Part shown: positions 1-64,000 of the stretch, in pieces
Position numbering within the stretch: position 1 is the first letter of the stretch
Layout of the letters: each line of letters opens with the position of its first letter
Assembly (NCBI GenBank): GCA_963790095.1
Contig: CAWBNO010000007.1
Coordinates: forward strand, 15,852-79,851
DNA: 64,000 nt
Source of the DNA: an uncultured delta proteobacterium
Lineage (GTDB): Bacteria; Desulfobacterota; Desulfobacteria; Desulfobacterales; UBA11574
Reading direction: 5' to 3'
Made by a program: the position numbers and the translations under genes
Notes under the pieces: model-generated
What the model was told of the DNA's origin: nothing
What the model saw: the letters and a program-made list of their open reading frames with translations, nothing else
Database searches by the model: none

Positions 1-1095
1 GCCCATACCCGGAAAGGGAAACTTACCGGGCAGCGGTTCGGTATCGTAATTAAAATCGATCAGAAAGGCCTTATCCAGTTCCGAAACGATGAAGCAGGTG
101 GAGTGGCCGTCGTATGCGGGTTTCGGTTCCTCTCCGTCTATTTCGAGCACCAGGTTTTCGGCGACAACCTCCGCTTCATAATGGGCCACAGACCCTGCTT
201 TGGATGTGGGCACGTTGGTGGCATCGCCGACCACATAGATATTATCATACTTTTCGGCCTTGAGTGTGTGAGGGTTCGTGAAAACGTACCCCATTCCGTC
301 GCCCAAACCTGAATTCTCTATGTAATCGGCGCCAAGATTCGGGAAGGTCGATATCAGCAAATCATAAGAAACCTTGTCGCCCCTTGCGGATTCTATGGTT
401 TTTTCCTCGGTGTTGTACTCGGCCAGATCAAAATTGGGCGTGACGATGATATTTTTTTCTTCCGCGGCAGAACTCATAATTTTAGTGGTAATCGGTTTGG
501 TAAAGATCCCGGTGGCGGGGGTTACCAACTCAATCTCGATGTTGTCTCTGACCCCCTTGTGGATAAAGTGTGCATTGGCCAAAAAAATAAATTCCATGGG
601 AACGACGGGGCACTTGTGGGGCATCTCGGCGACATTAAATACAATCCGGCCTTTTTTGAAATACTTCATTCTATGAAAGAGTGCCACAGCGCCTTCCACG
701 CTGAAGAACGTGTGAACGTCTCCTTTGGGGTCCGGCTTCCAGCCATCGAGCCCGTCAATATCATCGGGCGAAATATCGCAGCCGCTGGCGATGACCAGCC
801 AGTCGTAATCATAATGTCCCATTTTCGTTTCAACCCGCCGTTTATCCGGATCGACACCCACGACTTCGTCCAATACATACTTGACCCCTTTGGGGATGAA
901 TTCCCGCTTGGGCTTCATACAGTCCCGGGCGGTATAGATGCCGAAGGGAATAAACAACCAGCCGGGTTGGTAATGGTGCATGTCATCTTTGTCGATGATA
1001 GTGATTTGCCATTCGGTGGGGTTCAGCATCCGGTGCAGTTTTGCGGCGACCATGGTCCCGCCGGCCCCGGAACCTAAAATAAGAATCTTTTTCAT
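1..1095 (-). CDS. FAD-dependent pyridine nucleotide-disulfide oxidoreductase, sulfide:quinone oxidoreductase-like (partial, C-terminus beyond left edge)
   Basis: Own minus-strand translation from ATG 1095-1093 gives MKKILILGSGAGGTMVAAKLHRMLNPTEWQITIIDKDDMHHYQPGW (GxGxxG Rossmann start). Frame checked open at 781-900 (FIPKGVKYVLDEVVGVDPDKRRVETKMGHYDYDWLVIASG) and down to base 1 (IDFNYDTEPLPGKFPFPGMG). Absent from the ORF track because there is no stop inside the window. Confidence 0.75.
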   Translation of the reverse strand, partial: MKKILILGSGAGGTMVAAKLHRMLNPTEWQITIIDKDDMHHYQPGWLFIPFGIYTARDCMKPKREFIPKGVKYVLDEVVGVDPDKRRVETKMGHYDYDWLVIASGCDISPDDIDGLDGWKPDPKGDVHTFFSVEGAVALFHRMKYFKKGRIVFNVAEMPHKCPVVPMEFIFLANAHFIHKGVRDNIEIELVTPATGIFTKPITTKIMSSAAEEKNIIVTPNFDLAEYNTEEKTIESARGDKVSYDLLISTFPNLGADYIENSGLGDGMGYVFTNPHTLKAEKYDNIYVVGDATNVPTSKAGSVAHYEAEVVAENLVLEIDGEEPKPAYDGHSTCFIVSELDKAFLIDFNYDTEPLPGKFPFPGMG

Positions 1096-1183
1096 AAAAA
1101 TCTCCTTTTTAAATCTTGGGTTATTTTTAAACCTGGGTCGTAAATCCCGCCTTGCTTACAGCCTTGGTAGGTGAAAACGCCTA

Positions 1184-1594
1184 TTAAATTTTCTTATTCT
1201 CCAACAAACTGGCGATGGTAATGGCGTCCAATTCTCTGTACAGCGCCTCGGCGGCTTTTTTCCACCCCCGTCGAACCAGGCAGTCGTCACTCTGTGAGCA
1301 CTTTTTGGGGTTGCCGAGACAGTCGACGAGATCGGACTGCCCTTCAAACAGTCGGGTGACATCACCCAGGGTAATTTCATCCGGTTTTTTGGCCAGCATG
1401 TGGCCCCCTTTGGGTCCGCGGATGCTTTTTACGAATTTGGCTTTCTTGAGGGGACGGATGATCTGTTCGAGATATTTGATGGAAATATTCTGGCGGATGG
1501 CGATTTCGCTCATTTGGACGGCACCCTGCCCCTGACGCTGGGCCAGGTCGAGCAACAATCGAGCACCATAACGGGTTTTCGTTGTAAGTTTCAT
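1184..1594 (-). CDS. Rrf2-family transcriptional regulator (probable Fe-S type)
   Basis: MKLTTKTRYGARLLLDLAQRQGQGAVQMSEIAIRQNISIKYLEQII is a typical Rrf2 winged helix. Three-Cys site CLGNPKKCSQSDDC near the C-terminus. Start trimmed to internal ATG 1594 because the first 57 codons of the 193-aa ORF are AT-rich and unrelated. Confidence 0.85.
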   Translation of the reverse strand: MKLTTKTRYGARLLLDLAQRQGQGAVQMSEIAIRQNISIKYLEQIIRPLKKAKFVKSIRGPKGGHMLAKKPDEITLGDVTRLFEGQSDLVDCLGNPKKCSQSDDCLVRRGWKKAAEALYRELDAITIASLLENKKI

Positions 1595-1874
1595 AGACCC
1601 TAAAATAACACTTGTATTATAGATTAATTTAATATATATAATTTTAGTATGATTTAACTTGAGAGATTGAATTTTGTCAAGCAAAAAGTCGATGGCGTCC
1701 CCACACCGAAATAATAGAATGTGACAATAAATTATATTTTCCAAAGAATTGGGTTGTGTTTTCACGGTGTTCTGTTATGGATGAAAAGAAAGCCCAACCC
1801 TATCATCTGCAGTTTCATCCATCGACTTAAAATTTTGTTTTTCTGGGCCCAAACGATTTACAGCGGCAGGTCAA

Positions 1875-3698
1875 ATGGCAGAAAAATCGACCCACGTATC
1901 GTCTTCAAAAGATATCCTCAGATGGATCAACCCCCAGCTGTTTGCAGCGATCCCCTTGGGAATCGCCGTCATCGATTCGGATTACAATCTGGTGTATGCC
2001 AACAAAGCCTTCGAGGAATTGTTCGGCGCCTGGAAAAACCGTAAATGTTTCAGCGTTTACAAAAGCAACGATGACATGTGTTCCTACTGTGAAAGCGCAA
2101 TGACATTTAAAGACGGGGTGTCCCGGGTAAACGAAGAAATGGGGTATGACAAATATAAACGACCGATTCATTACTTACAGCACACAGCTCCCATCGTGGA
2201 CGAAAAGGGAAACTTTCCCTATATCGTACATATTTTCACCAACATCACCGAAGCGGCCCAGATTCGAGATGAGCATCAGATCCTCTACGACCAGGTTCCG
2301 TGCAACATTCTTTTAATTGACAAGGACTTCCGCATCGTAAAGGCCAATAAGCGACTTCGGGATTCCCTGGGCAACCCCCAGGGGAAACACTGTTTCGAAG
2401 CCCTCAAAGGCGTGAAAAAAAAATGTACCGAATGTACCGCCCGACAAACGTTTGCTGACGGTCAAATTCACACCGGATATCATGTTTGGAAAACCAAAAC
2501 CGGAAAAACCCTCCACCTGCATGTGATTACGGTTCCGCTGAAACGACCGGACGGCAGTTTTGATCTTGTTATGGAGATGGCCGTGGATGTGACCCAAACG
2601 CTGAAACTTCAAGATGATTTGAAATTTGCACATACGTTTCTGCAAACCATCATTTCAACGTCCATGGACGGCATATTCGCGGTCAACGAAAAGGGAAAGG
2701 TGACCATTTTCAACCCGGCGGCCCGCAACTTTTTTAAAATAAAGGACAACCAGATCGTTTCCAGAGAAGAACTTGCCGCCATGCTCCCCAACGGTTTTTT
2801 GGCAAAGGTGTCCGAGGAGCCCGGACATGTTTATCTCCCGGAAACCGCGGTCCGAACCAGTAACGGCAAAACGGTTCCCGTGCGTCTGATCGGCAACAAA
2901 CTCATGGCGGATGACGGTTCCATCGGCATGGCATTTTCAGCTCAGGATTTGAGCGAAATCAAACAGCTGGAAAGAGAAAAGCTCGAAGCCGAGCGCCTGG
3001 CAGCGGTCGGCCATACGGTTGCCGGATTGGCCCACGGCATCAAAAATCTTATCACCGCCCTTGAAGGCGGTATGTATATGCTGAACTCGGGCTTGGACAA
3101 AGGGAACATCGCGCGTATCCAGAAAGGCATGGAAATGCTGGCCCGGAATATTCAACGGATTTCCATATTCGTAAAAGCGTTTTTAAGCTTCTCCAAAGGC
3201 CGCGAGATTCAGGCCAAAATGAGCGATCCGGCAGACATCGCCGAAGAGGTTGTCGGGTTGTACACGGTTAAAGCCCATGAACTGGGCATCCACCTCATAA
3301 ACGAGAAAATAGGCCATATCTCCCCGGCTCCCATCGACTATGAAAGCATGCATGAATGCCTGACCAACCTTGTGGGAAACGCCATCGATGCCTGCCAAAT
3401 GAGTGACGGAAACGGGTGTCGGGTCACCGTTAGAACCTTTGAAGAGAACGGTACCATTGTATATGAAGTGGCGGACAACGGATGCGGCATGGATTATCAA
3501 GTAAAGAAAAAGGTTTTTACGACCTTTTTTACCACAAAGGGTTTGGGGGGCTCGGGTCTTGGATTGCTGATGACCCAAAAAATTGTTCACGAGCACGGCG
3601 GATCCATCGATTTGAAATCTGAATCCGGAAAAGGGACCACCTTTCGCATCCGACTTCCCCGACGGCGTCTGCCCAAACTCATTGAAAAAGAAGCATAG
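1875..3698 (+). CDS. PAS-domain sensor histidine kinase
   Basis: 607-aa ORF. H-box AAVGHTVAGLAHGIKN; ATPase boxes NLVGNAIDA, DNGCGM, GLGGSGLGL. N-terminal PAS-like repeats with Cys pairs. Confidence 0.85.
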   Translation: MAEKSTHVSSSKDILRWINPQLFAAIPLGIAVIDSDYNLVYANKAFEELFGAWKNRKCFSVYKSNDDMCSYCESAMTFKDGVSRVNEEMGYDKYKRPIHYLQHTAPIVDEKGNFPYIVHIFTNITEAAQIRDEHQILYDQVPCNILLIDKDFRIVKANKRLRDSLGNPQGKHCFEALKGVKKKCTECTARQTFADGQIHTGYHVWKTKTGKTLHLHVITVPLKRPDGSFDLVMEMAVDVTQTLKLQDDLKFAHTFLQTIISTSMDGIFAVNEKGKVTIFNPAARNFFKIKDNQIVSREELAAMLPNGFLAKVSEEPGHVYLPETAVRTSNGKTVPVRLIGNKLMADDGSIGMAFSAQDLSEIKQLEREKLEAERLAAVGHTVAGLAHGIKNLITALEGGMYMLNSGLDKGNIARIQKGMEMLARNIQRISIFVKAFLSFSKGREIQAKMSDPADIAEEVVGLYTVKAHELGIHLINEKIGHISPAPIDYESMHECLTNLVGNAIDACQMSDGNGCRVTVRTFEENGTIVYEVADNGCGMDYQVKKKVFTTFFTTKGLGGSGLGLLMTQKIVHEHGGSIDLKSESGKGTTFRIRLPRRRLPKLIEKEA

Positions 3699-3727
3699 GT
3701 GCCGGATACACGAAATTAAAAAAAGTG

Positions 3728-4111
3728 ATGCACAAAACCAAAAAAATTCTGATCGTCGATGATGAGCGGGATGTATTGACCTATTTTGAAGCCGTATTTC
3801 AAGATAACGGTTATGATACCGTATCGGCCGAAGACGGCATAGAGGGGTTCGAACGGGCCAAATCGGAAAAACCGGACCTGATTGTCCTCGATATCACCAT
3901 GCCGAAACAATCGGGATTAAAAACATACCGTCAATATAAAAGGCACCCTGCCTTAAAAAACATCCCGGTGATCATCGTTACCGCGGTCAACGACTCGTTC
4001 AAAGTATTGCTGGATGAACTCGAGGAGTTTGAACTTCCAAAAGGTATTTTTAACAAACCCATCGATCCACAGGCGCTGTTGAAAGTGGTTTCGGAAATAT
4101 TGTCAGATTAA
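3728..4111 (+). CDS. single-domain response regulator (receiver)
   Basis: KKILIVDDE ... DLIVLDITMPKQSG ... IIVTA receiver signature. ATG at 3728 preferred over GTG at 3725. Confidence 0.85.
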   Translation: MHKTKKILIVDDERDVLTYFEAVFQDNGYDTVSAEDGIEGFERAKSEKPDLIVLDITMPKQSGLKTYRQYKRHPALKNIPVIIVTAVNDSFKVLLDELEEFELPKGIFNKPIDPQALLKVVSEILSD

Positions 4112-4148
4112 ACAACCCATCTCATTTCTTCACATAAGGAGGTAAAAC

Positions 4149-4706
4149 ATGCCGGAAACATCTGAAAAAAAAATTCTTGTGGTGGATGATGAACCGGATG
4201 TTCGGAACTTTATCGCTGCTGTTTTAGAAGATGCCGGTTTCAACGTTGATACCGCCGTTGACGGCCTTGATGCGCTGGAAAAGGTTGAAGCGTTCTCTCC
4301 GGATTTAATGACTCTGGATATGGTGATGCCGAGAATGCCCGGAATCAAGGTGATTCGCACGTTGAGAAAAAATAAAAAATGGGCGAAACTACCCATAATT
4401 ATCATCACGGCCCATGCCCGGGACGAACTGGGAAGTGATCAAATCACGGAATTTATGGCGCTGACATCCAAAGTCAGTCCGAAAATCGTATTGGAAAAAC
4501 CCATCTCTCCGGCCAGTCTCGTGAACGCCATATGCCAAATTCTGGGATTGGCGCCCAAAGCTGTGGAAGCTGCGGACAAAGATCCTGCCGATGAACGGAA
4601 TAATCTGGCTAAATTAATTCAGGAAACCGATTCAGACACCTTGAGAAAAATACGTGAACTATTGAACAAAAAGAAAAAGAACGAACCGTATTTTCTTTTC
4701 GAGTAG
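4149..4706 (+). CDS. response regulator receiver protein with short C-terminal tail
   Basis: KKILVVDDEPDVRN ... DLMTLDMVMPRMPG ... IIIITA. GGAGG RBS at 4137-4141. Confidence 0.85.
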   Translation: MPETSEKKILVVDDEPDVRNFIAAVLEDAGFNVDTAVDGLDALEKVEAFSPDLMTLDMVMPRMPGIKVIRTLRKNKKWAKLPIIIITAHARDELGSDQITEFMALTSKVSPKIVLEKPISPASLVNAICQILGLAPKAVEAADKDPADERNNLAKLIQETDSDTLRKIRELLNKKKKNEPYFLFE

Positions 4707-4716
4707 GATTACAATT

Positions 4717-6291
4717 ATGCCGAACAAAAAAAATTCAATTGTTAACATTGCCCTTGTCGGCGGCGGAATCCTCTGTAGAGAAGTTTTAGAACAGACAACT
4801 TTTGATTTAACTCATGAGGATGTGAACGCCCCGGTTCTGGCAGTGGCAGATCCTGATACTCGGTCACCCGGCATGGTTCTTGCCGCAAAATTGGGCCTGT
4901 TAACCTTCACCGATTATCATGACCTGTATGATCCTCGCTACAACATTCACCTGATTATCATCCTGAGTCCTGAAGAGGATATTCTTGAGGACATTCTTGC
5001 AACACGGCCTTCCCGAATCCGAATCATGGCCTACAACGTCTTTGAGGTTTTCTGGAAAGCCCTTCATATTGAAGAACGCAAGTTAAGAAAGAGAAACGAA
5101 GAAATAGAGACCATCTTGAACGCTATTCAAGATTTTATTATGGTCATAACGCCCGACATGGATATTGTTGAAGTCAATGATGCATATCTTGAACAGATGG
5201 GCTATTCCCGTGAAAAAGTAATTGGCCGCAAGTGCCATGAAATCTACCAGCAAATCGTCTATCCCTGTGACAATTCAGAAATTGAATGCCCACTCAATGA
5301 GGTCATCCGAAACAAAAGGCCGTGCCGCCAGGTTCGAACCCGTGTGGGGCATGAAGGCGAACTTCTCCACATAGAAGTCAGCGTTTATCCCGTCTGGGAA
5401 AAGGATGGTAAAATCTCAAAGTTTATTCATATAAGCCGTGATATTACACAACAAAAAATGGAAGAGGAGGAAATCACTCGACGCCTGGAGCATATGGTAG
5501 AAGAACGAACACGGCAGTTAAAAGAAACCCACGATAAACTCCTTCATCAAGATAAGATGTCCTCACTGGGAAAGTTGTCTGCATCGGTTGTCCATGAAAT
5601 AAACAATCCCATCGCAGGCATACTCAATCTGACCATGCTCATCAAACGGATTATTGAAGAAGGATCGGTTGGTCAAGAAAAAGATCTTGAAAAATTCCTT
5701 TACTATTTGGGTCTCATGGAGACGGAAACCCGGCGAATCAGTCGAATTGTCAACAACTTGCTCACTTTTTCACGAGAATCCAATATGGAGTTTACAAAGT
5801 TAGACATAAACCGTTTGATCGAAAAAACACTGTTATTAAATGCAAATCTCCTCAAACTCAACGGCGTAAAGGTGGAAAAACATCTTAACCCTGATTTGCC
5901 TGAAATAATAGGATCAGAAGATCAGCTTCAACAGGTGTTCATGAATATTATTTCCAATGCCGCTGAAACCATCGAGGCTGCAGGAAGCGGTGTTTTGAGT
6001 ATTCAAACCCGGTACCTGCCAAAATCCGAGAGGATTGCCGCTATCTTTAAAGACACCGGAACGGTAATTCCCAAGGAAAATGTCTCTAAAATTTTCGAAC
6101 CCTTCTTCACGACCAAAAAAGAAGGTAAAGGTGTCGGGTTAGGGCTGTCTGTGGCTTACGGGATCGTCAGAGATCACAGCGGCACTATTTATGTTAAACC
6201 GGAGGAGGGAAAAGGAAACAGCTTCATCGTCAAACTTCCGCTGGAACAAAAACCTGTTACCCTTGACCAACAGGGAGGTCTCCATGGATAA
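4717..6291 (+). CDS. PAS-domain sensor histidine kinase
   Basis: 524-aa ORF. PAS block with Cys residues; H-box LSASVVHEINNPI; ATPase boxes NIISNAAE, KDTGTVIP, GKGVGLGLSV. Confidence 0.85.
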   Translation: MPNKKNSIVNIALVGGGILCREVLEQTTFDLTHEDVNAPVLAVADPDTRSPGMVLAAKLGLLTFTDYHDLYDPRYNIHLIIILSPEEDILEDILATRPSRIRIMAYNVFEVFWKALHIEERKLRKRNEEIETILNAIQDFIMVITPDMDIVEVNDAYLEQMGYSREKVIGRKCHEIYQQIVYPCDNSEIECPLNEVIRNKRPCRQVRTRVGHEGELLHIEVSVYPVWEKDGKISKFIHISRDITQQKMEEEEITRRLEHMVEERTRQLKETHDKLLHQDKMSSLGKLSASVVHEINNPIAGILNLTMLIKRIIEEGSVGQEKDLEKFLYYLGLMETETRRISRIVNNLLTFSRESNMEFTKLDINRLIEKTLLLNANLLKLNGVKVEKHLNPDLPEIIGSEDQLQQVFMNIISNAAETIEAAGSGVLSIQTRYLPKSERIAAIFKDTGTVIPKENVSKIFEPFFTTKKEGKGVGLGLSVAYGIVRDHSGTIYVKPEEGKGNSFIVKLPLEQKPVTLDQQGGLHG

Positions 6292-7630
6292 TACCAAGAT
6301 TCTTATCATCGATGATGAAATTATCATGCGAGAATCTTTGGCCGGCTGGCTTGAACGGGACGGCTACGAAATCGCCGTAGCGGCCAGCGGAGAAGAAGCT
6401 TTGGGAATATTAAAAGATTCGCGCTTTGATATCCTTCTGATAGATATCAAGATGGAGGGAATAAGCGGTCTTGATGTTTTAAACCAGGTCAAGGAAGATG
6501 ATCCTGATGTTGCTGTGGTTATGATAACGGCCTACGGGTCGATTTCTACGGCCATCGAGGCCATGAAGAAGGGAGCTTATGATTATCTTCTCAAACCTTT
6601 TGATCCGGATGCATTGGGTGTGCTTATTGAAAAAATAATTGAACATCAGGCTCAGGCTCGGGAAAATATTTTCTTGAAAGAACAGTACAAGGATCGAACC
6701 CGATTTGAGAGCATGATCGGCCAGTCCAAACCTATGCAGGAGATTTTTGACCTCATAGAGGACGTTGCTCCCATGGAATCTACGGTATTAATTTTCGGTG
6801 AAACAGGTACCGGCAAGGGATTGGCGGCGAAGGCAATCCACACCAAAAGCTCACAAGGTGACGGCCCTTTTGTCGTTGTTAACTGTGGGGCCATTCCCAG
6901 TCATATCATGGAAAGTGAACTTTTCGGCCACCAGAAAGGTGCCTTTACCGACGCCAAAGAAACAAGAAAGGGACGCCTTGAAATGGCCCATGGAGGCACA
7001 CTTTTTTTGGATGAAATCGGTGAAATAAGCATGAGAATGCAAATCGATCTGTTGCAGGTGCTGGAAGACCGCGTATTTTATCGCGTGGGGGGTACCCAAC
7101 CCCTTGAAGCATATTTCAGAGTCATTGCCGCCACAAATAGAAATATTGAAGACGCAATTAAAAATGGAATATTTCGGCAAGATCTGTACTACCGTCTGAA
7201 TGTGATCTCCTTTAAAATGCCCCCGTTAAGAGAACGAAAAGAAGATATCCCCCTTCTTTCTGAACACTTTCTTCATCGGTTTTCACAAGAAACGAACAAG
7301 CCCATAGAAAAGATCAGCCGCAATGCCATGGATGAAATGATGCTTTATGAATGGCCGGGGAACGTAAGAGAGCTGGAAAATGCCATTGAACGGGCTGTTG
7401 TCGTGGGCAAAGGCCACACCATTTTGCCCGATGATTTGCCCATTTTCTGCCGTGAACACGTATCACCCCAAAAAAACAACTCACTAAAAGAAGTTGAAAA
7501 AGCTCATATTTTTGAAATATTGAATGAGAATCAATGGAATATTGCAAAAAGTTCCAAAATGCTGGGAATAGACCGCTCCACGCTGTACAGTAAAATCAAA
7601 CGGTATAAATTAAGTAAACCGGCAGGGTAA
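6284..7630 (+). CDS. sigma-54-dependent response regulator (NtrC family)
   Basis: Receiver MDNTKILIIDDE; AAA+ Walker A GETGTGKG; GAFTDA (GAFTGA-type sigma-54 contact loop); ESELFGH; C-terminal Fis-type HTH. Start set to ATG 6284, an 8-nt overlap with the upstream kinase. Confidence 0.9.
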   Translation: MDNTKILIIDDEIIMRESLAGWLERDGYEIAVAASGEEALGILKDSRFDILLIDIKMEGISGLDVLNQVKEDDPDVAVVMITAYGSISTAIEAMKKGAYDYLLKPFDPDALGVLIEKIIEHQAQARENIFLKEQYKDRTRFESMIGQSKPMQEIFDLIEDVAPMESTVLIFGETGTGKGLAAKAIHTKSSQGDGPFVVVNCGAIPSHIMESELFGHQKGAFTDAKETRKGRLEMAHGGTLFLDEIGEISMRMQIDLLQVLEDRVFYRVGGTQPLEAYFRVIAATNRNIEDAIKNGIFRQDLYYRLNVISFKMPPLRERKEDIPLLSEHFLHRFSQETNKPIEKISRNAMDEMMLYEWPGNVRELENAIERAVVVGKGHTILPDDLPIFCREHVSPQKNNSLKEVEKAHIFEILNENQWNIAKSSKMLGIDRSTLYSKIKRYKLSKPAG

Positions 7631-7688
7631 TGCAGACCATTCCCACCACCCAAAACCATTATGATGGCGAATCACTCAACCCTATTAA

Positions 7689-8306
7689 ATGCCTGAAAAT
7701 AAGACTAAATATCATGACTTAGGCCCCATCTCACAACCTGTGACCCACAACGCCAATACCTTACGAAAAAATATCATCATTTCACCCATAGAAGATTTTG
7801 ATTCCAATCTTATTCGCCTGGTTGGCCGGGAAGTCCATCGGACATTCGGCTTCAGGACCCAAATAATGCCTCTTATGCAGCATGTTGATTTTGCCTTAGA
7901 TTCTGGCCGAAATCAGTATCATTCTACCGCCATCATCGGAAAACTGGCCGACCTGGTACCTTCCCAGGCCATCAAAATACTGGCGATTACCCGTGTGGAC
8001 CTTTATATCCCCATTCTGACACATGTTTACGGAGAAGCACAACTGGGCGGAAAAGCCTGCATTATTTCAACCCACCGTCTTAATGAAGGCCTTGGAATGG
8101 GCGTTTGGGAACCGTTTGGCCGGCGGGTAATAAAGGAGGCGATCCATGAACTGGGACACACCTTCAATCTCCGTCATTGTCAGAATTCCGCATGCTGCAT
8201 GCATTATTGCCGCAGTATAAAAGATGTAGATCGAAAATCAGAACAACTTTGTCGGTATTGCAAAGTACTTCTGGAAGATGAAATAAAAAGGCTGGCGGAA
8301 AAGTAA
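7689..8306 (+). CDS. amzA: archaemetzincin-type zinc metallopeptidase (peptidase M54-like)
   Basis: HELGHTFNLRHCQNSACCMHYCRSIKDVDRKSEQLCRYC matches the archaemetzincin signature HExxHxx(G)x3Cx4CxMx~17CxxC. Confidence 0.75.
   Translation: MPENKTKYHDLGPISQPVTHNANTLRKNIIISPIEDFDSNLIRLVGREVHRTFGFRTQIMPLMQHVDFALDSGRNQYHSTAIIGKLADLVPSQAIKILAITRVDLYIPILTHVYGEAQLGGKACIISTHRLNEGLGMGVWEPFGRRVIKEAIHELGHTFNLRHCQNSACCMHYCRSIKDVDRKSEQLCRYCKVLLEDEIKRLAEK
8278..8306 (+). repeat. 29-bp direct repeat copy 1 (putative attL core, overlaps amzA 3' end)
   Basis: ATGAAATAAAAAGGCTGGCGGAAAAGTAA is identical base for base to 25400-25428. Confidence 0.9.
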
Positions 8307-8326
8307 TCTGTTTGGGCTGTTTTTAC

Positions 8327-8424
8327 GGTTTTTTATCCTGTCCTCTGATCTTGTTTTTGTTTTTATATTATCAATGTGTTATTAGTTAACGTGTTGCTTC
8401 TTGATTAATGGTTTTTTATCCTGT
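8327..8424 (+). repeat. two copies of a 15-bp direct repeat, GGTTTTTTATCCTGT (8327-8341 and 8410-8424), just inside the island left end
   Basis: Exact 15-mer read twice, 83 bp apart, 20-120 bp from the 29-bp repeat. The arrangement resembles recombinase arm-type sites. Confidence 0.6.
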
Positions 8425-8895
8425 ATTTGGGTATTTTGGTTGCAAAATGGTAGCAACCAAATAACCTCTAACCCTCCGATATTCTTTATTTCCGGGGATA
8501 GGGAGACGTCCCCAAAAGGCGGTTTTCCTGAATCGCTTTCTCCTGACACTTCATCAGGACGCTACTGGAGGCCTAAATTGGAAAAAGATTACTTTCTAAC
8601 CTATTCAAATTCTTCCCTAAAAGACAATCCCAGCCACCTTAAAAGTTTTGTATATGAAATAATCTCTCTGGAAGAGCCTGATGAAATTCATCAAGATATT
8701 GATAAATATTTCGATATTTCTGATGCTAATCTTTTTCTTATAGAAAATAAAGAAGTGGATTTCAGAGAGGTCTCGTTAGGATCTTTCGGTACTAAAAGTT
8801 TTTTATCATTTGCAAAAAAGATTCCTTATTTATACGAATTCATTTTAATGAATTTGGGGGGAAGGAACCAAATCTTTCTTAAACAAGTTTTGTAA
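8401..8895 (+). CDS. hypothetical protein (weak call)
   Basis: 164-aa ORF in an AT-rich region. No recognisable motif and no clear RBS. Confidence 0.25.
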   Translation: MINGFLSCIWVFWLQNGSNQITSNPPIFFISGDRETSPKGGFPESLSPDTSSGRYWRPKLEKDYFLTYSNSSLKDNPSHLKSFVYEIISLEEPDEIHQDIDKYFDISDANLFLIENKEVDFREVSLGSFGTKSFLSFAKKIPYLYEFILMNLGGRNQIFLKQVL

Positions 8896-9054
8896 TTTAA
8901 ATTATTTCGTTCCAACTTTTCCATTTAAATTTTATCATAGATTTTTGGGTATCTTGATAATCATCTAAAAGGCACCTCCCAATCGCAAAAAAGGATACGA
9001 TTTGTTATAAGTGGTTAACGCAATTAACAACCATTTAACAAAAGGAGGTGCTCA

Positions 9055-9681
9055 ATGGAACTATATGCTGGATTAGATCTTCATTCAAGAAATACTTACA
9101 TCGGCATCATGGACAATGCATTTAATCGTGTGTTCAAAAAAAGAGTTCCGAATCATCTTGAACTCATCTTGCAAACATTAGATCTTTTTCGGGATCAAAT
9201 CAAAGGTTCTGTGGTTGAGTCCACCTACAACTGGTACTGGCTGGTGGACGGCCTTATGGATGCAGGATATTCATACGCCCATCTGGCTACTCCATCTGCG
9301 ATTAAACAGTATGAGGGATTAAAGCACAGTGATGATCAGCATGATGCATTCTTTCTGGCTCAACTTCTAATCTTGGGTATTTTACCCCAAGGATATATTT
9401 ATCCCAGGAAAGATCGGCCGGTGCGCAATTTGGCCCATAAACGGATGTTTTTTGTCCAACACAAAACGGCTCATATTTTAAGCTTACAATCATTAATTCA
9501 GCGATGCTGTAACATGAAAGTCAGAGCCAGTCATATGAGACATTTGACTGGCAAAGAATTGGAAATGTGGTTGTCCGTGCCGGCTATTGACGGGGGGCCA
9601 TGTGACGAACATGATGAACAACCGGTTGGACAAATCAAACGGCCGCCGGTTATATACCCTCAGATCGGATTAGCCGGATGA
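9055..9681 (+). mobile_element. IS110-family transposase, N-terminal (DEDD/RuvC-like) fragment only; truncated remnant
   Basis: MELYAGLDLHSRNTYIGIMD...VVESTYNWYWLVDGLMDAGYSYAHLATPSAIKQYEGLKHSDDQHDAFFLAQLLILGILPQGYIYPRKDRPVRNLAHKRMFFVQHKTAHILSLQSL is typical of IS110/IS1111-group transposases. Similarity ends near codon 175. The C-terminal catalytic domain is missing, and the ORF tail overlaps the next gene start. GGAGG RBS at 9044-9048. Confidence 0.75.
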
Positions 9682-10808
9682 ATATTCTGATCATCGGAAA
9701 TTGCATTACCGCCGCATGCCTAAAGCAGAGGCAGAATGAGGAATACTTTCATCCCGCAGGCACACTTAAACAATTATTATTGGCCACAGAGCTTGAGGCC
9801 ATGGGCCACTCGGTTGATATTTGCTCGGCCTCCTTTTCAAAGCATATCAACACGGTTTGTATTGAGTACTATTCTCAAGGCATCCGGATTATACATTCGC
9901 CGACATTGGGCATTCAGGGGAGATCCAGTTTTTTTAAACGATGGGTATCTTCTCTTTATGCAATGTACTGGCTGAGGAAAAATATTCAGAAATACCAATG
10001 CGTCGTCTTTTATAATTTTCATATGGAGTTCAGCGCCCCCGCACTTATGGGAAAATGGCTTTTTAATAAAAAGGTGATCATGGATTACGAGGACGGCCTC
10101 TATCTTGATAGGGGATACCAGGGATGGCTTTACAGAGGGTGGGAAAAGAAGGTCTACCGTCATGTGTCCCGGTATATTCTTGTCAATGAGGGGTTGAAAA
10201 CGCGGATTATAGCTGCAGCTCCAGAAGATGAAAAAAAGTTTGTCACCGTCCATGGGCTGATCAATGCAGATGTTCTGGGAGCGCATTCCCTGGATACCGA
10301 AGGACCGGTTCAAAGAATTCTGTTTTCAGGGAATTTTTCAAAAAAATTCGGATTTGATGAGTTGCTGAAATATGTCGATAATCTTGATGGCGGCATCATC
10401 TTTGATATCACCGGGCGGGCGGCTGGGCCCGAAGAAGAAAAACTGCGGCAGCGGGTTGCCCGGTGGCCCAATATTCGATATCATGGGTTTCTTGAAGACA
10501 AAGCATTTAAGAAGATTATAGAAAAAGCGGATGCGTTTGTACTGCTCAATGATCGGAATTCTCCATACAACAAAACCAATTTTCCTTCCAAATTTTTCGA
10601 GTACCTTTCCAAAAACAAATTTATTATCACCACGGCAAACCCTCTCCTTTCTCCCTATTTGGGGATGAAGAATATCATCTTGCTGGAGAATTTCCCTGAA
10701 GATGTCAAAAAACTAAAATCCCTTACTCAGGACCGCAAGACCTGTCACGATGAAATCGTTCAATTGGGGCAGGGGATACGCTCAGCTCTTGAGAGAATTC
10801 TTCACTAG
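9678..10808 (+). CDS. glycosyltransferase (GT-B fold, family 1/4-like)
   Basis: 376-aa ORF. MNILIIGN N-terminus; C-terminal FPSKFFEYLSKNKFIITT (E-x7-E-like block). Confidence 0.55.
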   Translation: MNILIIGNCITAACLKQRQNEEYFHPAGTLKQLLLATELEAMGHSVDICSASFSKHINTVCIEYYSQGIRIIHSPTLGIQGRSSFFKRWVSSLYAMYWLRKNIQKYQCVVFYNFHMEFSAPALMGKWLFNKKVIMDYEDGLYLDRGYQGWLYRGWEKKVYRHVSRYILVNEGLKTRIIAAAPEDEKKFVTVHGLINADVLGAHSLDTEGPVQRILFSGNFSKKFGFDELLKYVDNLDGGIIFDITGRAAGPEEEKLRQRVARWPNIRYHGFLEDKAFKKIIEKADAFVLLNDRNSPYNKTNFPSKFFEYLSKNKFIITTANPLLSPYLGMKNIILLENFPEDVKKLKSLTQDRKTCHDEIVQLGQGIRSALERILH

Positions 10809-10865
10809 CAAGGTAAGCCAGTTTCAAAACGTCCCCTTTTACCCAATTTCGGCGTTAGGCAAAAA

Positions 10866-10946
10866 TAATAATCATAGAAATCAAAACTGTTGATAACTAA
10901 AAAGTTTAGGGTTGAAATCCCTGCGATAAATAGCAGAAATCAAAAG
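10866..10946 (-). repeat. diverged copy E of the island repeat family
   Basis: Shares the exact 16-mer ATAGCAGAAATCAAAA (10930-10945) with copy A (18500-18515). A looser alignment extends over ~65 nt. Confidence 0.5.
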
Positions 10947-10956
10947 TGTGGATGAT

Positions 10957-10984
10957 AAAAAAGCAGGGCCATTGCTGACCCTGC
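10957..10984 (-). terminator. intrinsic terminator after the usp gene
   Basis: Minus strand reads GCAGGG-tcagcaatgg-CCCTGC followed by TTTTTT. Confidence 0.7.
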
Positions 10985-11028
10985 CAATTTAAAGATTTTT
11001 AAATTATTTTGATGTTCTTGACTTTTCC

Positions 11029-11478
11029 CTATTCACCATTCCGAGAACGGATGAGGAGCAGAGGGCGATCTATACGCTGCAGCACTCCAGCTGAGATACT
11101 TCCATAAAATGTCCTGGACAAACCGCTGCGGCCGTGGCTGGCCATTGCCAATAGATCTGCATCTTCACTTTTTGCAGCATCGAGAATAGCTTTCACAACC
11201 GGACCATGGCCGATGAGAGTTTGTACCTTGATACCGTCTTCACGAAATTGTCCTTGAAGGGAAGCAAGATAAGACTCTGTTTCCTTGATCTGCTGATCGT
11301 GTTTTTCCTGGTATATCGACATGCCAATAATTTCATCATGTTCTAACAAATGTCCCGGTTCTATAACGATAAAAAAAATTGCTTTAGCCTTGAAACATAG
11401 TGCGAGGTTCTTCACATGAGGCAATATCGCCTCAGCTCGTTTCGAGCCGTCCAAAGGAACCAGTATCTTTTTATACAT
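11029..11478 (-). CDS. universal stress protein (UspA family)
   Basis: MYKKILVPLDGS...ADLLAMASHGRSGLSRTFYGSISAGVLQ is the canonical Usp ATP-binding G-x2-G-x9-G(S/T) block. Confidence 0.85.
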   Translation of the reverse strand: MYKKILVPLDGSKRAEAILPHVKNLALCFKAKAIFFIVIEPGHLLEHDEIIGMSIYQEKHDQQIKETESYLASLQGQFREDGIKVQTLIGHGPVVKAILDAAKSEDADLLAMASHGRSGLSRTFYGSISAGVLQRIDRPLLLIRSRNGE

Positions 11479-11646
11479 ATTCCCCTCCTGTATCTAAAAA
11501 ATTGAGATCCCCTGAAACCATCATCATTTTATCACACTGAGTTAATAAAAATATATCCCCACTTTCATATCAAATAGTCATGCGGCATGCACAAATTTTG
11601 GTGAATCACTTTTTATTCTAATGGTGTTTTGTCCGAAATATTCGGA

Positions 11647-12330
11647 TTAAGCCCTGTTCAATTGACTCAAAGTTCCGCTGACAGAATTAACTGCGTCATC
11701 GATACTTAACGTTCCGGTATTGATGATAAGGTCATAATTTAGTGGGTGCCTGATGTCATCATTGAAGTATTTTTTTATAAATGCCTTGCGATCTGAGTCT
11801 GTTTTTAAAACCCTGGGTCTGGCTTCATCAACGCTCACGCTGAACTTTTGGGATACGTTTCGGAGTCGCGTTTCCAGGGGCGCAATAACTCGGACGCTGA
11901 GTCTTTTTTCAGGAGGCAGAACAAAATTAGCGCCTCTCCCTACGATTACAGCCTGGCCGTGTTTGCCGATGGTCCCGATAATCTTCATGAGATGCTGAAG
12001 ATACCGGTCAGGCCATAGGTGTCGCTTATCTACAATCGATGATATCCATTCTTCGAGAACGGATGCACCTTTTTCGTCAAGCGTTTCTATTAACCGAACG
12101 CTTAGGCGAGCACTTTCAGCCATATTGTGTATGAATTCCTGATAAAATAAATCGAATTCGAGCTGATCGGAAAGTCGTTTGGCCAATATATTCCCACCAC
12201 TTCCGGCTTCTCTGGAGATGGTAATAACAGAGATACGTTCATCCTTTTTTTTCTCTTCCGTTCGTGTAATCTTCCATCTTTGTACCTGTTCTTCTATTAT
12301 TTGCTCGATAGAACGTGCTTTAGCTCTCAT
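11647..12330 (-). CDS. cytidylate kinase-like family protein (P-loop)
   Basis: ITISREAGSGGNILAKRL P-loop context, typical of the cytidylate-kinase-like family. Confidence 0.65.
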   Translation of the reverse strand: MRAKARSIEQIIEEQVQRWKITRTEEKKKDERISVITISREAGSGGNILAKRLSDQLEFDLFYQEFIHNMAESARLSVRLIETLDEKGASVLEEWISSIVDKRHLWPDRYLQHLMKIIGTIGKHGQAVIVGRGANFVLPPEKRLSVRVIAPLETRLRNVSQKFSVSVDEARPRVLKTDSDRKAFIKKYFNDDIRHPLNYDLIINTGTLSIDDAVNSVSGTLSQLNRA

Positions 12331-12636
12331 GTTCCCTCCTTTCTTTGTAACTCACAGCGTTATAGGAAGAAGCAACATCATGGCGGGGTGAGATGCCCCA
12401 AAGAAGCGAATTTTCGCCCCTTTGGGGCTCGTTATCGGGATTGTAAGAAAACTCCTCCTCATAGTCTTCCTCTATAATGGCATTTAATTACGTTATTACA
12501 TACTCAAACCGAAAGCGAACTTCTCTTCCAATTTTAGCATGGTGGCAAAAGAGGTTGAATTGTTGGAAGAATTAATGCAAAAAAACCCCACCCTTTAAGG
12601 CGGGGTCAAGTGTTAAATCATTAAGAGAATCGGAAT

Positions 12637-13125
12637 TTATGCAGCAGCATCAGACTCTTGGATCTGACCTGAACCAAAGGAAAATGAAGCATCAGACTTA
12701 GCCGTCGAGGTAATCATTTTATAGCTCCAAAGGAGTCGATTGCCAATCAATCCGGCCAGGCGTTTAAAGAAAATGAGCCCCGGGCCGGGATATTTTTCAA
12801 TAACTTTATGGAACTCTCCTCTGTGAAAATTATCCAGAACCGTCGTTTCAAGACACTCTCCCGATGCTGAATAAAATTCGCGACCGATCAGGCTCGACCA
12901 GCCAAAAGCCTCACCAGCACTATCTACGGTGTAAACCACTGGCCCGGTTTCACCGACGGTCAGTTTAACGCGTCCTTTGATTAAAATATAGAAGTGATCT
13001 GCTGGATCTCCCTCACGGAAAAGAAAATCTCCCGGTTGATACGTTTCTCTGACGGCAATACCCATCATATCCTTTACAAAGTCCTTGTCCATGTCCCAAA
13101 AAAGAGCTGATTGTTGGATATACAT
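12637..13125 (-). CDS. cyclic nucleotide-binding domain protein
   Basis: GDFLFREGDPADHFYILIKGRVKL...GEAFGWSSL is a cNMP-binding beta-barrel signature. Confidence 0.75.
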   Translation of the reverse strand: MYIQQSALFWDMDKDFVKDMMGIAVRETYQPGDFLFREGDPADHFYILIKGRVKLTVGETGPVVYTVDSAGEAFGWSSLIGREFYSASGECLETTVLDNFHRGEFHKVIEKYPGPGLIFFKRLAGLIGNRLLWSYKMITSTAKSDASFSFGSGQIQESDAAA

Positions 13126-14103
13126 GGCTCCCCCCTTTCATTTGAAATGCCATGGGTTGCAGAAAAAGACGGTATGGAGCCCATGGTTATAAGATCGTCG
13201 GTTTCAAGGGTTAACAATTCGAAAAATCGTTTGCTTACCCTATTGAAATAACCGCATTGTAACCATTAACGCGTTAAATCCCCAAAGGATGCCTTGCGGT
13301 TCCTTTGGGGGTAAATATTGGTATTTTGAGTAGTCCTTTGATCATTGGGGCCTCACTAACGGTTTGGCCCGAAAATCTCCGATGCCAAATTGATTGAAAT
13401 CAGGAAATCAATATTGCGTTGCCAGCCGGTAATTATCTCTTAACATATAGTCCGAACATCGCCAGCTTCAGGACAAATGCATAAAAAGATCGAATGAAGG
13501 TGGTATTAAAGCAACCGAAAAATTTGAGAAGCTCGAAAGCCGTTCGAATTGCTAAAGATATTAAAAGTCCATCTCAATACTTTTCATCTTAAAACATAGT
13601 TATCAAAATAAGCAGCTTTGTATTTGTTCGTATCCTCCTTTCATTTTTACTCTTATCCTTAGTCCCTTTAAGAAAACCAGTCGGCTTCCAATAGCCTTTT
13701 TTGTGGAGTACCAGAAACAAGCATAAGACTATCTACTATCAGTAGAACAAAAAATTTTTTATTGTGAGAATTAATGCAAGACAGAGTCTTATGTTTAAAA
13801 AAAATTTTGTTTGCAAAGCAATTTTTCTCAAGCATAAAATTATTTAAAATTAAAGGACTTACCTCAAGAAATCTTCTGCAGATTTAGGAGACTTTGTCAA
13901 TGGAGCTTAGAGCTCATTTTCATAGGCAAACATCCCATTATTATAGGGAATTATCCCAAATGCTGATTGGAAACACCTATCATTATTTCAAGGTGTTGAA
14001 TGTATGACTGAAAATGAGATGGTGACAAAGTGATGGGGGCAGTTACCCCCGTCCTCTCAGAATTGATTGCTTCCTCTGGGGGTCCAGATATCTTACCTGA
14101 ACC

Positions 14104-14397
14104 CTAAATATTTTTTGCCTCAGTAATTAACTTATCAAACTTTTCAACTTCCACTACAGGTGATGTTGCAAATGAGATTCCTGTCAGTTCGTTTAATGCA
14201 ACAGACGTGGCAATGGCATTTTCATGGGTAGGGAACTCCAAGGTAAGAACAAGGTCATGTTCTCCCATCACAGCATACATTGATATGACTTTTCCACCAT
14301 TCCTTGCGATCAGCTCAACTGCTTTATCCGTTCTTTCAGAACTGATTCCCTTCAATGCCTCTGTGGAATACTTTCCAAACATCATGAATATTGGCAT
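14104..14397 (-). CDS. GYD-domain protein
   Basis: 97 aa. MPIFMMFGKYSTEALKGIS...GGKVISMYAVMGEHDLVLTLEFP matches the GYD family pattern. Confidence 0.7.
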   Translation of the reverse strand: MPIFMMFGKYSTEALKGISSERTDKAVELIARNGGKVISMYAVMGEHDLVLTLEFPTHENAIATSVALNELTGISFATSPVVEVEKFDKLITEAKNI

Positions 14398-14414
14398 GTC
14401 GAATCCTCCCCTTT

Positions 14415-16292
14415 TTAGAATTCTTTCAGTGATTCATGGATACCTTTGTGAATTTCGTACCAAAAATTCAACGCCGCCTCTTTCTTGTCCGTCTCAAATT
14501 TTTCAATCCATTTGGCAAGATCAGCTTCGATATTTCCTTCAACAGTTCGTTTTCTTTTTAAAAAGGTATATATTATTTCGATATTTCTATTAGATTCCCA
14601 AAAAATAGAAGCATTTCGACCGTTGATACGGCTCGCTGTTTCAGAGATCGTTTTTAAAAATTTTTTCTTAAGCCCATAAAGCGAATCCATAATATCGGGG
14701 ATCATTTCTTCACCCCAACCCCTATGAAACCGACACATACCCAGATTGTCCATGATCAATTCTTTTTGGAAACGGTCAGCGTTTTTTCGGCCCAGTTCAC
14801 GCGGCGGTAAAAATTCTTTTCCATAGTACATATAATATTTCCCCATAATTGGCATGGGTGAAAGCACGCCCGGAGTCCAGTACTGGTTGGGAACTGTCCA
14901 GCCGTTGCGGGCATATGCGTTATAAACAAAAGCATCCACAATTTGTTTGCCTTTTTCTCGGGAAAGCCGGCGTGCAAACTTGCGGGCACCCTCTTCCAAG
15001 TTGATAATATTTCGCTTTTCGATTATGGAGTCGAGCAATGCTATACCGATGTCTGCATTGTGCATGGAATCCGATGCGATGTTAAAATCCTTATGAGTGA
15101 AGACCGGAATTTGTTTTACTCCGAGTTCTTTTGGGGTCAGATATCCTTCGTATAGACACTCCATAAGCCACGAGACGACACCGCCCACAGAGATCGCATC
15201 AAATCCATACATATCTGCGTGGTGATTCAACTTTTCAGCAGCCCTCTGATCAAAAATACCCGATAAAGGTCCCATTGCTTGATAGGGTTCATAATCTTTT
15301 TTGTATTTACCATGCATTTTTTTACAAAATGCTACACAAGGTTCGCCACACGTTTTTTGTTTTTTAGGTCCGATGGTTTCTTCATTAAATTGTTTCAAAT
15401 AATGGTTGAGTATGAACGTATCGTGTATATCTAATCTCTCTTGTTCGCTCATAAAGATACTTCTGTAATTGAAAGAATACATATTGCCGGCTAACGTGGC
15501 AAAGTTGACGCCAAGGGTTCCTCCTGTCTGAAAATCAGGGTCAAACCGGTATTTGGTTGTCGCTTCCAGATCTTTTGCCGCCAGTTTTTTCTGGTATTTG
15601 TCGATAAACCACTGATCGGCGACCTTTCTGTCACGAAAATCTTCGGTAATAAACGTTCCGCCATATATGATTGCGGCAATCCCATGTTCTTGCAAAAGTT
15701 TGGAACCGAAGCCGCCTCGTCCCGCCCACGTATCCGCAAAACCCAATTTGCCTTTGGCAATGGGAACCGAGGCAACGGCTCCAAAATCTGTAACCGCCGC
15801 AGCAGGGCCGACGGCAAGAATTCGGGGATGGTTCGAATAATACTCACCAAAGCGTTCAAAGGTGTAATCCATTAACGCATATATGCCTCTGCGCCCTTCT
15901 TGCCATACTTTCTGAATCTGAACCGGCTCAATTCTAACTTCAACTTCCTCGCCACCATCTCTATTGAGGTATAAAATAGAAGGAATTGGGGCTCGATTGA
16001 CGATGGCAATCATATTTACGCCCAGATTATCAAAAACCAATCCAGCGCCCCCCATGGACGAAACGTAGAAACCTGTCCAGCTGGGAGAAAAGCCATTGAA
16101 AAACAGCCGGTTTGAGCCTGGAAATATAGATCCTGCCAACAGTCCTGTTCCAATATTCAACGATCTGTACCGGCCAGCAAGATGAAGACCAAGATCGATT
16201 GGACCGAAAAACGGTTCACCGACAGTATACCGGGTTATACGGTAAAATGCCGTAGCAGCATCAATAAACAAAACTTTTTGATGACTTTCCAT
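14415..16292 (-). CDS. aldehyde:ferredoxin oxidoreductase (AOR) family tungsto/molybdopterin enzyme
   Basis: Long ORF with an AOR-like C-terminal block ELIMDNLGMCRFHRGW and the Cys cluster CGEPCVAFC. Start set to MESHQKVLFIDA (ATG 16292). Confidence 0.65.
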   Translation of the reverse strand: MESHQKVLFIDAATAFYRITRYTVGEPFFGPIDLGLHLAGRYRSLNIGTGLLAGSIFPGSNRLFFNGFSPSWTGFYVSSMGGAGLVFDNLGVNMIAIVNRAPIPSILYLNRDGGEEVEVRIEPVQIQKVWQEGRRGIYALMDYTFERFGEYYSNHPRILAVGPAAAVTDFGAVASVPIAKGKLGFADTWAGRGGFGSKLLQEHGIAAIIYGGTFITEDFRDRKVADQWFIDKYQKKLAAKDLEATTKYRFDPDFQTGGTLGVNFATLAGNMYSFNYRSIFMSEQERLDIHDTFILNHYLKQFNEETIGPKKQKTCGEPCVAFCKKMHGKYKKDYEPYQAMGPLSGIFDQRAAEKLNHHADMYGFDAISVGGVVSWLMECLYEGYLTPKELGVKQIPVFTHKDFNIASDSMHNADIGIALLDSIIEKRNIINLEEGARKFARRLSREKGKQIVDAFVYNAYARNGWTVPNQYWTPGVLSPMPIMGKYYMYYGKEFLPPRELGRKNADRFQKELIMDNLGMCRFHRGWGEEMIPDIMDSLYGLKKKFLKTISETASRINGRNASIFWESNRNIEIIYTFLKRKRTVEGNIEADLAKWIEKFETDKKEAALNFWYEIHKGIHESLKEF

Positions 16293-16450
16293 AACCCCAC
16301 GCTCCCGCCCCGCCCTTTGGGCGGTGAATTCCACTGCGATCCAACCACCGCACGGCACTGCCGTAAGCCAACGCTGATACAAATTGATCTAAAAAGTTTT
16401 TAAACCCATACCAATCGATTCTCAAAAATTGCTTAAAACTACCAACTGCT

Positions 16451-17401
16451 CTACTCACCCCGGATTTTGGTTTCTGCAATCTTTTTTATTAGGGATTGGG
16501 CCTCGATAAAGATTTTGGAAACCGCGGGAACTGCATCTTTGACGCCCAATTCGACCCTGTCCACAACCGCTTCTAGCTCATCCGTGGACAGATCGTCTAT
16601 AAATTCAACTTCCATATTGACAAGAATATCTTCAGGCCCCATGTGCATGGTAAGGAGTTTACCGCATCGTTTGATTTCGGGCACGCCGCATATAACCTGT
16701 CGAATGCGTTCCTGGTCTTTGCTGCCCGCGCTTTCGCCGATTAATAGAGCTTTGGTTTCCCGGGCCAGGAAAATAGCCAGTATAAACAGCAAGATGCCGA
16801 TTAAAATACTGGCAGCGGCGTCAAAAAAGGGCATGCCAGTAACATGTGCCAGACTGATACCCGCAGCAGCCACAAACAACCCGATTATGGCGGCACTGTC
16901 TTCAAAGAGAACGACCATGATGGTAGGATTTTTGGATCGAACGGCCAGATCTAAAAAACCGGAGAATCCCTCCCTCGATTTCAGATTTTTCGCTTCTGAA
17001 TATGCCACCCACCAGGGATAAGCCTCAATAATAACGGATATACCAAGAACAATTAAGGGAATATAAAGGGATTTGACCGGCTCCGGATGGAGTATCTTCT
17101 TGACACCTCCATAAATAGACAGTGCGGCACCAACGCAAAAAATTGAAACAGCAACCACAAATGCCCAGAAATAAAGCTCTTTACCATAGCCAAAAGGGTG
17201 CTTTTCATCGGGAGGCCGAGCGGCGCGTTTATGGCCAATCAGCAGCATCACCTGGTTTATGCTGTCGGCCGTGCTGTGAAAGCCTTCCGCCAGCATGGCC
17301 GCACTGCCCGAAGAAACAGCGACGATAAACTTCATAACGGCGATGGCGGAGTTGCCGATCAGCGCGGCATAGATAATCTTTTTATCGCTGTGTTTTTTCA
17401 C
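16451..17401 (-). CDS. cation diffusion facilitator (CDF) family metal efflux transporter
   Basis: AMLAEGFHSTADSINQ...HPFGYGKELYFWAF; six predicted TM segments plus a cytoplasmic C-terminal domain. Confidence 0.85.
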   Translation of the reverse strand: MKKHSDKKIIYAALIGNSAIAVMKFIVAVSSGSAAMLAEGFHSTADSINQVMLLIGHKRAARPPDEKHPFGYGKELYFWAFVVAVSIFCVGAALSIYGGVKKILHPEPVKSLYIPLIVLGISVIIEAYPWWVAYSEAKNLKSREGFSGFLDLAVRSKNPTIMVVLFEDSAAIIGLFVAAAGISLAHVTGMPFFDAAASILIGILLFILAIFLARETKALLIGESAGSKDQERIRQVICGVPEIKRCGKLLTMHMGPEDILVNMEVEFIDDLSTDELEAVVDRVELGVKDAVPAVSKIFIEAQSLIKKIAETKIRGE

Positions 17402-17534
17402 TTTTCGATATCAATCGCTGGGGGGAAACCAAGATTCTTTCAAGCCGGTTTAACGACAATCACACTGTTCAGCGTACCGAAGTGGTTTTTACAAACCTGT
17501 TCGTTGGCCGGATCCCGTTGTTCAACATACGTTA

Positions 17535-18023
17535 TTACTTAAATGTAATGATTGTTCGACCACGAGAGGTAAAAGAAACGCCTTGATTACTTTTTGTGCC
17601 AATCATTATCGATTCAACAATAGGTGGATTAACAAATTTATCGGATTTCCATTCAACAATAAAGTTGGCACCTGACCCACCAGCTTTGTCTCTTTCTGGT
17701 ATGACGTAGCGCAATGACTCTAATGGGTCTATGATTACTGGCTTTTCTACATATTTTTTTAAGAGCTTCCCTTGCGTCTCGTAATAATCGACTATTGTGA
17801 TTTTGATTTGATGCTTAGGATCAATGTTTCTGATGCTTAAAGTTACCGTCAACAAGAAGGGTTGTTCACGGTTGCCACTGTAAATATGGGAATAAGCAGG
17901 CACATAAATGGTCTGCCCGTCAGATAACCCGATTTTCTCGTCAGCATATACAGGCAGAGATAAAAAAAGACAAAAAGGTAAAACAAGAATAAAAAAACAA
18001 GCAAAAGGATAGCTCTTTTTCAT
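17535..18023 (-). CDS. secreted protein, DUF3124-like
   Basis: N-terminal signal peptide. GQTIYVPAYSHIYSGNREQPFLLTVTLSIRN and GGSGANFIVEW blocks, as I recall them for DUF3124. Confidence 0.55.
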   Translation of the reverse strand: MKKSYPFACFFILVLPFCLFLSLPVYADEKIGLSDGQTIYVPAYSHIYSGNREQPFLLTVTLSIRNIDPKHQIKITIVDYYETQGKLLKKYVEKPVIIDPLESLRYVIPERDKAGGSGANFIVEWKSDKFVNPPIVESIMIGTKSNQGVSFTSRGRTIITFK

Positions 18024-18380
18024 GGTTACTCTCCAAGTAATTATAAGTGTAAAAAATGATTATCTGTATAAAATTGTAAAGACAGATTATTAAAATATAT
18101 ATTTATGTAAATCATGTTTTAACATCTTGTATTAAGCATGAATCTGCTATTGTTTCAGTATAGTAAAGATAGTGTTCAATTGGAACGAGCCATAAAGATA
18201 CACAACATAAGAGGGCAGGGAAATTGGGCCGGAATCAGTTGTGGCTTGAATACGGTCATTCCAAATCTATTGATACCACAACTGACTAAAGAAACGCAAA
18301 GATTTCATCCAAAGAAAAGGCGGTTGATCAATCGTTTTTGGGATTCACTTCTCAGGGCTTTGTAATCGTAAAATGGTGGC

Positions 18381-18516
18381 TTGCATACAGATATCTTATT
18401 TCTTACAAAATTGCAAAAAAGACAAACCCGATGAAATGGATTTGCCTCTATCAAAAACGATATCACAAGTTCTGAACCCGGGGTTAACATGTTGGATACA
18501 TAGCAGAAATCAAAAC
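18381..18516 (-). repeat. island repeat family, copy A (terminator-containing ~135-nt element)
   Basis: Contains AAAACGATATCACA, GTTCTGAACCC, ATGTTGGATACAT and ATAGCAGAAATCAAAAC. On the minus strand it ends with the hairpin AGGCAAA/TTTGTCT plus a T-run. Confidence 0.75.
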
Positions 18517-18680
18517 TTTGAACTGGATGGTTTACACACTATATTCGGATAATAAAATAAGGGTTGCCGAAATCACCGAATTCGATTTGAACGAATATGA
18601 CAAAATCAGCAACCCCGTTTCAGAAAAAAGTATTAACTTGCAAATGTCAGAAATACCGAACCGCTCAAGCTCTGGGTCAA

Positions 18681-19094
18681 TCATTTTTCAGGCAGGGTAT
18701 AGGTCCCGGTGACATCGACAACCGCATCACCCTTGGTTTTATCCTTGGTATAGGGTGTGACGTACTTGCCGCTGAAGGTGACCTTCCCTTTAATTCCTTC
18801 AAACCTGCCGGTCCCCTTGATGTATTCACCCGTGCCCTTTAATGAGTGTAGCTTTTCGCCTGGAGGCACCGCAGCAGTGCCTTGATATTTTGTAATAATT
18901 GTGGAACCGTCCGCAAATGTATAATCGCTATATCCATTAAAAGAGCCTCCTTGACCTCTGATTGAGTCAAAAGTAGCCCGAGTGTGATAGGCTGCTGTTT
19001 CGCCATTTTCATAGATAGCAACGCCTCTCCTTTCAAGCACACCAATGGCGTGTTTTTCTACGTCAGGGATCTTGAACCATTCCCGCTTTATCAT
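18681..19094 (-). CDS. hypothetical protein
   Basis: 137-aa ORF with a GGAG just upstream; no recognisable family. Confidence 0.5.
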   Translation of the reverse strand: MIKREWFKIPDVEKHAIGVLERRGVAIYENGETAAYHTRATFDSIRGQGGSFNGYSDYTFADGSTIITKYQGTAAVPPGEKLHSLKGTGEYIKGTGRFEGIKGKVTFSGKYVTPYTKDKTKGDAVVDVTGTYTLPEK

Positions 19095-19164
19095 CTCCTT
19101 TCAAATTAATGAACAATAAGAAATTTTGTTATGATATCCTACTTACTCCTCCCAAGGCGAAACC

Positions 19165-19963
19165 CTAAATCGTTACTCCGGTAGGAATCAACGGTGAGTC
19201 TTTTATTCCGATTTCATAACTTCGAGCGGAACAACGAGCGAATTTCGGCTTCGAGTTCCAGCTTCCTCCCCGATAGATCTCTGGTATACCCTTCTTCTCT
19301 GAATAATGGGTTATTCCGTTCATGTTTTTTATAGGCCCAAGCTCTATATGTATCCTCACACCATTCGTTTACGTTGCCATTCATATCAAACAGACCGAGC
19401 CCGTTTGGGGCCTTGGTGGCCACAGGGTGCGTGGAACGATCACTGTTTCCGTGGTACCACGACACTCGGTCAAGGTCGCTTTCTCCAGCATATTTCTCCG
19501 GTTTTCCTCCACTTCTGCACGCATACTCCCACTCCGCTTCGGTTGGGAGACGAAATTTATAGACGTCCTTGCTTGAGGCAGAAAGTTTCTTAGTGAACTT
19601 CTCTACCTCCTCCCATGAGACTTTTTCGACCGGATAATTGCCACCTTTCTTGAACTCGGATGGATTTCCCCCCATGACCTGCTTCCACTGTCCTTGGGTA
19701 ACTTCCGTTTTCCCCATCCAAAAACCATCCACACAGACTTCGTGTACAGGCTTCTCATCACGAAAACAGTCATTTGTCCAATTTCCACAACCCATCTCAT
19801 AGCATCCACCGGGAACCCAGACAAACTCCATCCCAGTGACTGGCTCCCTCCAGATTTCTCCAGCAGTCGGGGTACTCGACTGTGCGATTATTGTGCATGG
19901 GAATACAATTAGAGCGAATACGAAAAGCCATCCAGAAAATGTTACTTTATCGAACATTGCCAT
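19165..19963 (-). pseudogene. formylglycine-generating-enzyme (SUMF1/FGE-sulfatase) family protein, secreted; reading frame broken near the 3' end
   Basis: Frame 1 gives WVPGGCYEMGC...FRLPTEAEWEYACRSGG...GLFDMNGNVNEWCED...NNPLFREEG. The family's C-terminal RGGSWNSKPKFARCSARS block sits in the other frame (ORF 19165-19359). The frame switch lies between 19273 and 19310. RBS GGAGGGGG lies before ATG 19963. Confidence 0.75.
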
Positions 19964-20470
19964 AACCCCCTCCTTTGCTGTAAATAATTGCACCGTTCAC
20001 TTCACTTTCTTTTGTTTTTAAATCGTGAGACAAATCGGGCTGACGAAGCACCATGCGAGAAGAACAACCTGAAAATAGAAACAACATGAGACAAAATATT
20101 AAAAAGTTTTGTCATTTCATTTCCTCTCCTTGTTTCATTCCATGAAGAGAAATAGTTGTAAGTCAACAATTTGAACAGAGGAAATACAGAAGATAGCCTT
20201 TTAAATTAAAATGGTTGCTATTACGTTTAATGAAGATAAAAGTTGTGAAAATGAGGTCAGCAGAACAATAGATGCTCCACAATGAGAATTGATTGGATTA
20301 TGGAAGGCTGATCTCTTAATAAAAATTATATTAAATTATAAATGTTGTCAATAGAATTATAAATAATATTAAATCTATTTTGTTAAAAAGAATACTTAAA
20401 ATTTAGTTCCTAACCGGAATAAAAAAAGGAATATCTTGCCATACTCAGAACCTGAAACCAAATTTCGTTT

Positions 20471-20594
20471 ATTACATATACCATAGAAAATGAATAGGGC
20501 AAATTCCGTAAAAGAACTTCACCCTTATTGTAAAACGATATCACAGGTTCTGAACCCACTGTTAAAATGTTGGATACATTGCAGGTATCGAAAG
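20471..20594 (-). repeat. island repeat family, copy B
   Basis: TAAAACGATATCACAGGTTCTGAACCCACTGTTAAAATGTTGGATACATTGCAGGTATCGAAAG aligns with copy A. The upstream ATTACATATACC is shared with copy D. Confidence 0.7.
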
Positions 20595-20614
20595 CTGGAT
20601 ACCGCAAAGCAAAA

Positions 20615-20648
20615 TAAAAAGCCCCTAAAGTTGGATAACTATAGGGGC
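20615..20648 (-). terminator. intrinsic terminator of the small membrane-protein gene
   Basis: Minus strand reads GCCCCTA-tagttatccaactt-TAGGGGC followed by TTTTTATTTT. Confidence 0.7.
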
Positions 20649-20680
20649 ATAACTACTTCAAAAAGTGATATAATATCATT

Positions 20681-20923
20681 TTACGGTTCGTTTAATGCTT
20701 GTAAATTATCTTGTGTTTTCTTTATTGATGAAGAATGCTCCGGTTCCGATTCATCGTTTGACTTTACCACAGTCTCATTTACAACAACTGCTGAAAGGAA
20801 AGCAGCTGCAAGGATTCCTGAAAGAGCTGCCAATCCTATAAATGCATTGGCTGGGGGAACTGCTGCAAATGAAAAAAGCATAATGGCTGCAACAATTAAT
20901 GCTATACTTTTTTGATTTCTCAT
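20681..20923 (-). CDS. small secreted/membrane protein (80 aa)
   Basis: AGGAGG RBS 8 nt before ATG 20923. MRNQKSIALIVAAIMLFSFAAVPPANA signal peptide, then a second hydrophobic helix and an acidic tail. Confidence 0.6.
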   Translation of the reverse strand: MRNQKSIALIVAAIMLFSFAAVPPANAFIGLAALSGILAAAFLSAVVVNETVVKSNDESEPEHSSSIKKTQDNLQALNEP

Positions 20924-21292
20924 AGTTGCACCTCCTATACTTTGATATGTTTTAAATTTATATGAAAAAGGCACTCCAAATTGACAATAAACCGTCTGAG
21001 ATAAAAAGATCAGATTGCAAAAAGCCAAAAGGATTATTTACCTTAACCATTAATGTAGTGCCACATTGTGGTATGTCAAGATATTCTTTAAAAAATGGAG
21101 CCAATTCTGATAGCTTAAAGGAAAAATTTGGTTCTGTCCGTGGACAAACATGGGGAGAAAGTGGGGAGTTGATAAACAATTATGTGCTTAAAACATCAAT
21201 TCCCAAAAATAGAAGATTTTGAACCGAAATCAATATTGTGGTTGCCATACACAAAACCTAAAGCTAATTCTTATTTTATGCATATAGCATCA

Positions 21293-21352
21293 AAACGAAA
21301 AGAGCAAACCATGAAATAATGATTTGGCCTTTTTGAAAAACAATATCACACG
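21293..21352 (-). repeat. island repeat family, partial copy C
   Basis: GGCCTTTTTGAAAAACAATATCACACG plus the hairpin AGGCCAAA/TTTGCTCT. The distal half of the element is absent. Confidence 0.5.
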
Positions 21353-21439
21353 AAAATTTATTTAATATGATAGGTGTGTTTTAAAGAAAAATATAATTTT
21401 CTACTGTCATTATGCTGTGTTTTTCTTTAGTTTCAATTA

Positions 21440-21679
21440 CTAATTCTCCTCGTCTTTAATTTTACGTTTCCAATAGACCATCACGCCATCTTGGCCGAAA
21501 GAAAGTTGGACAAGTTCCCAGCCTTCCTTACCATGGTTGTTCAGAATATCAGTTAAGATTCTTGTCTGATCTTTCGAGACTTCATCAATACCGCATTGGC
21601 CAGACTTAGAACAAAAATAGATAATTTTATCAAAGGTATCAGCCGAATGCTTGGTAATCTTGTATTCAAAACGTTTCAT
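21440..21679 (-). CDS. DUF4177-like small protein
   Basis: MKRFEYKITKH...LNNHGKEGWELVQL pattern. AAAGGAGG RBS. Confidence 0.6.
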   Translation of the reverse strand: MKRFEYKITKHSADTFDKIIYFCSKSGQCGIDEVSKDQTRILTDILNNHGKEGWELVQLSFGQDGVMVYWKRKIKDEEN

Positions 21680-21892
21680 ACGGCCTCCTTTCTCATTATT
21701 TTATCAATGAACTTAATTTCCTTTCTCTGTTCTGCCTCAGCGAATCGGAAATGTCTATGCCAGAATTTACGCCTTCCGAGTATATGAAGCAGCATACAGC
21801 TTCAGATAAACCATGTTGAAAAGCAAATGTGAATCCCTAAAATATAAAAAGGACCAGGATTTATTCCCGATCCTTTTGAATACTATTTATAT

Positions 21893-22048
21893 TTAACGAC
21901 AGCAAGGATCGACATAACAACAAGGATCAACGTAACAACCACAGGGATCAACTACGTTGCAGCCACATGGATCAATTATATAACAACAGGATTCAGAGGC
22001 TTTTCGATCCGTAGTGTCGGTATTTTCTGATTTTTTATGATCGCTCAT
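21893..22048 (-). CDS. 51-aa cysteine-rich peptide with four DPC(G)C repeats
   Basis: Own translation: MSDHKKSENTDTTDRKASESCCYIIDPCGCNVVDPCGCYVDPCCYVDPCCR. AAAGGAGGTG RBS 5 nt upstream of ATG 22048. A hairpin plus T-run follows at ~21850-21880. Below the 60-aa cutoff of the ORF track. Confidence 0.6.
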   Translation of the reverse strand: MSDHKKSENTDTTDRKASESCCYIIDPCGCNVVDPCGCYVDPCCYVDPCCR

Positions 22049-22330
22049 ACAATCACCTCCTTTAATTTTAGTAGAGGTGAGACGATTGGGACCTCATATT
22101 CCTACCAGTCAATGATTTATTAAAAAATAACAAGGCTACATGCAACCCTATACATAAGTTAATCTCACAATGTGGCACTGTCAATCTTCTTCTTCAAAAG
22201 ATTTTATTAAAATAAAAAACATAGCAATAAGTGGCTTCGTGTTTACATTTTCGATGGTCGAAAATTGAAGGTTTATCAATGAAGTGGAACAAGGGATATC
22301 ATAACCAAAGGTCAAAGCATCTTAATTTCC

Positions 22331-22466
22331 ATTACATATATCGTATTTCTTACAGAAATGCAAAAAAGGCAAACCTTGCAAATGGATTTGCCCTATTGAA
22401 AAACGATATCACACGTCTTTTGAACGCACTGATATTTACATGTTCATTGCAGATGTACGATATCGG
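22331..22466 (-). repeat. island repeat family, copy D
   Basis: ATTTCTTACAGAAATGCAAAAAAGGCAAACCTTGCAAATGGATTTGCCCTATTGAAAAACGATATCACACG aligns closely with copy A. On the minus strand: GGCAAA/TTTGCC hairpin plus TTTTTT. Confidence 0.75.
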
Positions 22467-22570
22467 TAATCGGCCTGCATAAGCGGCTTGCGTGATTTTT
22501 CGCAAGTCCGGCTTAATGCAAAAGTTGGGCAATGGAGTTTGCCCGTTGTCAAAGTTGCCCGTGGCCCGCA

Positions 22571-23416
22571 TTAACCTTTGTCTCTATTCCGGTCATCATA
22601 CCAATACTTTTTTGCAAATTCTTCAACGCGCTTTGATGAGAAACACATTCCATACAGCGCGTATGCGATCAAGGAAAAATAATGCCAGTCTCCATGCTGA
22701 TCAAACTTTCGCATGGAGGTGACTGCCTTTATAGAGGTTACACGGGTCAATTTTTGTTCGCGCGGTCCGCCCAGCTGCCGTAATCGCCACAGAAAATCAA
22801 CATCCTCCGCGAACAGCTTTTGTTCATTGTACCCGCCTATAGCCACAAAATCACTCCGCCGACAAAAAACAACGCCTGTGTCCATGCCTGTTGCCCACGT
22901 CAGCGGCACCATGACCATATACGCCATAACGATACCCAAGGACACACGCTCCATACTGACACCGGTTGCACCCGCGATCACCCTGTTGTTTAAGATAGCA
23001 CGATCAATCGCATTAAACGTGTTGGGATGGATTCGGCTGTCGGCGTCTATAAACGTTAGGATTTCTCCTTGGGAGGCAGCTGCGCCAGCATTACGTACAG
23101 CGGCAATGACGCGTTTTTCTTCATGGACAAGCAGGCATCCACGAGCACTAGCGATCTCCGCAGTTCTATCAGTAGAGGCATTATTAGCGACGATGACTTC
23201 AATTGCGTTGCTGCCACCCTTATAATGAAGACGTGCGATCTCCACCGAGTCAAGCAACGCAGGAAGATAGTCTTGCTCATTATGAGCTGGGATAATCAGC
23301 GAAAACCGAAAAGCAGCCCTTCTTCTCACGTTTAAGTTTTTTTCCTCCACACTGCGACTCACCATATTTGTCCAACTAGTATTATGCGTCCTAAAAATAT
23401 GGGCAAACACGTACAT
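22571..23416 (-). CDS. family 2 glycosyltransferase
   Basis: FSLIIPAHNEQDYLPALLDSV, VIVANNASTDRT and FIDADS (DxD) blocks. The true start may be the internal ATG at 23365. Confidence 0.75.
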   Translation of the reverse strand: MYVFAHIFRTHNTSWTNMVSRSVEEKNLNVRRRAAFRFSLIIPAHNEQDYLPALLDSVEIARLHYKGGSNAIEVIVANNASTDRTAEIASARGCLLVHEEKRVIAAVRNAGAAASQGEILTFIDADSRIHPNTFNAIDRAILNNRVIAGATGVSMERVSLGIVMAYMVMVPLTWATGMDTGVVFCRRSDFVAIGGYNEQKLFAEDVDFLWRLRQLGGPREQKLTRVTSIKAVTSMRKFDQHGDWHYFSLIAYALYGMCFSSKRVEEFAKKYWYDDRNRDKG

Positions 23417-23678
23417 TTATTGATGCCGCATAGTGAAATACAGATGGTTGATTACATGTAGCTTACCAGCATTCAAAGTCCGGCCTTTTTACAGATATCG
23501 TATAAAAAACGGTTAATTAGGTAAGCTGAAATCAGAATTAAAAAGCAATTTTATTAGATTAAAATAGTCGGAATTGGAATTCCGTGAATAAATTGGAGTT
23601 AATTACTTGATGTTACAGGTTATTTTTGATCCTTGTGTTTGGAGAGATATTATAGCAGTCGTCGTAACGTCAAATATC

Positions 23679-23882
23679 TCATTTATTATCAGATTCCTCC
23701 TTTCTTTTCTTCGGCGAAGGCTCTTCGCTATCGTATACCTCAACATAAGCGTTGTGGAAGGGGCATCCTTTTTCCCAGTGATTCCTTACTTTCTGGCCGA
23801 TAAATGATTCTGGATATTTGCGCCCGATGTTGCACCCGGGGCAGACCTTATTCCACCAAGCCAGTACTTTTTTCATTTCCAT
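23679..23882 (-). CDS. small Cys/His-containing protein (possible zinc ribbon)
   Basis: 67 aa; CPGC ... CPFH pairs; lysine/glutamate-rich tail. Confidence 0.45.
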   Translation of the reverse strand: MEMKKVLAWWNKVCPGCNIGRKYPESFIGQKVRNHWEKGCPFHNAYVEVYDSEEPSPKKRKEESDNK

Positions 23883-23923
23883 CTTCGACTCCTTTCGGAG
23901 AGTTTCCCTTAATTTATGAAACG

Positions 23924-24238
23924 TTAAAGCTCACCGGAGCTTGTTTCCGGTGCAGCGGGTTGTTGGACATCGCTGAGAGGGAACTGGTTACGAATCGTTT
24001 TCAAGCGGTTGAATCCCAAGACGGTCACGCCAATACCAATCGCCATTCCAATCACCCCAGCAAACAGAAAGGGGAGATACCAGAATAGTAATGACTGGTC
24101 CGGTTCGCCCATCCTGGCAACGATGGCCTCGGAAACGTACATGACAACGAACACCGCACCCGTGATAGCAATCAAGGTGCCGAAGACTATAGCCACGTAA
24201 GGCAATATCTTATTCGATTCACGATGCTGCGTTCCCAT
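23924..24238 (-). CDS. small two-TM membrane protein
   Basis: 104 aa; two clear hydrophobic helices (YVAIVFGTLIAITGAVFVVMYV and FLFAGVIGMAIGIGVTVLGF). Confidence 0.5.
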   Translation of the reverse strand: MGTQHRESNKILPYVAIVFGTLIAITGAVFVVMYVSEAIVARMGEPDQSLLFWYLPFLFAGVIGMAIGIGVTVLGFNRLKTIRNQFPLSDVQQPAAPETSSGEL

Positions 24239-24316
24239 TCTGACCCTTTCGTTTAAATAGGAGATATTTATTTGATTTTACATCATAAATTGGATCGTCA
24301 TGATTGAATGGATATG

Positions 24317-24928
24317 TCACAAATCGCAAACTTTTTTAAAATTACATCTGTCACGGATTCTTTCATCTTCCACCTTTTTAAAAAACTTTTCATCCTTAGG
24401 TACGTTATTATCCACATCTAATAACAAGGATCTCATGTCCGCCACACTTCCTTTAATATATGACGTGGTATCTTTTATCTCACCTTTCGTAATAGTAAAT
24501 TCTGCTTTTTGATCAGATAAAAGGTTATACTCAATCAGTCTGATATTCTCCGGTTTGATACCCCACTTATCCTGACTATACATCGCATAGCAGGAAAGCT
24601 GGAGGGATATATCCTTGCTGGTTGCCCTTCCAGTTTTCCAATCTATAATCGTTACCCCATCATCGGTTCGGAAACTGCAATCGAGAACTGCCCATATCTT
24701 TAAGCCATCTAAATGGAAAAAGGAAAAATTTTCGACCTCCAGCCAATTTTCTTGTGGAAGATCTTTCAGTAAGGCAAACATCTCAGAACTATAAAAATTC
24801 CTGAGGCATTGCTCCACATCTTGAGCTATAATCAAAAGTTGTGTTTGAGGGATTAGGTGGTGTATCCTCCGGGAGATTGTTTCGCGGCAATAACCCGGCA
24901 TTTTGAACCACAAAATGAAAGGATACAC
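24317..24928 (-). CDS. PD-(D/E)XK (Cas4/RecB-like) nuclease family protein, probably 5'-truncated
   Basis: TIIDWKTGR, QLSCYAMY and the C-terminal RDRCNFKKVC blocks. The N-terminal Cys-containing region expected for this family is absent. The gene start abuts the IS256 fragment. Confidence 0.45.
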   Translation of the reverse strand: MYPFILWFKMPGYCRETISRRIHHLIPQTQLLIIAQDVEQCLRNFYSSEMFALLKDLPQENWLEVENFSFFHLDGLKIWAVLDCSFRTDDGVTIIDWKTGRATSKDISLQLSCYAMYSQDKWGIKPENIRLIEYNLLSDQKAEFTITKGEIKDTTSYIKGSVADMRSLLLDVDNNVPKDEKFFKKVEDERIRDRCNFKKVCDL

Positions 24929-24933
24929 ACACC

Positions 24934-25125
24934 ATGAGCCAAGATAACGTAATCGATTTAAAAAAGCCAGAACCGTTTGTAGAAGATCCCCTTACAGACA
25001 TATTAAGACAAGGAGCAAGACGATTGCTGACAGCAGCGCTGGAAGCCGAAATTGCTCTTTTCTTAGACCGATACAAGGAGATAACTAACGATAAGGGCTG
25101 TCAAAGGGTTGTCCGTAACGGCTAG
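24934..25125 (+). mobile_element. IS256-family transposase, N-terminal 63-aa fragment
   Basis: DPLTDILRQGARRLLTAALEAEIALFLDRY...GCQRVVRNG is the conserved IS256-type N-terminus. It stops where the recombinase fragment begins. Confidence 0.65.
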
Positions 25126-25334
25126 CGGGACTTCCTAAAATTAGATTTCATGACCTCAGACATACCTATGCCAGCCTTTTAATCGAGCAGGGAGAAAATA
25201 TTAAATACATTCAAAATCAACTTGGACATTCAAGTCCAACGGTCACATTGAATGTGTACGCTCACTTGATGAATCCAGTAAATCAAGAGGCTGTTTTAAG
25301 GCTTGAAAATATGATTTTTAAATCAACCGGGTAG
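25119..25334 (+). pseudogene. tyrosine recombinase (phage-integrase family), C-terminal fragment only
   Basis: Own translation: LPKIRFHDLRHTYASLLIEQGENIKYIQNQLGHSSPTVTLNVYAHLMNPVNQEAVLRLENMIFKSTG*. The HxLRH and LGH...Y catalytic boxes are present, but there is no N-terminal part and no start codon. Confidence 0.8.
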
Positions 25335-25399
25335 CAGAAACAAATTAGAAGCCCATGCCATATGTACTATTATTCAGATTTTATTACATTTTATGAATC

Positions 25400-25428
25400 A
25401 TGAAATAAAAAGGCTGGCGGAAAAGTAA
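25400..25428 (+). repeat. 29-bp direct repeat copy 2 (putative attR core)
   Basis: Identical to 8278-8306. Lies 65 nt after the stop of the recombinase fragment. Confidence 0.9.
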
Positions 25429-25512
25429 ACCACCGGCCTCGGAAAAAAATGTCTAATTATGGCTACCATCTTAGTATGACGAACTCGTAAAAAGTCTTTT
25501 GTAAGCGAAATC

Positions 25513-25632
25513 TGATCATTTGGGGATCCAGCGTTTCAAGCGGTGATACGTTAATAATTTGAAGCTGTTTGAGGAGCTTGCGACGAGTTCTTGAAATTTA
25601 GCATCACTGCTTGAAACGCCCCCAAATGGTCA
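25513..25632. repeat. ~120-nt long imperfect palindrome downstream of the GcvH-like operon
   Basis: TGATCATTTGGGG(atcca)GCGTTTCAAGCGGTGAT at 25513-25547 pairs with ATCACTGCTTGAAACGCCCCCAAATGGTCA at 25603-25632. There is also an inner pair AATTTGAAG/CTTGAAATT. Confidence 0.7.
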
Positions 25633-25665
25633 CTGAGCGAGCAAAATGGACTTTTTACGAAACCA

Positions 25666-26592
25666 TCAAGTATGAAGAAAAAGCTTCACAAGCCGATTCC
25701 AGCCGACTCGGGGAATGCTTCCATAGATATCATTCCCCAATTGACCGCCGTCCGCAGCCAACGGGCCTGCCGAATCTTCTATCACCCGATAAAGCCGATG
25801 GACTTCTTGTTTAAAAAAATCTTTTGCTTCACTGCCGATCATCAGATTCTGCAAATCCTCGCGAAGATTTTTTGAATGGACCCTCAAAACCCAGCCGTCA
25901 GCGTACGGATCTTGATTGGCAAGGCTCCCTTCGTCTCTTAATTTGGCGTTGATGGCAGTAACAACACCACTTATCGGTGAAAGCACCTTGGCCTGGTTTG
26001 GACCTCGGCTCATAATGATATCCGCAGAGTCTTGCTCTAAAGGCTTACCAATAAGAGGAGCCTCAATTTGATCGAGAGGACCCAAGACCCGGAGCGCAAA
26101 ATCATCCAATCCAATCCGGACTTCAGAACCTTCTTCCACTTTCACCCAAGCATGTCCTTTATGAAGATAAAATCCATGGGGGATCTTAATGCCTTCGATA
26201 TCCATGAAATCCACCGGCCTGACCACCGCATGGACCGTGTACTGGTCATTAAAATATTGATCAAATTCGCAATCTCCACATTTGTAATCCCTGTTGCAAG
26301 CTTTAAAATCAATGCGTCCTTTCATATGGTGCATGCATGGACGTTTCCACGGATGTCGTTGTTTTAACTTATCTTTCCAAAAAACCATTTGGCCTTTTCT
26401 TCCGGTTGGAATTTTGCCCTTTTTTTTGAGCCTCTCGTTTTCATCGCAAACACGCCTCAAGGCTCTGTCAAAACGGCAACCCGGGCAGTCATAGTTGCTG
26501 ACACAAAATTTGCGTTGAACGACTTCTGCCTGCATCCAAATGCAAGGGCTCTGTTTTTCTGTTGATCGATTCTTCAAAGGGATAGAATCCAT
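25666..26592 (-). CDS. GcvH-like (lipoyl-domain fold) protein with N-terminal double Cys4 module and conserved C-terminal extension, paralogue 1
   Basis: Central block HGFYLHKGHAWVKVEEGSEVRIGLDDFALRVLG...LSPISGVVTAINAKL...NQDPYADGWVLRV resembles glycine-cleavage H protein. N-terminus has CIWMQAEVVQRKFCVSNYDCPGC and CMHHMKGRIDFKACNRDYKCGDC. Confidence 0.7.
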   Translation of the reverse strand: MDSIPLKNRSTEKQSPCIWMQAEVVQRKFCVSNYDCPGCRFDRALRRVCDENERLKKKGKIPTGRKGQMVFWKDKLKQRHPWKRPCMHHMKGRIDFKACNRDYKCGDCEFDQYFNDQYTVHAVVRPVDFMDIEGIKIPHGFYLHKGHAWVKVEEGSEVRIGLDDFALRVLGPLDQIEAPLIGKPLEQDSADIIMSRGPNQAKVLSPISGVVTAINAKLRDEGSLANQDPYADGWVLRVHSKNLREDLQNLMIGSEAKDFFKQEVHRLYRVIEDSAGPLAADGGQLGNDIYGSIPRVGWNRLVKLFLHT

Positions 26593-26682
26593 TGTTTCCT
26601 GCCTTTCTTGAACGCTTCATCAATATTGAAGCTCCCTGAACGACATTATTTTTCAAAGATCCTGGTGTATTAAACATCGATG

Positions 26683-27681
26683 TTATGTTTTGAGAAACGT
26701 TTTCGTCAAATTTTTCCACCCGAGATCCGGAAGATTTCCATAGATATCGTCTTGCAAATAACCGCCATCCGCGGCCAAAGGACCTGCAACGTCTTCTATC
26801 ATGCCTTCCAGGGTGTCGATTTCATGGTTGACCCAATCCAAGCTGTCTGTATCTGACATGAGTTTTTTAACGGTTTTTTTGACATCCGGTGTATGCACCA
26901 TGAAAAGCCAGCCATCACCATAGGGCTCTTGATTGGCGATCGCGGGATTTTCTCTGACCTTTGAATTGACCTCTACAATGACGCCGTCCACCGGGGAAAG
27001 AATATCTGCCAAATTATCCTTCCGTTTCAATCCCCATCCCACACGGTCCATGTCGAGTTCCTTGCCCATCAGGGGAAGATCGAAAGCATCGGCTTTTCCC
27101 AACAGCTTGAGCGCAAAATCGTCCAGACCAATTCGGATATATCCACCGCTTTCAATTCGAGCCCACGTATGCCCGTTATGAAAAAAATACTCCATTGGGA
27201 CATCAAAACCTTTGACATGTTGCACTTCAAAGGGAACATTTTTGGTTTTGGCGGTCCATACTTCCTCGAAGAACTGGTCAAAATCGCATTTGGAACAATT
27301 ATAGTTCAACCCACATATCCTATTTTCGATGCGGCGGGTGAGGCTGTGCCGACACGTTCTATCCCTGCCCGGTCGCTGCCGCATGGCATCTTGCCAGCTC
27401 ATCTGCTTGCCTTTTGTTATCTGCTTCTGCATTCCCAGATCATATTTGCAGGTGTTGCAGTCATAAAAATTGTTGCAGTTTTTAAATTTTACAACACCGG
27501 CCTGCATCCAGATACACGGGTTTGCAGCTTTGGCCGCTCGGTCCGGCTTAAACATCCAGACCTGTCCCCCAAAAACCGCCCCGATCTCCGATTCTTTTCC
27601 CAGATCCTGCCGGATTCCCTTTCTGTAAGAAGAACCGTAACCAAACCGACTTTTTGGGGCCTCTCTTATTTTTTCTGCCAT
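26683..27681 (-). CDS. GcvH-like protein with N-terminal double Cys4 module, paralogue 2
   Basis: Same three-part architecture as paralogue 1: CIWMQAGVVKFKNCNNFYDCNTC; CRHSLTRRIENRICGLNYNCSKC; HNGHTWARIESGGYIRIGLDDFALKLLG...LSPVDGVIVEVNSKV...NQEPYGDGWLFMV; shared tail AGPLAADGG..DDIYG. Confidence 0.7.
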   Translation of the reverse strand: MAEKIREAPKSRFGYGSSYRKGIRQDLGKESEIGAVFGGQVWMFKPDRAAKAANPCIWMQAGVVKFKNCNNFYDCNTCKYDLGMQKQITKGKQMSWQDAMRQRPGRDRTCRHSLTRRIENRICGLNYNCSKCDFDQFFEEVWTAKTKNVPFEVQHVKGFDVPMEYFFHNGHTWARIESGGYIRIGLDDFALKLLGKADAFDLPLMGKELDMDRVGWGLKRKDNLADILSPVDGVIVEVNSKVRENPAIANQEPYGDGWLFMVHTPDVKKTVKKLMSDTDSLDWVNHEIDTLEGMIEDVAGPLAADGGYLQDDIYGNLPDLGWKNLTKTFLKT

Positions 27682-27750
27682 TTTCCTGACTCCTTTGTTT
27701 TATGTTTGGGTTTGGGTTTGTTTTCTTTTGTCTTTTGAAACATTTACAGA

Positions 27751-27765
27751 GCAAAGGGCATGCCA
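27751..27765 (-). promoter_or_regulatory. sigma-54 (-24/-12) promoter for the GcvH-like pair
   Basis: Minus strand reads TGGCATGCCCTTTGC, which has exact TGGCAY-N5-TTGC spacing. It sits ~70 nt upstream of start codon 27681. Confidence 0.7.
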
Positions 27766-28369
27766 AACAAAATACAGTGTGGGGATTAAATGGATAACAT
27801 CTTGATATTACAGTTTATTTTGAAAAATAAACAGGGGAAGGCCCGGTTTGGATAGCGGATTTCGAATGTAGGAATCCGCAACAGTTCAATGAGCCCATGG
27901 GGTGATGATGACAGACAAATCGTCTGTATTCCTTTTATTTACAGTTGGTTATAATTGTGTTGGATTTTCCAACAAATAATCTTGAATTTCCCCACCGGCC
28001 GATGGCAGTTCTCAAAAATATGTTCCGATTGAATTGCTTTCTGCCACAATTTCAGTCAGCCCCAGGATGATTCCGTTTCAATCGGGAAGCTGTCTGAGCA
28101 AATTAGAGCGCATTAAAGCGAACAGCAATGCGGTTGTCAAAATAATGATTATCATCATGTTCCCGCCGTGTAGTTTTAACACCTTAGATCTGTTCGCTTG
28201 GAAACGGGATTGTCCTGGGGTTGAAACGCTATGTTATAATCTGTAATTTTTGAACGGATCGACCCAACCAAGAAAACTCTGCGAAGACTCCCAGGGGTTT
28301 GCCCCGGTACTCCAGCTAATTCTAAATAGACCTTATGGATGGATGAATCGGACCCGTGAGAAATCCGGG

Positions 28370-29740
28370 TTAGTCGATTCCATAGGAGTTGAGCTTTCTT
28401 CGAAGGGTGTTCAGGCCGATGCCAAGACGCCTGGCGGCCTTGGATTTGTTTTGGCCGGACAGTTTATAAACCTTGATAATATGGAATCTTTCAACTTGGG
28501 CAAGGGATACCATATCTTCTGCTGCGGACGGGGTCAGACAGTTTGATATCGACTTGGACCTTCTTAATTCGTCGGGGAGAAAATCTGAAGAGATGGACCG
28601 CCCCTGGGCCAGATTTACGGCGGACTGTATGATCGACTTGAGTTCCCGGATGTTTCCGGGATAGTCGTACTCCATGAGCAGGCACATGGCCTCTTCTTCT
28701 ATGGTAAGATTTTTATTAGAGCGGTTATAGTCGTTTAGAAATTTACTCGCCAGAAGTGGTATATCTTCTCTTCTCTCCTTCAAAGGCGGCAGATGAAGCC
28801 ATCCGCCCCTGATTCTGTAATATAAATCTTTTCGGAAAACCTTTTTGGCCATCAGTTTTTCCAGATCTTCGTTGGTGGCGGCAATAAAGCGGACATCGGC
28901 CTTTTGATGGCGACTTTTACCCAGCTTAAAGTATTCTCCATCCTGCAGAACCCGCAGGAGTTTTCCCTGAAGTTCAAGGGGCATGTTGCCGATTTCGTCT
29001 AAAAATACGGTTCCGTGGTCGGTGTATTCCAGATATCCCTTGCGGCCATTTTCAGCACCGGTAAAGGCGCCTTTGGTGTGGCCGAAAAACTCCGCTTCAA
29101 AGAGACTGCCGGTGAGGGAAGCCATGTTGATCGGTGTAAAGGGAAACTTCCCCCGGAGGCTCGCAGCGTGAATGGCCCATGCAAGAAGTTCCTTTCCGGT
29201 TCCGCTCTCACCGGTAATTAACAGCGGAACATCGCTGCCTGCATGGAGCTCCGCTTCTTTGAGAACCCTTAAAACCTTTTGGGATCGGGTGACAATCGGC
29301 TTAAACGGTGCCGGATTTATCAGTTGGGGAAGGGTCGGACTTTTTTCGATATCCAGGATATCGAGCAGCCTTTTTTTCTCAAGTACCCGTTTCATGGAAA
29401 AGGCAAGATCTTCCTGGGAAACGGGCTTGACAAGATAATCATACGCACCTTTTTTTAAACATTCCACGGCAACCCGGGCCTCGTTGACCGCGGTGATCAT
29501 AATACATTCGGTTCTTGGGCTGATGTTCTTGATGGTTTCGAGCACTTCCAGCCCGTTCATCTCGGGCATGGTCATATCGATCAGTGCGATATCGAAAACC
29601 GCTCCTTGTTCAAACAGAGAAACCGCTGTTATGGAATTATCTTCCGTGCGTATATTTTTAAAACCTGAATTCAGAAGATGCGACCTTATGATTTTTAGAA
29701 AATCGAGATCGTCATCGATGATAATTATTTTATTTTCCAT
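28370..29740 (-). CDS. sigma-54-dependent response regulator / enhancer-binding protein
   Basis: Receiver KIIIIDDDLDF...DIALIDMTMPEMNG; AAA+ GESGTGKE; GAFTGA; EAEFFGH; C-terminal HTH AARRLGIGLNTLRRKL. Confidence 0.9.
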   Translation of the reverse strand: MENKIIIIDDDLDFLKIIRSHLLNSGFKNIRTEDNSITAVSLFEQGAVFDIALIDMTMPEMNGLEVLETIKNISPRTECIMITAVNEARVAVECLKKGAYDYLVKPVSQEDLAFSMKRVLEKKRLLDILDIEKSPTLPQLINPAPFKPIVTRSQKVLRVLKEAELHAGSDVPLLITGESGTGKELLAWAIHAASLRGKFPFTPINMASLTGSLFEAEFFGHTKGAFTGAENGRKGYLEYTDHGTVFLDEIGNMPLELQGKLLRVLQDGEYFKLGKSRHQKADVRFIAATNEDLEKLMAKKVFRKDLYYRIRGGWLHLPPLKERREDIPLLASKFLNDYNRSNKNLTIEEEAMCLLMEYDYPGNIRELKSIIQSAVNLAQGRSISSDFLPDELRRSKSISNCLTPSAAEDMVSLAQVERFHIIKVYKLSGQNKSKAARRLGIGLNTLRRKLNSYGID

Positions 29741-29806
29741 CGCGATATTCGAATTTGGGGTTTAAGGTTTTTTCGATTCGGTGTCCCAAAAAGGACCATC
29801 CCAAAA

Positions 29807-29874
29807 TGGCACAAATTTTCATAAAATTGCGGGTTCACCGTCTTTATGTATAGCATGTGTGCCAAATTGGCACA
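29807..29874. promoter_or_regulatory. putative enhancer (UAS): TGGCACA half-site at 29807-29813 and 17-bp palindrome TGTGCCAA-A-TTGGCACA at 29858-29874
   Basis: Read directly. Located 110-175 bp upstream of the sigma-54 promoter at 29982 and 70-130 bp upstream of the activator gene start. Confidence 0.5.
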
Positions 29875-29981
29875 ACAGCCTTTTGAAACAGATGGAAAAA
29901 TTTCCTGCTACAGGAAACCATATCGGTTTATCTACTTCATTTTACAGTGATTTTTTACCATCCGCCCCAATATTTCCATCC

Positions 29982-29996
29982 CGGCACGATTGTTGC
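29982..29996 (+). promoter_or_regulatory. sigma-54 (-24/-12) promoter for the metF/hdr operon
   Basis: CGGCACGATTGTTGC is GGCACG-N4-TTGC with canonical spacing. It faces the operon that starts at 30467. Confidence 0.7.
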
Positions 29997-30038
29997 TCAT
30001 ACGGTATCAGAAGGACATATCGCCCGTTTTTAGATTTA

Positions 30039-30246
30039 GCCGCAGAGGCACGGAGGGCGCAGAGAGCCATTTTAAAGACCTCACCTAGCGAGGAAGATTG
30101 AACCTAAAGCCAAATATTTTAAGCCCAACCACTCATTCAAATAAAGCTTCTGTAACAGCAAGCTTGCTGGAAACTTTCCCCTTTTGCGTGTTCTTTACGC
30201 CAAAGGAAAACCCCGCACATCTCTGCGTCCTCTGAGTCTCTGCGGC
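30039..30246. repeat. 28-nt imperfect inverted repeat pair inside the ~470-nt operon leader
   Basis: GCCGCAGAGGCACGGAGGGCGCAGAGAG (30039-30066) versus ATCTCTGCGTCCTCTGAGTCTCTGCGGC (30219-30246): 23 of 28 positions are complementary. Confidence 0.7.
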
Positions 30247-30466
30247 GGGCAACAACGGAAGTGGTGGAAAATTGCAGCAGAGGAGGGGAAATAACCCTCT
30301 TAAATTGTAAAACAACCGGTTCAAATCCATCATTTCATTACGCCATTATTTCAATTGGGGCGAAGCCCCTAAGTTCTTTTTCCATACGCGTGGCTGCGGT
30401 GGTTAAAATCATGAAGCGATTTTATGATCCGAGCTGCTTTTTCTGAAAAAAATCGGAGGTAGTCGT

Positions 30467-31336
30467 ATGAATTTAAAGCGCAAATTCGATGCAGGGGAAT
30501 TTGCCGTCCTTGCGGAAATGGAACCGCCCAAGGGGGTGGATGTCTCCACAATGCTGTTCAATGCCAAGAGAGTCAAGGGGGAAGTCGACGCCTTTGTCAT
30601 ACCGGAGATGAGTAACGCTGTCATGCGGATGAGTTCCCTAGGCGGTGCCATGATTCTCCAGGGAAAAGGGATGGAGACCGTGATGCAAGTGAACTGCAGA
30701 GATCGAAACCGGATTGCCCTCCAGGCGGATCTTCTGGCAGCCAATGGATGTGGAATCACCAACGTCATGGCGGTCACCGGAGAAGACCCCAGCTTTGGAG
30801 ATCATTTTCAGGCAAGATCAGTATATGACATCGATCTTCTGGAATTGCTCAATGCTATTAAAGGGCTTCAAGACGGAAAGGACATGGCCGGTATCGAGCT
30901 TTCAGGCGCCCCTGAATTCCTGGTGGGGTCCACGGTGGATGCAGGTGCCAAGGGAAAATCTCCCGAGCTGGAGGTGGAGGAGATGACCAAAAAAATTCAA
31001 GCGGGGGTCCAGTTTTTCATCTCACCCCCTTTATTTGACCTTTCCGCCATTCATCCGTTCATGAAACGTGTGGATATTCGGAAAACAAAAATCATCCCAA
31101 CGGTTTTACTTCTCAAATCCCTCGGCATGGCCCGATATATCATGCGGAATGTGGATAACGTTTATATCTCCGATTCACTGATCGACCGCATCCAAAAATC
31201 CCCTGACAAGGTCCGCGAGTGTACCCGGATTGCATCGGAAATGGTCACATCGTTAAAAAAAGAAGGCTTCAGCGGCGTAAACTTGGCAACCCTCGGATGG
31301 GAGCACAAACTCCCTGAGATACTCGAAAGAATATAA
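30467..31336 (+). CDS. methylenetetrahydrofolate reductase-like protein (MetF paralogue 1)
   Basis: [12 protein letters not shown]...[37 protein letters not shown] parallels the second MetF ([35 protein letters not shown]). GGAGG RBS. Confidence 0.75.
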
Positions 31337-31338
31337 GG

Positions 31339-34300
31339 ATGGGAAAAATGGAGCACACAAACAGCCAGAAGAACGACATGCCCACTGAAAAACACGGGAA
31401 AAATCCAATAGGATCGGCCATGGTGGTTGGCAGCGGAATCGCAGGGATGCAGTCCGCCCTCGATCTTGCCAACTCCGGTTATTATGTGTACCTGGTGGAA
31501 AAATCTTCGGCCATCGGCGGACTCATGTCGCAACTCGACAAGACTTTCCCCACCAACGACTGTGCCATGTGAATTATCTCACCGAAACTGGTCGAGGTCG
31601 GCCGGCACCTGAACATAGAGCTTCTGACAAACACCGAACTTTTGGATCTTAACGGCGAAGCAGGACATTTTACGGCCCGGATTCGCCAGGAACCCCGCTT
31701 TATTGACCTTTCAAAGTGTACGAGTTGCGGGGAATGTATCAAGGTCTGTCCCGTAGAGCTTCCCAACGAATACGACGAAGGCCTGTCTGTTAAGAAGGCG
31801 GCTTACAAAAAATACGCCCAGGCCATTCCAGGGGCCTTTGCCATTGAGAAAACAGACCCCGCGCCCTGCCGTATGACCTGCCCTGCCGGACAGAATGTTC
31901 AAGGATATGTTCAGATGGTCAAGGAAGGCAAGTATAAAGAGGCCTTGAAAATAATTATGGAAGATCATCCGTTCCCCGGAGTGCTGGGGCGGATTTGTCC
32001 CCACGAGTGCGAAGATGCGTGCCGTCGATGTGACGTCGATGAACCCATAGCCATCCGGGATCTCAAGCGACTGGCCGCAGATGAGTTTGATCCCCGGGAA
32101 ATCGAGATCGATTGTCTGCCACCCAGAAAAGAGAAGGTGGCCATCATCGGTTCAGGTCCTTCCGGCCTTTCCGCTGCCTATCATTTGGCCCGAAAAGGGG
32201 TGTTGTCCACGGTTTTTGAGGCCTTGCCCGAAGCCGGCGGGATGCTCCGTGTGGGGATCCCTGCCCATCGTCTGCCAAGGGACATTCTGGACCGGGAAAT
32301 CGAGGTGGTTACCAACCTGGGGGTGGAAATTAAGACCAACACCCCTTTGGGTGAGGATTTGACCCTGGATGATCTCTTGAACGATGGGTATCAAGCGGTG
32401 TATCTCGCCCTTGGCGCTCACAAAGGCATTGAACTGGGAATCCCCGGTGAAAAAGCCGGAGGCGTGCGTCAGGGCGTCGATTTCCTAAGAGAAGTCAATC
32501 TCACCGGCAAGGCCGACATCGGCGAAAATGTGACCATCATCGGGGGGGGGAATGTGGCCATCGATGTGGCCAGATCCGCAGTTCGGCTGGGTGCAAAATC
32601 GGTAAAAATCATTTACCGGCGCACCCGTGCAGAGATGCCGGCCTGGGAGGAAGAAATCCAGGCAACCGAGGCAGAGGGAGTTGAAATCACCTATCTTTCC
32701 GCACCCCAAGAGGTGTTGACCCAAGACGGCCGGGTCGTGGGACTCAGATGCATCCGGATGGAGCTGGGTGAACCGGATTCATCCGGCAGAAGACGGCCGG
32801 TTCCCATACCGGGCAGTGAATACGACATCAAGATCGACCAGCTGGTCCCCGCCATCGGTCAGCGCCCGGACCTTTCGGCCATCGAGAATGTGGCGGGCCT
32901 GAACATCTCCCGCTGGGGCACCACCGAAGTCGACGCCGTCACCTATTCAACGGATCGAGACGGTGTTTTTTCCGGGGGCGACTTGCAGACCGGTCCGGGC
33001 ATCGCCATCGCTGCCATCGCAGCCGGTCGCGAAGCCGCCGAATCCATCGTAAGGTACCTCGATCATCAGGATATGGCAAAAGGACGCGAACCCGCAACCC
33101 ATGAGGATCCGGTGTATCGTCCGATTCCCGAAGACGAACCTGAAATCCTTCGGTCAAAAATGCCGGAACTGCCCGTGGAAAAACGGGCAGGCAATTTTAA
33201 AGAAGTGGAACTGGGCTATGACGCAGCGTCCGGTCGGCAAGAAGCCGCACGCTGTTTGAACTGCAGTTACTGTTCGGAGTGCTATCAGTGTGTGGAAGCA
33301 TGTCTGGCAGAGGCTGTGGATCACTGCCAGGTACGGGTGGAAAGGGATATCGATGTGGGCTCCGTGGTGTTGTGCCCCGGAAGCGAGCCCTTCGATCCTT
33401 CGGGTCTGGAACAGTTCTATCATTACAAAAAAAATCCAAACGTGCTGACCAGTCTTGAATTTGAACGGATTCTCAGCGCTTCCGGTCCCACCATGGGACA
33501 TTTGGTCCGGCCTTCGGATGAAAAAGAGCCGAAAAAGATCGCCTGGCTCCAGTGCATCGGCTCCCGGGATACCAACCGATGCGGCAACGGTTACTGCTCT
33601 TCGGTCTGCTGCATGTATGCCATCAAAGACGCCATGATCGCCAAGGAGCATGCCCACGGAGACCTCGATTGTGCCATTTTCAACATGGATATCCGCACCT
33701 TCGGAAAGGACTACGAAAAATACTATCTTCGGGCCAAAGAAAAAGAGAACGTTCGATTTATCAAAGCACGGGTCCATACCATCGATGAGGTGGGGGAACA
33801 GAGAAATCTACGCATTCAGTATGTGAACGAAGCCGGTGAACTGGAAGAAGAGATTTTCGATATGATCGTCCTTTCGGTGGGTCTTCAGATGCCTGAATCC
33901 ACCGCTGATCTGGCCAAACGGTTGGATGTGGACCTTAACAAATACAAGTTTGCCGTTACCGACTCCTTTGCGCCGGTGGAGACTTCCCGACCGGGGGTTT
34001 ATGCCTGCGGCGTGTTTCAGGAACCCAAAGATATTCCGAGTTCCGTCACAGAAGCGAGTGCGGCTGCGTGTCTGGCAGGGGGCCGCCTGAATCAATCCAG
34101 GAACACCCTGACAAAAAGTGTTGAACTTCCCGAAGAAATCGATCTCACCGGTGAGGCGCCGCGAATCGGGGTGTTTGTCTGCAACTGTGGTGTCAACATT
34201 TCGGGTGTCGTCGACGTCGGCATGTTGGAAGAATATGCCAAAACACTTCCCCATGTGGTGCACGCCGGACAGAACCTCTTTACCTGCTCCCAGGATTCCC

Positions 34301-35826
34301 AGGAAGAAATGAAAGAGATCATCAAGGAACACCGGCTCAACCGGATCGTGGTGGCGGCATGCACGCCCAAAACCCACGAGGGAATATTCATGGATACCCT
34401 CGAAGCCTGCGGGATTAACAAATACCTCTTTGAGATGGCCAATATCCGGAATCAGGATTCCTGGGTCCATTCCGATGATCCTGAAAAAGCCTCCGGAAAA
34501 GCCAAACATCTGGTGAAAATGGCGGTGGCCCGCGCCGCCACCCTCCATCCCCTGCACGAAAAGAAAATTCCGGTCATTCAAAGAGCGCTGGTCATCGGTG
34601 GCGGGGTGGCCGGGATGAATGCCGCACTGGGTCTTGCAGACCAGGGGTTCCCTGTGGTTCTGATTGAAAAGGAAGACAAACTGGGGGGCATGGCCAACCG
34701 TCTGACCGCCACCATCGAAGGGGCGGATGTGGGAACGTATCTGAAAGAATTGATCCAAAAGGTGACATCCCATTCCCAAATCCAGGTGCTGACCCGTTCC
34801 CTTATCGTGGGGTTTTCCGGATTCAAAGGAAATTTCACCACCGAAGTTCTGGTGGGACCGGGCATGTATGAAAGAAAGATCGACCACGGCGTCGTTGTGT
34901 TGGCGACAGGTGCAACGGAATACCGCCCCAAAGAGTATCTCTACGGACAGAACGAAAGCGTGGTGACCCAGATCGAACTGGCCCAACGTTTAAAAGAAAA
35001 AGGGGCCGGGGATCTGGACCGGGTGGTCATGATCCAGTGTGTGGGATCGAGAAACGACGATAATCCCAACTGCTCCAGAATTTGCTGCCAGAGCGCCGTA
35101 AAAAATGCCCTTCATATCAAAAAACTTCAGCCGGATGCCCAAATTTTCATCCTTTACCGGGATATCCGGACCTACGGATTTCTGGAAGATTACTATACCG
35201 AAGCCAGAAAACAGGGCGTAATATTTTCCCGATACGATTCTGAAAATCCGCCGACGGTGGAATCGTCGGAAGCGGGTGTGGTGGTTACCTTCAAGGATCA
35301 CATTCTGGGTCGCGACCTCCAGGTCGGAGCCGACCTTCTTGCTTTGAGCGCCGGTATGGTTGCTGAAGATACCGAGGAACTCGCCTCCATCGTCAAGCTG
35401 GCCCGAACCGCAGAAGGTCACTTTATGGAGGCCCATGTGAAGCTCAGGCCTGTCGACATGGCCACCGAAGGAATTTTTGTGTGCGGGACCGCCCACAGTC
35501 CCAAATTGTTGCCCGAATCGATCTCACAGGCGTTTGCCGCAGCCTCCAGGGCCACGACATTTCTGTCCCAGCCACAGTTGACCCTGTCGGCGGTCACGGC
35601 CCAGGTGGAAGAAGACCTTTGTGCCTCATGCCTCATATGCGTCCGCTCCTGCCCTTATCAGGTGCCGAGGATCAACCAAGACGGTGTCAGTGAAATCGAT
35701 GTGGCATTATGTCACGGATGCGGTGTCTGTGCGGCGGAATGCCCGGCCAAGGCCATCGAACTTAGTTGGTATGAAGACGTTCAGATTATGAGCAAAATCG
35801 ACGCGCTCCTTGAGGACGTCCTGTAG
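31339..35826 (+). CDS. hdrA: large HdrA-like flavo-Fe-S fusion protein (two HdrA-type modules plus an inserted GltD/NfnB-like NAD(P)H module), with in-frame UGA read as selenocysteine
   Basis: ORFs 31339-31572 and 31642-35826 are in the same frame, separated only by TGA 31570-31572. The context [18 protein letters not shown] aligns with the HdrA TNDCxxC motif. GltD-like block [11 protein letters not shown]...[21 protein letters not shown]. Second HdrA module [12 protein letters not shown]...[15 protein letters not shown]...CVGSRNDD...CCQSA. C-terminal 2x[4Fe-4S] [12 protein letters not shown] / [12 protein letters not shown]. Confidence 0.8.
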
Positions 35827-35885
35827 GGGTTGCGGATATACAAATAAAATCGCCCAACGTGGATTATGGATTCAAAGGAGGAATT

Positions 35886-36317
35886 ATGAAAGAAGATTTC
35901 GAGCCGATCATCATTGCATTTTGCTGCAGCTACTGAGGTTATACTGCTGCGGACCTGGCGGGGTCCATGCGATTGCAGTACCCTTCTGACATAAAAATCA
36001 TTCTCGTTCCATGCACCGGAAAGGTGGATGTCCTTCATATTCTCCATGCCTTTGAAAAGGGCGCGGATGGCGTATATGCCGTGGGATGTATGGAAGGAGA
36101 TTGTCATTATAACAGCGGCAACCTCAGGGCCCGTAAACGGGTGGAACAGGCCCAAAGCATTCTCGAGACCATCGGCATCGGCGGAGAAAGGGCACAAATG
36201 TACAACCTTTCCTCGAGTGAAGGACCGCGTTTCGCCCAGATTGCCGCTGAGATGGATGAAAAAATCCGAAATTTGGGGCCCAATCCGATTAAGCTGGCCA
36301 AAAAAAAGGCTGCGTAA
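35886..36317 (+). CDS. mvhD: MvhD-type (methyl-viologen-reducing hydrogenase delta subunit-like) protein with in-frame UGA (selenocysteine)
   Basis: Own translation from ATG 35886: MKEDFEPIIIAFCCSY-U-GYTAADLAGSMRLQYPSDIKIILVPCTGKVDVLHILHAFEKGADGVYAVGCMEGDCHY. TGA at 35934-35936 aligns with the conserved Cys of the CxWCxY motif. Same frame as the listed ORF 35967-36317. Confidence 0.8.
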
Positions 36318-36360
36318 AACCATTGGGAAAATATTCAATCTTCAATGAAAGAGAGGTCTT

Positions 36361-37029
36361 ATGATTGTCGCAGACAGAAAGCCGATCGAAGAGATCATAG
36401 AGGAGATCAAAGAACATGAAAAAATCCTCATCCTCGGTTGTAACGAATGCGTCACGGTCTGTGAGGCAGGGGGAAAGAAAGAAGTCGGTGTTCTGGCTTC
36501 GGCCCTTAGGATGTATTTCCTAAATCAGGGGCGCGAAGTTAAAATAGATGAAATAACTTTGGAACGGCAGTGCGATCATGAATATCTCGAAGAGATCCGT
36601 GATTCGATGGATCAATATGATGCTGTTGTTTCCATTGCGTGCGGAGTGGGTGTTCAGTTCATGGCCGAAAAATATCATACCACGCCGGTCTATCCCGGTG
36701 TGAACACCTGTTTTTTAGGGGTCACCGAAAAACGAGGGTTGTGGACGGAAAGGTGCCAGGCCTGCGGACAATGTATCCTGGCACGTACCGGAGGAATCTG
36801 TCCGGTCTCCCGCTGCGCAAAGCGAATCCTCAACGGCCCGTGTGGCGGTTCCACCCAGGGCAGCTGTGAAATCAACAAGGAAATCGACTGTGCCTGGCAG
36901 CTGATTATCGACCGTCTTAAGGCACTGAACCGGCTCGACGATTATGAACAAATCGACCCCATAAAAGACTGGTCCACGGACAGGGCCGGAGGACCCAGAA
37001 AAGTTGAAAGGGAGGATGTGCAGCAATGA
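36361..37029 (+). CDS. metV: MetV-type protein (methylene-THF reductase C-terminal-domain / zinc-ribbon subunit)
   Basis: ILGCNECVTVCEAGG ... CQACGQCILARTGGICPVSRCAKRILNGPCGGS; LNGPCGG is the hallmark motif. Confidence 0.8.
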   Translation: MIVADRKPIEEIIEEIKEHEKILILGCNECVTVCEAGGKKEVGVLASALRMYFLNQGREVKIDEITLERQCDHEYLEEIRDSMDQYDAVVSIACGVGVQFMAEKYHTTPVYPGVNTCFLGVTEKRGLWTERCQACGQCILARTGGICPVSRCAKRILNGPCGGSTQGSCEINKEIDCAWQLIIDRLKALNRLDDYEQIDPIKDWSTDRAGGPRKVEREDVQQ

Positions 37030-37958
37030 AAGTAAAGACACCCAGCAAACTGGAAAAGATTCTGGCCGCCGGTCACCTTGCTGTTACCTCCGAGTGCGGC
37101 CCCCCCAGGGGGAGCGATCCCGAGGTGATTGTTGAAAAGGCCAACCTGATCAAGGATCATGTGGACGCCATCAATATTACGGACAATCAGACCTCCGTGA
37201 CTCGAATGTGCAGCCTGGCGGCCTGTATAAAACTAAAGCTCATGGGACTTGAACCGGTACTACAGATGGTGACCCGGGATCGGAATCGCATCGCTTTGCA
37301 GAGCGACATTCTTGGAGCGGCGGCCTTCGACATACACAACATTCTCTGTCTTTCCGGAGATCACCAGAGCTTCGGAGACTGCCCGACGGGTCAGAATGTT
37401 CATGATATCGACTCCATTCAGTTGATTCAAACCGTCCGGCATATGCGGGACGATGGCAAGTTTCTGGGAGGAGACGATATTTCCCGGCCGCCAAAAATGT
37501 TTGTCGGCGCTGCGGCAAATCCATTTGCAGACCCATTTGAAATCCGTGTTCCCCGCCTGGCAAAAAAAATTGCCGCCGGGGTGGAGTTTATTCAAACCCA
37601 ATGTATCTATGATCTCGACAAGTTCGAGCTCTGGATGAAAATGGCCGGCGACCGGGGGCTCCTTGAAAACGTCAGTATTCTGGCAGGGGTAACCCCGTTT
37701 AAATCGGTGGGCATGGCCCGGTACATGAAAAACCGGGTGCCGGGAATCGAAGTCCCGGAGGAGATGGTAAAAAGAATGGCAGATACCCCCAAGGAAAAGC
37801 AACCCGAGGAGGGAATCAAGATCTGTATCGAGTCGATGCAGCGCCTAAAAGAGGTGGAAGGCGTTCGTGGATTTCATGTCATGGCCATTGAATGGGAAGA
37901 AATGGTCCCACAAATTGTAGAAAAAACCGGCCTGTATCCAAGGCCGAGCGTGGATTGA
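37026..37958 (+). CDS. metF: methylenetetrahydrofolate reductase
   Basis: VTSECGPPRGSDPE...INITDNQTS...[40 protein letters not shown] overlap with metV. Confidence 0.85.
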   Translation: MKVKTPSKLEKILAAGHLAVTSECGPPRGSDPEVIVEKANLIKDHVDAINITDNQTSVTRMCSLAACIKLKLMGLEPVLQMVTRDRNRIALQSDILGAAAFDIHNILCLSGDHQSFGDCPTGQNVHDIDSIQLIQTVRHMRDDGKFLGGDDISRPPKMFVGAAANPFADPFEIRVPRLAKKIAAGVEFIQTQCIYDLDKFELWMKMAGDRGLLENVSILAGVTPFKSVGMARYMKNRVPGIEVPEEMVKRMADTPKEKQPEEGIKICIESMQRLKEVEGVRGFHVMAIEWEEMVPQIVEKTGLYPRPSVD

Positions 37959-38045
37959 TTCCGGGTTTGTTTTTTTGGACCGAAGATCCGGCGCCAAAAG
38001 CTATAAACGGAATTAAGATCCGGAATTAAAAAAAGGAGGCTAATT

Positions 38046-38432
38046 ATGAGTGAAAAAAAGAGAATTCTCGTGGTCGACGATGAGCCTGATTTCTGTTCGA
38101 TCGTTCAAGGGCAGTTGGAAAAAGAAGGCTTTGAAGTTGAGGTGGCGTACAACGGTGTTGAAGGTCTGGAAAAAGTCCATGCAAGTCCGCCGGACGCCAT
38201 TGTCCTGGATGTCATGATGCCTGAAATGGACGGATACGAAGTGTGTAAGAAGCTCAAAGCCGATGAAAAGTGTGTCGACATTCCCATTATTCTGTTGACC
38301 GCCGTGGCATCCCATGTCACTTCCACCCGCTATTCCCATCGGGACGGGATGAGCACCGAAGCGGATGACTATATCGCAAAGCCGGCCTCGGCAGAAGAAA
38401 TATCGGCAAGTATCAAACGGCTTCTCGGCTAG
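38046..38432 (+). CDS. single-domain response regulator embedded in the redox operon
   Basis: KRILVVDDEPDF...DAIVLDVMMPEMDG...ILLTA...DDYIAKP. GGAGG RBS. Confidence 0.85.
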   Translation: MSEKKRILVVDDEPDFCSIVQGQLEKEGFEVEVAYNGVEGLEKVHASPPDAIVLDVMMPEMDGYEVCKKLKADEKCVDIPIILLTAVASHVTSTRYSHRDGMSTEADDYIAKPASAEEISASIKRLLG

Positions 38433-38549
38433 CCGAAAATCGACCGCCATGTTATACCTGCAGCCGATTGTTTTCCATTGAAGGTTGATACTGCTCCATC
38501 TCCAAATTTCAACCTTCAACAGTCCATCTTCAATTGAATGGAGGCGATA

Positions 38550-39848
38550 ATGTCATCCCAGATTATCAAGATTAAAGGGAAGAAGAAAAGCACGTTTAAA
38601 GACCAGGTCATGGCGCTTTTGCCCGAAGGGGGGAACCTGAATCTATGTCTGACCTGCGGGCTCTGTTCTTCCGGCTGCCCGGCCACCGGCCTGGAAAATA
38701 TGGATCCCAGAAAATTCCTCCGAATGGCCGCTCTCGGCCTGGACGATGAAATTCTGAATTCCAACTGGGCCTGGTGTTGTACCATGTGCACCCGGTGCGT
38801 TTATGCCTGTCCCATGAAAATCGACATCCCCGGTCTGATTTTCAACGTTCGAAAAAACTGGCCCAAGGACGATCAGCCCAAAGGTATCCGGGGGTCTTGC
38901 GAGATGGCCCTAAAAAACGACACCTGCAGCGCCATGGGGGCCAATGAAGAAGATTGGCGTTTTGTGGTGGAAGATGTGGCTGAAGAAGTGCGGGAATCCC
39001 AGCCCGGTTTTGAAGATCTCCAGGCGCCCATGGACAAGGAAGGTGCTTATTTCTATCTCAACCAGAACTCCCGGGAGCCCGTAACCGAGCCGGACGAGAT
39101 GGTACCGCTGTGGAAGATTTTAAATCTGGTGGGGGCTGACTGGACCTACGGATCCAAGGGCTGGGCAGCGGAAAACTACTGCCTGTTCTGTGCGGATCTG
39201 GAAAATTGGGAAAAAATCGTTCGGGTCAAGGCAAAGGCAGTGGATGATTTGAAATGCAAGGTCTGGCTCAATACGGAGTGAGGGCACGAACTGTTTGCGG
39301 TCCGGGTCGGACTGCAACGATTCAACATCGAGCATAATTTTGAGTGCAAGAGTATCATTCAGTATTATGCCCAGTGGATCCGGGAAGGAAAACTGAAAGT
39401 TAATTCAGACTGGAACAAGGACCTGAAGGTCAAGTTCACGGTTCAGGACCCCTGCCAGCTGGTTCGCAAGAGCTTTGGCGATCCGGTGGCGGAAGACATG
39501 CGGTATGTTGTCAAAACAGTTGTGGGCGAAGAGAATTTCGTAGACATGACGCCCAACAAGTCCAACAACTACTGCTGCGGCGGCGGGGGCGGGTTCCTTC
39601 AGTCGGGATTCCCGGAATCCAGACGATATTACGGCAAACGCAAATTCGACCAGATCATGGCGACCGACGCCGATTACTGTATTACGCCGTGCCACAACTG
39701 TCACGCACAGATTCACGATTTAAAGGAACACTACCAAGGCAAATATCATACGGTTCATTTGTGGACCATCATATGCCTTTCCCTGGGGATTCTTGGCGAA
39801 AATGAACGTGTATACCTGGGATCGGACTTGGCCGAATTCGGTTTATAA
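38550..39848 (+). CDS. HdrD/GlpC-like Fe-S oxidoreductase (2x[4Fe-4S] plus CCG domains) with in-frame UGA (selenocysteine)
   Basis: CLTCGLCSSGCP and CTMCTRCVYACP ferredoxin motifs. TGA 39279-39281 (NTE-U-GHELF). The frame is open from 39282 into the listed ORF 39486-39848 (checked codon by codon). Downstream CCG-type blocks QDPCQL, NYCCGGGGG and TPCHNCHAQ. Start set to ATG 38550, behind GGAGG. Confidence 0.75.
39297..39315 (+). promoter_or_regulatory. candidate SECIS hairpin for the hdrD-like UGA
   Basis: GCGGTCC-gggtc-GGACTGC: a 7-bp stem with one G-U pair and a G-rich 5-nt loop, starting 16 nt after the UGA. Confidence 0.4.
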
Positions 39849-39904
39849 CCGGTTTTGATCACGTGATACCGGTCCCCATATTACAAAAAAATCCCTACGA
39901 TTAA

Positions 39905-39934
39905 CCTGCCCCGGGAAGTTGGGGCAGGTTTTTT
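39905..39934 (+). terminator. intrinsic terminator ending the redox operon
   Basis: CCTGCCCC-gggaagtt-GGGGCAGG followed by TTTTTT. Confidence 0.85.
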
Positions 39935-39990
39935 GTTCCATATCAATAAATTTTAATTCCGGCGCGGCCGGGTTAGGGCTTGGTTTTCAC

Positions 39991-40809
39991 ATGCAGGTTT
40001 TTTGCATATTGGGCGATGAACGGATCATGCGGTCAAAATCGCCGGCCATCTTTTCAGCCATGCTGAAACGAATCGGGCTGAAAGCCGCCTATGTGCCGTT
40101 TAAAGTGGCTCCCGACCAGATCGGCCAGGCCCTGCAAAGTATTAAGGTCCTGAACATCGCCGGGGCCAATATCACGATCCCTTTCAAAGAGAAAGTCATA
40201 CCCCATTTAGACGTTCTTTCAGAGGGCGCGAATATCATCGGGGCCATCAACACCATTGTCTGTAACGGAGGTAGTCTCAAAGGATACAATACCAATGCCA
40301 TCGGTTTCATGGATGCTATCGGCGACGCAGGGTTTGATTTGGAAGGCAAATCAGCCCTTATTTTCGGAACCGGTGGCGCAGCCAAGGCCATTGCATTTGT
40401 TTTAAACTGGCTGAGAACAACCGCTATTTTTGTTGCCGGCCGGGACATGGAAAAAACCCGTCAAATTGTCGAACGCTTTGGGGGAGAAGCCATATCCCTT
40501 TATGATCTTCCCCATCGGACGTTGGATGTCAACATCGTGGTCAACGCCACGTCGGTTTCAAGCCCGGACGAGGCCCCCGAGATGGCCACACTGCTTGAAA
40601 ACATCAAAATAAAGGGCTGCGAAATGGTGGTCGATCTTAATTATGACCGACGTGAAAATTTCTGGGAGGATTTGTCCCTGAGAAATGGTGCGCGGTTCAT
40701 GGATGGGTTGCCGGCCCTGGCATATCAGTCCAGGCGGACCCTTGCCCTGTGGACCGGAATCCAGGTGCCGCCGGAGGAATTTTTGAAAGTCCTCGATGAA
40801 ATTTTGTAG
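39991..40809 (+). CDS. aroE: shikimate dehydrogenase
   Basis: SKSPAIFSAMLKRIGLKAAYVPFKV...NIAGANITIPFKEKV...IGAINTIV...GTGGAAKAIAFVL. Start set to ATG 39991. Confidence 0.8.
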   Translation: MQVFCILGDERIMRSKSPAIFSAMLKRIGLKAAYVPFKVAPDQIGQALQSIKVLNIAGANITIPFKEKVIPHLDVLSEGANIIGAINTIVCNGGSLKGYNTNAIGFMDAIGDAGFDLEGKSALIFGTGGAAKAIAFVLNWLRTTAIFVAGRDMEKTRQIVERFGGEAISLYDLPHRTLDVNIVVNATSVSSPDEAPEMATLLENIKIKGCEMVVDLNYDRRENFWEDLSLRNGARFMDGLPALAYQSRRTLALWTGIQVPPEEFLKVLDEIL

Positions 40810-40850
40810 ATTTGAGGGGCGTCCCCATTATCGCCTCAATTTTAACCCCG

Positions 40851-42545
40851 TCACCCGGAACGTCCTTTGAGGATCAGGCTTTTTTGTTTTTCTTTGTTCC
40901 GTTTGTCCTTCTCAACAAAAAGCGGTTTCCCGCTGTCATAGGCTTTTCCCGTATAGTACATCAGGGTTGCCGGCGTCGACGGAGAGGGCGTAAAAATCTG
41001 AATCTGCCGGGGTTTGAACTTGAGGACCCTGCGGCTGAAGTGGTTTAAACGCTCCATGTCCTGGAGTGTACATCCCGGATAAGCAGCGATAAAATAACAG
41101 GTTAAGAACTGTTTTTTCCCCATCCTGCGATTGATCTTTTCAAAACAGCGGAAGAATTCCATAAAGCTCTCAATGGAGGGTTTTCCCATGAGCGCAAGGA
41201 TATGATCTTCGGAATGCTCGGGTGCGACCTTCAGTTGTCCGGAAATATGATGCCGGATAATCTCTTCAAGATATTGAAGCCCGTATGTTTGATCTTTTAT
41301 CACCAGATCATGGCGTATTCCGGAACCGATGAAAACCTTTTTAACCTTCGGCATCTGCCTGAGTTTTTTCAGCAGGACAATCTGGGGGAGATGGCTGATT
41401 TCCAGCTTATCGCAGACGTCCGGAGTCAGGCAGTGCTTGTTGCGGCATGTGCCTTTGGTTTTTTTTCGCTCGCATTCGATGCCGTACATATTGGCGGTGG
41501 GGCCTCCGACATCGTGAATGTATCCTTTAAATTCAGGATGGTGGGTTAAAATCGACGCTTCCTTCAGAATGGACGCTTCGCTCCGATCCACAACCCTTTG
41601 TCCCTGATGTACGGATATGGCACAGAAGTTACAGTCGCCATAACATCCTCTGTGAGTCGTTATTGCAAAACGGATGGTTTCAAGAGCCCGCACCGACCCC
41701 CATGCTGCATAATACGGATGGACGTCACGTTCATATTCAAGCTCATGAATATGGTCCAGTTCCTCGCTCGTTGGCGGAAACTGGGGAGGATTCTGGATCA
41801 GATACCGGGTGTCCTGTTTCTGGCAAAGACCTTTTCCGGTTATCGGGTCATTATTTTTATAAAAAATATTAAACATTTCAGTGAACTTGGCGCTGTCCAC
41901 CGCAACATCCGGATGGGATGGGAGTTCTATGTAACCTTCTTTTTTTTCCGGGGCAATATAGCAGATTCCGCGGACATCCGTAACCGGTCGGCCCCGCCGG
42001 ATGTTTTCTGCCAGTTCGAGCGTCGTTTTTTCCCCCATTCCATAGACCAGGATATCGGCCTTGGCGTCAAAAAGAATGGACCGCCGTATACTGTCGGACC
42101 GGTAATGATAATGGGAGGTGCGTCTGAGGCTCGCTTCAATCCCGCCGATAACAATCGGTTTTGTCTTTTTGAAATATTGGCGAACAAGGTTGGTATATGC
42201 GATAACCGCCATATCCGGACGTCTGATATTTAGACCGCCGCCGGTCAGATCATCTTGCTTTCGCCGTTTATTCGTCGCAGTATAATTGGATATCATGGAA
42301 TCCATGCATCCCGAAGTAATTCCCCAGAAAAGATTCGGCTCCCCCAGCCGGCCGATATCCTTTCCACTGTTGATATCGGGCTGCGCTATTATGCCTACCG
42401 TGTAACCGGCGTCTATCAGTACCTTTCCAATGACCGCGACGCCGATATACGGCGAATCCACATAGGTGTCTCCTGTTACCAGTATGACGTCCGGAGACTT
42501 CCAGCCAAGAGCATTCAGCTCATTTTTAGTTGTGGGAAGAAACAT
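40851..42545 (-). CDS. ygiQ: YgiQ-family radical SAM protein
   Basis: MFLPTTKNELNALGWKSPDVILVTGDTYVDSPYIGVAVIGKVL...GIIAQPD N-terminus and the CYGDCNFC radical-SAM Cys motif. Confidence 0.85.
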   Translation of the reverse strand: MFLPTTKNELNALGWKSPDVILVTGDTYVDSPYIGVAVIGKVLIDAGYTVGIIAQPDINSGKDIGRLGEPNLFWGITSGCMDSMISNYTATNKRRKQDDLTGGGLNIRRPDMAVIAYTNLVRQYFKKTKPIVIGGIEASLRRTSHYHYRSDSIRRSILFDAKADILVYGMGEKTTLELAENIRRGRPVTDVRGICYIAPEKKEGYIELPSHPDVAVDSAKFTEMFNIFYKNNDPITGKGLCQKQDTRYLIQNPPQFPPTSEELDHIHELEYERDVHPYYAAWGSVRALETIRFAITTHRGCYGDCNFCAISVHQGQRVVDRSEASILKEASILTHHPEFKGYIHDVGGPTANMYGIECERKKTKGTCRNKHCLTPDVCDKLEISHLPQIVLLKKLRQMPKVKKVFIGSGIRHDLVIKDQTYGLQYLEEIIRHHISGQLKVAPEHSEDHILALMGKPSIESFMEFFRCFEKINRRMGKKQFLTCYFIAAYPGCTLQDMERLNHFSRRVLKFKPRQIQIFTPSPSTPATLMYYTGKAYDSGKPLFVEKDKRNKEKQKSLILKGRSG

Positions 42546-42677
42546 TAAGAGAAATCCAGGTCAATTCGTGTTTGTTGTGTGAAAGATGGAGAAAGGTTAT
42601 GTCATCTAAGTGTATCGGTACAATTATTTATACAAGGTTCAATAAAAAAACCGTCTTCGTTAACTATTTGAGCCCTC

Positions 42678-42773
42678 GGGGAGTTTTTCTAAATCCTTGA
42701 GTCTCAGCGGAATGGATGATCTTTTTTTTAAAAAAAGATTATCCATGGAGCGACTGATTTAGAAAAACTCCCC
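42678..42773. repeat. 96-nt nested palindrome between rluA-family gene and ygiQ
   Basis: Perfect 18-nt arms GGGGAGTTTTTCTAAATC (42678-42695) and GATTTAGAAAAACTCCCC (42756-42773). Inner palindrome GGATGATCTTTTTTTTAAAAAAAGATTATCC. Confidence 0.8.
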
Positions 42774-42779
42774 AACTCC

Positions 42780-43487
42780 TCAACTATTTAAAAGTGATTT
42801 AAAATAAGCAGGAACCTTTGCCTCAAAGGTCATTTTCTCTTTTGTATTGGGATGTAATATGGTTATGGAGGCCGCATGAAGTGTAAGTCTCTTAATACCC
42901 TTGTCTTTTTCCCCATATATTTTATCTCCAGCTACAGGAGAACCTTTTTCCGAAAAATGGACCCGGATCTGATTTTTCCTGCCTGTAATCAGATCTATTT
43001 CAAGGAGACTATACTTTTTTGATTCTCTCAGAACTGTATACCCGGTCTTAGCAAGCTTACCTTTTTTAGGATCATCAACAGAATACATTTTATGAGCACG
43101 GTTTTCTGCAAGATATGAAGTAATTACACCCTCCTTCTCCGGTAACGTTCCATGAACTACGGCATAGTACTTTTTTTTAAATCCATGCCACTCTTCCTGA
43201 AGATAACGCTTGGCATTTTCATTTTTAGCAAAAACGATAACACCGGAAGAATCTCTATCCAAACGGTGCACAATAAATACCCGGTTTCTTGATTTCTGAT
43301 TCCCTTTTCTTACGTATGTATTTAAAAGATAATAAGCTGTATTTTCTCTGACTTTGTCAGTACTCACGGTTAATAGACCACTCATTTTATCCACAACCAG
43401 AATATCATGATCTTCATAGAGAATAGAAAGCCCCCTGGGCTGATATCTTTTGGGAGGGCTTTTAAAGCTTTTCTGACGTTCCCGCAT
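42780..43487 (-). CDS. RluA-family pseudouridine synthase
   Basis: ILYEDHDILVVDKMSGLL ... HRLDRDSSGVIVFAKN catalytic Asp motif. Confidence 0.85.
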   Translation of the reverse strand: MRERQKSFKSPPKRYQPRGLSILYEDHDILVVDKMSGLLTVSTDKVRENTAYYLLNTYVRKGNQKSRNRVFIVHRLDRDSSGVIVFAKNENAKRYLQEEWHGFKKKYYAVVHGTLPEKEGVITSYLAENRAHKMYSVDDPKKGKLAKTGYTVLRESKKYSLLEIDLITGRKNQIRVHFSEKGSPVAGDKIYGEKDKGIKRLTLHAASITILHPNTKEKMTFEAKVPAYFKSLLNS

Positions 43488-43809
43488 AATGTTTACTTAA
43501 GAACCTGTCCGATATGTTTTTAGTTTTCCAGTTATATTTTTAAGCCGCGAAACTCTCTATTTATGAGACAAAACAATGTTTAACGCTTCTCTTTCACAAT
43601 CAAGGGTCAAACATGCCAATCGGGGTCGGGCCACGCGAACTTATTGTTTGAATCTACGGGTCTTATTCGACGCAAGTTTTAAGCGTTTTGTTTATTATGC
43701 CAAAATATTGCTGTGGCCCGACTCCCATTCGTTCGCATGTCTCATGCCTTGCATCTTCGGCAAACTCGACAATCGCTCAAATTAGGGTGAAGAACTTCAA
43801 AAAGAAGGG

Positions 43810-45314
43810 TTATTTTTTAGCGGTCGTTTGGCTATTGACGGGAAGAAGAACCGTAAAAAGGCTTCCCTTGCCAAAGGTGCTTTCCACACTGATGAAACCA
43901 CCGATGGAATCCAGAAGCCCTTTAACGATGGGCAGCCCAAGACCGGTCCCGGTAATGTATCGGGTCTTTTCGTCCTGGACCCGGTAAAATCTTTCAAAAA
44001 TCTTGTCCAGGTATTTATCGGCGATTCCGAATCCATTATCCTCAACGGTTACACGGGCATTGATTCCCGCCATATCCACCGCCACCTTTATTTCCCCGCC
44101 GTCCTGGGTGTAGTTGATGGCATTGGTGATCAGGTTTCCGAAGATACTTTCCAGGGCAATGGGATCTGCGGTGAGGACGGGGAGCGGATCTTTTGGAAGT
44201 CAAGTGTAAGGGACTGGTTCTTTTTCTTGGCCGAGGTGCCCAGAAAGTCTACGATATTTTCAAGGAGTTCCTCCAGCCGGACCGGTTGGGGCTCCTGGCA
44301 AATAATCCCTTCTTCGATCCGCGACAGATCGAGGAGATCTCCAATCAGTGAAATCAGCCCCCGGGTCTTTTCCCTGGCACGGGACAGAATGTGCTGGTCT
44401 TGGACCAGGTCATCACCAACCATATCTCTGATGACCAGGGCCAGCTGTTCATGGATGGTGGAAAGGGGTGAGCGCAGTTCATGGGAAACCTTTGCCACGA
44501 ATTGGGATTTAAGTTGATCCAGAACCTTCATGGTGGTGATATCCACAATATTCAACACCGCTCCAAGGCACTCTTTTCTCTCGCCTAAAACCGGCTGCCC
44601 GCTGGCCAAAAAATGTTTTTCATCGGACAGGGAAAACTCATAATCCGGGATATCGTCAAAGTCCACATGTTGCCCTCGAGATATTTCCATGACAAGGTTA
44701 CAGAGTTTTTCGTCGTGCAGGTAGTCCTCTATGGGGCGGCCTGGATGCAAATCAGGACTCAGGCCGAGAAGGTGTCTGAAAGCCGGATTCATCAAAACCA
44801 CCCGTCCTTTGGGATCGGTAACCACAACACCGCTGGGAAAAGATTCGATAATGGTACGGATGCGGCTTTTCTCCGTATCCAGATCGGACAAGGTCCTTTG
44901 TCTTTTACGTTCCAGTTCTCCAGCCTCCCGGGTGAGGCGAATTTTCTCCCAGGCACGACCGACGACGATGCGGAGTTGATCCGGATCAAAGGGTTTGGCG
45001 ATAAAATCGTAGGCCCCCTGTTTCATGGCTTCGATGGCGGTTTCTACGGTCGCATATCCCGTAATGACGATAACTTGAATTTTCGGGTATGTGCCACTGA
45101 TTCGACTGAGAACCTTCAAACCGTCCATGCCCGGCATTTTCAAATCGAGGAGAACAATGTCGACGTTCTCTTTTGCCAGAACACTCAGCGCTTCATCCCC
45201 CCGGGACGCCTTTAGAACCCGAAGGCCGGCCCGGGTGAGAATCCGCTCGCAGGCATCCCGGATATCCTGTTCGTCATCTACGACCAATGCTGTTGCGTCA
45301 GGTGTTGTCTCCAC
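43810..45314 (-). pseudogene. hybrid receiver-PAS-histidine kinase interrupted by a single frameshift
   Basis: GTG 45314 sits behind GGAGA, 1 nt after the upstream stop. Receiver ALVVDDEQD...DIVLLDLKMPGMDG; H-box KVSHELRSPL. Frame 1 ends in nonsense (QKIRSPSSPQIPLPWKVSSET*). The next frame continues with DPLPVLTADPIALESIFGNLITNAINYTQDGGEIKVAVDMAGINARVTVEDNGFGI...GTGLGLPIV (ORF 43810-44085). The switch is at ~44190-44196 (CAAAAG). Confidence 0.8.
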
Positions 45315-45315
45315 G

Positions 45316-46803
45316 TTAATCTCCTTCGAGGTCCTTGGCCGCAAGGGGAAGCTCAATGAGAAATTTAGTCCCCTGGTCCGGTTTACTTTCAGCTTGGATA
45401 TGACCGCCGTGATTTTCAACGATTCTGTAGGCCAGACTGAGGCCCAGACCGGTCCCTTTTCCCTCTTCTTTGGTGGTAAAGAACGGTTCAAAGATATGGG
45501 GAAGAATATCTCCAGGGATTCCCGGACCGGTATCGGATATCTCTATGACCACCCGATCGATATCGGAAAGCAGGTGGCTCTTTATGGTGAGCTTCCCCTT
45601 CCCTTCCATGGCCTGTGCTGCATTGAGAATGATATTCATGAACAGATGGTTCAGCTGCTGGATGTCGCCATAGACCGGAGGTAAGGAGGCATCCAGGTCT
45701 TTTACGATTTCTATATTCTGGAACAACGTTTGGCTTTCCAGGAGAAATAGGGTGCGGGTAAGGGCCCGGTTGACATCATTGGGCCGCATTAAATGACGGG
45801 TCTGTCGGGTGAACTCCAGCAGCTCTCTGACCGTGTCCCGGCATCTGTCGGCGTCTTTCAGAATCCGGTTCAGATCTTCTTTTGCCCCGTCCTCCAGATT
45901 GTATTCTTCCAGGATCAGTTTGGCAAACAGCGTAATCCCTCCCAAGGGGTTGTTCAACTGATGCGCCACCCCTGCCGCCAGTTTGCCCAAGGAAGCCATC
46001 TTCTCCGACTGGAGAAGCTGAAGCTGCGTCTTTTCGAGTTCCGCTTTCATTCGGAGTCGATCGCGCAGATCGTGGAAAAACCCGATGGTGGCCGCCTCCT
46101 CCCCGTTTTCATAGACAATGGCTGCATTCAGAGAGATTGGAATAATTTCCCCGTGTTTACTGACCACGTCTACCTGATAAAAACTCAGTTTCCCTTTGCC
46201 GCCGTAATCCTCGCTTCTGAGGTTCTCCATGACCTTAAACGCGTTGTTCCCGGGGTAAATATCCCGGACGTTTACGCTATTGAGCGCTTCATCGATGGAA
46301 TAGCCGAAAACCTTGGTGGCGGCTTCATTGAAAATAAGGATCCGCCCTTTCTTGTTCGAAGCAATAACGCCGTCCACCGCACTAAAAATCAGATTCCGCA
46401 AAAAAGCATTGGTGCGTTGAAGTTTCTCTTCAAGCCCCCCCCGGGTGGGGATGTCGAAATCCATACTTGCAAAGGCTTCGATATCATCTCCGGAATAGAT
46501 GGGATACGCATAATAACACGGCATTTCATCCATTTCCAATGTATCTTCCGGCTTGGGCATCAACGTGGGTTTTCCACCCTTGATGGTCTCCTGTACCGCA
46601 CAATTTTGACAGGGAGAGGATCGATCGTAGAACAGTTCATGGCAGCATTTCCCGATAATTTCAGCTTCGGTTGTCCCGTCGGGCCGGCAGTTTGCCGCCA
46701 GGATTTTAAATTCAGGAGAGACCACAATGAATCTTCGTTTGAAAGCGCCAATGGCCTTGAGAAAATATTCCTTTTCAATATTTTTGTTCATGGCACGCTC
46801 CAT
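45316..46803 (-). CDS. PAS-domain sensor histidine kinase
   Basis: H-box [13 protein letters not shown]; ATPase boxes [28 protein letters not shown]-terminal Cys-containing PAS-like module. Confidence 0.85.
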
Positions 46804-47298
46804 ATAAACGGTGAGATCTTAGACCGGTTCGCTTCTTTGGAGAATGGGTATTGAAAAAACAATCTAAATTAACCAGTCATATCGACGAGTTGAGTTTCAT
46901 TCAATATATACGCAATCAACCATAACCTTCGCCAGAAGTCAACCGCCTATTTTCAATTCATCCACGGCTGGAAAATCATGTCTTCAACGTTTGGGGATCC
47001 ATGAAAATCTTCAACTCCGCCGCGGCAATACGCATGTCGTCCCATTTGACGACCCACTTAAATTGCTACATTGTAGTATTGTTGTCAACAAGCAAATGAT
47101 TGAAGAATAAAATCTCCGGATCTTAAAACAATTTTCACGATTTAAGTATTTTGGATCATCTTCCGATTCGTTGGAGTTAATTGGGGTAAAATAAGTGGGG
47201 CATCTCCAATTGAGCAAGGGTGTTCATGAAGGGTTCAAGGATCCAAGGGTTCAAGTGATCCTCCACAGAACTTGCGGATAAAAATACTAAAAAATTAG

Positions 47299-47466
47299 TT
47301 ATATTATGGTTCTATTTGCGAATTGGAAACACAGATATTATTAGCTGGGGATTTAGATTTAATTGAAAAAAGTGAATTGGGACCACTAAAAAAAGACATC
47401 GCAGGAATAGAAAATATGTTAAAATCTCTGATAAAGTCCTTAGAAAACAAACCTTTGACTCCTTGA
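47299..47466 (+). pseudogene. C-terminal remnant of a four-helix-bundle (23S rRNA IVS-protein-like) gene
   Basis: Own translation: LYYGSICELETQILLAGDLDLIEKSELGPLKKDIAGIENMLKSLIKSLENKPLTP*. It matches the GSxxELETQLLLAxDLxxI...ML..LIKSL pattern. There is no start codon, and a stop lies immediately upstream. Confidence 0.6.
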
Positions 47467-47505
47467 ATCCTTGGACCCTCTTCTCCAACTAAAGTGGAGA
47501 AGAAC
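47334..47505 (+). repeat. inverted-repeat copy 1 (four-helix-bundle remnant + TCAAGG repeats + hairpin)
   Basis: Aligns over ~170 nt with the reverse complement of 61503-61670, including an identical 30-mer CCTTGAATCCTTGGACCCTCTTCTCCAACT. Hairpin TTCTCCA-N8-TGGAGAA followed by a T-run. Confidence 0.85.
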
Positions 47506-47530
47506 TATTTTTTTTCATTCCGGATTGGAG

Positions 47531-48955
47531 CTATATAACGGCGGCCACCGCCTCCTTGGCAAAATCGATAAACCCCTGGGGGAATATGCCCAGCAGAATA
47601 ATGATGACAATAAAAAAGATTCCGAGAACCGATGTGGAAACCCGGAGATTCAGCGGCGAAAGCTGTTCGTCCACACTGGTATAGGCCGCCCGGACCATTT
47701 TAAGATAGTAGAAAATTGCAATACCGGTATTGATCACTGCCAGGATAACCAGGGCGTACATATCTTTTTTAATGGCGGCAGTGAAAATAAAAAGCTTTCC
47801 GGTAAAACCGATGGTCGGGGGAATGCCGGCCATACCAAAGGCGCTAACAGCCAGGGTTAGGGCCATCAGGGGTGACCGTTTATAGAGTCCGGTAAGATCA
47901 TCAAAGGAAATATTTTCCCCTTGGGGTGCCAGGTGGTAAATAACAAAAAAGCAGGCCAGATTCATGAACAGGTAACCGGCAATATAGTATATCCCCGAAA
48001 GGTATCCCAATTCACTGGCACAAAGGAGGCCGATCATCAAATAACCGGCGTGGGCAATACTGGAGTAGGCCAGCAGGCGTTTTAAATCGGTCTGCACAAG
48101 GGCGGACAAGTTGCCAAAGGTCATGGAGAGTACAGCAAAAATCATCATAACCCAGGTAAACTGGCCGACCTCGGCACCCGCCAGGGTGATCAGTCGGATC
48201 AACAATGCCACGGCCGCCACTTTGGGGAGGGTTGCCACAAAGCTGGAGGTTTCATTGGCAGCCCCCTCGTAGACATCCGGGGCCCAGAAATGCATGGGGA
48301 AGAGGGCCAGCTTGTAAAAGAAACCGGACAGAAGCATCACCAGGCCGATGAGCATCAGGGGTTTTTTTAGGAGGACCCCGGGAATTATTTTCATAAGATC
48401 GGCAAGGTATGTGGTGTGCGTCATTCCAAAGATATAGCTCATGCCGTACAGGGTTATTCCCGATGCTGCGACCCCGAAAAGCGCATATTTGATGCCCGCT
48501 TCCATCTGTTCCCGGTATGCCCCCTTTTTCCGGAACGGAATGATGATAAAGAGTGCAAACGAAGAGATTTCAAGACAGATGATGATGGTAATCAGCTCCA
48601 CGGCACTGCTCATGCTAACGAGTCCGAATGCGCTGATGGTCAGAAAAAGGTAATATTCAGGACGGAGTGTATCGTCGATACCGTAAAGCCCTTCTCCCAG
48701 ATAGATGACGATAAACAGACCAAAGGTTATGATGACCTTGAATATCTGAGAAAAAGCGTCCACACGGTAGGCATCGAAGAAAAGAGAGCCTTTAAGTCCA
48801 TAGGAATATACGGATGCCATGACCGCAATGGCGGAAAGGAGAAGGCCAAGGCTTCGCAGCCGGGACTCTTTTAGATTTCCCAGTGAAACAACAAAGAAGA
48901 CCAGGGCCATAAAAAGCAATGTCAGTTCGGGTAAATACAGTGCCATCGAATTCAA
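47531..48955 (-). CDS. nuoN: NADH-quinone oxidoreductase subunit N
   Basis: 474-aa polytopic antiporter-like protein in last position of the nuo cluster, with an N-terminal pattern typical of NuoN. Confidence 0.8.
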   Translation of the reverse strand: MNSMALYLPELTLLFMALVFFVVSLGNLKESRLRSLGLLLSAIAVMASVYSYGLKGSLFFDAYRVDAFSQIFKVIITFGLFIVIYLGEGLYGIDDTLRPEYYLFLTISAFGLVSMSSAVELITIIICLEISSFALFIIIPFRKKGAYREQMEAGIKYALFGVAASGITLYGMSYIFGMTHTTYLADLMKIIPGVLLKKPLMLIGLVMLLSGFFYKLALFPMHFWAPDVYEGAANETSSFVATLPKVAAVALLIRLITLAGAEVGQFTWVMMIFAVLSMTFGNLSALVQTDLKRLLAYSSIAHAGYLMIGLLCASELGYLSGIYYIAGYLFMNLACFFVIYHLAPQGENISFDDLTGLYKRSPLMALTLAVSAFGMAGIPPTIGFTGKLFIFTAAIKKDMYALVILAVINTGIAIFYYLKMVRAAYTSVDEQLSPLNLRVSTSVLGIFFIVIIILLGIFPQGFIDFAKEAVAAVI

Positions 48956-49144
48956 TCCATTCTATGATGAGACCTTTGCAAAATATCTATTTTTCAAAGG
49001 TTTCGATAAATTAACTATATTTCGGAAATTAAAAAATTATTAGGATAAAGGGATCTATCTTTTATTTTTAGACTGGGCAATATCCCCAACCCAATATTCC
49101 ATATATTCCATTATTCCAAATGGGGTGTACCACCCCAATTCTTA

Positions 49145-50731
49145 TTATTTGAGTGCCAACACATGTTTAATCGATTCACCCACCCCGTTTAGAATCGCAT
49201 GGGGTTCACCGTGTCCGGCCGGCAGAACGTTCATGCCCGACTCCAACTGCTGGAGGAGGTGCGTGGTGCTGGCATCCATAACTTTCAAAAAAGGTGCCGG
49301 ATGGAATCCGATCCAAAAAACAAAGATGGTCAGAAACGCCAATGTGGCGGTCTCTCTAAAATTCAGGTCAGACAGATGCGACTTTTCGCCATGATGCATA
49401 TGACCGTCCGAATCGGCCCAAACCATCTTTTGAACCAGCCGAAGCATATACGCAGCCGCCAGAATTGCGCCGATAACCGCAAACCCGCCCACGATTTTGT
49501 ACTTGGAAAAGGAGGCCATTAGGACCAAAAATTCTCCCACAAAACTGTTGGTTCCGGGAAATGCCAGAGAAGATAGAGAGAAAACCACCAGAAAGGAAAC
49601 GTAGATGGGCATCATCATCCCCAGGGCGGAATTGTCCGAGATCTCACGGCTGTGGGTCCGTTCATAGATGATACCGACACAGATAAAGAGGGCTCCGGTG
49701 GTAATACCATGGTTGATCATTTGCAGGATAGCGCCCTTGATACCGGCGTCGTTCAAAAGGAATATCCCCAATGTGACAAACCCCATATGGCCGACACTGG
49801 AGTATGCAATAAGGCGCTTCACATCGCTCTGGCCCAGGGCAAGATAGCCCCCGAAAACAATGGAGATAATGGAGAGTGCGATCAAATAGGGCATACAGTA
49901 TACCGTTGCCCCCGGCGCCATTGGAAGACAAAATCGCAAAAAACCGTACCCCCCCATTTTAAGGAGGATACTTGCAAGGATAACGCTTCCTGCCGTGGGT
50001 GCCTCCACATGGGCTGCAGGAAGCCAGGTGTGAAGGGGCCACATGGGAACCTTTATCGCAAAGGCCAGTGTAAAGGCCCAGAAAATCCACATCTGATAGC
50101 TGAAACTGTAATGGTGTGTCATCAACTCCGGGATGAAGAACGTGCCGGTTGTCACGTAAAGTGCGATGATGGCGACAAAGAGAAAGATGCTTCCGATGAG
50201 GGTGTAAAGAAAAAATTTAATGGATGCATAGTCTTTACGGGGACCGCCCCAAACAGCGATGAGGAGGTACATGGGAACCAGCATCGCTTCCCAGAAAATA
50301 AAGAAAAGAACCGTATTCAAACTGATAAAAACCCCGATCATGGAGGCTTCCATGAGGAGGAGGACACAAATGAACTCTTTGAATCTATCTTTGATATACG
50401 TCCACGAGCAGAGAATACACAGGGGCATGATCAGCGTGGTGAGGAGCACCAAAAGAACACTGATACCGTCCACCCCCAAAACGTAGTCGATATTTACAAA
50501 CGGAATCCAGTCGCTGAATTCTGCGAACTGATATTTCGCCGTTGTCAGGTCAAAACTGGTATAGAGGGGCAGAGAAAGTACTGCCGTAACCAGCGTCACC
50601 ATCATTCCCCAAATCTTCAGGTTTCTGTCTCCCCGGATGGCCAGCGTGATAATCGCGCCAAAGAGCGGGACACACACCAAAACCGTCAGAATCGGATAAC
50701 TTAAAGTATTATAGATCAAATATTGTTCCAT
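49145..50731 (-). CDS. nuoM: NADH-quinone oxidoreductase subunit M
   Basis: 528 aa. ...DYVLGVDGISVLLVLLTTLIMPLCIL... and WLPAAHVEAPTAGSVILA blocks are typical of NuoM. Confidence 0.8.
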   Translation of the reverse strand: MEQYLIYNTLSYPILTVLVCVPLFGAIITLAIRGDRNLKIWGMMVTLVTAVLSLPLYTSFDLTTAKYQFAEFSDWIPFVNIDYVLGVDGISVLLVLLTTLIMPLCILCSWTYIKDRFKEFICVLLLMEASMIGVFISLNTVLFFIFWEAMLVPMYLLIAVWGGPRKDYASIKFFLYTLIGSIFLFVAIIALYVTTGTFFIPELMTHHYSFSYQMWIFWAFTLAFAIKVPMWPLHTWLPAAHVEAPTAGSVILASILLKMGGYGFLRFCLPMAPGATVYCMPYLIALSIISIVFGGYLALGQSDVKRLIAYSSVGHMGFVTLGIFLLNDAGIKGAILQMINHGITTGALFICVGIIYERTHSREISDNSALGMMMPIYVSFLVVFSLSSLAFPGTNSFVGEFLVLMASFSKYKIVGGFAVIGAILAAAYMLRLVQKMVWADSDGHMHHGEKSHLSDLNFRETATLAFLTIFVFWIGFHPAPFLKVMDASTTHLLQQLESGMNVLPAGHGEPHAILNGVGESIKHVLALK

Positions 50732-50765
50732 ATACGAAACGTCCTAACTCCACAAAAAAATTCTT

Positions 50766-52535
50766 CTAGACAAGGATTACGATAATCAGTATGATAAACG
50801 TCAGTGCAATGGCACCGCCGATATAATGCTGGATTTTCCCGGTCATGAGGGATCTGACCCGGTTACCCCCTTCAACCACCCCTCGCGCGGAACCGTCGAT
50901 GGTCCAGTCGATGCCTTCCCAGTCGAACCACGAGATGGCCTTTGCCAAGGCCATGGTCAGTCTGAACCCGATGCGTCGATACACGTCGTTGACCCAGCCG
51001 TCGGATGAAAGCACCGGCCGGGAGGCAAAAACCATGAACACCCTTGCGCCCTTCCGATAGAACCAGTCCACGTCGAGGTTCATTTTGGGTTCGGGCTTGA
51101 GCTTTTTAACCATGAGGTAAAAGCCCAGACCGGTGAACCCCAGAATCTGGAGGGTTTCGGACAGATGGTACGCGGTGTAAGGATGATAATTGACCGGAAA
51201 GGGAAGCATCTTGTAAAGGTAGTCTGGATAGATACCGAAGAAAAAGCACAAAAATGCAGCGATACCCATGGCCAGGTTCATGTTCCATGGGGCATCCTTT
51301 GCCCGGACACCCGAGTCTTTGCCAAACCATATAAAATACGGGAGTTTGATTCCCACCGAGAGAAACGTTCCCACTGCGGCCAGGGTCATCATCAGCAACA
51401 GGCCGATCCGGTGGCTTTCACCGGCGGCGGCGATAATCATCGATTTGCTGATAAACCCGCTGGTGAGGGGAAAGCCCGAAATTGAAATTCCGCCGATCAC
51501 CGTAAATATCATCGCCAACGGCATTTGTTTGTATAATCCGCCGAGCTCATTGAGTTTCGTTTTTCCGGTCATTTCCAGCACGGCACCCACACCCATAAAG
51601 AGCAGGGCTTTGTAAATAATGTGGGCATAGGCGTGGGAAATGGCCCCGTTAACGGCCATGGCGGTTCCGATGCCGACCCCGCAGACCATGTAGCCCACCT
51701 GGGATACGATATGATAGGCAAGAATCCGTCGTGCATCGTTTTCAATGGCAGCGTATCCGACACCGTAAACGGTCATGATGGCCCCCAGGATCGCCAGTGC
51801 TTCAAATCCCGGAAAACCCCGGGCCAGAACATACACCGCTGTCTTGGTGGTGAAGGCACACATGAAAACGGCACCGGTGACGGAAGCTTCGGGATATGCG
51901 TCGGGAAGCCATGCGTGGATGGGCGGAACAGCGGCATTGAGCATAAATCCGATCATGATGAGATAATCGGCGAATGTGGCGCCGTTGGCCGCAATCTGCA
52001 CAAAGCTTAAATCATGGATGTTCTTATACCGCAGAAAAATGCCCCCGAGGAGAACCAGTCCGCCGGCGGTATGAACCAGCAGATATCTGAATCCGGCTTC
52101 AATGGATCGTCTTTTTTTCCGGTACCAGACCAGAAAGGTCGACGCAAAGGCCATCATCTCCCAGAAGATAAACAGGGTCAGGTAATCGCCGCAAAGTGTC
52201 ACGCCCAAAGATCCGGCCACGTAAAGAAACGCCGCAATATGCTGGCCGGTCTCTTTGACATGGAGCCCGTAGATACAGCCGATGATGGCCATTACGGTAA
52301 AAACGTGGAGAAAAACGCGTGTCAGCTGGTCGACCCTTCCGAAAACCAGATCAAACCCCATATAGGAAACCTGGCCGAAGCTGTCCGGAAGCCAGTGGAT
52401 CACTGTAAAAGCGATGACCGGAACAGCGATAAGCACCCCTTTCTGGAGTCCCTTCCTTTTGTTTAAAAAAGGGAGAAGAACGGCACCCATCAGAAACCAG
52501 GTGGCCGGATGAATGAAGATCGTACTACTTATCAT
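50766..52535 (-). CDS. antiporter-like subunit with C-terminal lateral-helix-type extension (NuoL/MrpA-D-like)
   Basis: 589 aa. Mrp/Nuo antiporter core (LFIFWEMMAFASTFLV, WLPDAYPEASVTGAVF) plus a ~110-aa tail of amphipathic stretch and final TM (…IGGAIALTFIILIIVILV). Confidence 0.7.
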   Translation of the reverse strand: MISSTIFIHPATWFLMGAVLLPFLNKRKGLQKGVLIAVPVIAFTVIHWLPDSFGQVSYMGFDLVFGRVDQLTRVFLHVFTVMAIIGCIYGLHVKETGQHIAAFLYVAGSLGVTLCGDYLTLFIFWEMMAFASTFLVWYRKKRRSIEAGFRYLLVHTAGGLVLLGGIFLRYKNIHDLSFVQIAANGATFADYLIMIGFMLNAAVPPIHAWLPDAYPEASVTGAVFMCAFTTKTAVYVLARGFPGFEALAILGAIMTVYGVGYAAIENDARRILAYHIVSQVGYMVCGVGIGTAMAVNGAISHAYAHIIYKALLFMGVGAVLEMTGKTKLNELGGLYKQMPLAMIFTVIGGISISGFPLTSGFISKSMIIAAAGESHRIGLLLMMTLAAVGTFLSVGIKLPYFIWFGKDSGVRAKDAPWNMNLAMGIAAFLCFFFGIYPDYLYKMLPFPVNYHPYTAYHLSETLQILGFTGLGFYLMVKKLKPEPKMNLDVDWFYRKGARVFMVFASRPVLSSDGWVNDVYRRIGFRLTMALAKAISWFDWEGIDWTIDGSARGVVEGGNRVRSLMTGKIQHYIGGAIALTFIILIIVILV

Positions 52536-52773
52536 AATAATCTTCCTCTTTGGCTAACCAGACATGGGAGAGTCCTTTCCAGACCACGATCATCCCAAGA
52601 CATCCCAGAAGGCCGAACCCAGACCAGAAACCGATGATGGAATCACCGAAAAAATGGGGTGCATGTCTTTCCGCGTAAAAATCGAACACCACGGTAAGGG
52701 CCAGGAAGGCGAAAAACAGCATTTTCAGCATCCGGGAGTGCTCGTTCAGGTAATTGAGTATTCGTAGTAACAT
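52525..52773 (-). CDS. small two-TM membrane protein embedded in the nuo cluster
   Basis: 82 aa. Its ends overlap both neighbours (1 nt upstream, 11 nt downstream), which suggests translational coupling. Confidence 0.6.
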   Translation of the reverse strand: MLLRILNYLNEHSRMLKMLFFAFLALTVVFDFYAERHAPHFFGDSIIGFWSGFGLLGCLGMIVVWKGLSHVWLAKEEDYYDK

Positions 52774-54266
52774 TATCTTGCCACCATTAGATTTATTATT
52801 TTAAGGAATAGATCCGGATAGATACCAAACAGAACCGAAGCAACCGCCGTAAAGAACAAAGGAATCACCATGAGCATAATCAAGGGGGTTCCTTCAAGAA
52901 AGCCCATGGATGGGTTGTCTTCGGGAGGCCGTTTCCCAAAGAAGGATGTATAAAAAACCGGTACGAAATAGCCTGCGTTGAGAAGGCTGCTCACCAGGAT
53001 CACCGTCAACAGGATCGTATTATGAATGTCCAGCGTTCCCAGTGCCAGGAACCATTTTGTTACAAAACCGCTCACCGGCGGGACGCCGATCATACTCAGG
53101 GAAGCGAGACCGAAGGCGATCATGGTAAAGGGCATGTTCCAGCCGATACCCCCCATCTCCGACACATTTTTTTTACGGGTGGCCACGAAAATTGCCCCTG
53201 CGCAGAAAAAGAGGGTGATTTTTGCAAAGGCATGATTGGTGATGTGGATAATTCCGCCGGTGATGCTGTTGGGTGTCAACATGGCAACACCGAGAATGAT
53301 ATAAGAAAGCTGGCTGACGGTGGAATAGGCCAGCCGCATTTTTAAATTGTTTTGGGTCAGCGCGATCATGGAAGCGACAATGATGGTGAACGACGCCAGG
53401 TAGGCCGTAAAGGTTCCCAGACCCAGTTGGTCGAGGAGGTTTACACCGAAAACCGACAGCATTACCCGGGCAACGGAGAATACGCCGACTTTGACCACCA
53501 CAACGGCATGCAGCAATGCGGACACCGGGGTGGGGGCCACCATCGCCGCAGGGAGCCAGCCGTGTATCGGCATGAGCGCGGCTTTGGCAAATCCAAAAAT
53601 ACACAAAATATAGGTGATTTTCACCAGAAGCGGCGATGCCGTATGGGGGAAGATGCCTGTCGCAACATTGCCGATGGCAAAATCCAAGGTGCCGCACTGG
53701 ACGTAAACCAAGACCATGGCCGGCAATAGAAACGCCTTGGAGGCGAACATGAGATAAACGATATATTTCCGACCGCCGAAATATCCTTCCTCGTCTTGGT
53801 GGTGTGCGACCAGAGGATAGGTAAATATGGAGACGATTTCGTAAAACAGGTAGAGCGTAAAGAGATTTGCGGAAAATGCCGCTCCCATGGCACCGCCCAC
53901 GGCCACGGCGTAACAGAAGTAAAATCTCGTCTGGGCGTGTTCGTCCAATCCGCGCATGTAGCCCATACAGTAAAATCCCGCCATGATCCATAAGAATGAA
54001 GAGGTCCCGGCGAAAAGAACACCCAAACCGTCCAGCTGGAACTTGACGCTAACACCGGGATAAAGGGTAAACATCGTGTATTCGTAAGACCCCCCTCCCA
54101 AAAGACGGGGCAAGAAATAGACCACGGATAAAAAGGTTAGCAGCGCGCCACAGACAGACCATGTTTCCCTAAGGTTCGGTTTGTTCTTCGAGCCCATTAT
54201 GAGAAGCGCCGTGACCAAAGGAATCAGGGGTGTTAAAACGATCTTACTTGTTATAATGGTTTCCAT
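52773..54266 (-). CDS. additional antiporter-like subunit (MrpD/NuoM-like)
   Basis: 497 aa. LFTLYLFYEIVSIFTYPLV, WLPAAMVAPTPVSALLHAVVVVKVG. Confidence 0.7.
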   Translation of the reverse strand: METIITSKIVLTPLIPLVTALLIMGSKNKPNLRETWSVCGALLTFLSVVYFLPRLLGGGSYEYTMFTLYPGVSVKFQLDGLGVLFAGTSSFLWIMAGFYCMGYMRGLDEHAQTRFYFCYAVAVGGAMGAAFSANLFTLYLFYEIVSIFTYPLVAHHQDEEGYFGGRKYIVYLMFASKAFLLPAMVLVYVQCGTLDFAIGNVATGIFPHTASPLLVKITYILCIFGFAKAALMPIHGWLPAAMVAPTPVSALLHAVVVVKVGVFSVARVMLSVFGVNLLDQLGLGTFTAYLASFTIIVASMIALTQNNLKMRLAYSTVSQLSYIILGVAMLTPNSITGGIIHITNHAFAKITLFFCAGAIFVATRKKNVSEMGGIGWNMPFTMIAFGLASLSMIGVPPVSGFVTKWFLALGTLDIHNTILLTVILVSSLLNAGYFVPVFYTSFFGKRPPEDNPSMGFLEGTPLIMLMVIPLFFTAVASVLFGIYPDLFLKIINLMVAR

Positions 54267-54303
54267 AAAAATGCCTAAATTTTAGGTCTACTATATCCTT
54301 CTT

Positions 54304-54624
54304 CTATCCATGGAGTTCTTTGATTTCGTTAGGATCGATGGAATGATACCTTCTGAAAACAGCAAGTATAAAACTCACTACAATGGCCGCTTCTGCGGCG
54401 GCGATACCCATGATGAAAAGTGTTATCACCTGTCCCACGGCAGGATCGGGAGCCAGAAAACGGTTAAACGCCATAAAGTTCACGCCGGCCCCGTTTAGAA
54501 CCAGCTCGGTGGAGACCAGCATGCCGATAAAGGACTTGTGCTGGATCAAACCGTAAATGCCGGCGATCAGGAGAAATACCCCCAGAATCAGATAGGTGTT
54601 AAGATTATTGCTTAGCATCATCAT
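54304..54624 (-). CDS. nuoK: NADH-quinone oxidoreductase subunit K
   Basis: 106 aa, three TM; ...STELVLNGAGVNF...GIAAAEAAIV.... Confidence 0.85.
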   Translation of the reverse strand: MMMLSNNLNTYLILGVFLLIAGIYGLIQHKSFIGMLVSTELVLNGAGVNFMAFNRFLAPDPAVGQVITLFIMGIAAAEAAIVVSFILAVFRRYHSIDPNEIKELHG

Positions 54625-55189
54625 TCGGATAATTACCTTTTGCAGATCTTAAATGTTCTATGGTTTTATATTCGTCCTCCCTGCCTCCCCGGGCCAGGAT
54701 GATCGATCCGACAATCGCCACCAGAAGAACGATGGATATAAGTTCGAAAGCCAGGCAGTAGGTGTACAGAAATTCTTCTCCCAGGTGCGTGATGGAAAAA
54801 TCCCTCATTTCCCCAAGGGCAGGAACCCAGTCTGTTTTAAGAACACAGGCCATGAGAAGCAAAAAGGCCGCGATGGCCGATGAAATGGCTAAAAATTTAT
54901 TTCGCCAATCTTTAAGGGTTTTGTCCGCCACTTCTGTGGGGGTATATCCCACCATAATGCCGAAAACCAGAACGATACATATAGCGCCCACATAAATGAG
55001 GATCTGCATCAATGTCAGAAACATGCTTCCCAGATAGAAATAAATGCCGGCGGTACCGAGGAATGCCACTGCAAGGCCCAAGACCGTGTGCATGAGGATT
55101 TTCGTTCTAATTGTGAGGATGCTTCCCAATATCACCAGAAGGATGAATGCAAAAAAGAGGCCTTCGGCAATGATTTGGTAAAAAGTCAT
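54605..55189 (-). CDS. nuoJ: NADH-quinone oxidoreductase subunit J
   Basis: 194 aa membrane protein in the canonical position between nuoI and nuoK. Confidence 0.75.
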   Translation of the reverse strand: MTFYQIIAEGLFFAFILLVILGSILTIRTKILMHTVLGLAVAFLGTAGIYFYLGSMFLTLMQILIYVGAICIVLVFGIMVGYTPTEVADKTLKDWRNKFLAISSAIAAFLLLMACVLKTDWVPALGEMRDFSITHLGEEFLYTYCLAFELISIVLLVAIVGSIILARGGREDEYKTIEHLRSAKGNYPNDDAKQ

Positions 55190-55629
55190 GTTCTCCGCTC
55201 CTCCAGCCGTTTGAGAATATCGAAGTGAAACGCTTCTCTGGAAAAGGCCGCCAGGTTGTATTCCTGGGAAAACTCGAGTGCGTCTTTCGGGCAGACTTCA
55301 ACACATGTTCCACACAGGCTGCACTTGGTAAAGTCCAACTCGAAAAGGGCCAGAGTCTTCTTCTTTTCGCCTTCCATTTTTTTGCCTTCGACTTTGATAC
55401 AGTCGGAAGGGCAGGACTTTTCACACATTCCACAGCTTATACACAAAAAGGTGTTCTTTTCCGAGTCCAGAACAAGGTCGATATGGCCCCGGTAATTGGG
55501 GGTAATGTCGATTTCTTCCCTGGGATACTGGACGGTAACAATGGGTTGAAAAAGCGCTTTAAAGGTTACGCCCAGTCCCTCAACCAGGCTTTTTCCCCCG
55601 GTATATATTTCTGAAAAATACTGCTTCAT
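55186..55629 (-). CDS. nuoI: NADH-quinone oxidoreductase subunit I (2x[4Fe-4S])
   Basis: CISCGMCEKSCP and CSLCGTCVEVCP. Confidence 0.85.
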   Translation of the reverse strand: MKQYFSEIYTGGKSLVEGLGVTFKALFQPIVTVQYPREEIDITPNYRGHIDLVLDSEKNTFLCISCGMCEKSCPSDCIKVEGKKMEGEKKKTLALFELDFTKCSLCGTCVEVCPKDALEFSQEYNLAAFSREAFHFDILKRLEERRT

Positions 55630-56609
55630 AGTTTAACCAGCACCGCTGTTATTAAGATATTAACAAAAGAAAAGGGTACGAGATATTTCCAGGCAAAATT
55701 AAGCAGTTGATCAAATCGTACCCTGGGATAGGTCCACCGAATCATGATCATGAGAAACAACAAAAAATAGACTTTCAGAAAAAACCAGACGACACCTAAA
55801 TATGCACCGTAAGGAAGATGCGGTCCGTGCCAGCCGCCCAAGAAGAGAACCGTCGCCACCGACGCCACGATAAACATGTTCGTATACTCTCCGATGAAAA
55901 AGAGCGAGAAGCCCATTCCGCTGTATTCGGTGTGAAATCCTGCGGTGAGTTCGCTTTCAGCTTCCGGAAGGTCGAAAGGCGCGCGGTTGGTCTCAGCCAC
56001 TCCGGCAATGACGTAGATGAGGAACGCAACCGGCTGCAAAAAAACGAACCAAATTTTTTGCTGTGCCCCGACGATCTCTTTGAGACTGAATGTATTACAC
56101 ATGAGGACCACTGCAAGCATTGAAAGCAGAATCGGTATTTCAAACGCAATGGACTGGGCCACGGCACGCATGGCACCGAACATGGAATATTTGTTGTTGG
56201 AACCCCATCCGGCGACCAGAAGCGCCATGACGTTGACGGATCCCATTGAAACGATGAAAATAAGACCCAGGCTCAGGTCCCTGGCCTGGAGTTTTTCACT
56301 GAATGGAATCACGAGAAGGGGAAGGATAACCGGCGTAAATGACAAGAGCGGCGCCACCCTAAAAAGGGTACGATCCACATTGAATGGGATCAGCAACTCT
56401 TTTCCCAAAAGCTTTACGCCATCGACGACCATTTGCAAGATCCCATGAAATCCTACTTCCATGGGGCCGGGACGTCGTTGAACATGGCCGGCAATCTTTC
56501 GTTCCAGATACCCCATCATGATGGCGTTTAGAAAAAGAAATGATATGATGATGATGACGGCGATCAGCATCCGGATCAGTTCGGGCGGTAATATCGACAT
56601 CGTTTCCAT
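55626..56609 (-). CDS. nuoH: NADH-quinone oxidoreductase subunit H
   Basis: MGYLERKIAGHVQRRPGPMEVG...AETNRAPFDLPEAESEL are classical NuoH blocks. Confidence 0.9.
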   Translation of the reverse strand: METMSILPPELIRMLIAVIIIISFLFLNAIMMGYLERKIAGHVQRRPGPMEVGFHGILQMVVDGVKLLGKELLIPFNVDRTLFRVAPLLSFTPVILPLLVIPFSEKLQARDLSLGLIFIVSMGSVNVMALLVAGWGSNNKYSMFGAMRAVAQSIAFEIPILLSMLAVVLMCNTFSLKEIVGAQQKIWFVFLQPVAFLIYVIAGVAETNRAPFDLPEAESELTAGFHTEYSGMGFSLFFIGEYTNMFIVASVATVLFLGGWHGPHLPYGAYLGVVWFFLKVYFLLFLMIMIRWTYPRVRFDQLLNFAWKYLVPFSFVNILITAVLVKL

Positions 56610-56644
56610 AAGTTAATTCAGTATCTGCATTTCAATTTTATATT

Positions 56645-57757
56645 CTATCGATCCATTTCCGGTATCACGAGATCGAAGCTTCCCAGGATAGAAACAAGGT
56701 CGGGCAAAAGAATCCCGCGTCCCAGCTCCGGAAGACAGCTCAAGTTGGAATAAGACGGAACCCGAACCTTCAACCGGTAGGGCGTGCTGGTTCCATCTCC
56801 TACAAGGTAATATGAAAGCTCCCCTCTAGCCGCTTCCACGGCGAAATTGCAGTCGCCCGGGCTCAGTTTAATATTTTTGGGCACCTTGGCTCGAACCGGT
56901 CCCTCGGGAAGCCGGTCCAGAGCCTGTTCGATAATTCTAAGGCTCTGCTCCATTTCCCGGATGCGAACCATGTAACGATCCAGACAATCCCCTTGCGCTC
57001 CAACCGGAACCTCAAAATCAAATTCGGGATAAACAGAATAAGGTTCATTCTTTCGAACATCATACCCAATCCCCGATCCCCTCAGGTTCGGACCGGTCAT
57101 TCCGTATCGAAGCGCCATATCTGGTGACACAATCCCGATATTTTCCGTACGTTTGATGAAAATAATATTTTTGGTCACCAGTTTTTCATAGATCACGAAA
57201 CGTTCCCGGAGGCGCTTGATAAAGGCACGGGTAGACGCCACAAACTTATCGTCGATGTCTCGGGAAACCCCGCCGAAACGGTAATAGCAGTAAGTCAGCC
57301 TGGAACCGGTTATATCTTCGAGAATGTCCAGAATGTGCTCACGGTCATCGAATCCATAAAGAATAGGGGTAAAGGCGCCGAGGTCGAGGAGGTAGGCGCC
57401 GAGCCAGAGTAAATGACTGGCCACCCGGTTAAGCTCCGAGGTGATGACGCGAATGTATTCCGCCCTTTTCGGCACCTCGATGCCCGTTTTCCTTTCGATG
57501 AGAGAAACATACCCGTGATTGTACGGAAGGGCGCAGACATAATCCATTCTTGCGGTATTGGGCATAAAACCCACACACGGTCTCGACTCCGCCATCTTTT
57601 CATGCATTCGATGGACAAACCCGAGCACCGGTTGGGGATCGAGAACATATTCTCCGCTCATTTCCAGCACAATCAGAAGAACCCCGTGGGTACTGGGATG
57701 CTGGGGCCCCATATTTAGAAAAAACCGGTTTTTTTCCTGGAAATCTGATTCAAGCAT
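56645..57757 (-). CDS. nuoD: NADH-quinone oxidoreductase subunit D
   Basis: LNMGPQHPSTHGVL...; C-terminal ...DLVIPEMDR. Confidence 0.9.
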   Translation of the reverse strand: MLESDFQEKNRFFLNMGPQHPSTHGVLLIVLEMSGEYVLDPQPVLGFVHRMHEKMAESRPCVGFMPNTARMDYVCALPYNHGYVSLIERKTGIEVPKRAEYIRVITSELNRVASHLLWLGAYLLDLGAFTPILYGFDDREHILDILEDITGSRLTYCYYRFGGVSRDIDDKFVASTRAFIKRLRERFVIYEKLVTKNIIFIKRTENIGIVSPDMALRYGMTGPNLRGSGIGYDVRKNEPYSVYPEFDFEVPVGAQGDCLDRYMVRIREMEQSLRIIEQALDRLPEGPVRAKVPKNIKLSPGDCNFAVEAARGELSYYLVGDGTSTPYRLKVRVPSYSNLSCLPELGRGILLPDLVSILGSFDLVIPEMDR

Positions 57758-57780
57758 AATGCATTTTATTTTTCTATTGG

Positions 57781-58344
57781 TTACGAATCTATGCTGTCGG
57801 CCAACGAGGCCTTGGCGCCGGCGTCGGCATCGACGGATTCTAAAGCTTCAGGGGGCCACGAGACCGCCTCAAGGGATTTCAAATTTTTTTCTTCTTTCAG
57901 CAACGGATGAAAATCCCGATCTTCATCGGAAAGCAAAAGGGGTTTTAAATTGGGATGGCCCTCAAAGTTTATCCCGTATAAATCCCGGGTTTCCCGCTCG
58001 TGCCAGTTCGCTCCCTGATAAATGTCGCATATGCTGGGGAGGGACATATCCTCCGGAACCGAGACGTGGCCCTTGATTCGATACAGCCGGTCATATCTGG
58101 CGAACGTATAGACCCCATTGAGGCCGGACGTCGTCCTTTCCGCTGTTTCTTCAGACAGAACATGAAACCCCGTTACAAAGACCAGATAAAAGCCCTCATC
58201 ATAAGCTTTCTGGGCAAATTTTCGAACCTGGTTCACTTCCAGGGCAACTTCCAGGTGATACCCCCGCTGGTTGTAGTCGGTTTCAGTTGTATTGAACTCG
58301 TGAAACAGGATGTCTTCTTTAAAAATTTTGGTTTCTTGGGCCAT
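57781..58344 (-). CDS. nuoC: NADH-quinone oxidoreductase subunit C
   Basis: ...ANWHERETRDLYGINFEGHP.... Start set to ATG 58344, overlapping the nuoB stop (TAATG). Confidence 0.8.
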   Translation of the reverse strand: MAQETKIFKEDILFHEFNTTETDYNQRGYHLEVALEVNQVRKFAQKAYDEGFYLVFVTGFHVLSEETAERTTSGLNGVYTFARYDRLYRIKGHVSVPEDMSLPSICDIYQGANWHERETRDLYGINFEGHPNLKPLLLSDEDRDFHPLLKEEKNLKSLEAVSWPPEALESVDADAGAKASLADSIDS

Positions 58345-58964
58345 TATTTTAGTTTTAACCCTTTCACTTTCCTTAACGGTGATCCAGGATGACGATTTTG
58401 AGGTAAAGGATGCCGGACGCCGGCAATCTTTTCCTGAAGTTTCAAAATTCCTTCCAGCAATCCTTCGGGTCTGGGCGGACATCCGGGAACATAGACATCC
58501 ACCGGTATCAGCTTGTCGACCCCTTCAATGACATTATAATTTTCCTTTACCTTGAAAGGACCGCCGGAAATGGCACAGTTCCCCAGGGCAATGACCCACT
58601 TGGGGGACGGCATTTGTTCAAAAAGGGTAAGAAGTACCGGAGCGAGTTTCTTGTTGACCGTTCCCGCAACGATCATCAGATCCGACTGCCTTGGCGAGGG
58701 TCTAAAGACTTCAGATCCGTATCTGGAGATATCGAAACGGGCCATGCCGGTTCCCATCATTTCTATTGCACAGCAGGCAATCCCGAAGGTCATGGGCCAA
58801 AGGGAATTCGCTTGACACAGCTTGAGTATCCTGTCCGAAAGCTCCATGCGCAATATGGGACCTGGGCTGTCTTCGATAACAGGCTTGCAAGATTCAGACG
58901 TTAAATGTTCTACGTAAGCTTCCAAATCGGGTTGGATCAGCGAACTTTTATTTTCCTCTCCCAC
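58344..58964 (-). CDS. nuoB: NADH-quinone oxidoreductase subunit B
   Basis: [17 protein letters not shown] ... [12 protein letters not shown]. Confidence 0.9.
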
Positions 58965-59368
58965 GTAAAAACTCCTTTAACCCAGGCATAAACAATGGCA
59001 AGGATCAAAATACCTAAGAATATAAAAACCTCGACAATTCCTCGCGTAGCGGACACTTTGTCAAAGGCTGCGGCAACCGGAAACAGAAACAGGATGTCGA
59101 CATCAAATGCCAGAAAGATCAGGGCGTAAAGATAATAGGCGACGCCGTAACGATAATCCCAGGCATCCCCGTAAGTTTCCATTCCACATTCGTAGGTGTT
59201 CCGTGTCGTTTTTAAATGAGTTCTTTTGGGGCGAACAAACCAATTGATGATAAACGGCGTAAAACCGCCGATAAAACCTACGATGAGGAAAAGAAAGATA
59301 TACATGTAGTCTAAAAGTGCAGATTCCGTCATTTCAACTATCCCGTAAATCCGGTCATTCCATAGCAA
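58937..59368 (-). CDS. nuoA: NADH-quinone oxidoreductase subunit A
   Basis: YECGME...[14 protein letters not shown]. The true start may be ATG 59332. Confidence 0.85.
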
Positions 59369-59431
59369 AAAAAAATGCCGACCGAAGCATTTTTTAAAGC
59401 CCTCATTAATTAAAAATTAATCAAAGGGAGT

Positions 59432-59460
59432 TTTTTATTTTTTTAAACTAAAATTGTCAA
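59432..59460 (-). promoter_or_regulatory. candidate sigma-70 promoter for the nuo cluster
   Basis: Minus strand reads TTGACA, 17 nt, TAAAAA, in the AT-rich spacer between hgcB and nuoA. Confidence 0.4.
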
Positions 59461-59582
59461 GAGATGTTTTATTTTTTTCCAATTTGAGGTTTAGAAATAT
59501 CAAGATTTTGCTAAGCTAAATAATGACTTATGCAGACCATCCGTGCGGTCGCACCCTGACCAGGTAATTTTCAAGCGCGTTT

Positions 59583-59927
59583 TTAGCAGCAGATTTTGCC
59601 CCGGTTATTTTCCGAATCGCCGGAAGGTTCCAGCACACAACAACAGGCCCCATCCCTGCCCAGGGCTGCGTTGATGACGGCTGCGGCACAGCCCACACCC
59701 GCTTGCACGGTTACGGCATCGGTGGGGCAGTTCATGGCACACGCCCCGCATTCCATGCAAGAATCCCTGTTGTCGATCCGGGCTTTTCCCTGATTCATCC
59801 ATAGAACCCCTTGGGGGCAGACGATCAAACACATGCCGCAACCCGAGCATTTTTCCGTGTCCAGTTCCAGTGTCGCGACATTTTTCAGATATATCATTGC
59901 ATTCATTTTACAAAACCTTTTTGCCAT
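59583..59927 (-). CDS. hgcB: mercury-methylation ferredoxin HgcB
   Basis: CSGCGMCLIVCP and CMECGACAMNCP [4Fe-4S] motifs, the conserved GVGCAAA Cys, and a C-terminal vicinal ...KICC*. Lies immediately downstream of hgcA. The start may be an internal Met (MNAMIYLKNV). Confidence 0.85.
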   Translation of the reverse strand: MAKRFCKMNAMIYLKNVATLELDTEKCSGCGMCLIVCPQGVLWMNQGKARIDNRDSCMECGACAMNCPTDAVTVQAGVGCAAAVINAALGRDGACCCVLEPSGDSENNRGKICC

Positions 59928-60012
59928 TTGGTTAAAATGTATGACCCCATGATGTTGTTTAAATCCGCTTCAATTAAGGATTATAAAGATTCTCATTAAT
60001 TCTATGCAAGAT

Positions 60013-61059
60013 TCAGGTCATAAATCGCGGCCCCAGCCAGAGGCACAATCCCACCACGCCAGCGGTAATTTCAAGTGGAACGGCCCACTTCATCTCTTTT
60101 TTCACACCTGAAAGGGAGGTGTATGTGGAGGCGCCGGTAAAGTTCATGGCAAGATATGCCGAAACCGCCGGCGCCAGGAAAAACCACGCCAGAATTTCAG
60201 CAAAATTGTGCGGTATGTCAAAATATCCAGCACTGAAAACTGTAACCATCAGTGTTGTCAACAGGCCCATGATCAAACCTTTCTGGGAGAAGGCGCGACC
60301 GGGAATCCATGGAAGAAGAATCGGCGTTAGAACCGCACCGGCCACCAGTGCTCCCAGCAGATGGAACACCGCAAAAAGGCCTTTGTTCATTGCACCCTGC
60401 CAAAATCCCGAAGGTGCTCCCAAACCTCCCAGCAGAAAAAAAGCAGGCAGCATAACCAGGGACCATTTTAAAACACTCACCAGTTCGATGGGAATTAGGA
60501 TGGCCCTTTCCCCAATCGGAAAGGTCTTGCGCCGCATCTCCGGCGTTGCCTTCAGGCCGGCATCCAGAAAAGACGGCAAATCAGCGGCTCGAATCGGGCC
60601 GTAAATCCCTTTGAAACCGGAGCGTTTTCTAAGGGTGTACGCCGCAACACCAGGACCTGCCAACTGGGGAAGAATGACCTCCCGGTGGGACACCACGCGG
60701 CTCAATCCGCTGAGGTCGATGCGATGAACCAATTCATCGGTTCCGAAGGTTCCTTTTCCTGCGGCACACCAGACATTGATGCCATTGGTGTCCAGAACCA
60801 GAATCCATGCGTTCCGTCCGGGGAGGGCTTCACGCAAGCGGTCAAAACTCATTTTGTAATTGGCCGTAACCAGAACCGGCGATTGATCATCCGGCGCTCC
60901 AAGGGCATAAAGGCCGGGATCCACCGTATAATTCATACGGCCCACCCCCCAGCGCGCCTTAATGCTGCCCCATTGGTCCGCCCAGACCAACCCGGACGAA
61001 ATTTTTGGCACGTCACCCGCCGGTGTCCGGACCGAGCCGATGATAAACGGCTGCTTCAT
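60013..61059 (-). CDS. hgcA: mercury-methylation corrinoid protein HgcA
   Basis: Cap-helix signature GINVWCAAGKGTF (motif N(V/I)WCA(A/G)GK at 60757-60780). N-terminal corrinoid-binding-type domain plus a C-terminal half with ~5 TM helices. Confidence 0.9.
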   Translation of the reverse strand: MKQPFIIGSVRTPAGDVPKISSGLVWADQWGSIKARWGVGRMNYTVDPGLYALGAPDDQSPVLVTANYKMSFDRLREALPGRNAWILVLDTNGINVWCAAGKGTFGTDELVHRIDLSGLSRVVSHREVILPQLAGPGVAAYTLRKRSGFKGIYGPIRAADLPSFLDAGLKATPEMRRKTFPIGERAILIPIELVSVLKWSLVMLPAFFLLGGLGAPSGFWQGAMNKGLFAVFHLLGALVAGAVLTPILLPWIPGRAFSQKGLIMGLLTTLMVTVFSAGYFDIPHNFAEILAWFFLAPAVSAYLAMNFTGASTYTSLSGVKKEMKWAVPLEITAGVVGLCLWLGPRFMT

Positions 61060-61226
61060 ATCGGGAAGGCTCTCCTGAACCTTTTTTTTCCCGGGTCAGC
61101 AAGTGCCGGTCAACGATTCTGTGGGTCCGTTTTCATGACAAGATTGTTTTTCCAAAAAATCGAGGGGGTTCTTATTCATTTAAAGTGTTCCTCTTCGGTG
61201 GACAGGACGCCAAATTCGGCCGGCCC

Positions 61227-61430
61227 CTATGCGGCCGGATAATTAATCTCTTTTAGGGTGTCCCGGATCTTTTCCAGAGTGGCCGGGGATTCAAATTCAA
61301 CCGTTATGCTTTTATTTCCAGGATCACCTTCCACGGTTTTGACGCCTTCCAGTTCATTCAACTCATTCTTGATCGACATCACACAGTGTCCACAGGAAAT
61401 ATTGGGTATGGAAAAGGTTTCTTTTGCCAT
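61227..61430 (-). CDS. heavy-metal-associated (HMA) domain metallochaperone, CopZ/MerP-like
   Basis: 67 aa. FSIPNISCGHCVMSIKNEL carries the MxCxxC-type CGHC metal site in a ferredoxin-like fold pattern. AGGAGG RBS. Confidence 0.85.
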   Translation of the reverse strand: MAKETFSIPNISCGHCVMSIKNELNELEGVKTVEGDPGNKSITVEFESPATLEKIRDTLKEINYPAA

Positions 61431-61460
61431 TTTATGGTTCCTCCTTTGGTTTATTCTCAG

Positions 61461-61489
61461 TAGATAATGCTACAATGTGGCTGTGTCAA
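61461..61489 (-). promoter_or_regulatory. candidate sigma-70 promoter for the HMA-hgcAB unit
   Basis: Minus strand reads TTGACA, 17 nt, TATCTA, ~30 nt upstream of the AGGAGG RBS and just downstream of the repeat hairpin. Confidence 0.5.
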
Positions 61490-61502
61490 CCTGAAAAATT
61501 TG

Positions 61503-61670
61503 GTTCTTCTCCAATTAAGTTGGAGAAGAGGGTCCAAGGATTCAAGGGGTCAAGTATTCAAAGTTTTTTTAAAGACTTTATCAGCGCCTTTAACATTCTG
61601 CGATGTCTTTTTTGAGTGCACCCAATTCACCTTTTTTCAATTAAATCTAAATCCCCTGCCAATAATATCC
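61503..61670 (-). repeat. inverted-repeat copy 2 (frameshifted four-helix-bundle remnant + TCAAGG repeats + hairpin)
   Basis: The reverse complement aligns with 47334-47505: ILLAGDLDLIEK, then frameshifts, then MLKALIKSLKK. Confidence 0.85.
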
Positions 61671-62163
61671 GTGAAGTTAAACTTTATATTTCTTCATTTG
61701 GGAATTTTAAGGTGGTGAAGAATTTTCGAAGCTTCGGCTGGAACTGATGCATAAATTTGAAAACAAGATGATCAAACTGCAGGAACCGCAGTATGAGGTA
61801 GAGAATTTCTGGGTGGGTGCGCTGCGTAACGCCGATCAAAAAGCTACCACTATGTAGCACTTTTCTCTTGACAAAATTACTCGGAAATAATAGTTTCCAA
61901 TTTAACGTCCATTATCACCTCCTATTGGACTTCCTTCTGACCCGGGGCTATTTTTCTTTGGAATGAACCGCCCCTTTTTCATTCCACCGGTATTGAGCCC
62001 ATCTCCAGGTCGGGATTTCAGTACAGAATAATTTTTTGATGGTGTTTGACAGTCAGAAATGACTTGACATCAAATACCACAAAGTAATACTAACAATTGT
62101 CGCGCCAGGCTGTCGTTTAAGGGGGTTTTCATAATTTTTACAGCATGTCGGCGGGGATTTTAC

Positions 62164-62538
62164 ATGGATAAGAAAGAATTTAGATATTTTAGAAAAAGGC
62201 TGGGGAAAACTCAGCGCCAGATGGCCCAGCTCCTCGGCGTGTCCCTTAAGGCGGTACACAGCTACGAACAGGGATGGCGGTCGGTACCGTACTATGTGGA
62301 GCGCCAGGTTTTTTTCCTGGTTTCAAGGATACAGAAAGATTTCGAAGAAAAAAACCCGTGCTGGGTAATAAAAAAATGTCCTTCTGAAAAGAAAAAGCAG
62401 TGCCCGGCCTGGGAGTTTAACGCCGGAGATCTTTGCTGGTTTATCAGTGGAACGATTTGTGACGGAACCGTTCAGAAAAAGTGGGGAGAAAAAATGAAGT
62501 TTTGTCGATCTTGTGACATATTGAAATCGTTATTTTAG
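62164..62538 (+). CDS. XRE-type HTH protein with C-terminal Cys-rich (two-CW-like) domain
   Basis: FRKRLGKTQRQMAQLLGVSLKAVHSYEQG is the HTH. C-terminus: CWVIKKCPSEKKKQCPAWEFNAGDLCWFISGTICDG...CRSC (two CW dipeptides, 8 Cys). Confidence 0.7.
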   Translation: MDKKEFRYFRKRLGKTQRQMAQLLGVSLKAVHSYEQGWRSVPYYVERQVFFLVSRIQKDFEEKNPCWVIKKCPSEKKKQCPAWEFNAGDLCWFISGTICDGTVQKKWGEKMKFCRSCDILKSLF

Positions 62539-62569
62539 CCCGAATCACCCATCAATATGGATCCGTTTT

Positions 62570-64000
62570 TTACCGGTCGGTTGTTCCGTGCTGATGTGAA
62601 AAATTTCCAAAATAAAACATTTCCATCTCCTTATCCAACGACTGACCCTTCCGATGGATCTGAACTTTAACATTGCTTCCAATTTTGCTGTAAAACAGCT
62701 GGAGTTTCAAGTCGGCCAACGATGTTATTGCCTGCCCGTCAAAGGCCTTAATGACATCCCCTTCCTGCAACCCTGCTTTTTTTGCGGGGCCATTATGGCT
62801 GACACCTGTGACTTCAAGGCCCTGGTCTTTTTCTTCAACCATTACACCCAGTTTGGGTGATTCCTCCCCTTTTAGCTCCGTGGTTAAAAGTACATAATCC
62901 GCAATGCTGTCTTCAATTTCTTCATCCTGCACAACAACTTTAAACGGCTCGTGATTACGCCGATGCAAGCGCCCGGGGATTCCATATTTATGCCTGACAT
63001 GGCCGTTGCCCGCCAGAATCACCAGCTTGCTTTCCGGGGTGTCTGCCAGAAACTTTTGGGCAGATTCCGCCATGCCTTCATCCCACAGGGTTTGCGCCTG
63101 GAAAAAATAATTAAAATCTTTGAGGTCCTTTTGTTGGGTGTGTAATGTGAATACGGTGTTCAAATCCTTCCGATACTGTTCATTTGAAAAATCCATTGCA
63201 GAAGGGAGCTGTTTCTTTTGGTCGTCGGGCAGGCTGTACAGGCCTTCCCGTGCAACTTTACGGCTGATATCTCCTTGGATATTGAGGGCTATAACCGGGA
63301 TGTTTTGTTGTTTAAGATAATCGACGATGGGTTTATACAGATTGTAATCGTAACCCCATCGGCTGAAATATTCCGATTTTTGTAGAAATGTTCGCTCATC
63401 AATCTGTCCGGCCAGGTATTCGTTCACCACCTGTTGAAAAGGCTTTTGAAGCATTTCCATTCCCACAGCCAGTCTATATCCGGACTCGTGCATCTTTTTA
63501 ATGATCTGCAACTGATTAATATGGTGGGCAAACCGGTCGTGCCGCTCTCCAACATAAATTATCCGGGCGGTTGCGAGCTGGGGAATGATATCGTCAACCG
63601 TCGCCAGTGAATCGGGAATTACGGCTTTGGTTGCCGGATGAGACAAGACCCGAATGCCGCTATCTGTTTTGGCCGTGGCCTTGAAGGTGTTTCGGCCCGC
63701 GTCGAAGGCCAGTTCGGTGTATTTACCGTAGTGGGGTATTTTGCCCTGAACCGCCTGAGTTTCTGTTTTGTTTTTGGCATGCAACAGTGCAATTCGTTCG
63801 GATGCATTGTACGGGTTTTTGTAAACTTTCAGGCGCAATCCATCTTTCGGGACAACCTGTTTGCCAAGCAGCATATCCACAAGAGGATTGTCGTAGCCTG
63901 CAATCAGCATCGAATTTTCTTTCATCTGGATGAATGAAAATTTTTCCGGTGTAACATAGGTTATATTTTCAATCCCCAGCGCATCAATCAGCGGCTGGTA
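62570..64000 (-). CDS. ChaN-like (Tiki/heme-binding-uptake superfamily) protein with C-terminal PDZ domain; 5' end beyond the right window edge
   Basis: RIIYVGERHDRFAHHINQLQII...AVGMEM is the ChaN block; LEVTGVSHNGPAKKAGLQEGDVIKAFDG is the PDZ. The frame stays open upstream of the listed Met to base 64000 (YQPLIDALGIENITYVTPEKFSFIQ). Confidence 0.7.
   Translation of the reverse strand, partial: YQPLIDALGIENITYVTPEKFSFIQMKENSMLIAGYDNPLVDMLLGKQVVPKDGLRLKVYKNPYNASERIALLHAKNKTETQAVQGKIPHYGKYTELAFDAGRNTFKATAKTDSGIRVLSHPATKAVIPDSLATVDDIIPQLATARIIYVGERHDRFAHHINQLQIIKKMHESGYRLAVGMEMLQKPFQQVVNEYLAGQIDERTFLQKSEYFSRWGYDYNLYKPIVDYLKQQNIPVIALNIQGDISRKVAREGLYSLPDDQKKQLPSAMDFSNEQYRKDLNTVFTLHTQQKDLKDFNYFFQAQTLWDEGMAESAQKFLADTPESKLVILAGNGHVRHKYGIPGRLHRRNHEPFKVVVQDEEIEDSIADYVLLTTELKGEESPKLGVMVEEKDQGLEVTGVSHNGPAKKAGLQEGDVIKAFDGQAITSLADLKLQLFYSKIGSNVKVQIHRKGQSLDKEMEMFYFGNFSHQHGTTDR

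Follow-up and report, generated by a model that had tools for sequence, protein, structure and literature searches.

Introduction

The attC sites of integrons are conserved in structure and not in sequence, except within one sedentary integron, and attC arrays that have no integrase are known as CALIN clusters. Multi-copy families also occur among small RNAs (sRNAs), as in the Qrr, LhrC and csRNA types, and other sRNAs are derived from 3′-UTRs. REP/BIME repeats consist of REP units in alternating orientation and are associated with the RAYT transposase, the NIMEs are RS units flanked by dRS3, and the Correia elements of Neisseria carry 26-bp terminal inverted repeats, are accompanied by a TA duplication and can insert either way round. 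The repeats described here, from a 64-kb stretch of DNA analysed at its full length (the window), are members of an undescribed, widespread family of intergenic elements in variable islands of uncultured marine Desulfobacterales, in which, as read from the sequence, a predicted terminator hairpin is fused to a promoter-like leader between accessory genes of the same direction.

Repeat copies in the window

The repeats had been recognized in an earlier note on this DNA, and they proved real: a repeat search recovered the A, B, C and D families, and a profile built from copies of other genomes matched four places only in the 64-kb window, all on the minus strand, with E-values from 3e-10 to 9e-41 (Table 1). 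The 15-mer TGTGATATCGTTTTT was located at four places when one mismatch was allowed, also on the minus strand throughout, and the exact 16-mer reported as common to copies A and E was found in both. No family members are present in the remaining ~52 kb of the window; the family is nevertheless not island-specific, as the note had it, because copies are found in many other genomes. E had been taken for a diverged full copy, but it consists of a different terminator and the left boundary motif, the latter present twice, and this terminator-A1 block was found again in 17-19 other loci. The suspected trace at 23483-23505 is a decayed right-half module. The view that the copies are independent units and not 3′-UTRs fails for some of them: the core of copy C starts 89 nt past the DUF4177 stop codon with no left module before it, and across the family 88 copies have a co-oriented ORF as their nearest upstream neighbour, the core lying <60 nt from the end of that ORF in 7 of them.

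Table 1. Positions of the island, the repeat copies and their parts in the window.
Feature	Position	Strand	Remarks
Low-GC stretch	10866..23882	-	genes all minus; elements inside
Island genes (i)		-	67-aa gene, GT2, 51-aa gene, DUF4177, 55-aa gene, FGE-like, 137-aa gene
Island genes (ii)		-	DUF3124, CDF transporter, AOR, GYD, cNMP-binding protein, cytidylate-kinase-like, Usp
E, array end	10866..10985	-	without core or hairpin
E terminator	10985-10962	-	second type (GGCAGGGTCA..CCCTGC + T-run)
E left boundary motifs	A1 10941-10930; second, partial A1 10886-10871	-	A1 preceded by ATCATCCACAC
Copy A	18381..18516	-	variable segment type a; without M3/A5 right end
Copy A profile match	18512-18382	-	E 2e-34
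Copy A A1 motif	18511-18500	-	GATTTCTGCTAT
Copy A core 20-mer	18467-18448	-	
Copy A hairpin + T-run	hairpin 18447-18421	-	-14.1 kcal/mol
Copy A right side	R1 18416-18397; A4-like 18395-18384	-	R1 is a promoter-like block
Copy B, full element	20430..20594	-	variable segment type a
Copy B profile match	20590-20432	-	E 2e-19
Copy B left side	A1 20589-20578; core 20545-20526; hairpin end 20498	-	
Copy B R2-type block	20482-20471	-	TGgTATATGTAAT; leader next
Copy B A5	20442-20430	-	ATGGCAAGATATT
Copy C	21237..21350	-	without A1 and variable segment
Copy C profile match	21353-21241	-	E 3e-10
Copy C core and hairpin	core 21350-21331; hairpin 21329-21303	-	
Copy C right half		-	R2-type, end TATGGCAAC
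Copy D, full element	22294..22471	-	variable segment type b
Copy D profile match	22458-22299	-	E 9e-41
Copy D left side	A1 22457-22446; core 22413-22394; hairpin 22393-22368	-	
Copy D R1 block and A4	R1 22363-22344; A4 22342-22331	-	A4 GATATATGTAAT
Copy D right end		-	leader M3a, then degenerate A5 (GGTTATGATATC)
Decayed right-half (promoter-like) module	23450..23505	-	upstream of GT2 gene; T-run, ACGATATCTGTAA, ..TGGTAAG; under profile threshold
Isolated A1 motif	23652..23663	-	GACGACTGCTAT; 3′ end of 67-aa gene

Modular structure and predicted transcription signals

The elements are modular and run, in this order, through A1, a ~30-nt segment, a near-invariant 20-mer, a hairpin with T-run and a promoter-like leader. 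The boundary motif A1, with the consensus GAT[A/T]TCTGC[A/T]AT, closes the upstream unit on its 3′ side. The terminator module is composed of the swappable ~30-nt segment, which exists in at least five discrete variants (a to e are named here), the conserved 20-mer TGTGATATCGTTTTTCAATA and a 9-11-bp hairpin with T-run. The promoter-like or leader module on the right, fused straight onto the T-run, has TTGCAA or TTGATT 17 nt upstream of TATATG, or TGn directly before it, and continues 3′ of TATATG with GATATATGTAAT, a ~30-nt leader and TTGGCAAG. Copies B, C and D reach 40-55 nt beyond the downstream limits given in the note, to a ...TGGCAAG motif, so that the terminator lies in the middle of the element and not at its end, where it had previously been placed. 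Measured from CTGC to GGCAAG, the elements are 146-161 nt long, more than the note had given them, and fall into two size classes (146-149 nt vs 158-161 nt); for the family as a whole, lengths of 150-280 nt apply, and the location is intergenic. The left and right variants are all discrete and pair almost freely, the two right-hand sub-modules being linked. What precedes the right-half module is a stop codon or a terminator of another kind in 10 of 69 cases, and where it adjoins a terminator it always starts at the T-run, regardless of terminator type. Being extragenic and built of few discrete modules around a palindromic unit, the elements conform to what defines a mosaic repeat.

Every copy has a T-run-tailed hairpin, for which covariation is weak (compensatory changes in 4 of 8 pairs). 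In copies A-D it folds at -10 to -14 kcal/mol with the U-run next to it, and a simple terminator scanner did not flag these four hairpins. An intrinsic terminator is predicted from a G+C-containing hairpin, an immediate U-run and a location 3′ of a co-oriented gene. In three different right-half variants, TATATG is preceded at the proper distance by a -35-like hexamer or by TGn, an enrichment that is largely non-independent because it is drawn from repeated modules; the putative -10 (TATATG) does not end in the conserved T, and a promoter scanner makes no call there. In several loci a Shine-Dalgarno sequence and start codon follow 30-60 nt past A5, which requires a promoter in or before the element.

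Distribution and gene exchange at the anchors

At E<1e-6, 150 copies were found at ~100 loci in dozens of Desulfobacterales MAGs, nearly all element-bearing loci being labelled Desulfobacterales/Desulfobacteraceae. At least two copies are present in 19 of the 44 loci of at least 7 kb, all copies are on a single strand in 34 of 35 multi-copy loci, and their spacing is 0.3-6.1 kb (<4 kb in 21/23). The nearest upstream ORF is co-oriented with the element in 88 cases and not in 19, the nearest downstream ORF in 77 and not in 29, and the genes 3′ of the elements have no common origin or type, 78 ORFs being spread over 81 Pfam families. Several genes of the island adjoin elements in other genomes too.

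Comparison between genomes showed the conserved anchors to be the places at which neighbouring genes and modules are swapped. Gene order differs on the two sides of such a comparison where the copies begin and end: genes that are identical, or nearly so, are flanked by other neighbours in strain- and species-level contigs, with the breaks at anchor motifs, and the same DUF4177 protein stands in other samples beside PilZ-like, OsmC or other neighbours. Locus L105 is 99% identical to the window as far as copy D and divergent beyond, and the homology of the window to loci L076 and L124 ends exactly at the isolated A1 motif. Breakpoints of shared segments were located at A1 in at least 8 pairs, at the T-run in 5-7 pairs and at A5 in 6 pairs. 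Many 5′ breakpoints between homologous genes are at the RBS and not at A5, and the 'cassettes' are therefore not cleanly bounded.

Interpretation and alternatives

The cassette-like array of the earlier note, and its alternative of junctions or recombination sites between gene cassettes, agree with the same-strand clusters, the unrelated flanking genes and the strain differences at anchors. We consider it about an even chance (probability ~0.5) that the repeats are mosaic intergenic junction elements, each a terminator plus a promoter, of cassette-like accessory-gene arrays, with the conserved anchors as recombination breakpoints. Such an element would stop transcription of the upstream gene and would restart or condition transcription of the next one, and through both effects each inserted gene would become an insulated unit. 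The exchange itself would most likely occur by recombination or gene conversion among the many similar copies, a dedicated recombinase being the alternative agent. The low GC of the island was counted toward the junction-element reading, and the shortness of the anchors for RecA-dependent exchange (A1 is 12 nt) was counted against it.

Roughly 100 nt of element sequence is nearly invariant over dozens of species, which plain terminator/promoter function leaves unexplained.

Unlikely is the reading of the terminator module as sRNA genes, stand-alone or 3′-UTR-derived; the note had preferred a trans-acting sRNA family. Each gene would combine a 5′ domain that varies, UGUGAUAUCGUUUUUCAAUA as a conserved single-stranded seed and a terminator of the Hfq type, and its seed might pair with GAUAUCACA(GGUU) at the right end (A5) of neighbouring-gene leaders. 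This is consistent with the position of the conserved 20-mer directly 5′ of the hairpin and U-run, with module edges at A1 and the T-run as sharp as those of a self-contained gene, with the 9-13 nt over which (AACC)TGTGATATC is complementary to the GATATCACA(GGTT) of many right ends, and, in variant c, with a plausible promoter ahead of the core (TTGATA, 18 nt, TATCAT at locus L076). However, the -35/-10 hexamers proposed earlier sit in the segment that is swapped among at least five unrelated variants, no consistent -10 is shared by variants a, b, d and e, the scanner found one-off sites only, and some copies lie 30-90 nt after a stop codon without a left module, so that those abutting a stop codon leave no room for a promoter. 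The terminator is the only fold common to the variants, and sRNA genes account neither for the right half, which is just as conserved, nor for the strict orientation shared with the genes on both sides. Rfam gave no match in the window at the gathering threshold and no relevant one at E<=5 between 10 and 25.5 kb, and a group II intron and a riboswitch were the sole matches in five array loci.

Improbable, too, is a new site-specific gene-cassette system in which the elements, or the anchors A1, core, A4 and A5 with their GATATC centres, would serve for recombination, either as attC-analogous sites served by a trans-acting recombinase or with cassettes inserting just after terminator hairpins. 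The clustering on one strand at the spacing given above, the single unrelated genes between sites, the three sharp junction classes and the constant start of the right-half module at a terminator T-run would suit such a system, as would GATAT(C/A) in several anchors and the minimal variant TGTGATACC-ATAATA-CGATATCACA, whose 9-6-9 layout is that of a simple recombinase core site. Against it, the RYYYAAC (R'') and GTTRRRY (R') boxes are absent (ATCCAAC occurs in variant-a copies only, with no GTTRRRY partner in the consensus or any module), GATAT is missing from the T-run junction, genes are in many cases imprecisely bounded, and copies occupy at least nine separate places in one genome and not one platform. 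A scan for the HxxRH motif, which picked out tyrosine recombinases at 3 of ~113 loci but nowhere in the window, revealed no integron integrase; only signalling and repeat-domain families, namely sensor kinases (14 loci), TPR proteins (5) and sigma-54 activators (4), recur among the protein families of the loci, none of them a recombinase or transposase. For long-range arm pairing the picture is mixed: one example folds with left-right arm pairing (z -2.1 as RNA, -1.5 as DNA), and over 99 copies the arm duplex energy gave no signal, being no better within copies (-21.6 kcal/mol) than across copies (-22.1) or after shuffling (-21.2).

One recombinase, at locus L117, was considered as IntI and rejected; it scores 184.8 bits against the TIGR02249 cut-off of 265, in two separate stretches, adjoins an IS91-type Y2 transposase and belongs to an IS91-family element.

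More doubtful still is a new gene-capture array without integron integrase, in which leader-gene-terminator units insert or exchange specifically at the T-run of a terminator hairpin already in place and at the GATATC-centred anchors. Were it true, each new unit would supply the target for the next one, clustering and a single polarity would follow from this, and the catalyst would be a recombinase or a hairpin-targeting mechanism with the conserved 20-mer beside the hairpin as its recognition site.

Very unlikely, finally, is a selfish nature of the repeats, as MITE- or PATE-like mobile elements that are non-autonomous, insert in intergenic DNA and owe their conservation to recent spread: near-identical copies are numerous across genomes, contigs often end at them, the ends are weakly inverted-similar (GATATCTGC...GCAAGATATC; TGTGATATC...GATATCACA) and a group II intron and an IS91-family IS are located right at A5, but polarity with the neighbouring genes is strict, copies cluster locally, modules are found independently of each other, no transposase family is associated, viral contigs hold no genuine copies, and the flanks, contrary to the suggestion of MITE debris, show no terminal inverted repeat or target-site duplication above permuted controls (longest common substring in 43 full elements, direct 4.33 vs 4.32 permuted, inverted 4.51 vs 4.50).

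Comparison with known systems

Like the Qrr, LhrC and csRNA types and the 3′-UTR-derived sRNAs, the elements have a conserved single-stranded stretch, an intrinsic terminator and paralogous copies, some of them in tandem; unlike the multi-copy sRNA families, they have no conserved promoter, their 5′ part is variable, their conserved right half is not RNA-like and their copies, which number in the hundreds across genomes, are tied to gene junctions. With attC and CALIN arrays they share repeats in one orientation, 0.3-4 kb apart, between unrelated, mostly single co-oriented genes, an imperfect hairpin in each repeat, and differences in gene order between strains at the repeats. They differ from attC sites and integrons in having neither R''/R' core sites nor IntI, in a primary sequence that is highly conserved across species, in their greater length with a T-run terminator and promoter-like leader, in having junctions of three classes where integrons have a single crossover point, and in arrays at many places in a genome; whereas integron cassettes are promoterless, the units here seem to carry their own promoter-like module. 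The Correia elements are, by analogy, comparable as ~100-160-nt intergenic repeats that may supply transcription signals to their neighbours, and differ in their terminal inverted repeats, TA duplication and insertion either way, none of which was seen here. Compared with REP/BIME, there is a single hairpin per element in place of alternating inverted REPs and one strict polarity with the flanking genes, no RAYT- or Piv-type enzyme came up among the recurrent protein families of the loci, and both REP/BIME and NIME differ from this family in clade and in the promoter-like half that the elements here possess. Like the REP/BIME repeats of E. coli and the NIMEs of Neisseria, however, the elements are extragenic, are made of few discrete modules that meet at short conserved motifs, include a palindromic unit with a possible role as terminator or mRNA stabiliser, and are tied to variable regions and recombination.

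Element structure in the window

Alignment of the copies revealed that the repeat is a modular element, longer than the extent assigned to it in the earlier note, in which a left part (anchor motif A1, a variable segment, a conserved core, and a hairpin with T-run) is followed by a right half that occurs in three versions (R1, R2 and R3) and contains the anchor motifs A4 and A5. The span from CTGC to GGCAAG measures 146-149 or 158-161 nt.

Modules in order along the element, with the copies and island genes of the window
Feature	Position	Strand	Sequence or content	Profile E
A1			GAT(A/T)TCTGC(A/T)AT	
Variable segment			~30 nt; at least five discrete variants, unrelated to one another	
Core			conserved 20-mer TGTGATATCGTTTTTCAATA	
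Hairpin			GGGCAAATCC...GGGTTTGCC, then T-run	
R1 right half			TTGCAA, 17 nt, TATATG	
R2 right half			TGnTATATG	
R3 right half			TTGATT, 17 nt, TATATG	
A4			GATATATGTAAT, after R1, R2 and R3 alike; then ~30-nt leader	
A5			TTGGCAAG(A/T)A(T/A)C, end of leader in R1, R2 and R3	
Copy D	22458-22299	minus		9e-41
Copy A	18512-18382	minus		2e-34
Copy B	20590-20432	minus		2e-19
Copy C	21353-21241	minus		3e-10
Island genes	~10.9-23.9 kb	minus	Usp, cytidylate-kinase-like, cNMP-binding, GYD, AOR, CDF transporter, DUF3124, FGE-like protein, DUF4177, GT2 glycosyltransferase, several small ORFs	

The repeats are real and lie where the earlier note had placed them, and a repeat search of the window groups copies A, B, C and D together. 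The sequence TGTGATATCGTTTTT occurs four times in the window with at most one mismatch, on the minus strand every time, and the 16-mer common to copy A and to E, the block at the end of the array, was confirmed as an exact match. A profile built from other genomes' copies only gave four matches in the 64-kb window and none elsewhere in it. Folding assigned the hairpins of these four copies -10 to -14 kcal/mol, with a U-run after each. Copies B and D are complete elements, copy A comprises the left part plus R1 and is missing its right end, and copy C, which starts 89 nt past the DUF4177 stop codon, is without A1 or the variable segment. E had been taken for a diverged repeat; it does share the 16-mer with A, but consists of a second terminator type, recurrent as well, followed by A1. 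Similarly, the "trace" noted at ~23.5 kb is related to the element but is a decayed right half. No Rfam family was found in the window, and no tRNA, so none lies at the island border.

The hairpin is the only fold common to all variants, and its stem is mostly unchanged; the differences are G-U changes and a small number of compensatory pairs (4/8 pairs). Long-range pairing between the left and right arms was seen in one example, and across 99 copies it gave no signal over cross-copy and shuffled controls. Among the element-bearing loci of other genomes (L-numbers), a recurrent short terminator-module variant carries the palindrome TGTGATACC-ATAATA-CGATATCACA in the hairpin's place, with the next A1 directly after it (L014:2472-2530, L038, L092, L113, L122), and a third variant carries TGTGATATCATACTC..AATTGAACTG (L005, L035, L061, L104). 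Between A1 and the second terminator type the sequence is often TTATCCACA, the E. coli DnaA-box consensus, and window positions 10952-10960 carry its variant ATCATCCACAC. In the loci and window together TTATCCACA was counted 22 times vs ~5 expected, the majority outside elements; a DnaA-box role was rejected because only ~10% of copies have it in their left flank (e.g. L038, L100, L122) and most genome-wide matches lie elsewhere.

In the island every plausible gene is on the minus strand, GC is 0.33-0.43 vs 0.45-0.58 across other window parts, and the genes encode mutually unrelated accessory functions. Housekeeping DNA (Nuo complex, MTHFR, sensor kinases) with zero element copies makes up the rest of the window; the source contig, 99.3 kb long, comes from a Desulfobacterales/Desulfobacteraceae MAG. 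An exact-protein look-up of the DUF3124 protein returned no match. Directly upstream of copy A, the ORF at 18681-19094 (minus) has 137 aa, against 179 aa in all eight remaining proteins of its cluster at 90% identity, and may have a 5' truncation or a displaced start. GATATC, also part of several element anchor motifs, occurs 49 times in the 64 kb vs ~16 expected for a 6-mer. At 25666-27681 (minus), a pair of neighbouring paralogues (308 and 332 aa) both have a C-terminal GcvH (lipoyl-carrier) domain and an N-terminal half with no assignment, and adjoin a sigma-54 response regulator (28370-29740).

Distribution across genomes

An exact degenerate 23-mer, searched against one-genome-per-species collections, matched 113 stretches, nearly all labelled Desulfobacterales, Desulfobacteraceae, 'delta proteobacterium' or Thermodesulfobacteriota; in L032, L047, L053 and L091 the hairpin is absent and the matches are due to chance. 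The profile search of these loci yielded 150 copies at E<1e-6, so the family is not, as had been supposed, island-specific. Copies stand at no fewer than nine separate places in one long-read MAG and at two in one complete chromosome. A phage origin was rejected, with one chance match only among 2.9 million viral contigs. In the literature searched, with sequence strings as well as by subject, no account of the element turned up, and the family appears to be undescribed.

Nitrospinaceae, Myxococcota, Bacteroidales, Ignavibacteriaceae and Rhodobacteraceae are the labels of bins that contain many of the element contigs, among them L014, L041, L055, L076, L098, L114, L116, L119 and L122, as well as L018 and L113. 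L050 and L078 are 99.8% identical over 3.4 kb, yet the MAGs they are filed under carry the labels 'Nitrospinaceae' and 'Myxococcota'. The odd phylum labels probably reflect mis-binned flexible-island contigs, not cross-phylum spread. Short-read contigs often stop inside or beside an element (L002, L003, L006, L010, L011 and many genome loci), which acts as an assembly breakpoint.

Arrangement and exchange at element boundaries

Of the 44 loci that are 7 kb or longer, 19 contain two or more copies, spaced 0.3-6 kb, and every copy is on the same strand in 34 of 35 multi-copy loci. By crude ORF calls (ORFs of at least 90 aa), the nearest ORFs with the same vs the opposite orientation to the element number 88 to 19 upstream and 77 to 29 downstream. 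Arrays of the L122 type run from A1 through core (+43), hairpin (+65), A4 (+115) and A5 (+155) into 1.3-1.5 kb of unique DNA. The first downstream ORFs hold 81 Pfam families among 78 ORFs; the families recurring across loci are signalling or repeat-domain only (sensor kinases, 14 loci; TPR, 5; sigma-54 activators, 4), with no recombinase or transposase family among them. Inside one inter-element unit, a c-di-GMP-I-GGC riboswitch (L122:3832-3946, minus; 62 bits, above gathering score) lies upstream of a 78-aa ORF, and thus some units bring their own cis-regulator.

On 13 contigs of other samples the identical DUF4177 protein (79 aa) has differing neighbours: upstream a PilZ-like gene, or, downstream past a different element variant, OsmC. 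L105 matches the window at 99% identity through GT2 and copy D, and then continues into different DNA. When all locus pairs were compared, the shared segments ended at three recurrent places: A1 or a position directly past it (8 pairs or more, among them the window 67-aa gene vs L076 and L124), the T-run behind the hairpin (5-7 pairs) and A5 (6 pairs). Gene neighbours thus change at the edges of copies between genomes. Left-segment variants and right-half versions combine almost freely, the right-half sub-modules being linked, and in 10/69 cases what precedes the right half is another terminator or a stop codon. The three breakpoint places and this combining of modules thus define three types of exchangeable unit: the gene block (A5 to A1), the terminator module (A1 to T-run) and the leader module (T-run to A5).

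Mobile elements adjoin some copies. In L105:1075-3255 a group II intron (Rfam RF02005 at 1179-1430, RT/maturase ORF at 1773-3098) is inserted immediately past the element's right end (...GGCAAGAAAGCACA|); the sequence upstream of it is 99% identical to window 22300-23372, and past it come the usual GTTTTGACAAG... module again and a gene block unlike the window's. L117:1585-3628 (minus) is an IS91-family element directly after TTGGCAAG of an element, consisting of a tyrosine recombinase and an overlapping Y2_Tnp/Zn_Tnp_IS91 transposase, with a remnant in L024. CAAG is a known IS91 target tetranucleotide.

Several known identities were rejected. The RYYYAAC/GTTRRRY core boxes of a canonical integron or attC are absent, and a motif scan showed no IntI-type recombinase in the window and only three tyrosine recombinases in the loci, of which that of L117 scores under the integron-integrase cut-off and has the IS91-type Y2 transposase beside it. 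A MITE was rejected because the flanks have no duplication or inverted repeat beyond controls; an IS end or transposase leader does not fit the diverse ordinary cellular genes downstream. Direct reading of the sequences ruled out a sigma-54 promoter, since the GG-N10-GC spacing fails at every candidate (GGCAAA..TTGCA is N11 or N12, and TGGCAAG is without GC at -12). A leader peptide (MLEPV.LAR, or an ATG-TAA start-stop) was dismissed because the sequence does not vary in a codon-like manner and the R2 and R3 variants lack the frame. The 'replaced segment' of L028/L044 proved to be ordinary intergenic indels.

Discussion

We read the element, with a probability of roughly one half, as a transcriptional junction that moves together with accessory genes and is swapped among them. 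The terminator of the upstream unit would be fused to the promoter-like leader of the next, and exchange would proceed by recombination or gene conversion between copies. The compared loci establish the hairpin and T-run, the polarity with both neighbouring genes, the clustering and the modular exchange at anchors. Promoter activity of the right half is a prediction from sequence: in each of the three versions a -35-like hexamer or TGn stands at correct spacing, and some genes begin 30-60 nt past A5; TATATG is without the final T, and a promoter scanner gives no call there. The junction model leaves unexplained the near-invariance of ~100 nt across dozens of species.

The sRNA family preferred in the earlier note is unproven and, in our judgement, unlikely: the 20-mer plus terminator is the right architecture, and the complementarity of (AACC)TGTGATATC to GATATCACA(GGTT) at many right ends suggests a putative seed-leader pairing, whereas a common promoter is absent and stop codons abut some copies. 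Of the readings offered there, recombination sites of a gene-cassette array fit best. A new site-specific cassette system, to which the array geometry, the GATAT in the anchors and the likeness of the minimal palindromic variant to a simple core site all point, is nevertheless a still less probable explanation, as recombinase association is absent and the T-run junction has no GATAT motif. A selfish MITE-like element, or debris of one, is the most improbable, given the polarity with genes, the clustering, and the absence of target-site duplication and terminal inverted repeats.

If the elements are insulated terminator-plus-promoter junctions, they would show how the flexible genome is organised and reshuffled without classical integrons in a large group of uncultured marine sulfate reducers, whose accessory genes would be swapped at them; if a dedicated recombinase exists, it would represent a second, independent solution for gene-cassette capture. 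Knowledge of the repeats is useful for MAG curation, since assemblies break at them and mis-binning seems to result. The near-invariant 20-mer and leader are ready-made metatranscriptome probes for a possible regulatory input common to hundreds of unrelated genes, for which an sRNA seed paired with the shared leader, or a single DNA- or RNA-binding protein, is a candidate. The family is noteworthy for its breadth, regularity and testability, and its best place is among the intergenic mosaic repeats, the kind to which BIME/NIME belong, of which it would be a new variant. Its arrays resemble integrons in geometry, but in many cases the 5' breakpoint between homologous genes is at the ribosome-binding site, not at A5, and integron cassettes are more cleanly bounded than the units described here.

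Follow-up and report, generated by a model that had tools for sequence, protein, structure and literature searches.

Two tandem paralogous genes, P2 and P1, found in a 64,000-nucleotide stretch of DNA from an uncultured delta proteobacterium (hereafter, the window), encode proteins of a previously undescribed three-part architecture, in which a double Cys4 module is followed by a GcvH-like barrel devoid of the lipoyl lysine and by a C-terminal tail (Table 1). We tentatively propose that P2 and P1 are conditionally expressed, non-lipoylated adaptor (accessory) subunits that would dock on HdrA/MvhD/HdrD-type complexes. The partners and substrates of Hdr-like complexes in sulfate reducers, syntrophs and acetogens (HdrL-MvhD, MetFV-HdrABC-MvhD, and the HdrD-like subunits of Hmc and Tmc) constitute a long-standing gap in anaerobic bioenergetics, and the family described here is widespread and tied to such complexes genetically and, via fusions, physically. 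No description of the P2/P1 family was found in the literature, in agreement with an initial sequence-only reading of this DNA, which could not match the pair to any described system.

Table 1. Position of the genes and sequence elements discussed in the text (window coordinates).
Feature	Position	Strand	Remarks
P2	26683..27681	(-)	332 aa; ORF, Pfam, AF2 model, alignment
P1	25666..26592	(-)	308 aa; paralogue of P2
P2 Cys4 module 1	27439..27516	(-)	CIWMQAGVVKFKNCNNFYDCNTCKYD
P2 Cys4 module 2	27277..27354	(-)	CRHSLTRRIENRICGLNYNCSKCDFD
Sigma-54 -24/-12 element	27750..27765	(-)	TGGCATGCCCTTTGCT; P2-P1 operon, 68 nt upstream of P2 ATG
Proximal enhancer-like palindrome (TGT-N11-ACA)	27867..27883	(-)	TGTTGCGGATTCCTACA; -118 from -24 box
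Distal enhancer-like palindrome	27958..27974	(-)	TGTTGGAAAATCCAACA; -209 from -24 box
Type-A NtrC-family response regulator	28370..29740	(-)	REC + sigma-54 AAA+ + HTH_8
PAS histidine kinase	4717-6291	(+)	type-B cluster
Sigma-54 response regulator	6275-7630	(+)	type-B cluster
M54 archaemetzincin-like peptidase	7689-8306	(+)	type-B cluster
Sigma-54-like element	29982..29997	(+)	CGGCACGATTGTTGCT; upstream of metF-like/hdrL operon
MetF-like (MTHFR)	30467..31336	(+)	first gene of Hdr cluster
HdrL	31642..35826	(+)	1394 aa; GltD/NfnB-like domain fused to HdrA
MvhD/FlpD selenoprotein	35886..36317	(+)	in-frame TGA 35934-35936
MetV (DUF5981)	36361-37029	(+)	
MetF	37026-37958	(+)	
HdrD-like (HdrC + HdrB/CCG) selenoprotein	38538..39848	(+)	in-frame TGA 39279-39281

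The sequence-only reading regarded the two genes as paralogues in tandem, coding for a three-part protein not yet characterised. Both open reading frames were recovered, with products that align end to end (38% identity, E 4e-88). In P2, an N-terminal extension (residues 1-52; P2-specific, conserved yet disordered) precedes the Cys4 modules (56-81 and 110-135), the barrel (~160-272) and the tail (~273-332), while P1 carries its modules at residues 17-42 and 86-111, followed by the GcvH-like barrel and the tail. The tail of ~60 residues (AGPLAADGG...DIYG..P..GW..L.K.FL), already recognized as common to both proteins, is indeed shared by them and is conserved family-wide in the form A-x-(D/T/S)-G-G...GW...FL; it is helical, and a sequence search with it against the PDB gave no meaningful match. 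Domain searches with P1 and P2 detected no DNA-binding or signalling domain. Close orthologues of the family (70-96% identity) are spread across more than 120 clusters.

The assignment of the central region to a GcvH-like fold was borne out by the match of both proteins to the Pfam GCV_H profile (PF01597; E 2.6e-21 and 1.3e-21) and by the superposition of the AF2 model on solved H-proteins (Foldseek; 1onl), with a TM of 0.92 and rmsd of 1.6 A. The barrel-sandwich fold is thus common to P2/P1 and GcvH (PF01597, TIGR00527; PDB 1onl, 3a8i), and the GcvH motifs H-x-W, G-x-(T/D)-D-(Y/F)-A, P-x-x-G, V-N and P-Y-x-x-G-W are kept. Unlike GcvH, the family has no lipoyl lysine and displays a near-invariant Arg two residues upstream of the lipoyl column; P2 and P1 further differ in the extra 60-residue tail, the N-terminal double Cys4 module, the lack of gcvT/gcvP linkage and the predicted sigma-54 regulation. 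The alignment placed D222 of P2 (directly preceded by K221) and P198 of P1 in the lipoyl column, as counted in the sequence-only reading. This column is occupied by D/E/N in 101 out of 120 P2 orthologues and by K in 7/120, with K in 5/122 diverse relatives; a lysine at position -1 occurs in 96 of the 120 P2 orthologues and in 8 of the 122 diverse relatives, and is absent in P1. As judged from these alignments, the loss of the lipoyl lysine is a property of the whole family, not just of P2 and P1. Between 1.8 and 42.5 kb of the window, the genes that were annotated include no gcvT, gcvP or lpd, and none turned up among the annotated families of an 80-locus census; lplA/lipB and lipoate synthase genes, as well as DsrE, TusA and LplA-like ones, were likewise not encountered in the neighbourhoods so annotated. 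The occupancy of the lysine column led us to reject ordinary GcvH or LbpA membership. The database label of the family, "glycine cleavage system protein H", represents a systematic misannotation, which inflates glycine-cleavage and reductive-glycine inferences in Desulfobacterota MAGs.

All four Cys4 modules (two in each protein) have the form C-x12-C-x5-C-x2-C-x-(F/Y)-D, so that the x12/13 spacing given earlier is to be replaced by x12 throughout. That the two modules arose by internal duplication is borne out by hhalign (probability 98.8%, E 1e-16), and the eight cysteines of the double module are invariant. Each module is a compact unit of 26 residues, modelled by AF2 with high confidence, with no hydrophobic core and with the CxxC motif predicted at a helix N-terminus. 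A Foldseek search of the PDB with the module model gave no match (best E 6.3), a profile search against PDB sequences gave no meaningful one, and a search for other architectures with the 40-aa module profile returned just four short, uninformative fragments. A weak, sub-threshold similarity to zf-CHY or Zn-ribbon families was observed in 16 out of 31 modules (best E 7e-4; for example, a P2 module scores 16.1 bits against the CHY zinc finger PF05495, whose gathering score is 31.3). This recurrent similarity to CHY-type and other Cys4 zinc fingers extends to the four cysteines per ~26 residues; on the other hand, the P2/P1 modules have no His ligands, and their C-I-W-M-x-A-G-V-V signature is foreign to CHY fingers. 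None of the 31 modules gave a Fer4-type match even at E 5, and the ferredoxin motif C-x2-C-x2-C-x3-C-P is absent. The modules are best read as putative metal sites, for Zn or for Fe-S. A replacement of the Cys4 module by ferredoxin domains in relatives was considered and rejected, since the domains in question are the C-terminus of HdrA and are, therefore, uninformative on Fe-S in the module. Overall, two new sequence modules could be defined, the tail and the CIWM-type Cys4 repeat, the latter without a fold match in the PDB. In many relatives of the barrel-tail family cysteine is wholly absent, and the core module thus cannot itself transfer electrons. The label of a carrier, applied to these proteins in the sequence-only reading, finds no support, as there is no swinging-arm residue and many relatives are cysteine-free.

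The sigma-54 promoter proposed for the P2-P1 operon was corroborated by phylogenetic footprinting: the element, with GG at -24 and GC at -12 in the canonical spacing, is conserved in 71 of the 75 orthologous loci, in 70 of these at 54-104 nt upstream. The strict motif (TGGCA[CT]-N5-TTGCT) is highly specific, since of its 88 matches in 2 Mb, 71 are located upstream of P2. Two TGT-N11-ACA palindromes, positionally fixed across loci, are putative enhancer sites, and distant family members are also preceded by sigma-54-type elements. Scans for sigma-70 promoters and terminators gave chance-level results only, a tRNA scan gave none, and an Rfam scan of the 24-31 kb region (E 0.1) had no match, leaving the long leader without a riboswitch or sRNA explanation. 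The published D. vulgaris sigma-54 regulome leaves Hdr, H protein and M54 unmentioned.

The type-A regulator lies on the same strand as P2, upstream of it and divergent from metF-hdrL, so that the earlier description of pair and activator as "back to back" has to be corrected. The sequence-only reading was right in naming a sigma-54 activator as regulatory partner but omitted the histidine kinase and M54 peptidase of the constant trio. These form, with a second regulator, the type-B cluster (4717..8306), which is displaced by ~17 kb here and located directly downstream of P1, in convergent orientation, in most relatives. The P2-P1 operon thus comes with a regulatory handle consisting of the sigma-54 promoter, the two putative enhancer sites and a candidate cognate two-component system. 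An element similar to CGGCACGATTGTTGCT is present in 6 loci of arrangement A; on the other hand, in the common Desulfobacterales arrangement none of 34 hdrL operons shows the strict motif, so that co-regulation of hdrL with P2-P1 is not general. The motif is likewise absent upstream of the two-component genes, M54 or rubrerythrin, and the idea of a single sigma-54 regulon for all neighbours was dropped, with the metF-like operon of arrangement A as the exception.

The P2-P1 tandem, with P1 immediately downstream of P2, is kept in 63 out of 63 related Desulfobacterales loci. HdrL is encoded within 10 kb in 16 of 23 full-flank loci and absent within this distance in the other 7, and a census of 80 loci counted a sigma-54 response regulator in 38, M54 in 34, a PAS histidine kinase in 32 and HdrL in 30. 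The co-occurrence with Hdr genes extends beyond this locus to operon-internal and fused versions, which are found in other orders of Desulfobacterota; neither a normal lipoyl lysine nor a restriction of the Hdr linkage to the window was thus observed. At one locus (L089), for example, hdrC-hdrB-hdrL-hdrA-mvhD follow a lone gene of the three-part type. In P0261 the barrel-tail module is fused to an HdrA C-terminus with 40% identity to that of the window HdrL (E 1e-55), and in P0178 it follows an HdrA-like domain, 2x[4Fe-4S], MvhD and Molydop_binding within the operon hdrB-hdrL-mvhD-metV-metF-hdrA-[fusion]-hdrC-hdrB. P0201 combines three lysine-less GCV_H domains with an FAD-oxidase and HdrD, and a fusion of the module to an HmcD-like membrane helix adjoins NrfD. 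A tandem pair of the family lies beside an Hmc-type operon that includes an HdrD-like subunit (L095, HmcF-like protein). CCG-type subunits recur near family members (the window HdrD, L081, L089, the HmcF-like protein of L095, and the P0201 fusion), and Cys-free paralogues are present in the same operons. The barrel-tail unit belongs, as a module, to a large superfamily that is still uncharacterised.

Fusions and operon membership point to P2/P1 as members of redox complexes, and we infer that the barrel and tail would serve as a docking module on the cytoplasmic HdrA/MvhD/HdrD-type part of energy-conserving complexes rather than as a swinging-arm carrier. The docking target in this genome would be HdrL-MvhD(Sec)-HdrD(Sec)-MetFV, which is probably an electron-bifurcating, methylene-tetrahydrofolate-linked enzyme of the Wood-Ljungdahl pathway. 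In the proposed scheme, the PAS histidine kinase would phosphorylate the NtrC-type regulator, which may then bind the two palindromes and activate the -24/-12 promoter of a dedicated bicistronic operon for P2 and P1. The pair, probably a heterodimer, would equip the complex with four Cys4 metal centres, by which its electron path could be lengthened or diverted or, alternatively, its redox state sensed. A broader interpretation, which we consider unlikely, is that the lysine-less barrel-tail unit is an overlooked general partner of CCG/HdrA-type complexes (HdrL-MvhD-HdrD-MetFV, Hmc-like and NrfCD-like) in sulfate reducers and their relatives, an anaerobic, lipoate-free counterpart of the LbpA of sHdr systems, deployed by the PAS-kinase/sigma-54/M54 system and switching the direction or coupling of bifurcation. 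The unit might then gate the CCG/HdrA site or occupy it as a pseudo-substrate, or else carry, in the CIWM-type Cys4 domain, a metal centre or a so far unknown cofactor.

As the redox neighbour varies (Hdr/MetFV, Hmc-like or NrfCD-like) while the kinase/regulator/M54 trio is the more constant partner, a regulatory role would fit this pattern equally well. In such a case, P1 and P2 would not be enzyme subunits but parts of a signalling circuit and the main sigma-54 target of the PAS kinase and NtrC-type regulator, a possible but, in our judgement, doubtful alternative. They could sense redox state or metal and modulate the circuit by feedback, or gate CCG/HdrD sites as a pseudo-substrate devoid of the lysine; their processing or degradation by the M54 metallopeptidase is conceivable, e.g. 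at the N-terminus of P2, whose 52 residues are conserved despite their disorder. Consistent with signalling are also the recurrence of the kinase and sigma-54 regulator (plus M54) in every lineage examined despite the changing redox neighbour, the P2-P1 promoter being separate from that of hdrL, the existence of cysteine-free members, and the location of P0138 beside CheX and a receiver protein and of P0201 beside a histidine kinase and an OmpR-type regulator. On the other hand, fusions to HdrA, MvhD, HdrD and HmcD-like proteins and positions within enzyme operons are typical of subunits rather than regulators, the domain searches detected nothing of a signalling or DNA-binding nature, and the pair adjoins the two-component genes but never shares an operon with them. 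Quite unlikely, in our view, are assembly or protection factors for HdrA/CCG proteins, such as an Fe-S scaffold or chaperone induced by redox or oxidative stress along with a quality-control peptidase. The predicted conditional expression under sigma-54/two-component control, the co-conserved M54 peptidase, the rubrerythrin gene directly upstream in 13 loci, and the Cys4 sites next to Fe-S-cluster-rich neighbours would all agree with it; however, a permanent fusion to HdrA, MvhD or HdrD is unusual for maturation factors, neither an ATPase nor a known domain of Fe-S biogenesis is present in P1 and P2, and the cysteine-free members are unable to hold clusters.

The eight cysteines could also be viewed as redox dithiol/disulfide (or persulfide) sites, making P1/P2 a protein substrate of the HdrD/HdrB CCG site, by analogy with DsrC for DsrK or lipoyl-LbpA for sHdr. 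To our knowledge, no physiological substrate of the bacterial MetFV-linked Hdr-type CCG proteins has been established. Unresolved electron partners of this kind are discussed in PMC8515935. The recurrence of CCG-type subunits near family members and the predicted placement of CxxC at helix N-termini speak for this very unlikely possibility; four invariant cysteines in a compact, confidently modelled 26-residue module without a hydrophobic core argue instead for a metal site, as does the weak Zn-finger similarity, and the cysteine-free paralogues in the same operons imply that what the family conserves is something other than thiol chemistry. Finally, the view of P1/P2 as ordinary lipoylated GcvH/LbpA carriers with an added zinc finger and, in P2, with the lipoyl group on K221 is hardly credible, in spite of the significant GCV_H match and the frequent -1 lysine of P2 orthologues. 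The TIGR00527 gcvH scores of 65.6 and 77.9 bits are far under the NCBIfam equivalog cut-off of 115.85, the true lipoyl column holds D/E/N/P/G, and the -1 lysine is missing from P1, from 20% of close P2 orthologues and from most diverse relatives. A lysine shifted by one position in lipoyl domains reportedly abolishes lipoylation (a finding ascribed to Wallis and Perham, 1994). The absence of gcvT/gcvP, lplA/lipB and lipoate synthase from the annotated neighbourhoods points the same way, although a canonical gcvH near metFV is known from acetogen Wood-Ljungdahl clusters (PMC8515935).

Returning to the proposed docking subunit, the gene set of the window (metF-like, hdrL, mvhD, metV, metF, hdrD; the name HdrL follows PMC2702500) resembles the acetogen MetFV-HdrABC-MvhD and the Desulfobacterium autotrophicum HdrL-MvhD (PMC2702500, PMC8515935, PMC9430772), and selenocysteine forms occur both in the window and in the D. 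autotrophicum clusters. However, the published descriptions of these systems (same sources) include neither a GcvH-like Cys-rich protein nor sigma-54/two-component/M54 control, and the acetogen MetFV clusters, unlike the window, contain a canonical lysine-bearing gcvH together with lpdA. LbpA of the sulfur-oxidising sHdr system (PMC6067878) is likewise a GcvH-like protein tied genetically to an Hdr-like complex with a CCG-type HdrB, and often occurs as more than one paralogue, as do P2 and P1. In contrast to the P2/P1 family, LbpA keeps the lipoyl lysine and needs dedicated lipoate ligases and assembly genes (PMC6067878); the P2/P1 family is devoid of this lysine and has no such genes nearby, its partners are HdrL/MvhD/HdrD/MetFV or Hmc-like proteins rather than shdrC1B1AHC2B2, and its hosts are sulfate reducers, not sulfur oxidisers. 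Another H-protein homologue outside glycine cleavage is GcvH-L of Streptococcus pyogenes and Staphylococcus aureus (PDB 5a35; TIGR03077 'not_gcvH'), a single-domain protein that, unlike P2/P1, is without a Cys4 module, tail or Hdr linkage. GcvH-L is still lipoylated and is encoded in a macrodomain/sirtuin operon. The structural match to GcvH-L (5a35) had an E of 1.6e-5.

The two genes that the sequence-only reading had placed in tandem, P2 and P1, are present exactly as claimed, and their products are indeed paralogues aligning end to end (38% identity, E 4e-88). Both proteins contain the repeat C-x12-C-x5-C-x2-C-x-(F/Y)-D (Cys4 module) twice, and both are matched by the Pfam GCV_H profile (E about 1e-21). 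Their scores against the NCBIfam gcvH equivalog (65.6 and 77.9 bits) fall far under its cut-off of 115.85. An AlphaFold2 model of P2, computed from a 45-sequence alignment (mean pLDDT 77; residues 1-52 disordered, the remainder mostly >85), superimposes the central domain on solved H-proteins with a TM score of 0.92 and an rmsd of 1.6 A. P2 differs from P1 by a 52-residue N-terminal extension (..GYGSSYR...GGQVWMFKPD; window 27526-27681). This stretch shows conservation across orthologues despite its predicted disorder, and for this reason may be a peptide for docking or cleavage.

The suspected loss of the lipoyl-lysine was borne out by multiple alignment. When P2 is aligned by HMMER to the H-proteins of Thermus and E. 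coli, the lysine of ESVK falls on D222, and K221 comes just before it; in the family alignment the same column holds P198 of P1. The residue counts come from aligning 120 P2 orthologues, 150 diverse representatives and 141 locus-derived pair members with an HMM as anchor. The column contains D in 56, E in 35, N in 10, K in 7 and G in 6 of the 120 orthologues, and K in 5 of the 122 diverse representatives that aligned; a lysine at the preceding position is found in 96/120 orthologues and 8/122 diverse relatives, and not in P1. Judging from these counts, classical lipoylation is not a conserved property of the family. In the pair, the position two residues before the column is almost always arginine (118/120 and 140/141).

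A word-indexed search returned 1713 relatives, the best 120 of them being 332-aa Desulfobacterales proteins of 71-89% identity named, if at all, as 'glycine cleavage system H'; 1.84 billion cluster representatives, searched exhaustively, yielded 97 clusters at E <= 1e-30. The family has named members in Desulfococcaceae, Desulfacinum and Desulfosoma, Desulfobacca acetoxidans, Desulfobaccales, Syntrophobacterales and one Anaerolineae MAG. Among the best 150 representatives, two Cys4 modules occur in 56, one in 34, four in one and none in 59, and some relatives lack cysteine altogether; therefore the core of the family is the barrel together with its C-terminal tail, to which the Cys4 repeat is an accessory. 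The tail (~60 aa; A-x-(D/T/S)-G-G ... D-(I/V)-(F/Y)-G ..P.. G-W ..L... F-L) is found in essentially all relatives aligned and has no match in PDB or Pfam. In distant lineages, tandem arrays of two or three such paralogues (L086 218-2510, L095 10001-11580, L097 2089-3600) mix Cys4-bearing, Cys-free and membrane-anchored forms, so the paralogue pair is an old theme rather than a Desulfobacterales peculiarity.

The first and second Cys4 modules are homologous by profile-profile comparison (probability 98.8%, E 1e-16) and thus represent a true internal duplication. All eight cysteines and W58 of P2 are invariant or nearly so, and the region modelled by itself yields a confident prediction (pLDDT 86.5). 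Neither a Foldseek search of this model against PDB (best E 6.3) nor a profile search of PDB sequences produced a match. Separate Pfam scans of 31 modules yielded zf-CHY matches below threshold for 16, Zn-ribbon matches for a few and Fer4 matches for none. We conclude that this is a new, predicted metal-binding repeat, the metal being Zn or Fe-S.

Beyond the close orthologues, the module is found again and again fused to, or encoded alongside, components of HdrA/MvhD/HdrD-type or related membrane redox complexes. For example, in L089 (Desulfacinum/Desulfosoma-type, 38% identity) a single three-part gene heads an hdrC-hdrB-hdrL-hdrA-mvhD operon divergent from PAS-HK, sigma-54 RR, M54, mvhD and metV genes. 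In P0178 an HdrA-like part, 2x[4Fe-4S], MvhD, Molydop_binding and the barrel with its tail form one protein, encoded inside hdrB-hdrL-mvhD-metV-metF-hdrA-[fusion]-hdrC-hdrB (L081). In P0261 and P0229 an HdrA C-terminus (40% identity to residues 1153-1388 of the window HdrL, E 1e-55) is joined directly to the barrel and tail, and P0201 combines three lysine-less GCV_H domains with an FAD-oxidase and HdrD. In the Desulfobaccales locus L095 a tandem pair (one gene Cys-free, one Cys4-bearing) is flanked on one side by a sigma-54 RR/PAS-HK cluster and on the other by an Hmc-type operon that includes an HdrD-like subunit. In L097 the module forms one protein with an HmcD-like membrane helix (PF28260) and adjoins NrfD; a Cys4-bearing paralogue, M54, a sigma-54 RR and a Cache-HK come next. 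In L092 a Cys-free membrane-anchored member precedes Fer4_11-NrfD-HK-sigma-54 RR-M54. The most constant companion of the module is the trio of HK, sigma-54 RR and M54 peptidase; in several Desulfobacterota orders M54 closes the HK - sigma-54 RR operon, and it always adjoins GcvH-like genes with the tail.

The 80 loci that we retrieved all belong to Desulfobacterales or 'Deltaproteobacteria' MAGs; their arrangements were defined by an unbiased ORF-family census and Pfam scans. P1 directly follows P2 in all 63 loci with room. In the common arrangement (B) the pair converges with M54, sigma-54 RR and PAS-HK genes, beyond which lie HdrL (a GltD/NfnB-like domain fused to HdrA) and MvhD in the direction of the pair; the two-component/M54 cluster is present in 24-26 of the 36 loci with >=4.5 kb downstream of P1. 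Arrangement A, seen in the window and 11 others of the loci, has a second regulator, of NtrC type, that is encoded upstream of P2 in the same direction and diverges from a metF-like - hdrL - mvhD - metV - metF operon. Co-occurrence with Hdr genes thus extends past the window, as HdrL is found <=10 kb away in 16 of the 23 loci with full flanks, in addition to the operons and fusions of other lineages. In the window the Hdr cluster is completed by MvhD and HdrD-like selenoproteins, whose genes automated ORF calling would break up or cut short; the names HdrL, MvhD and HdrD for the HdrA/GltD fusion and its selenoprotein partners come from Desulfobacterium autotrophicum, in a paper that does not mention the GcvH-like genes described here (PMC2702500).

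Coordinates of the features in the window
Feature	Position	Strand	Remarks
P2	26683-27681	(-)	332 aa; Cys4 modules at residues 56-81, 110-135
P1	25666-26592	(-)	308 aa; Cys4 modules at residues 17-42, 86-111
-24/-12 element TGGCATGCCCTTTGCT	27750-27765		68 nt upstream of P2 ATG
Proximal palindrome, consensus TGTAGaAtATTcCtACA	27867-27883		-118 from -24 box
Distal palindrome, consensus TGTtGaAAAATcCaACA	27958-27974		-209 from -24 box
Sigma-54-like element CGGCACGATTGTTGCT	29982-29997	(+)	~470 nt upstream of metF-like/hdrL operon
Type-B cluster (PAS-HK, sigma-54 RR, M54)	4717-8306		canonical convergent orientation
M54 (archaemetzincin-like) metallopeptidase	7689-8306		also L079 (11989-12570), L089, L090, L092, L097
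IS110-family transposase fragment	9055-9681		within 8307-25665 block
AOR-like gene	14415-16382		within 8307-25665 block
PD-(D/E)XK fragment	24317-24928		within 8307-25665 block
MvhD selenoprotein	35886-36317		in-frame TGA 35934-35936 (..FCCSY-U-GY..)
HdrD-like HdrC+HdrB fusion selenoprotein	38538-39848		in-frame TGA 39279-39281 (..LNTE-U-GHE..)

The sigma-54 promoter proposed for the pair recurs as TGGCA[CT]-N5-TTGC, with a variable spacer, in 71 of the 75 orthologous loci having enough upstream sequence (54-104 nt from the start codon in 70 of the 71), and these P2-upstream sites make up 71 of the 88 strict sigma-54 matches on the two strands of the locus sequences (2.04 Mb). Two palindromes at fixed distances from the -24 box have the classical layout of tandem enhancer-binding-protein sites, which they putatively are. 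Sigma-54-type elements also precede distant members (L089, L090, L092, L095, L086). Upstream of the metF-like/hdrL operon, [CT]GGCA[CT]-N5-TTGCT occurs in the window and in six other loci with the type-A activator (the NtrC-type regulator upstream of P2), a recurrence that suggests control of the Hdr/MetF operon by this activator.

We tentatively favour, at a little below an even chance, the reading of P2/P1 as an adaptor or accessory subunit, non-lipoylated and induced through sigma-54 and a two-component system, that would dock on HdrA/MvhD/HdrD-type complexes. The fusions and operon membership argue that the barrel and tail would work physically at Hdr-type complexes, and the absence of the lysine, like the occurrence of Cys-free members, speaks against the module itself being a redox carrier. 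The docking target in this genome would be HdrL-MvhD-HdrD-MetFV, to which the Cys4 repeats would supply metal centres. The main rival, rather unlikely in our estimate, makes the pair part of the signalling circuit itself, where it would act as a feedback modulator or pseudo-substrate gate and might be processed by the M54 peptidase; in its favour are the constancy of the two-component/M54 trio and the separate promoter of the pair. That M54 may process the P2 N-terminus is our speculation.

A role in assembling or protecting cluster-rich Hdr proteins appears improbable, and so, to a slightly greater degree, does one as a protein dithiol/disulfide substrate of the CCG site. We give hardly any credence to an ordinary lipoylated GcvH or LbpA-type carrier. 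LbpA of the sHdr sulfur oxidisers is the closest described analogue in logic (a GcvH-like protein with an Hdr-like complex), but it is defined by its lipoyl-lysine and dedicated lipoylation genes (PMC6067878), neither of which applies to P2/P1. Acetogen Wood-Ljungdahl clusters carry a canonical gcvH, with lpdA, near metFV, a proximity explained by the shared substrate methylene-THF (PMC8515935). The impression that no described system matches was upheld by a literature search, which found no paper on the P2/P1 family, the Cys4 module or the link to sigma-54, two-component and M54 genes.

Several further features of the loci were recorded. In most relatives P1 directly adjoins the M54/RR/HK cluster; in the window ~17 kb (8307-25665) separate them, a block that looks like an insertion or rearrangement and also holds glycosyltransferases, a CDF transporter, DUF3124, an FGE-sulfatase-like gene and a low-GC stretch (20-22 kb, GC 0.34). 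In 13 related loci (L039 9059-9529, L016 9109-9576 and 11 others) the gene immediately upstream of P2, on the opposite strand, encodes a rubrerythrin; the window has no rubrerythrin gene at this position. A multi-PAS HK (607 aa) and a stand-alone receiver (185 aa) directly upstream of the type-B PAS-HK (1875-4706, (+)) could form a phosphorelay feeding the same regulator. A CheY-like single-domain receiver gene (38046-38432, (+)) lies between metF and the HdrD-like selenoprotein gene, and a further HK-like/receiver-like gene pair (44925-46431, (-)) shows 33-43% identity to the type-B system by tblastn.
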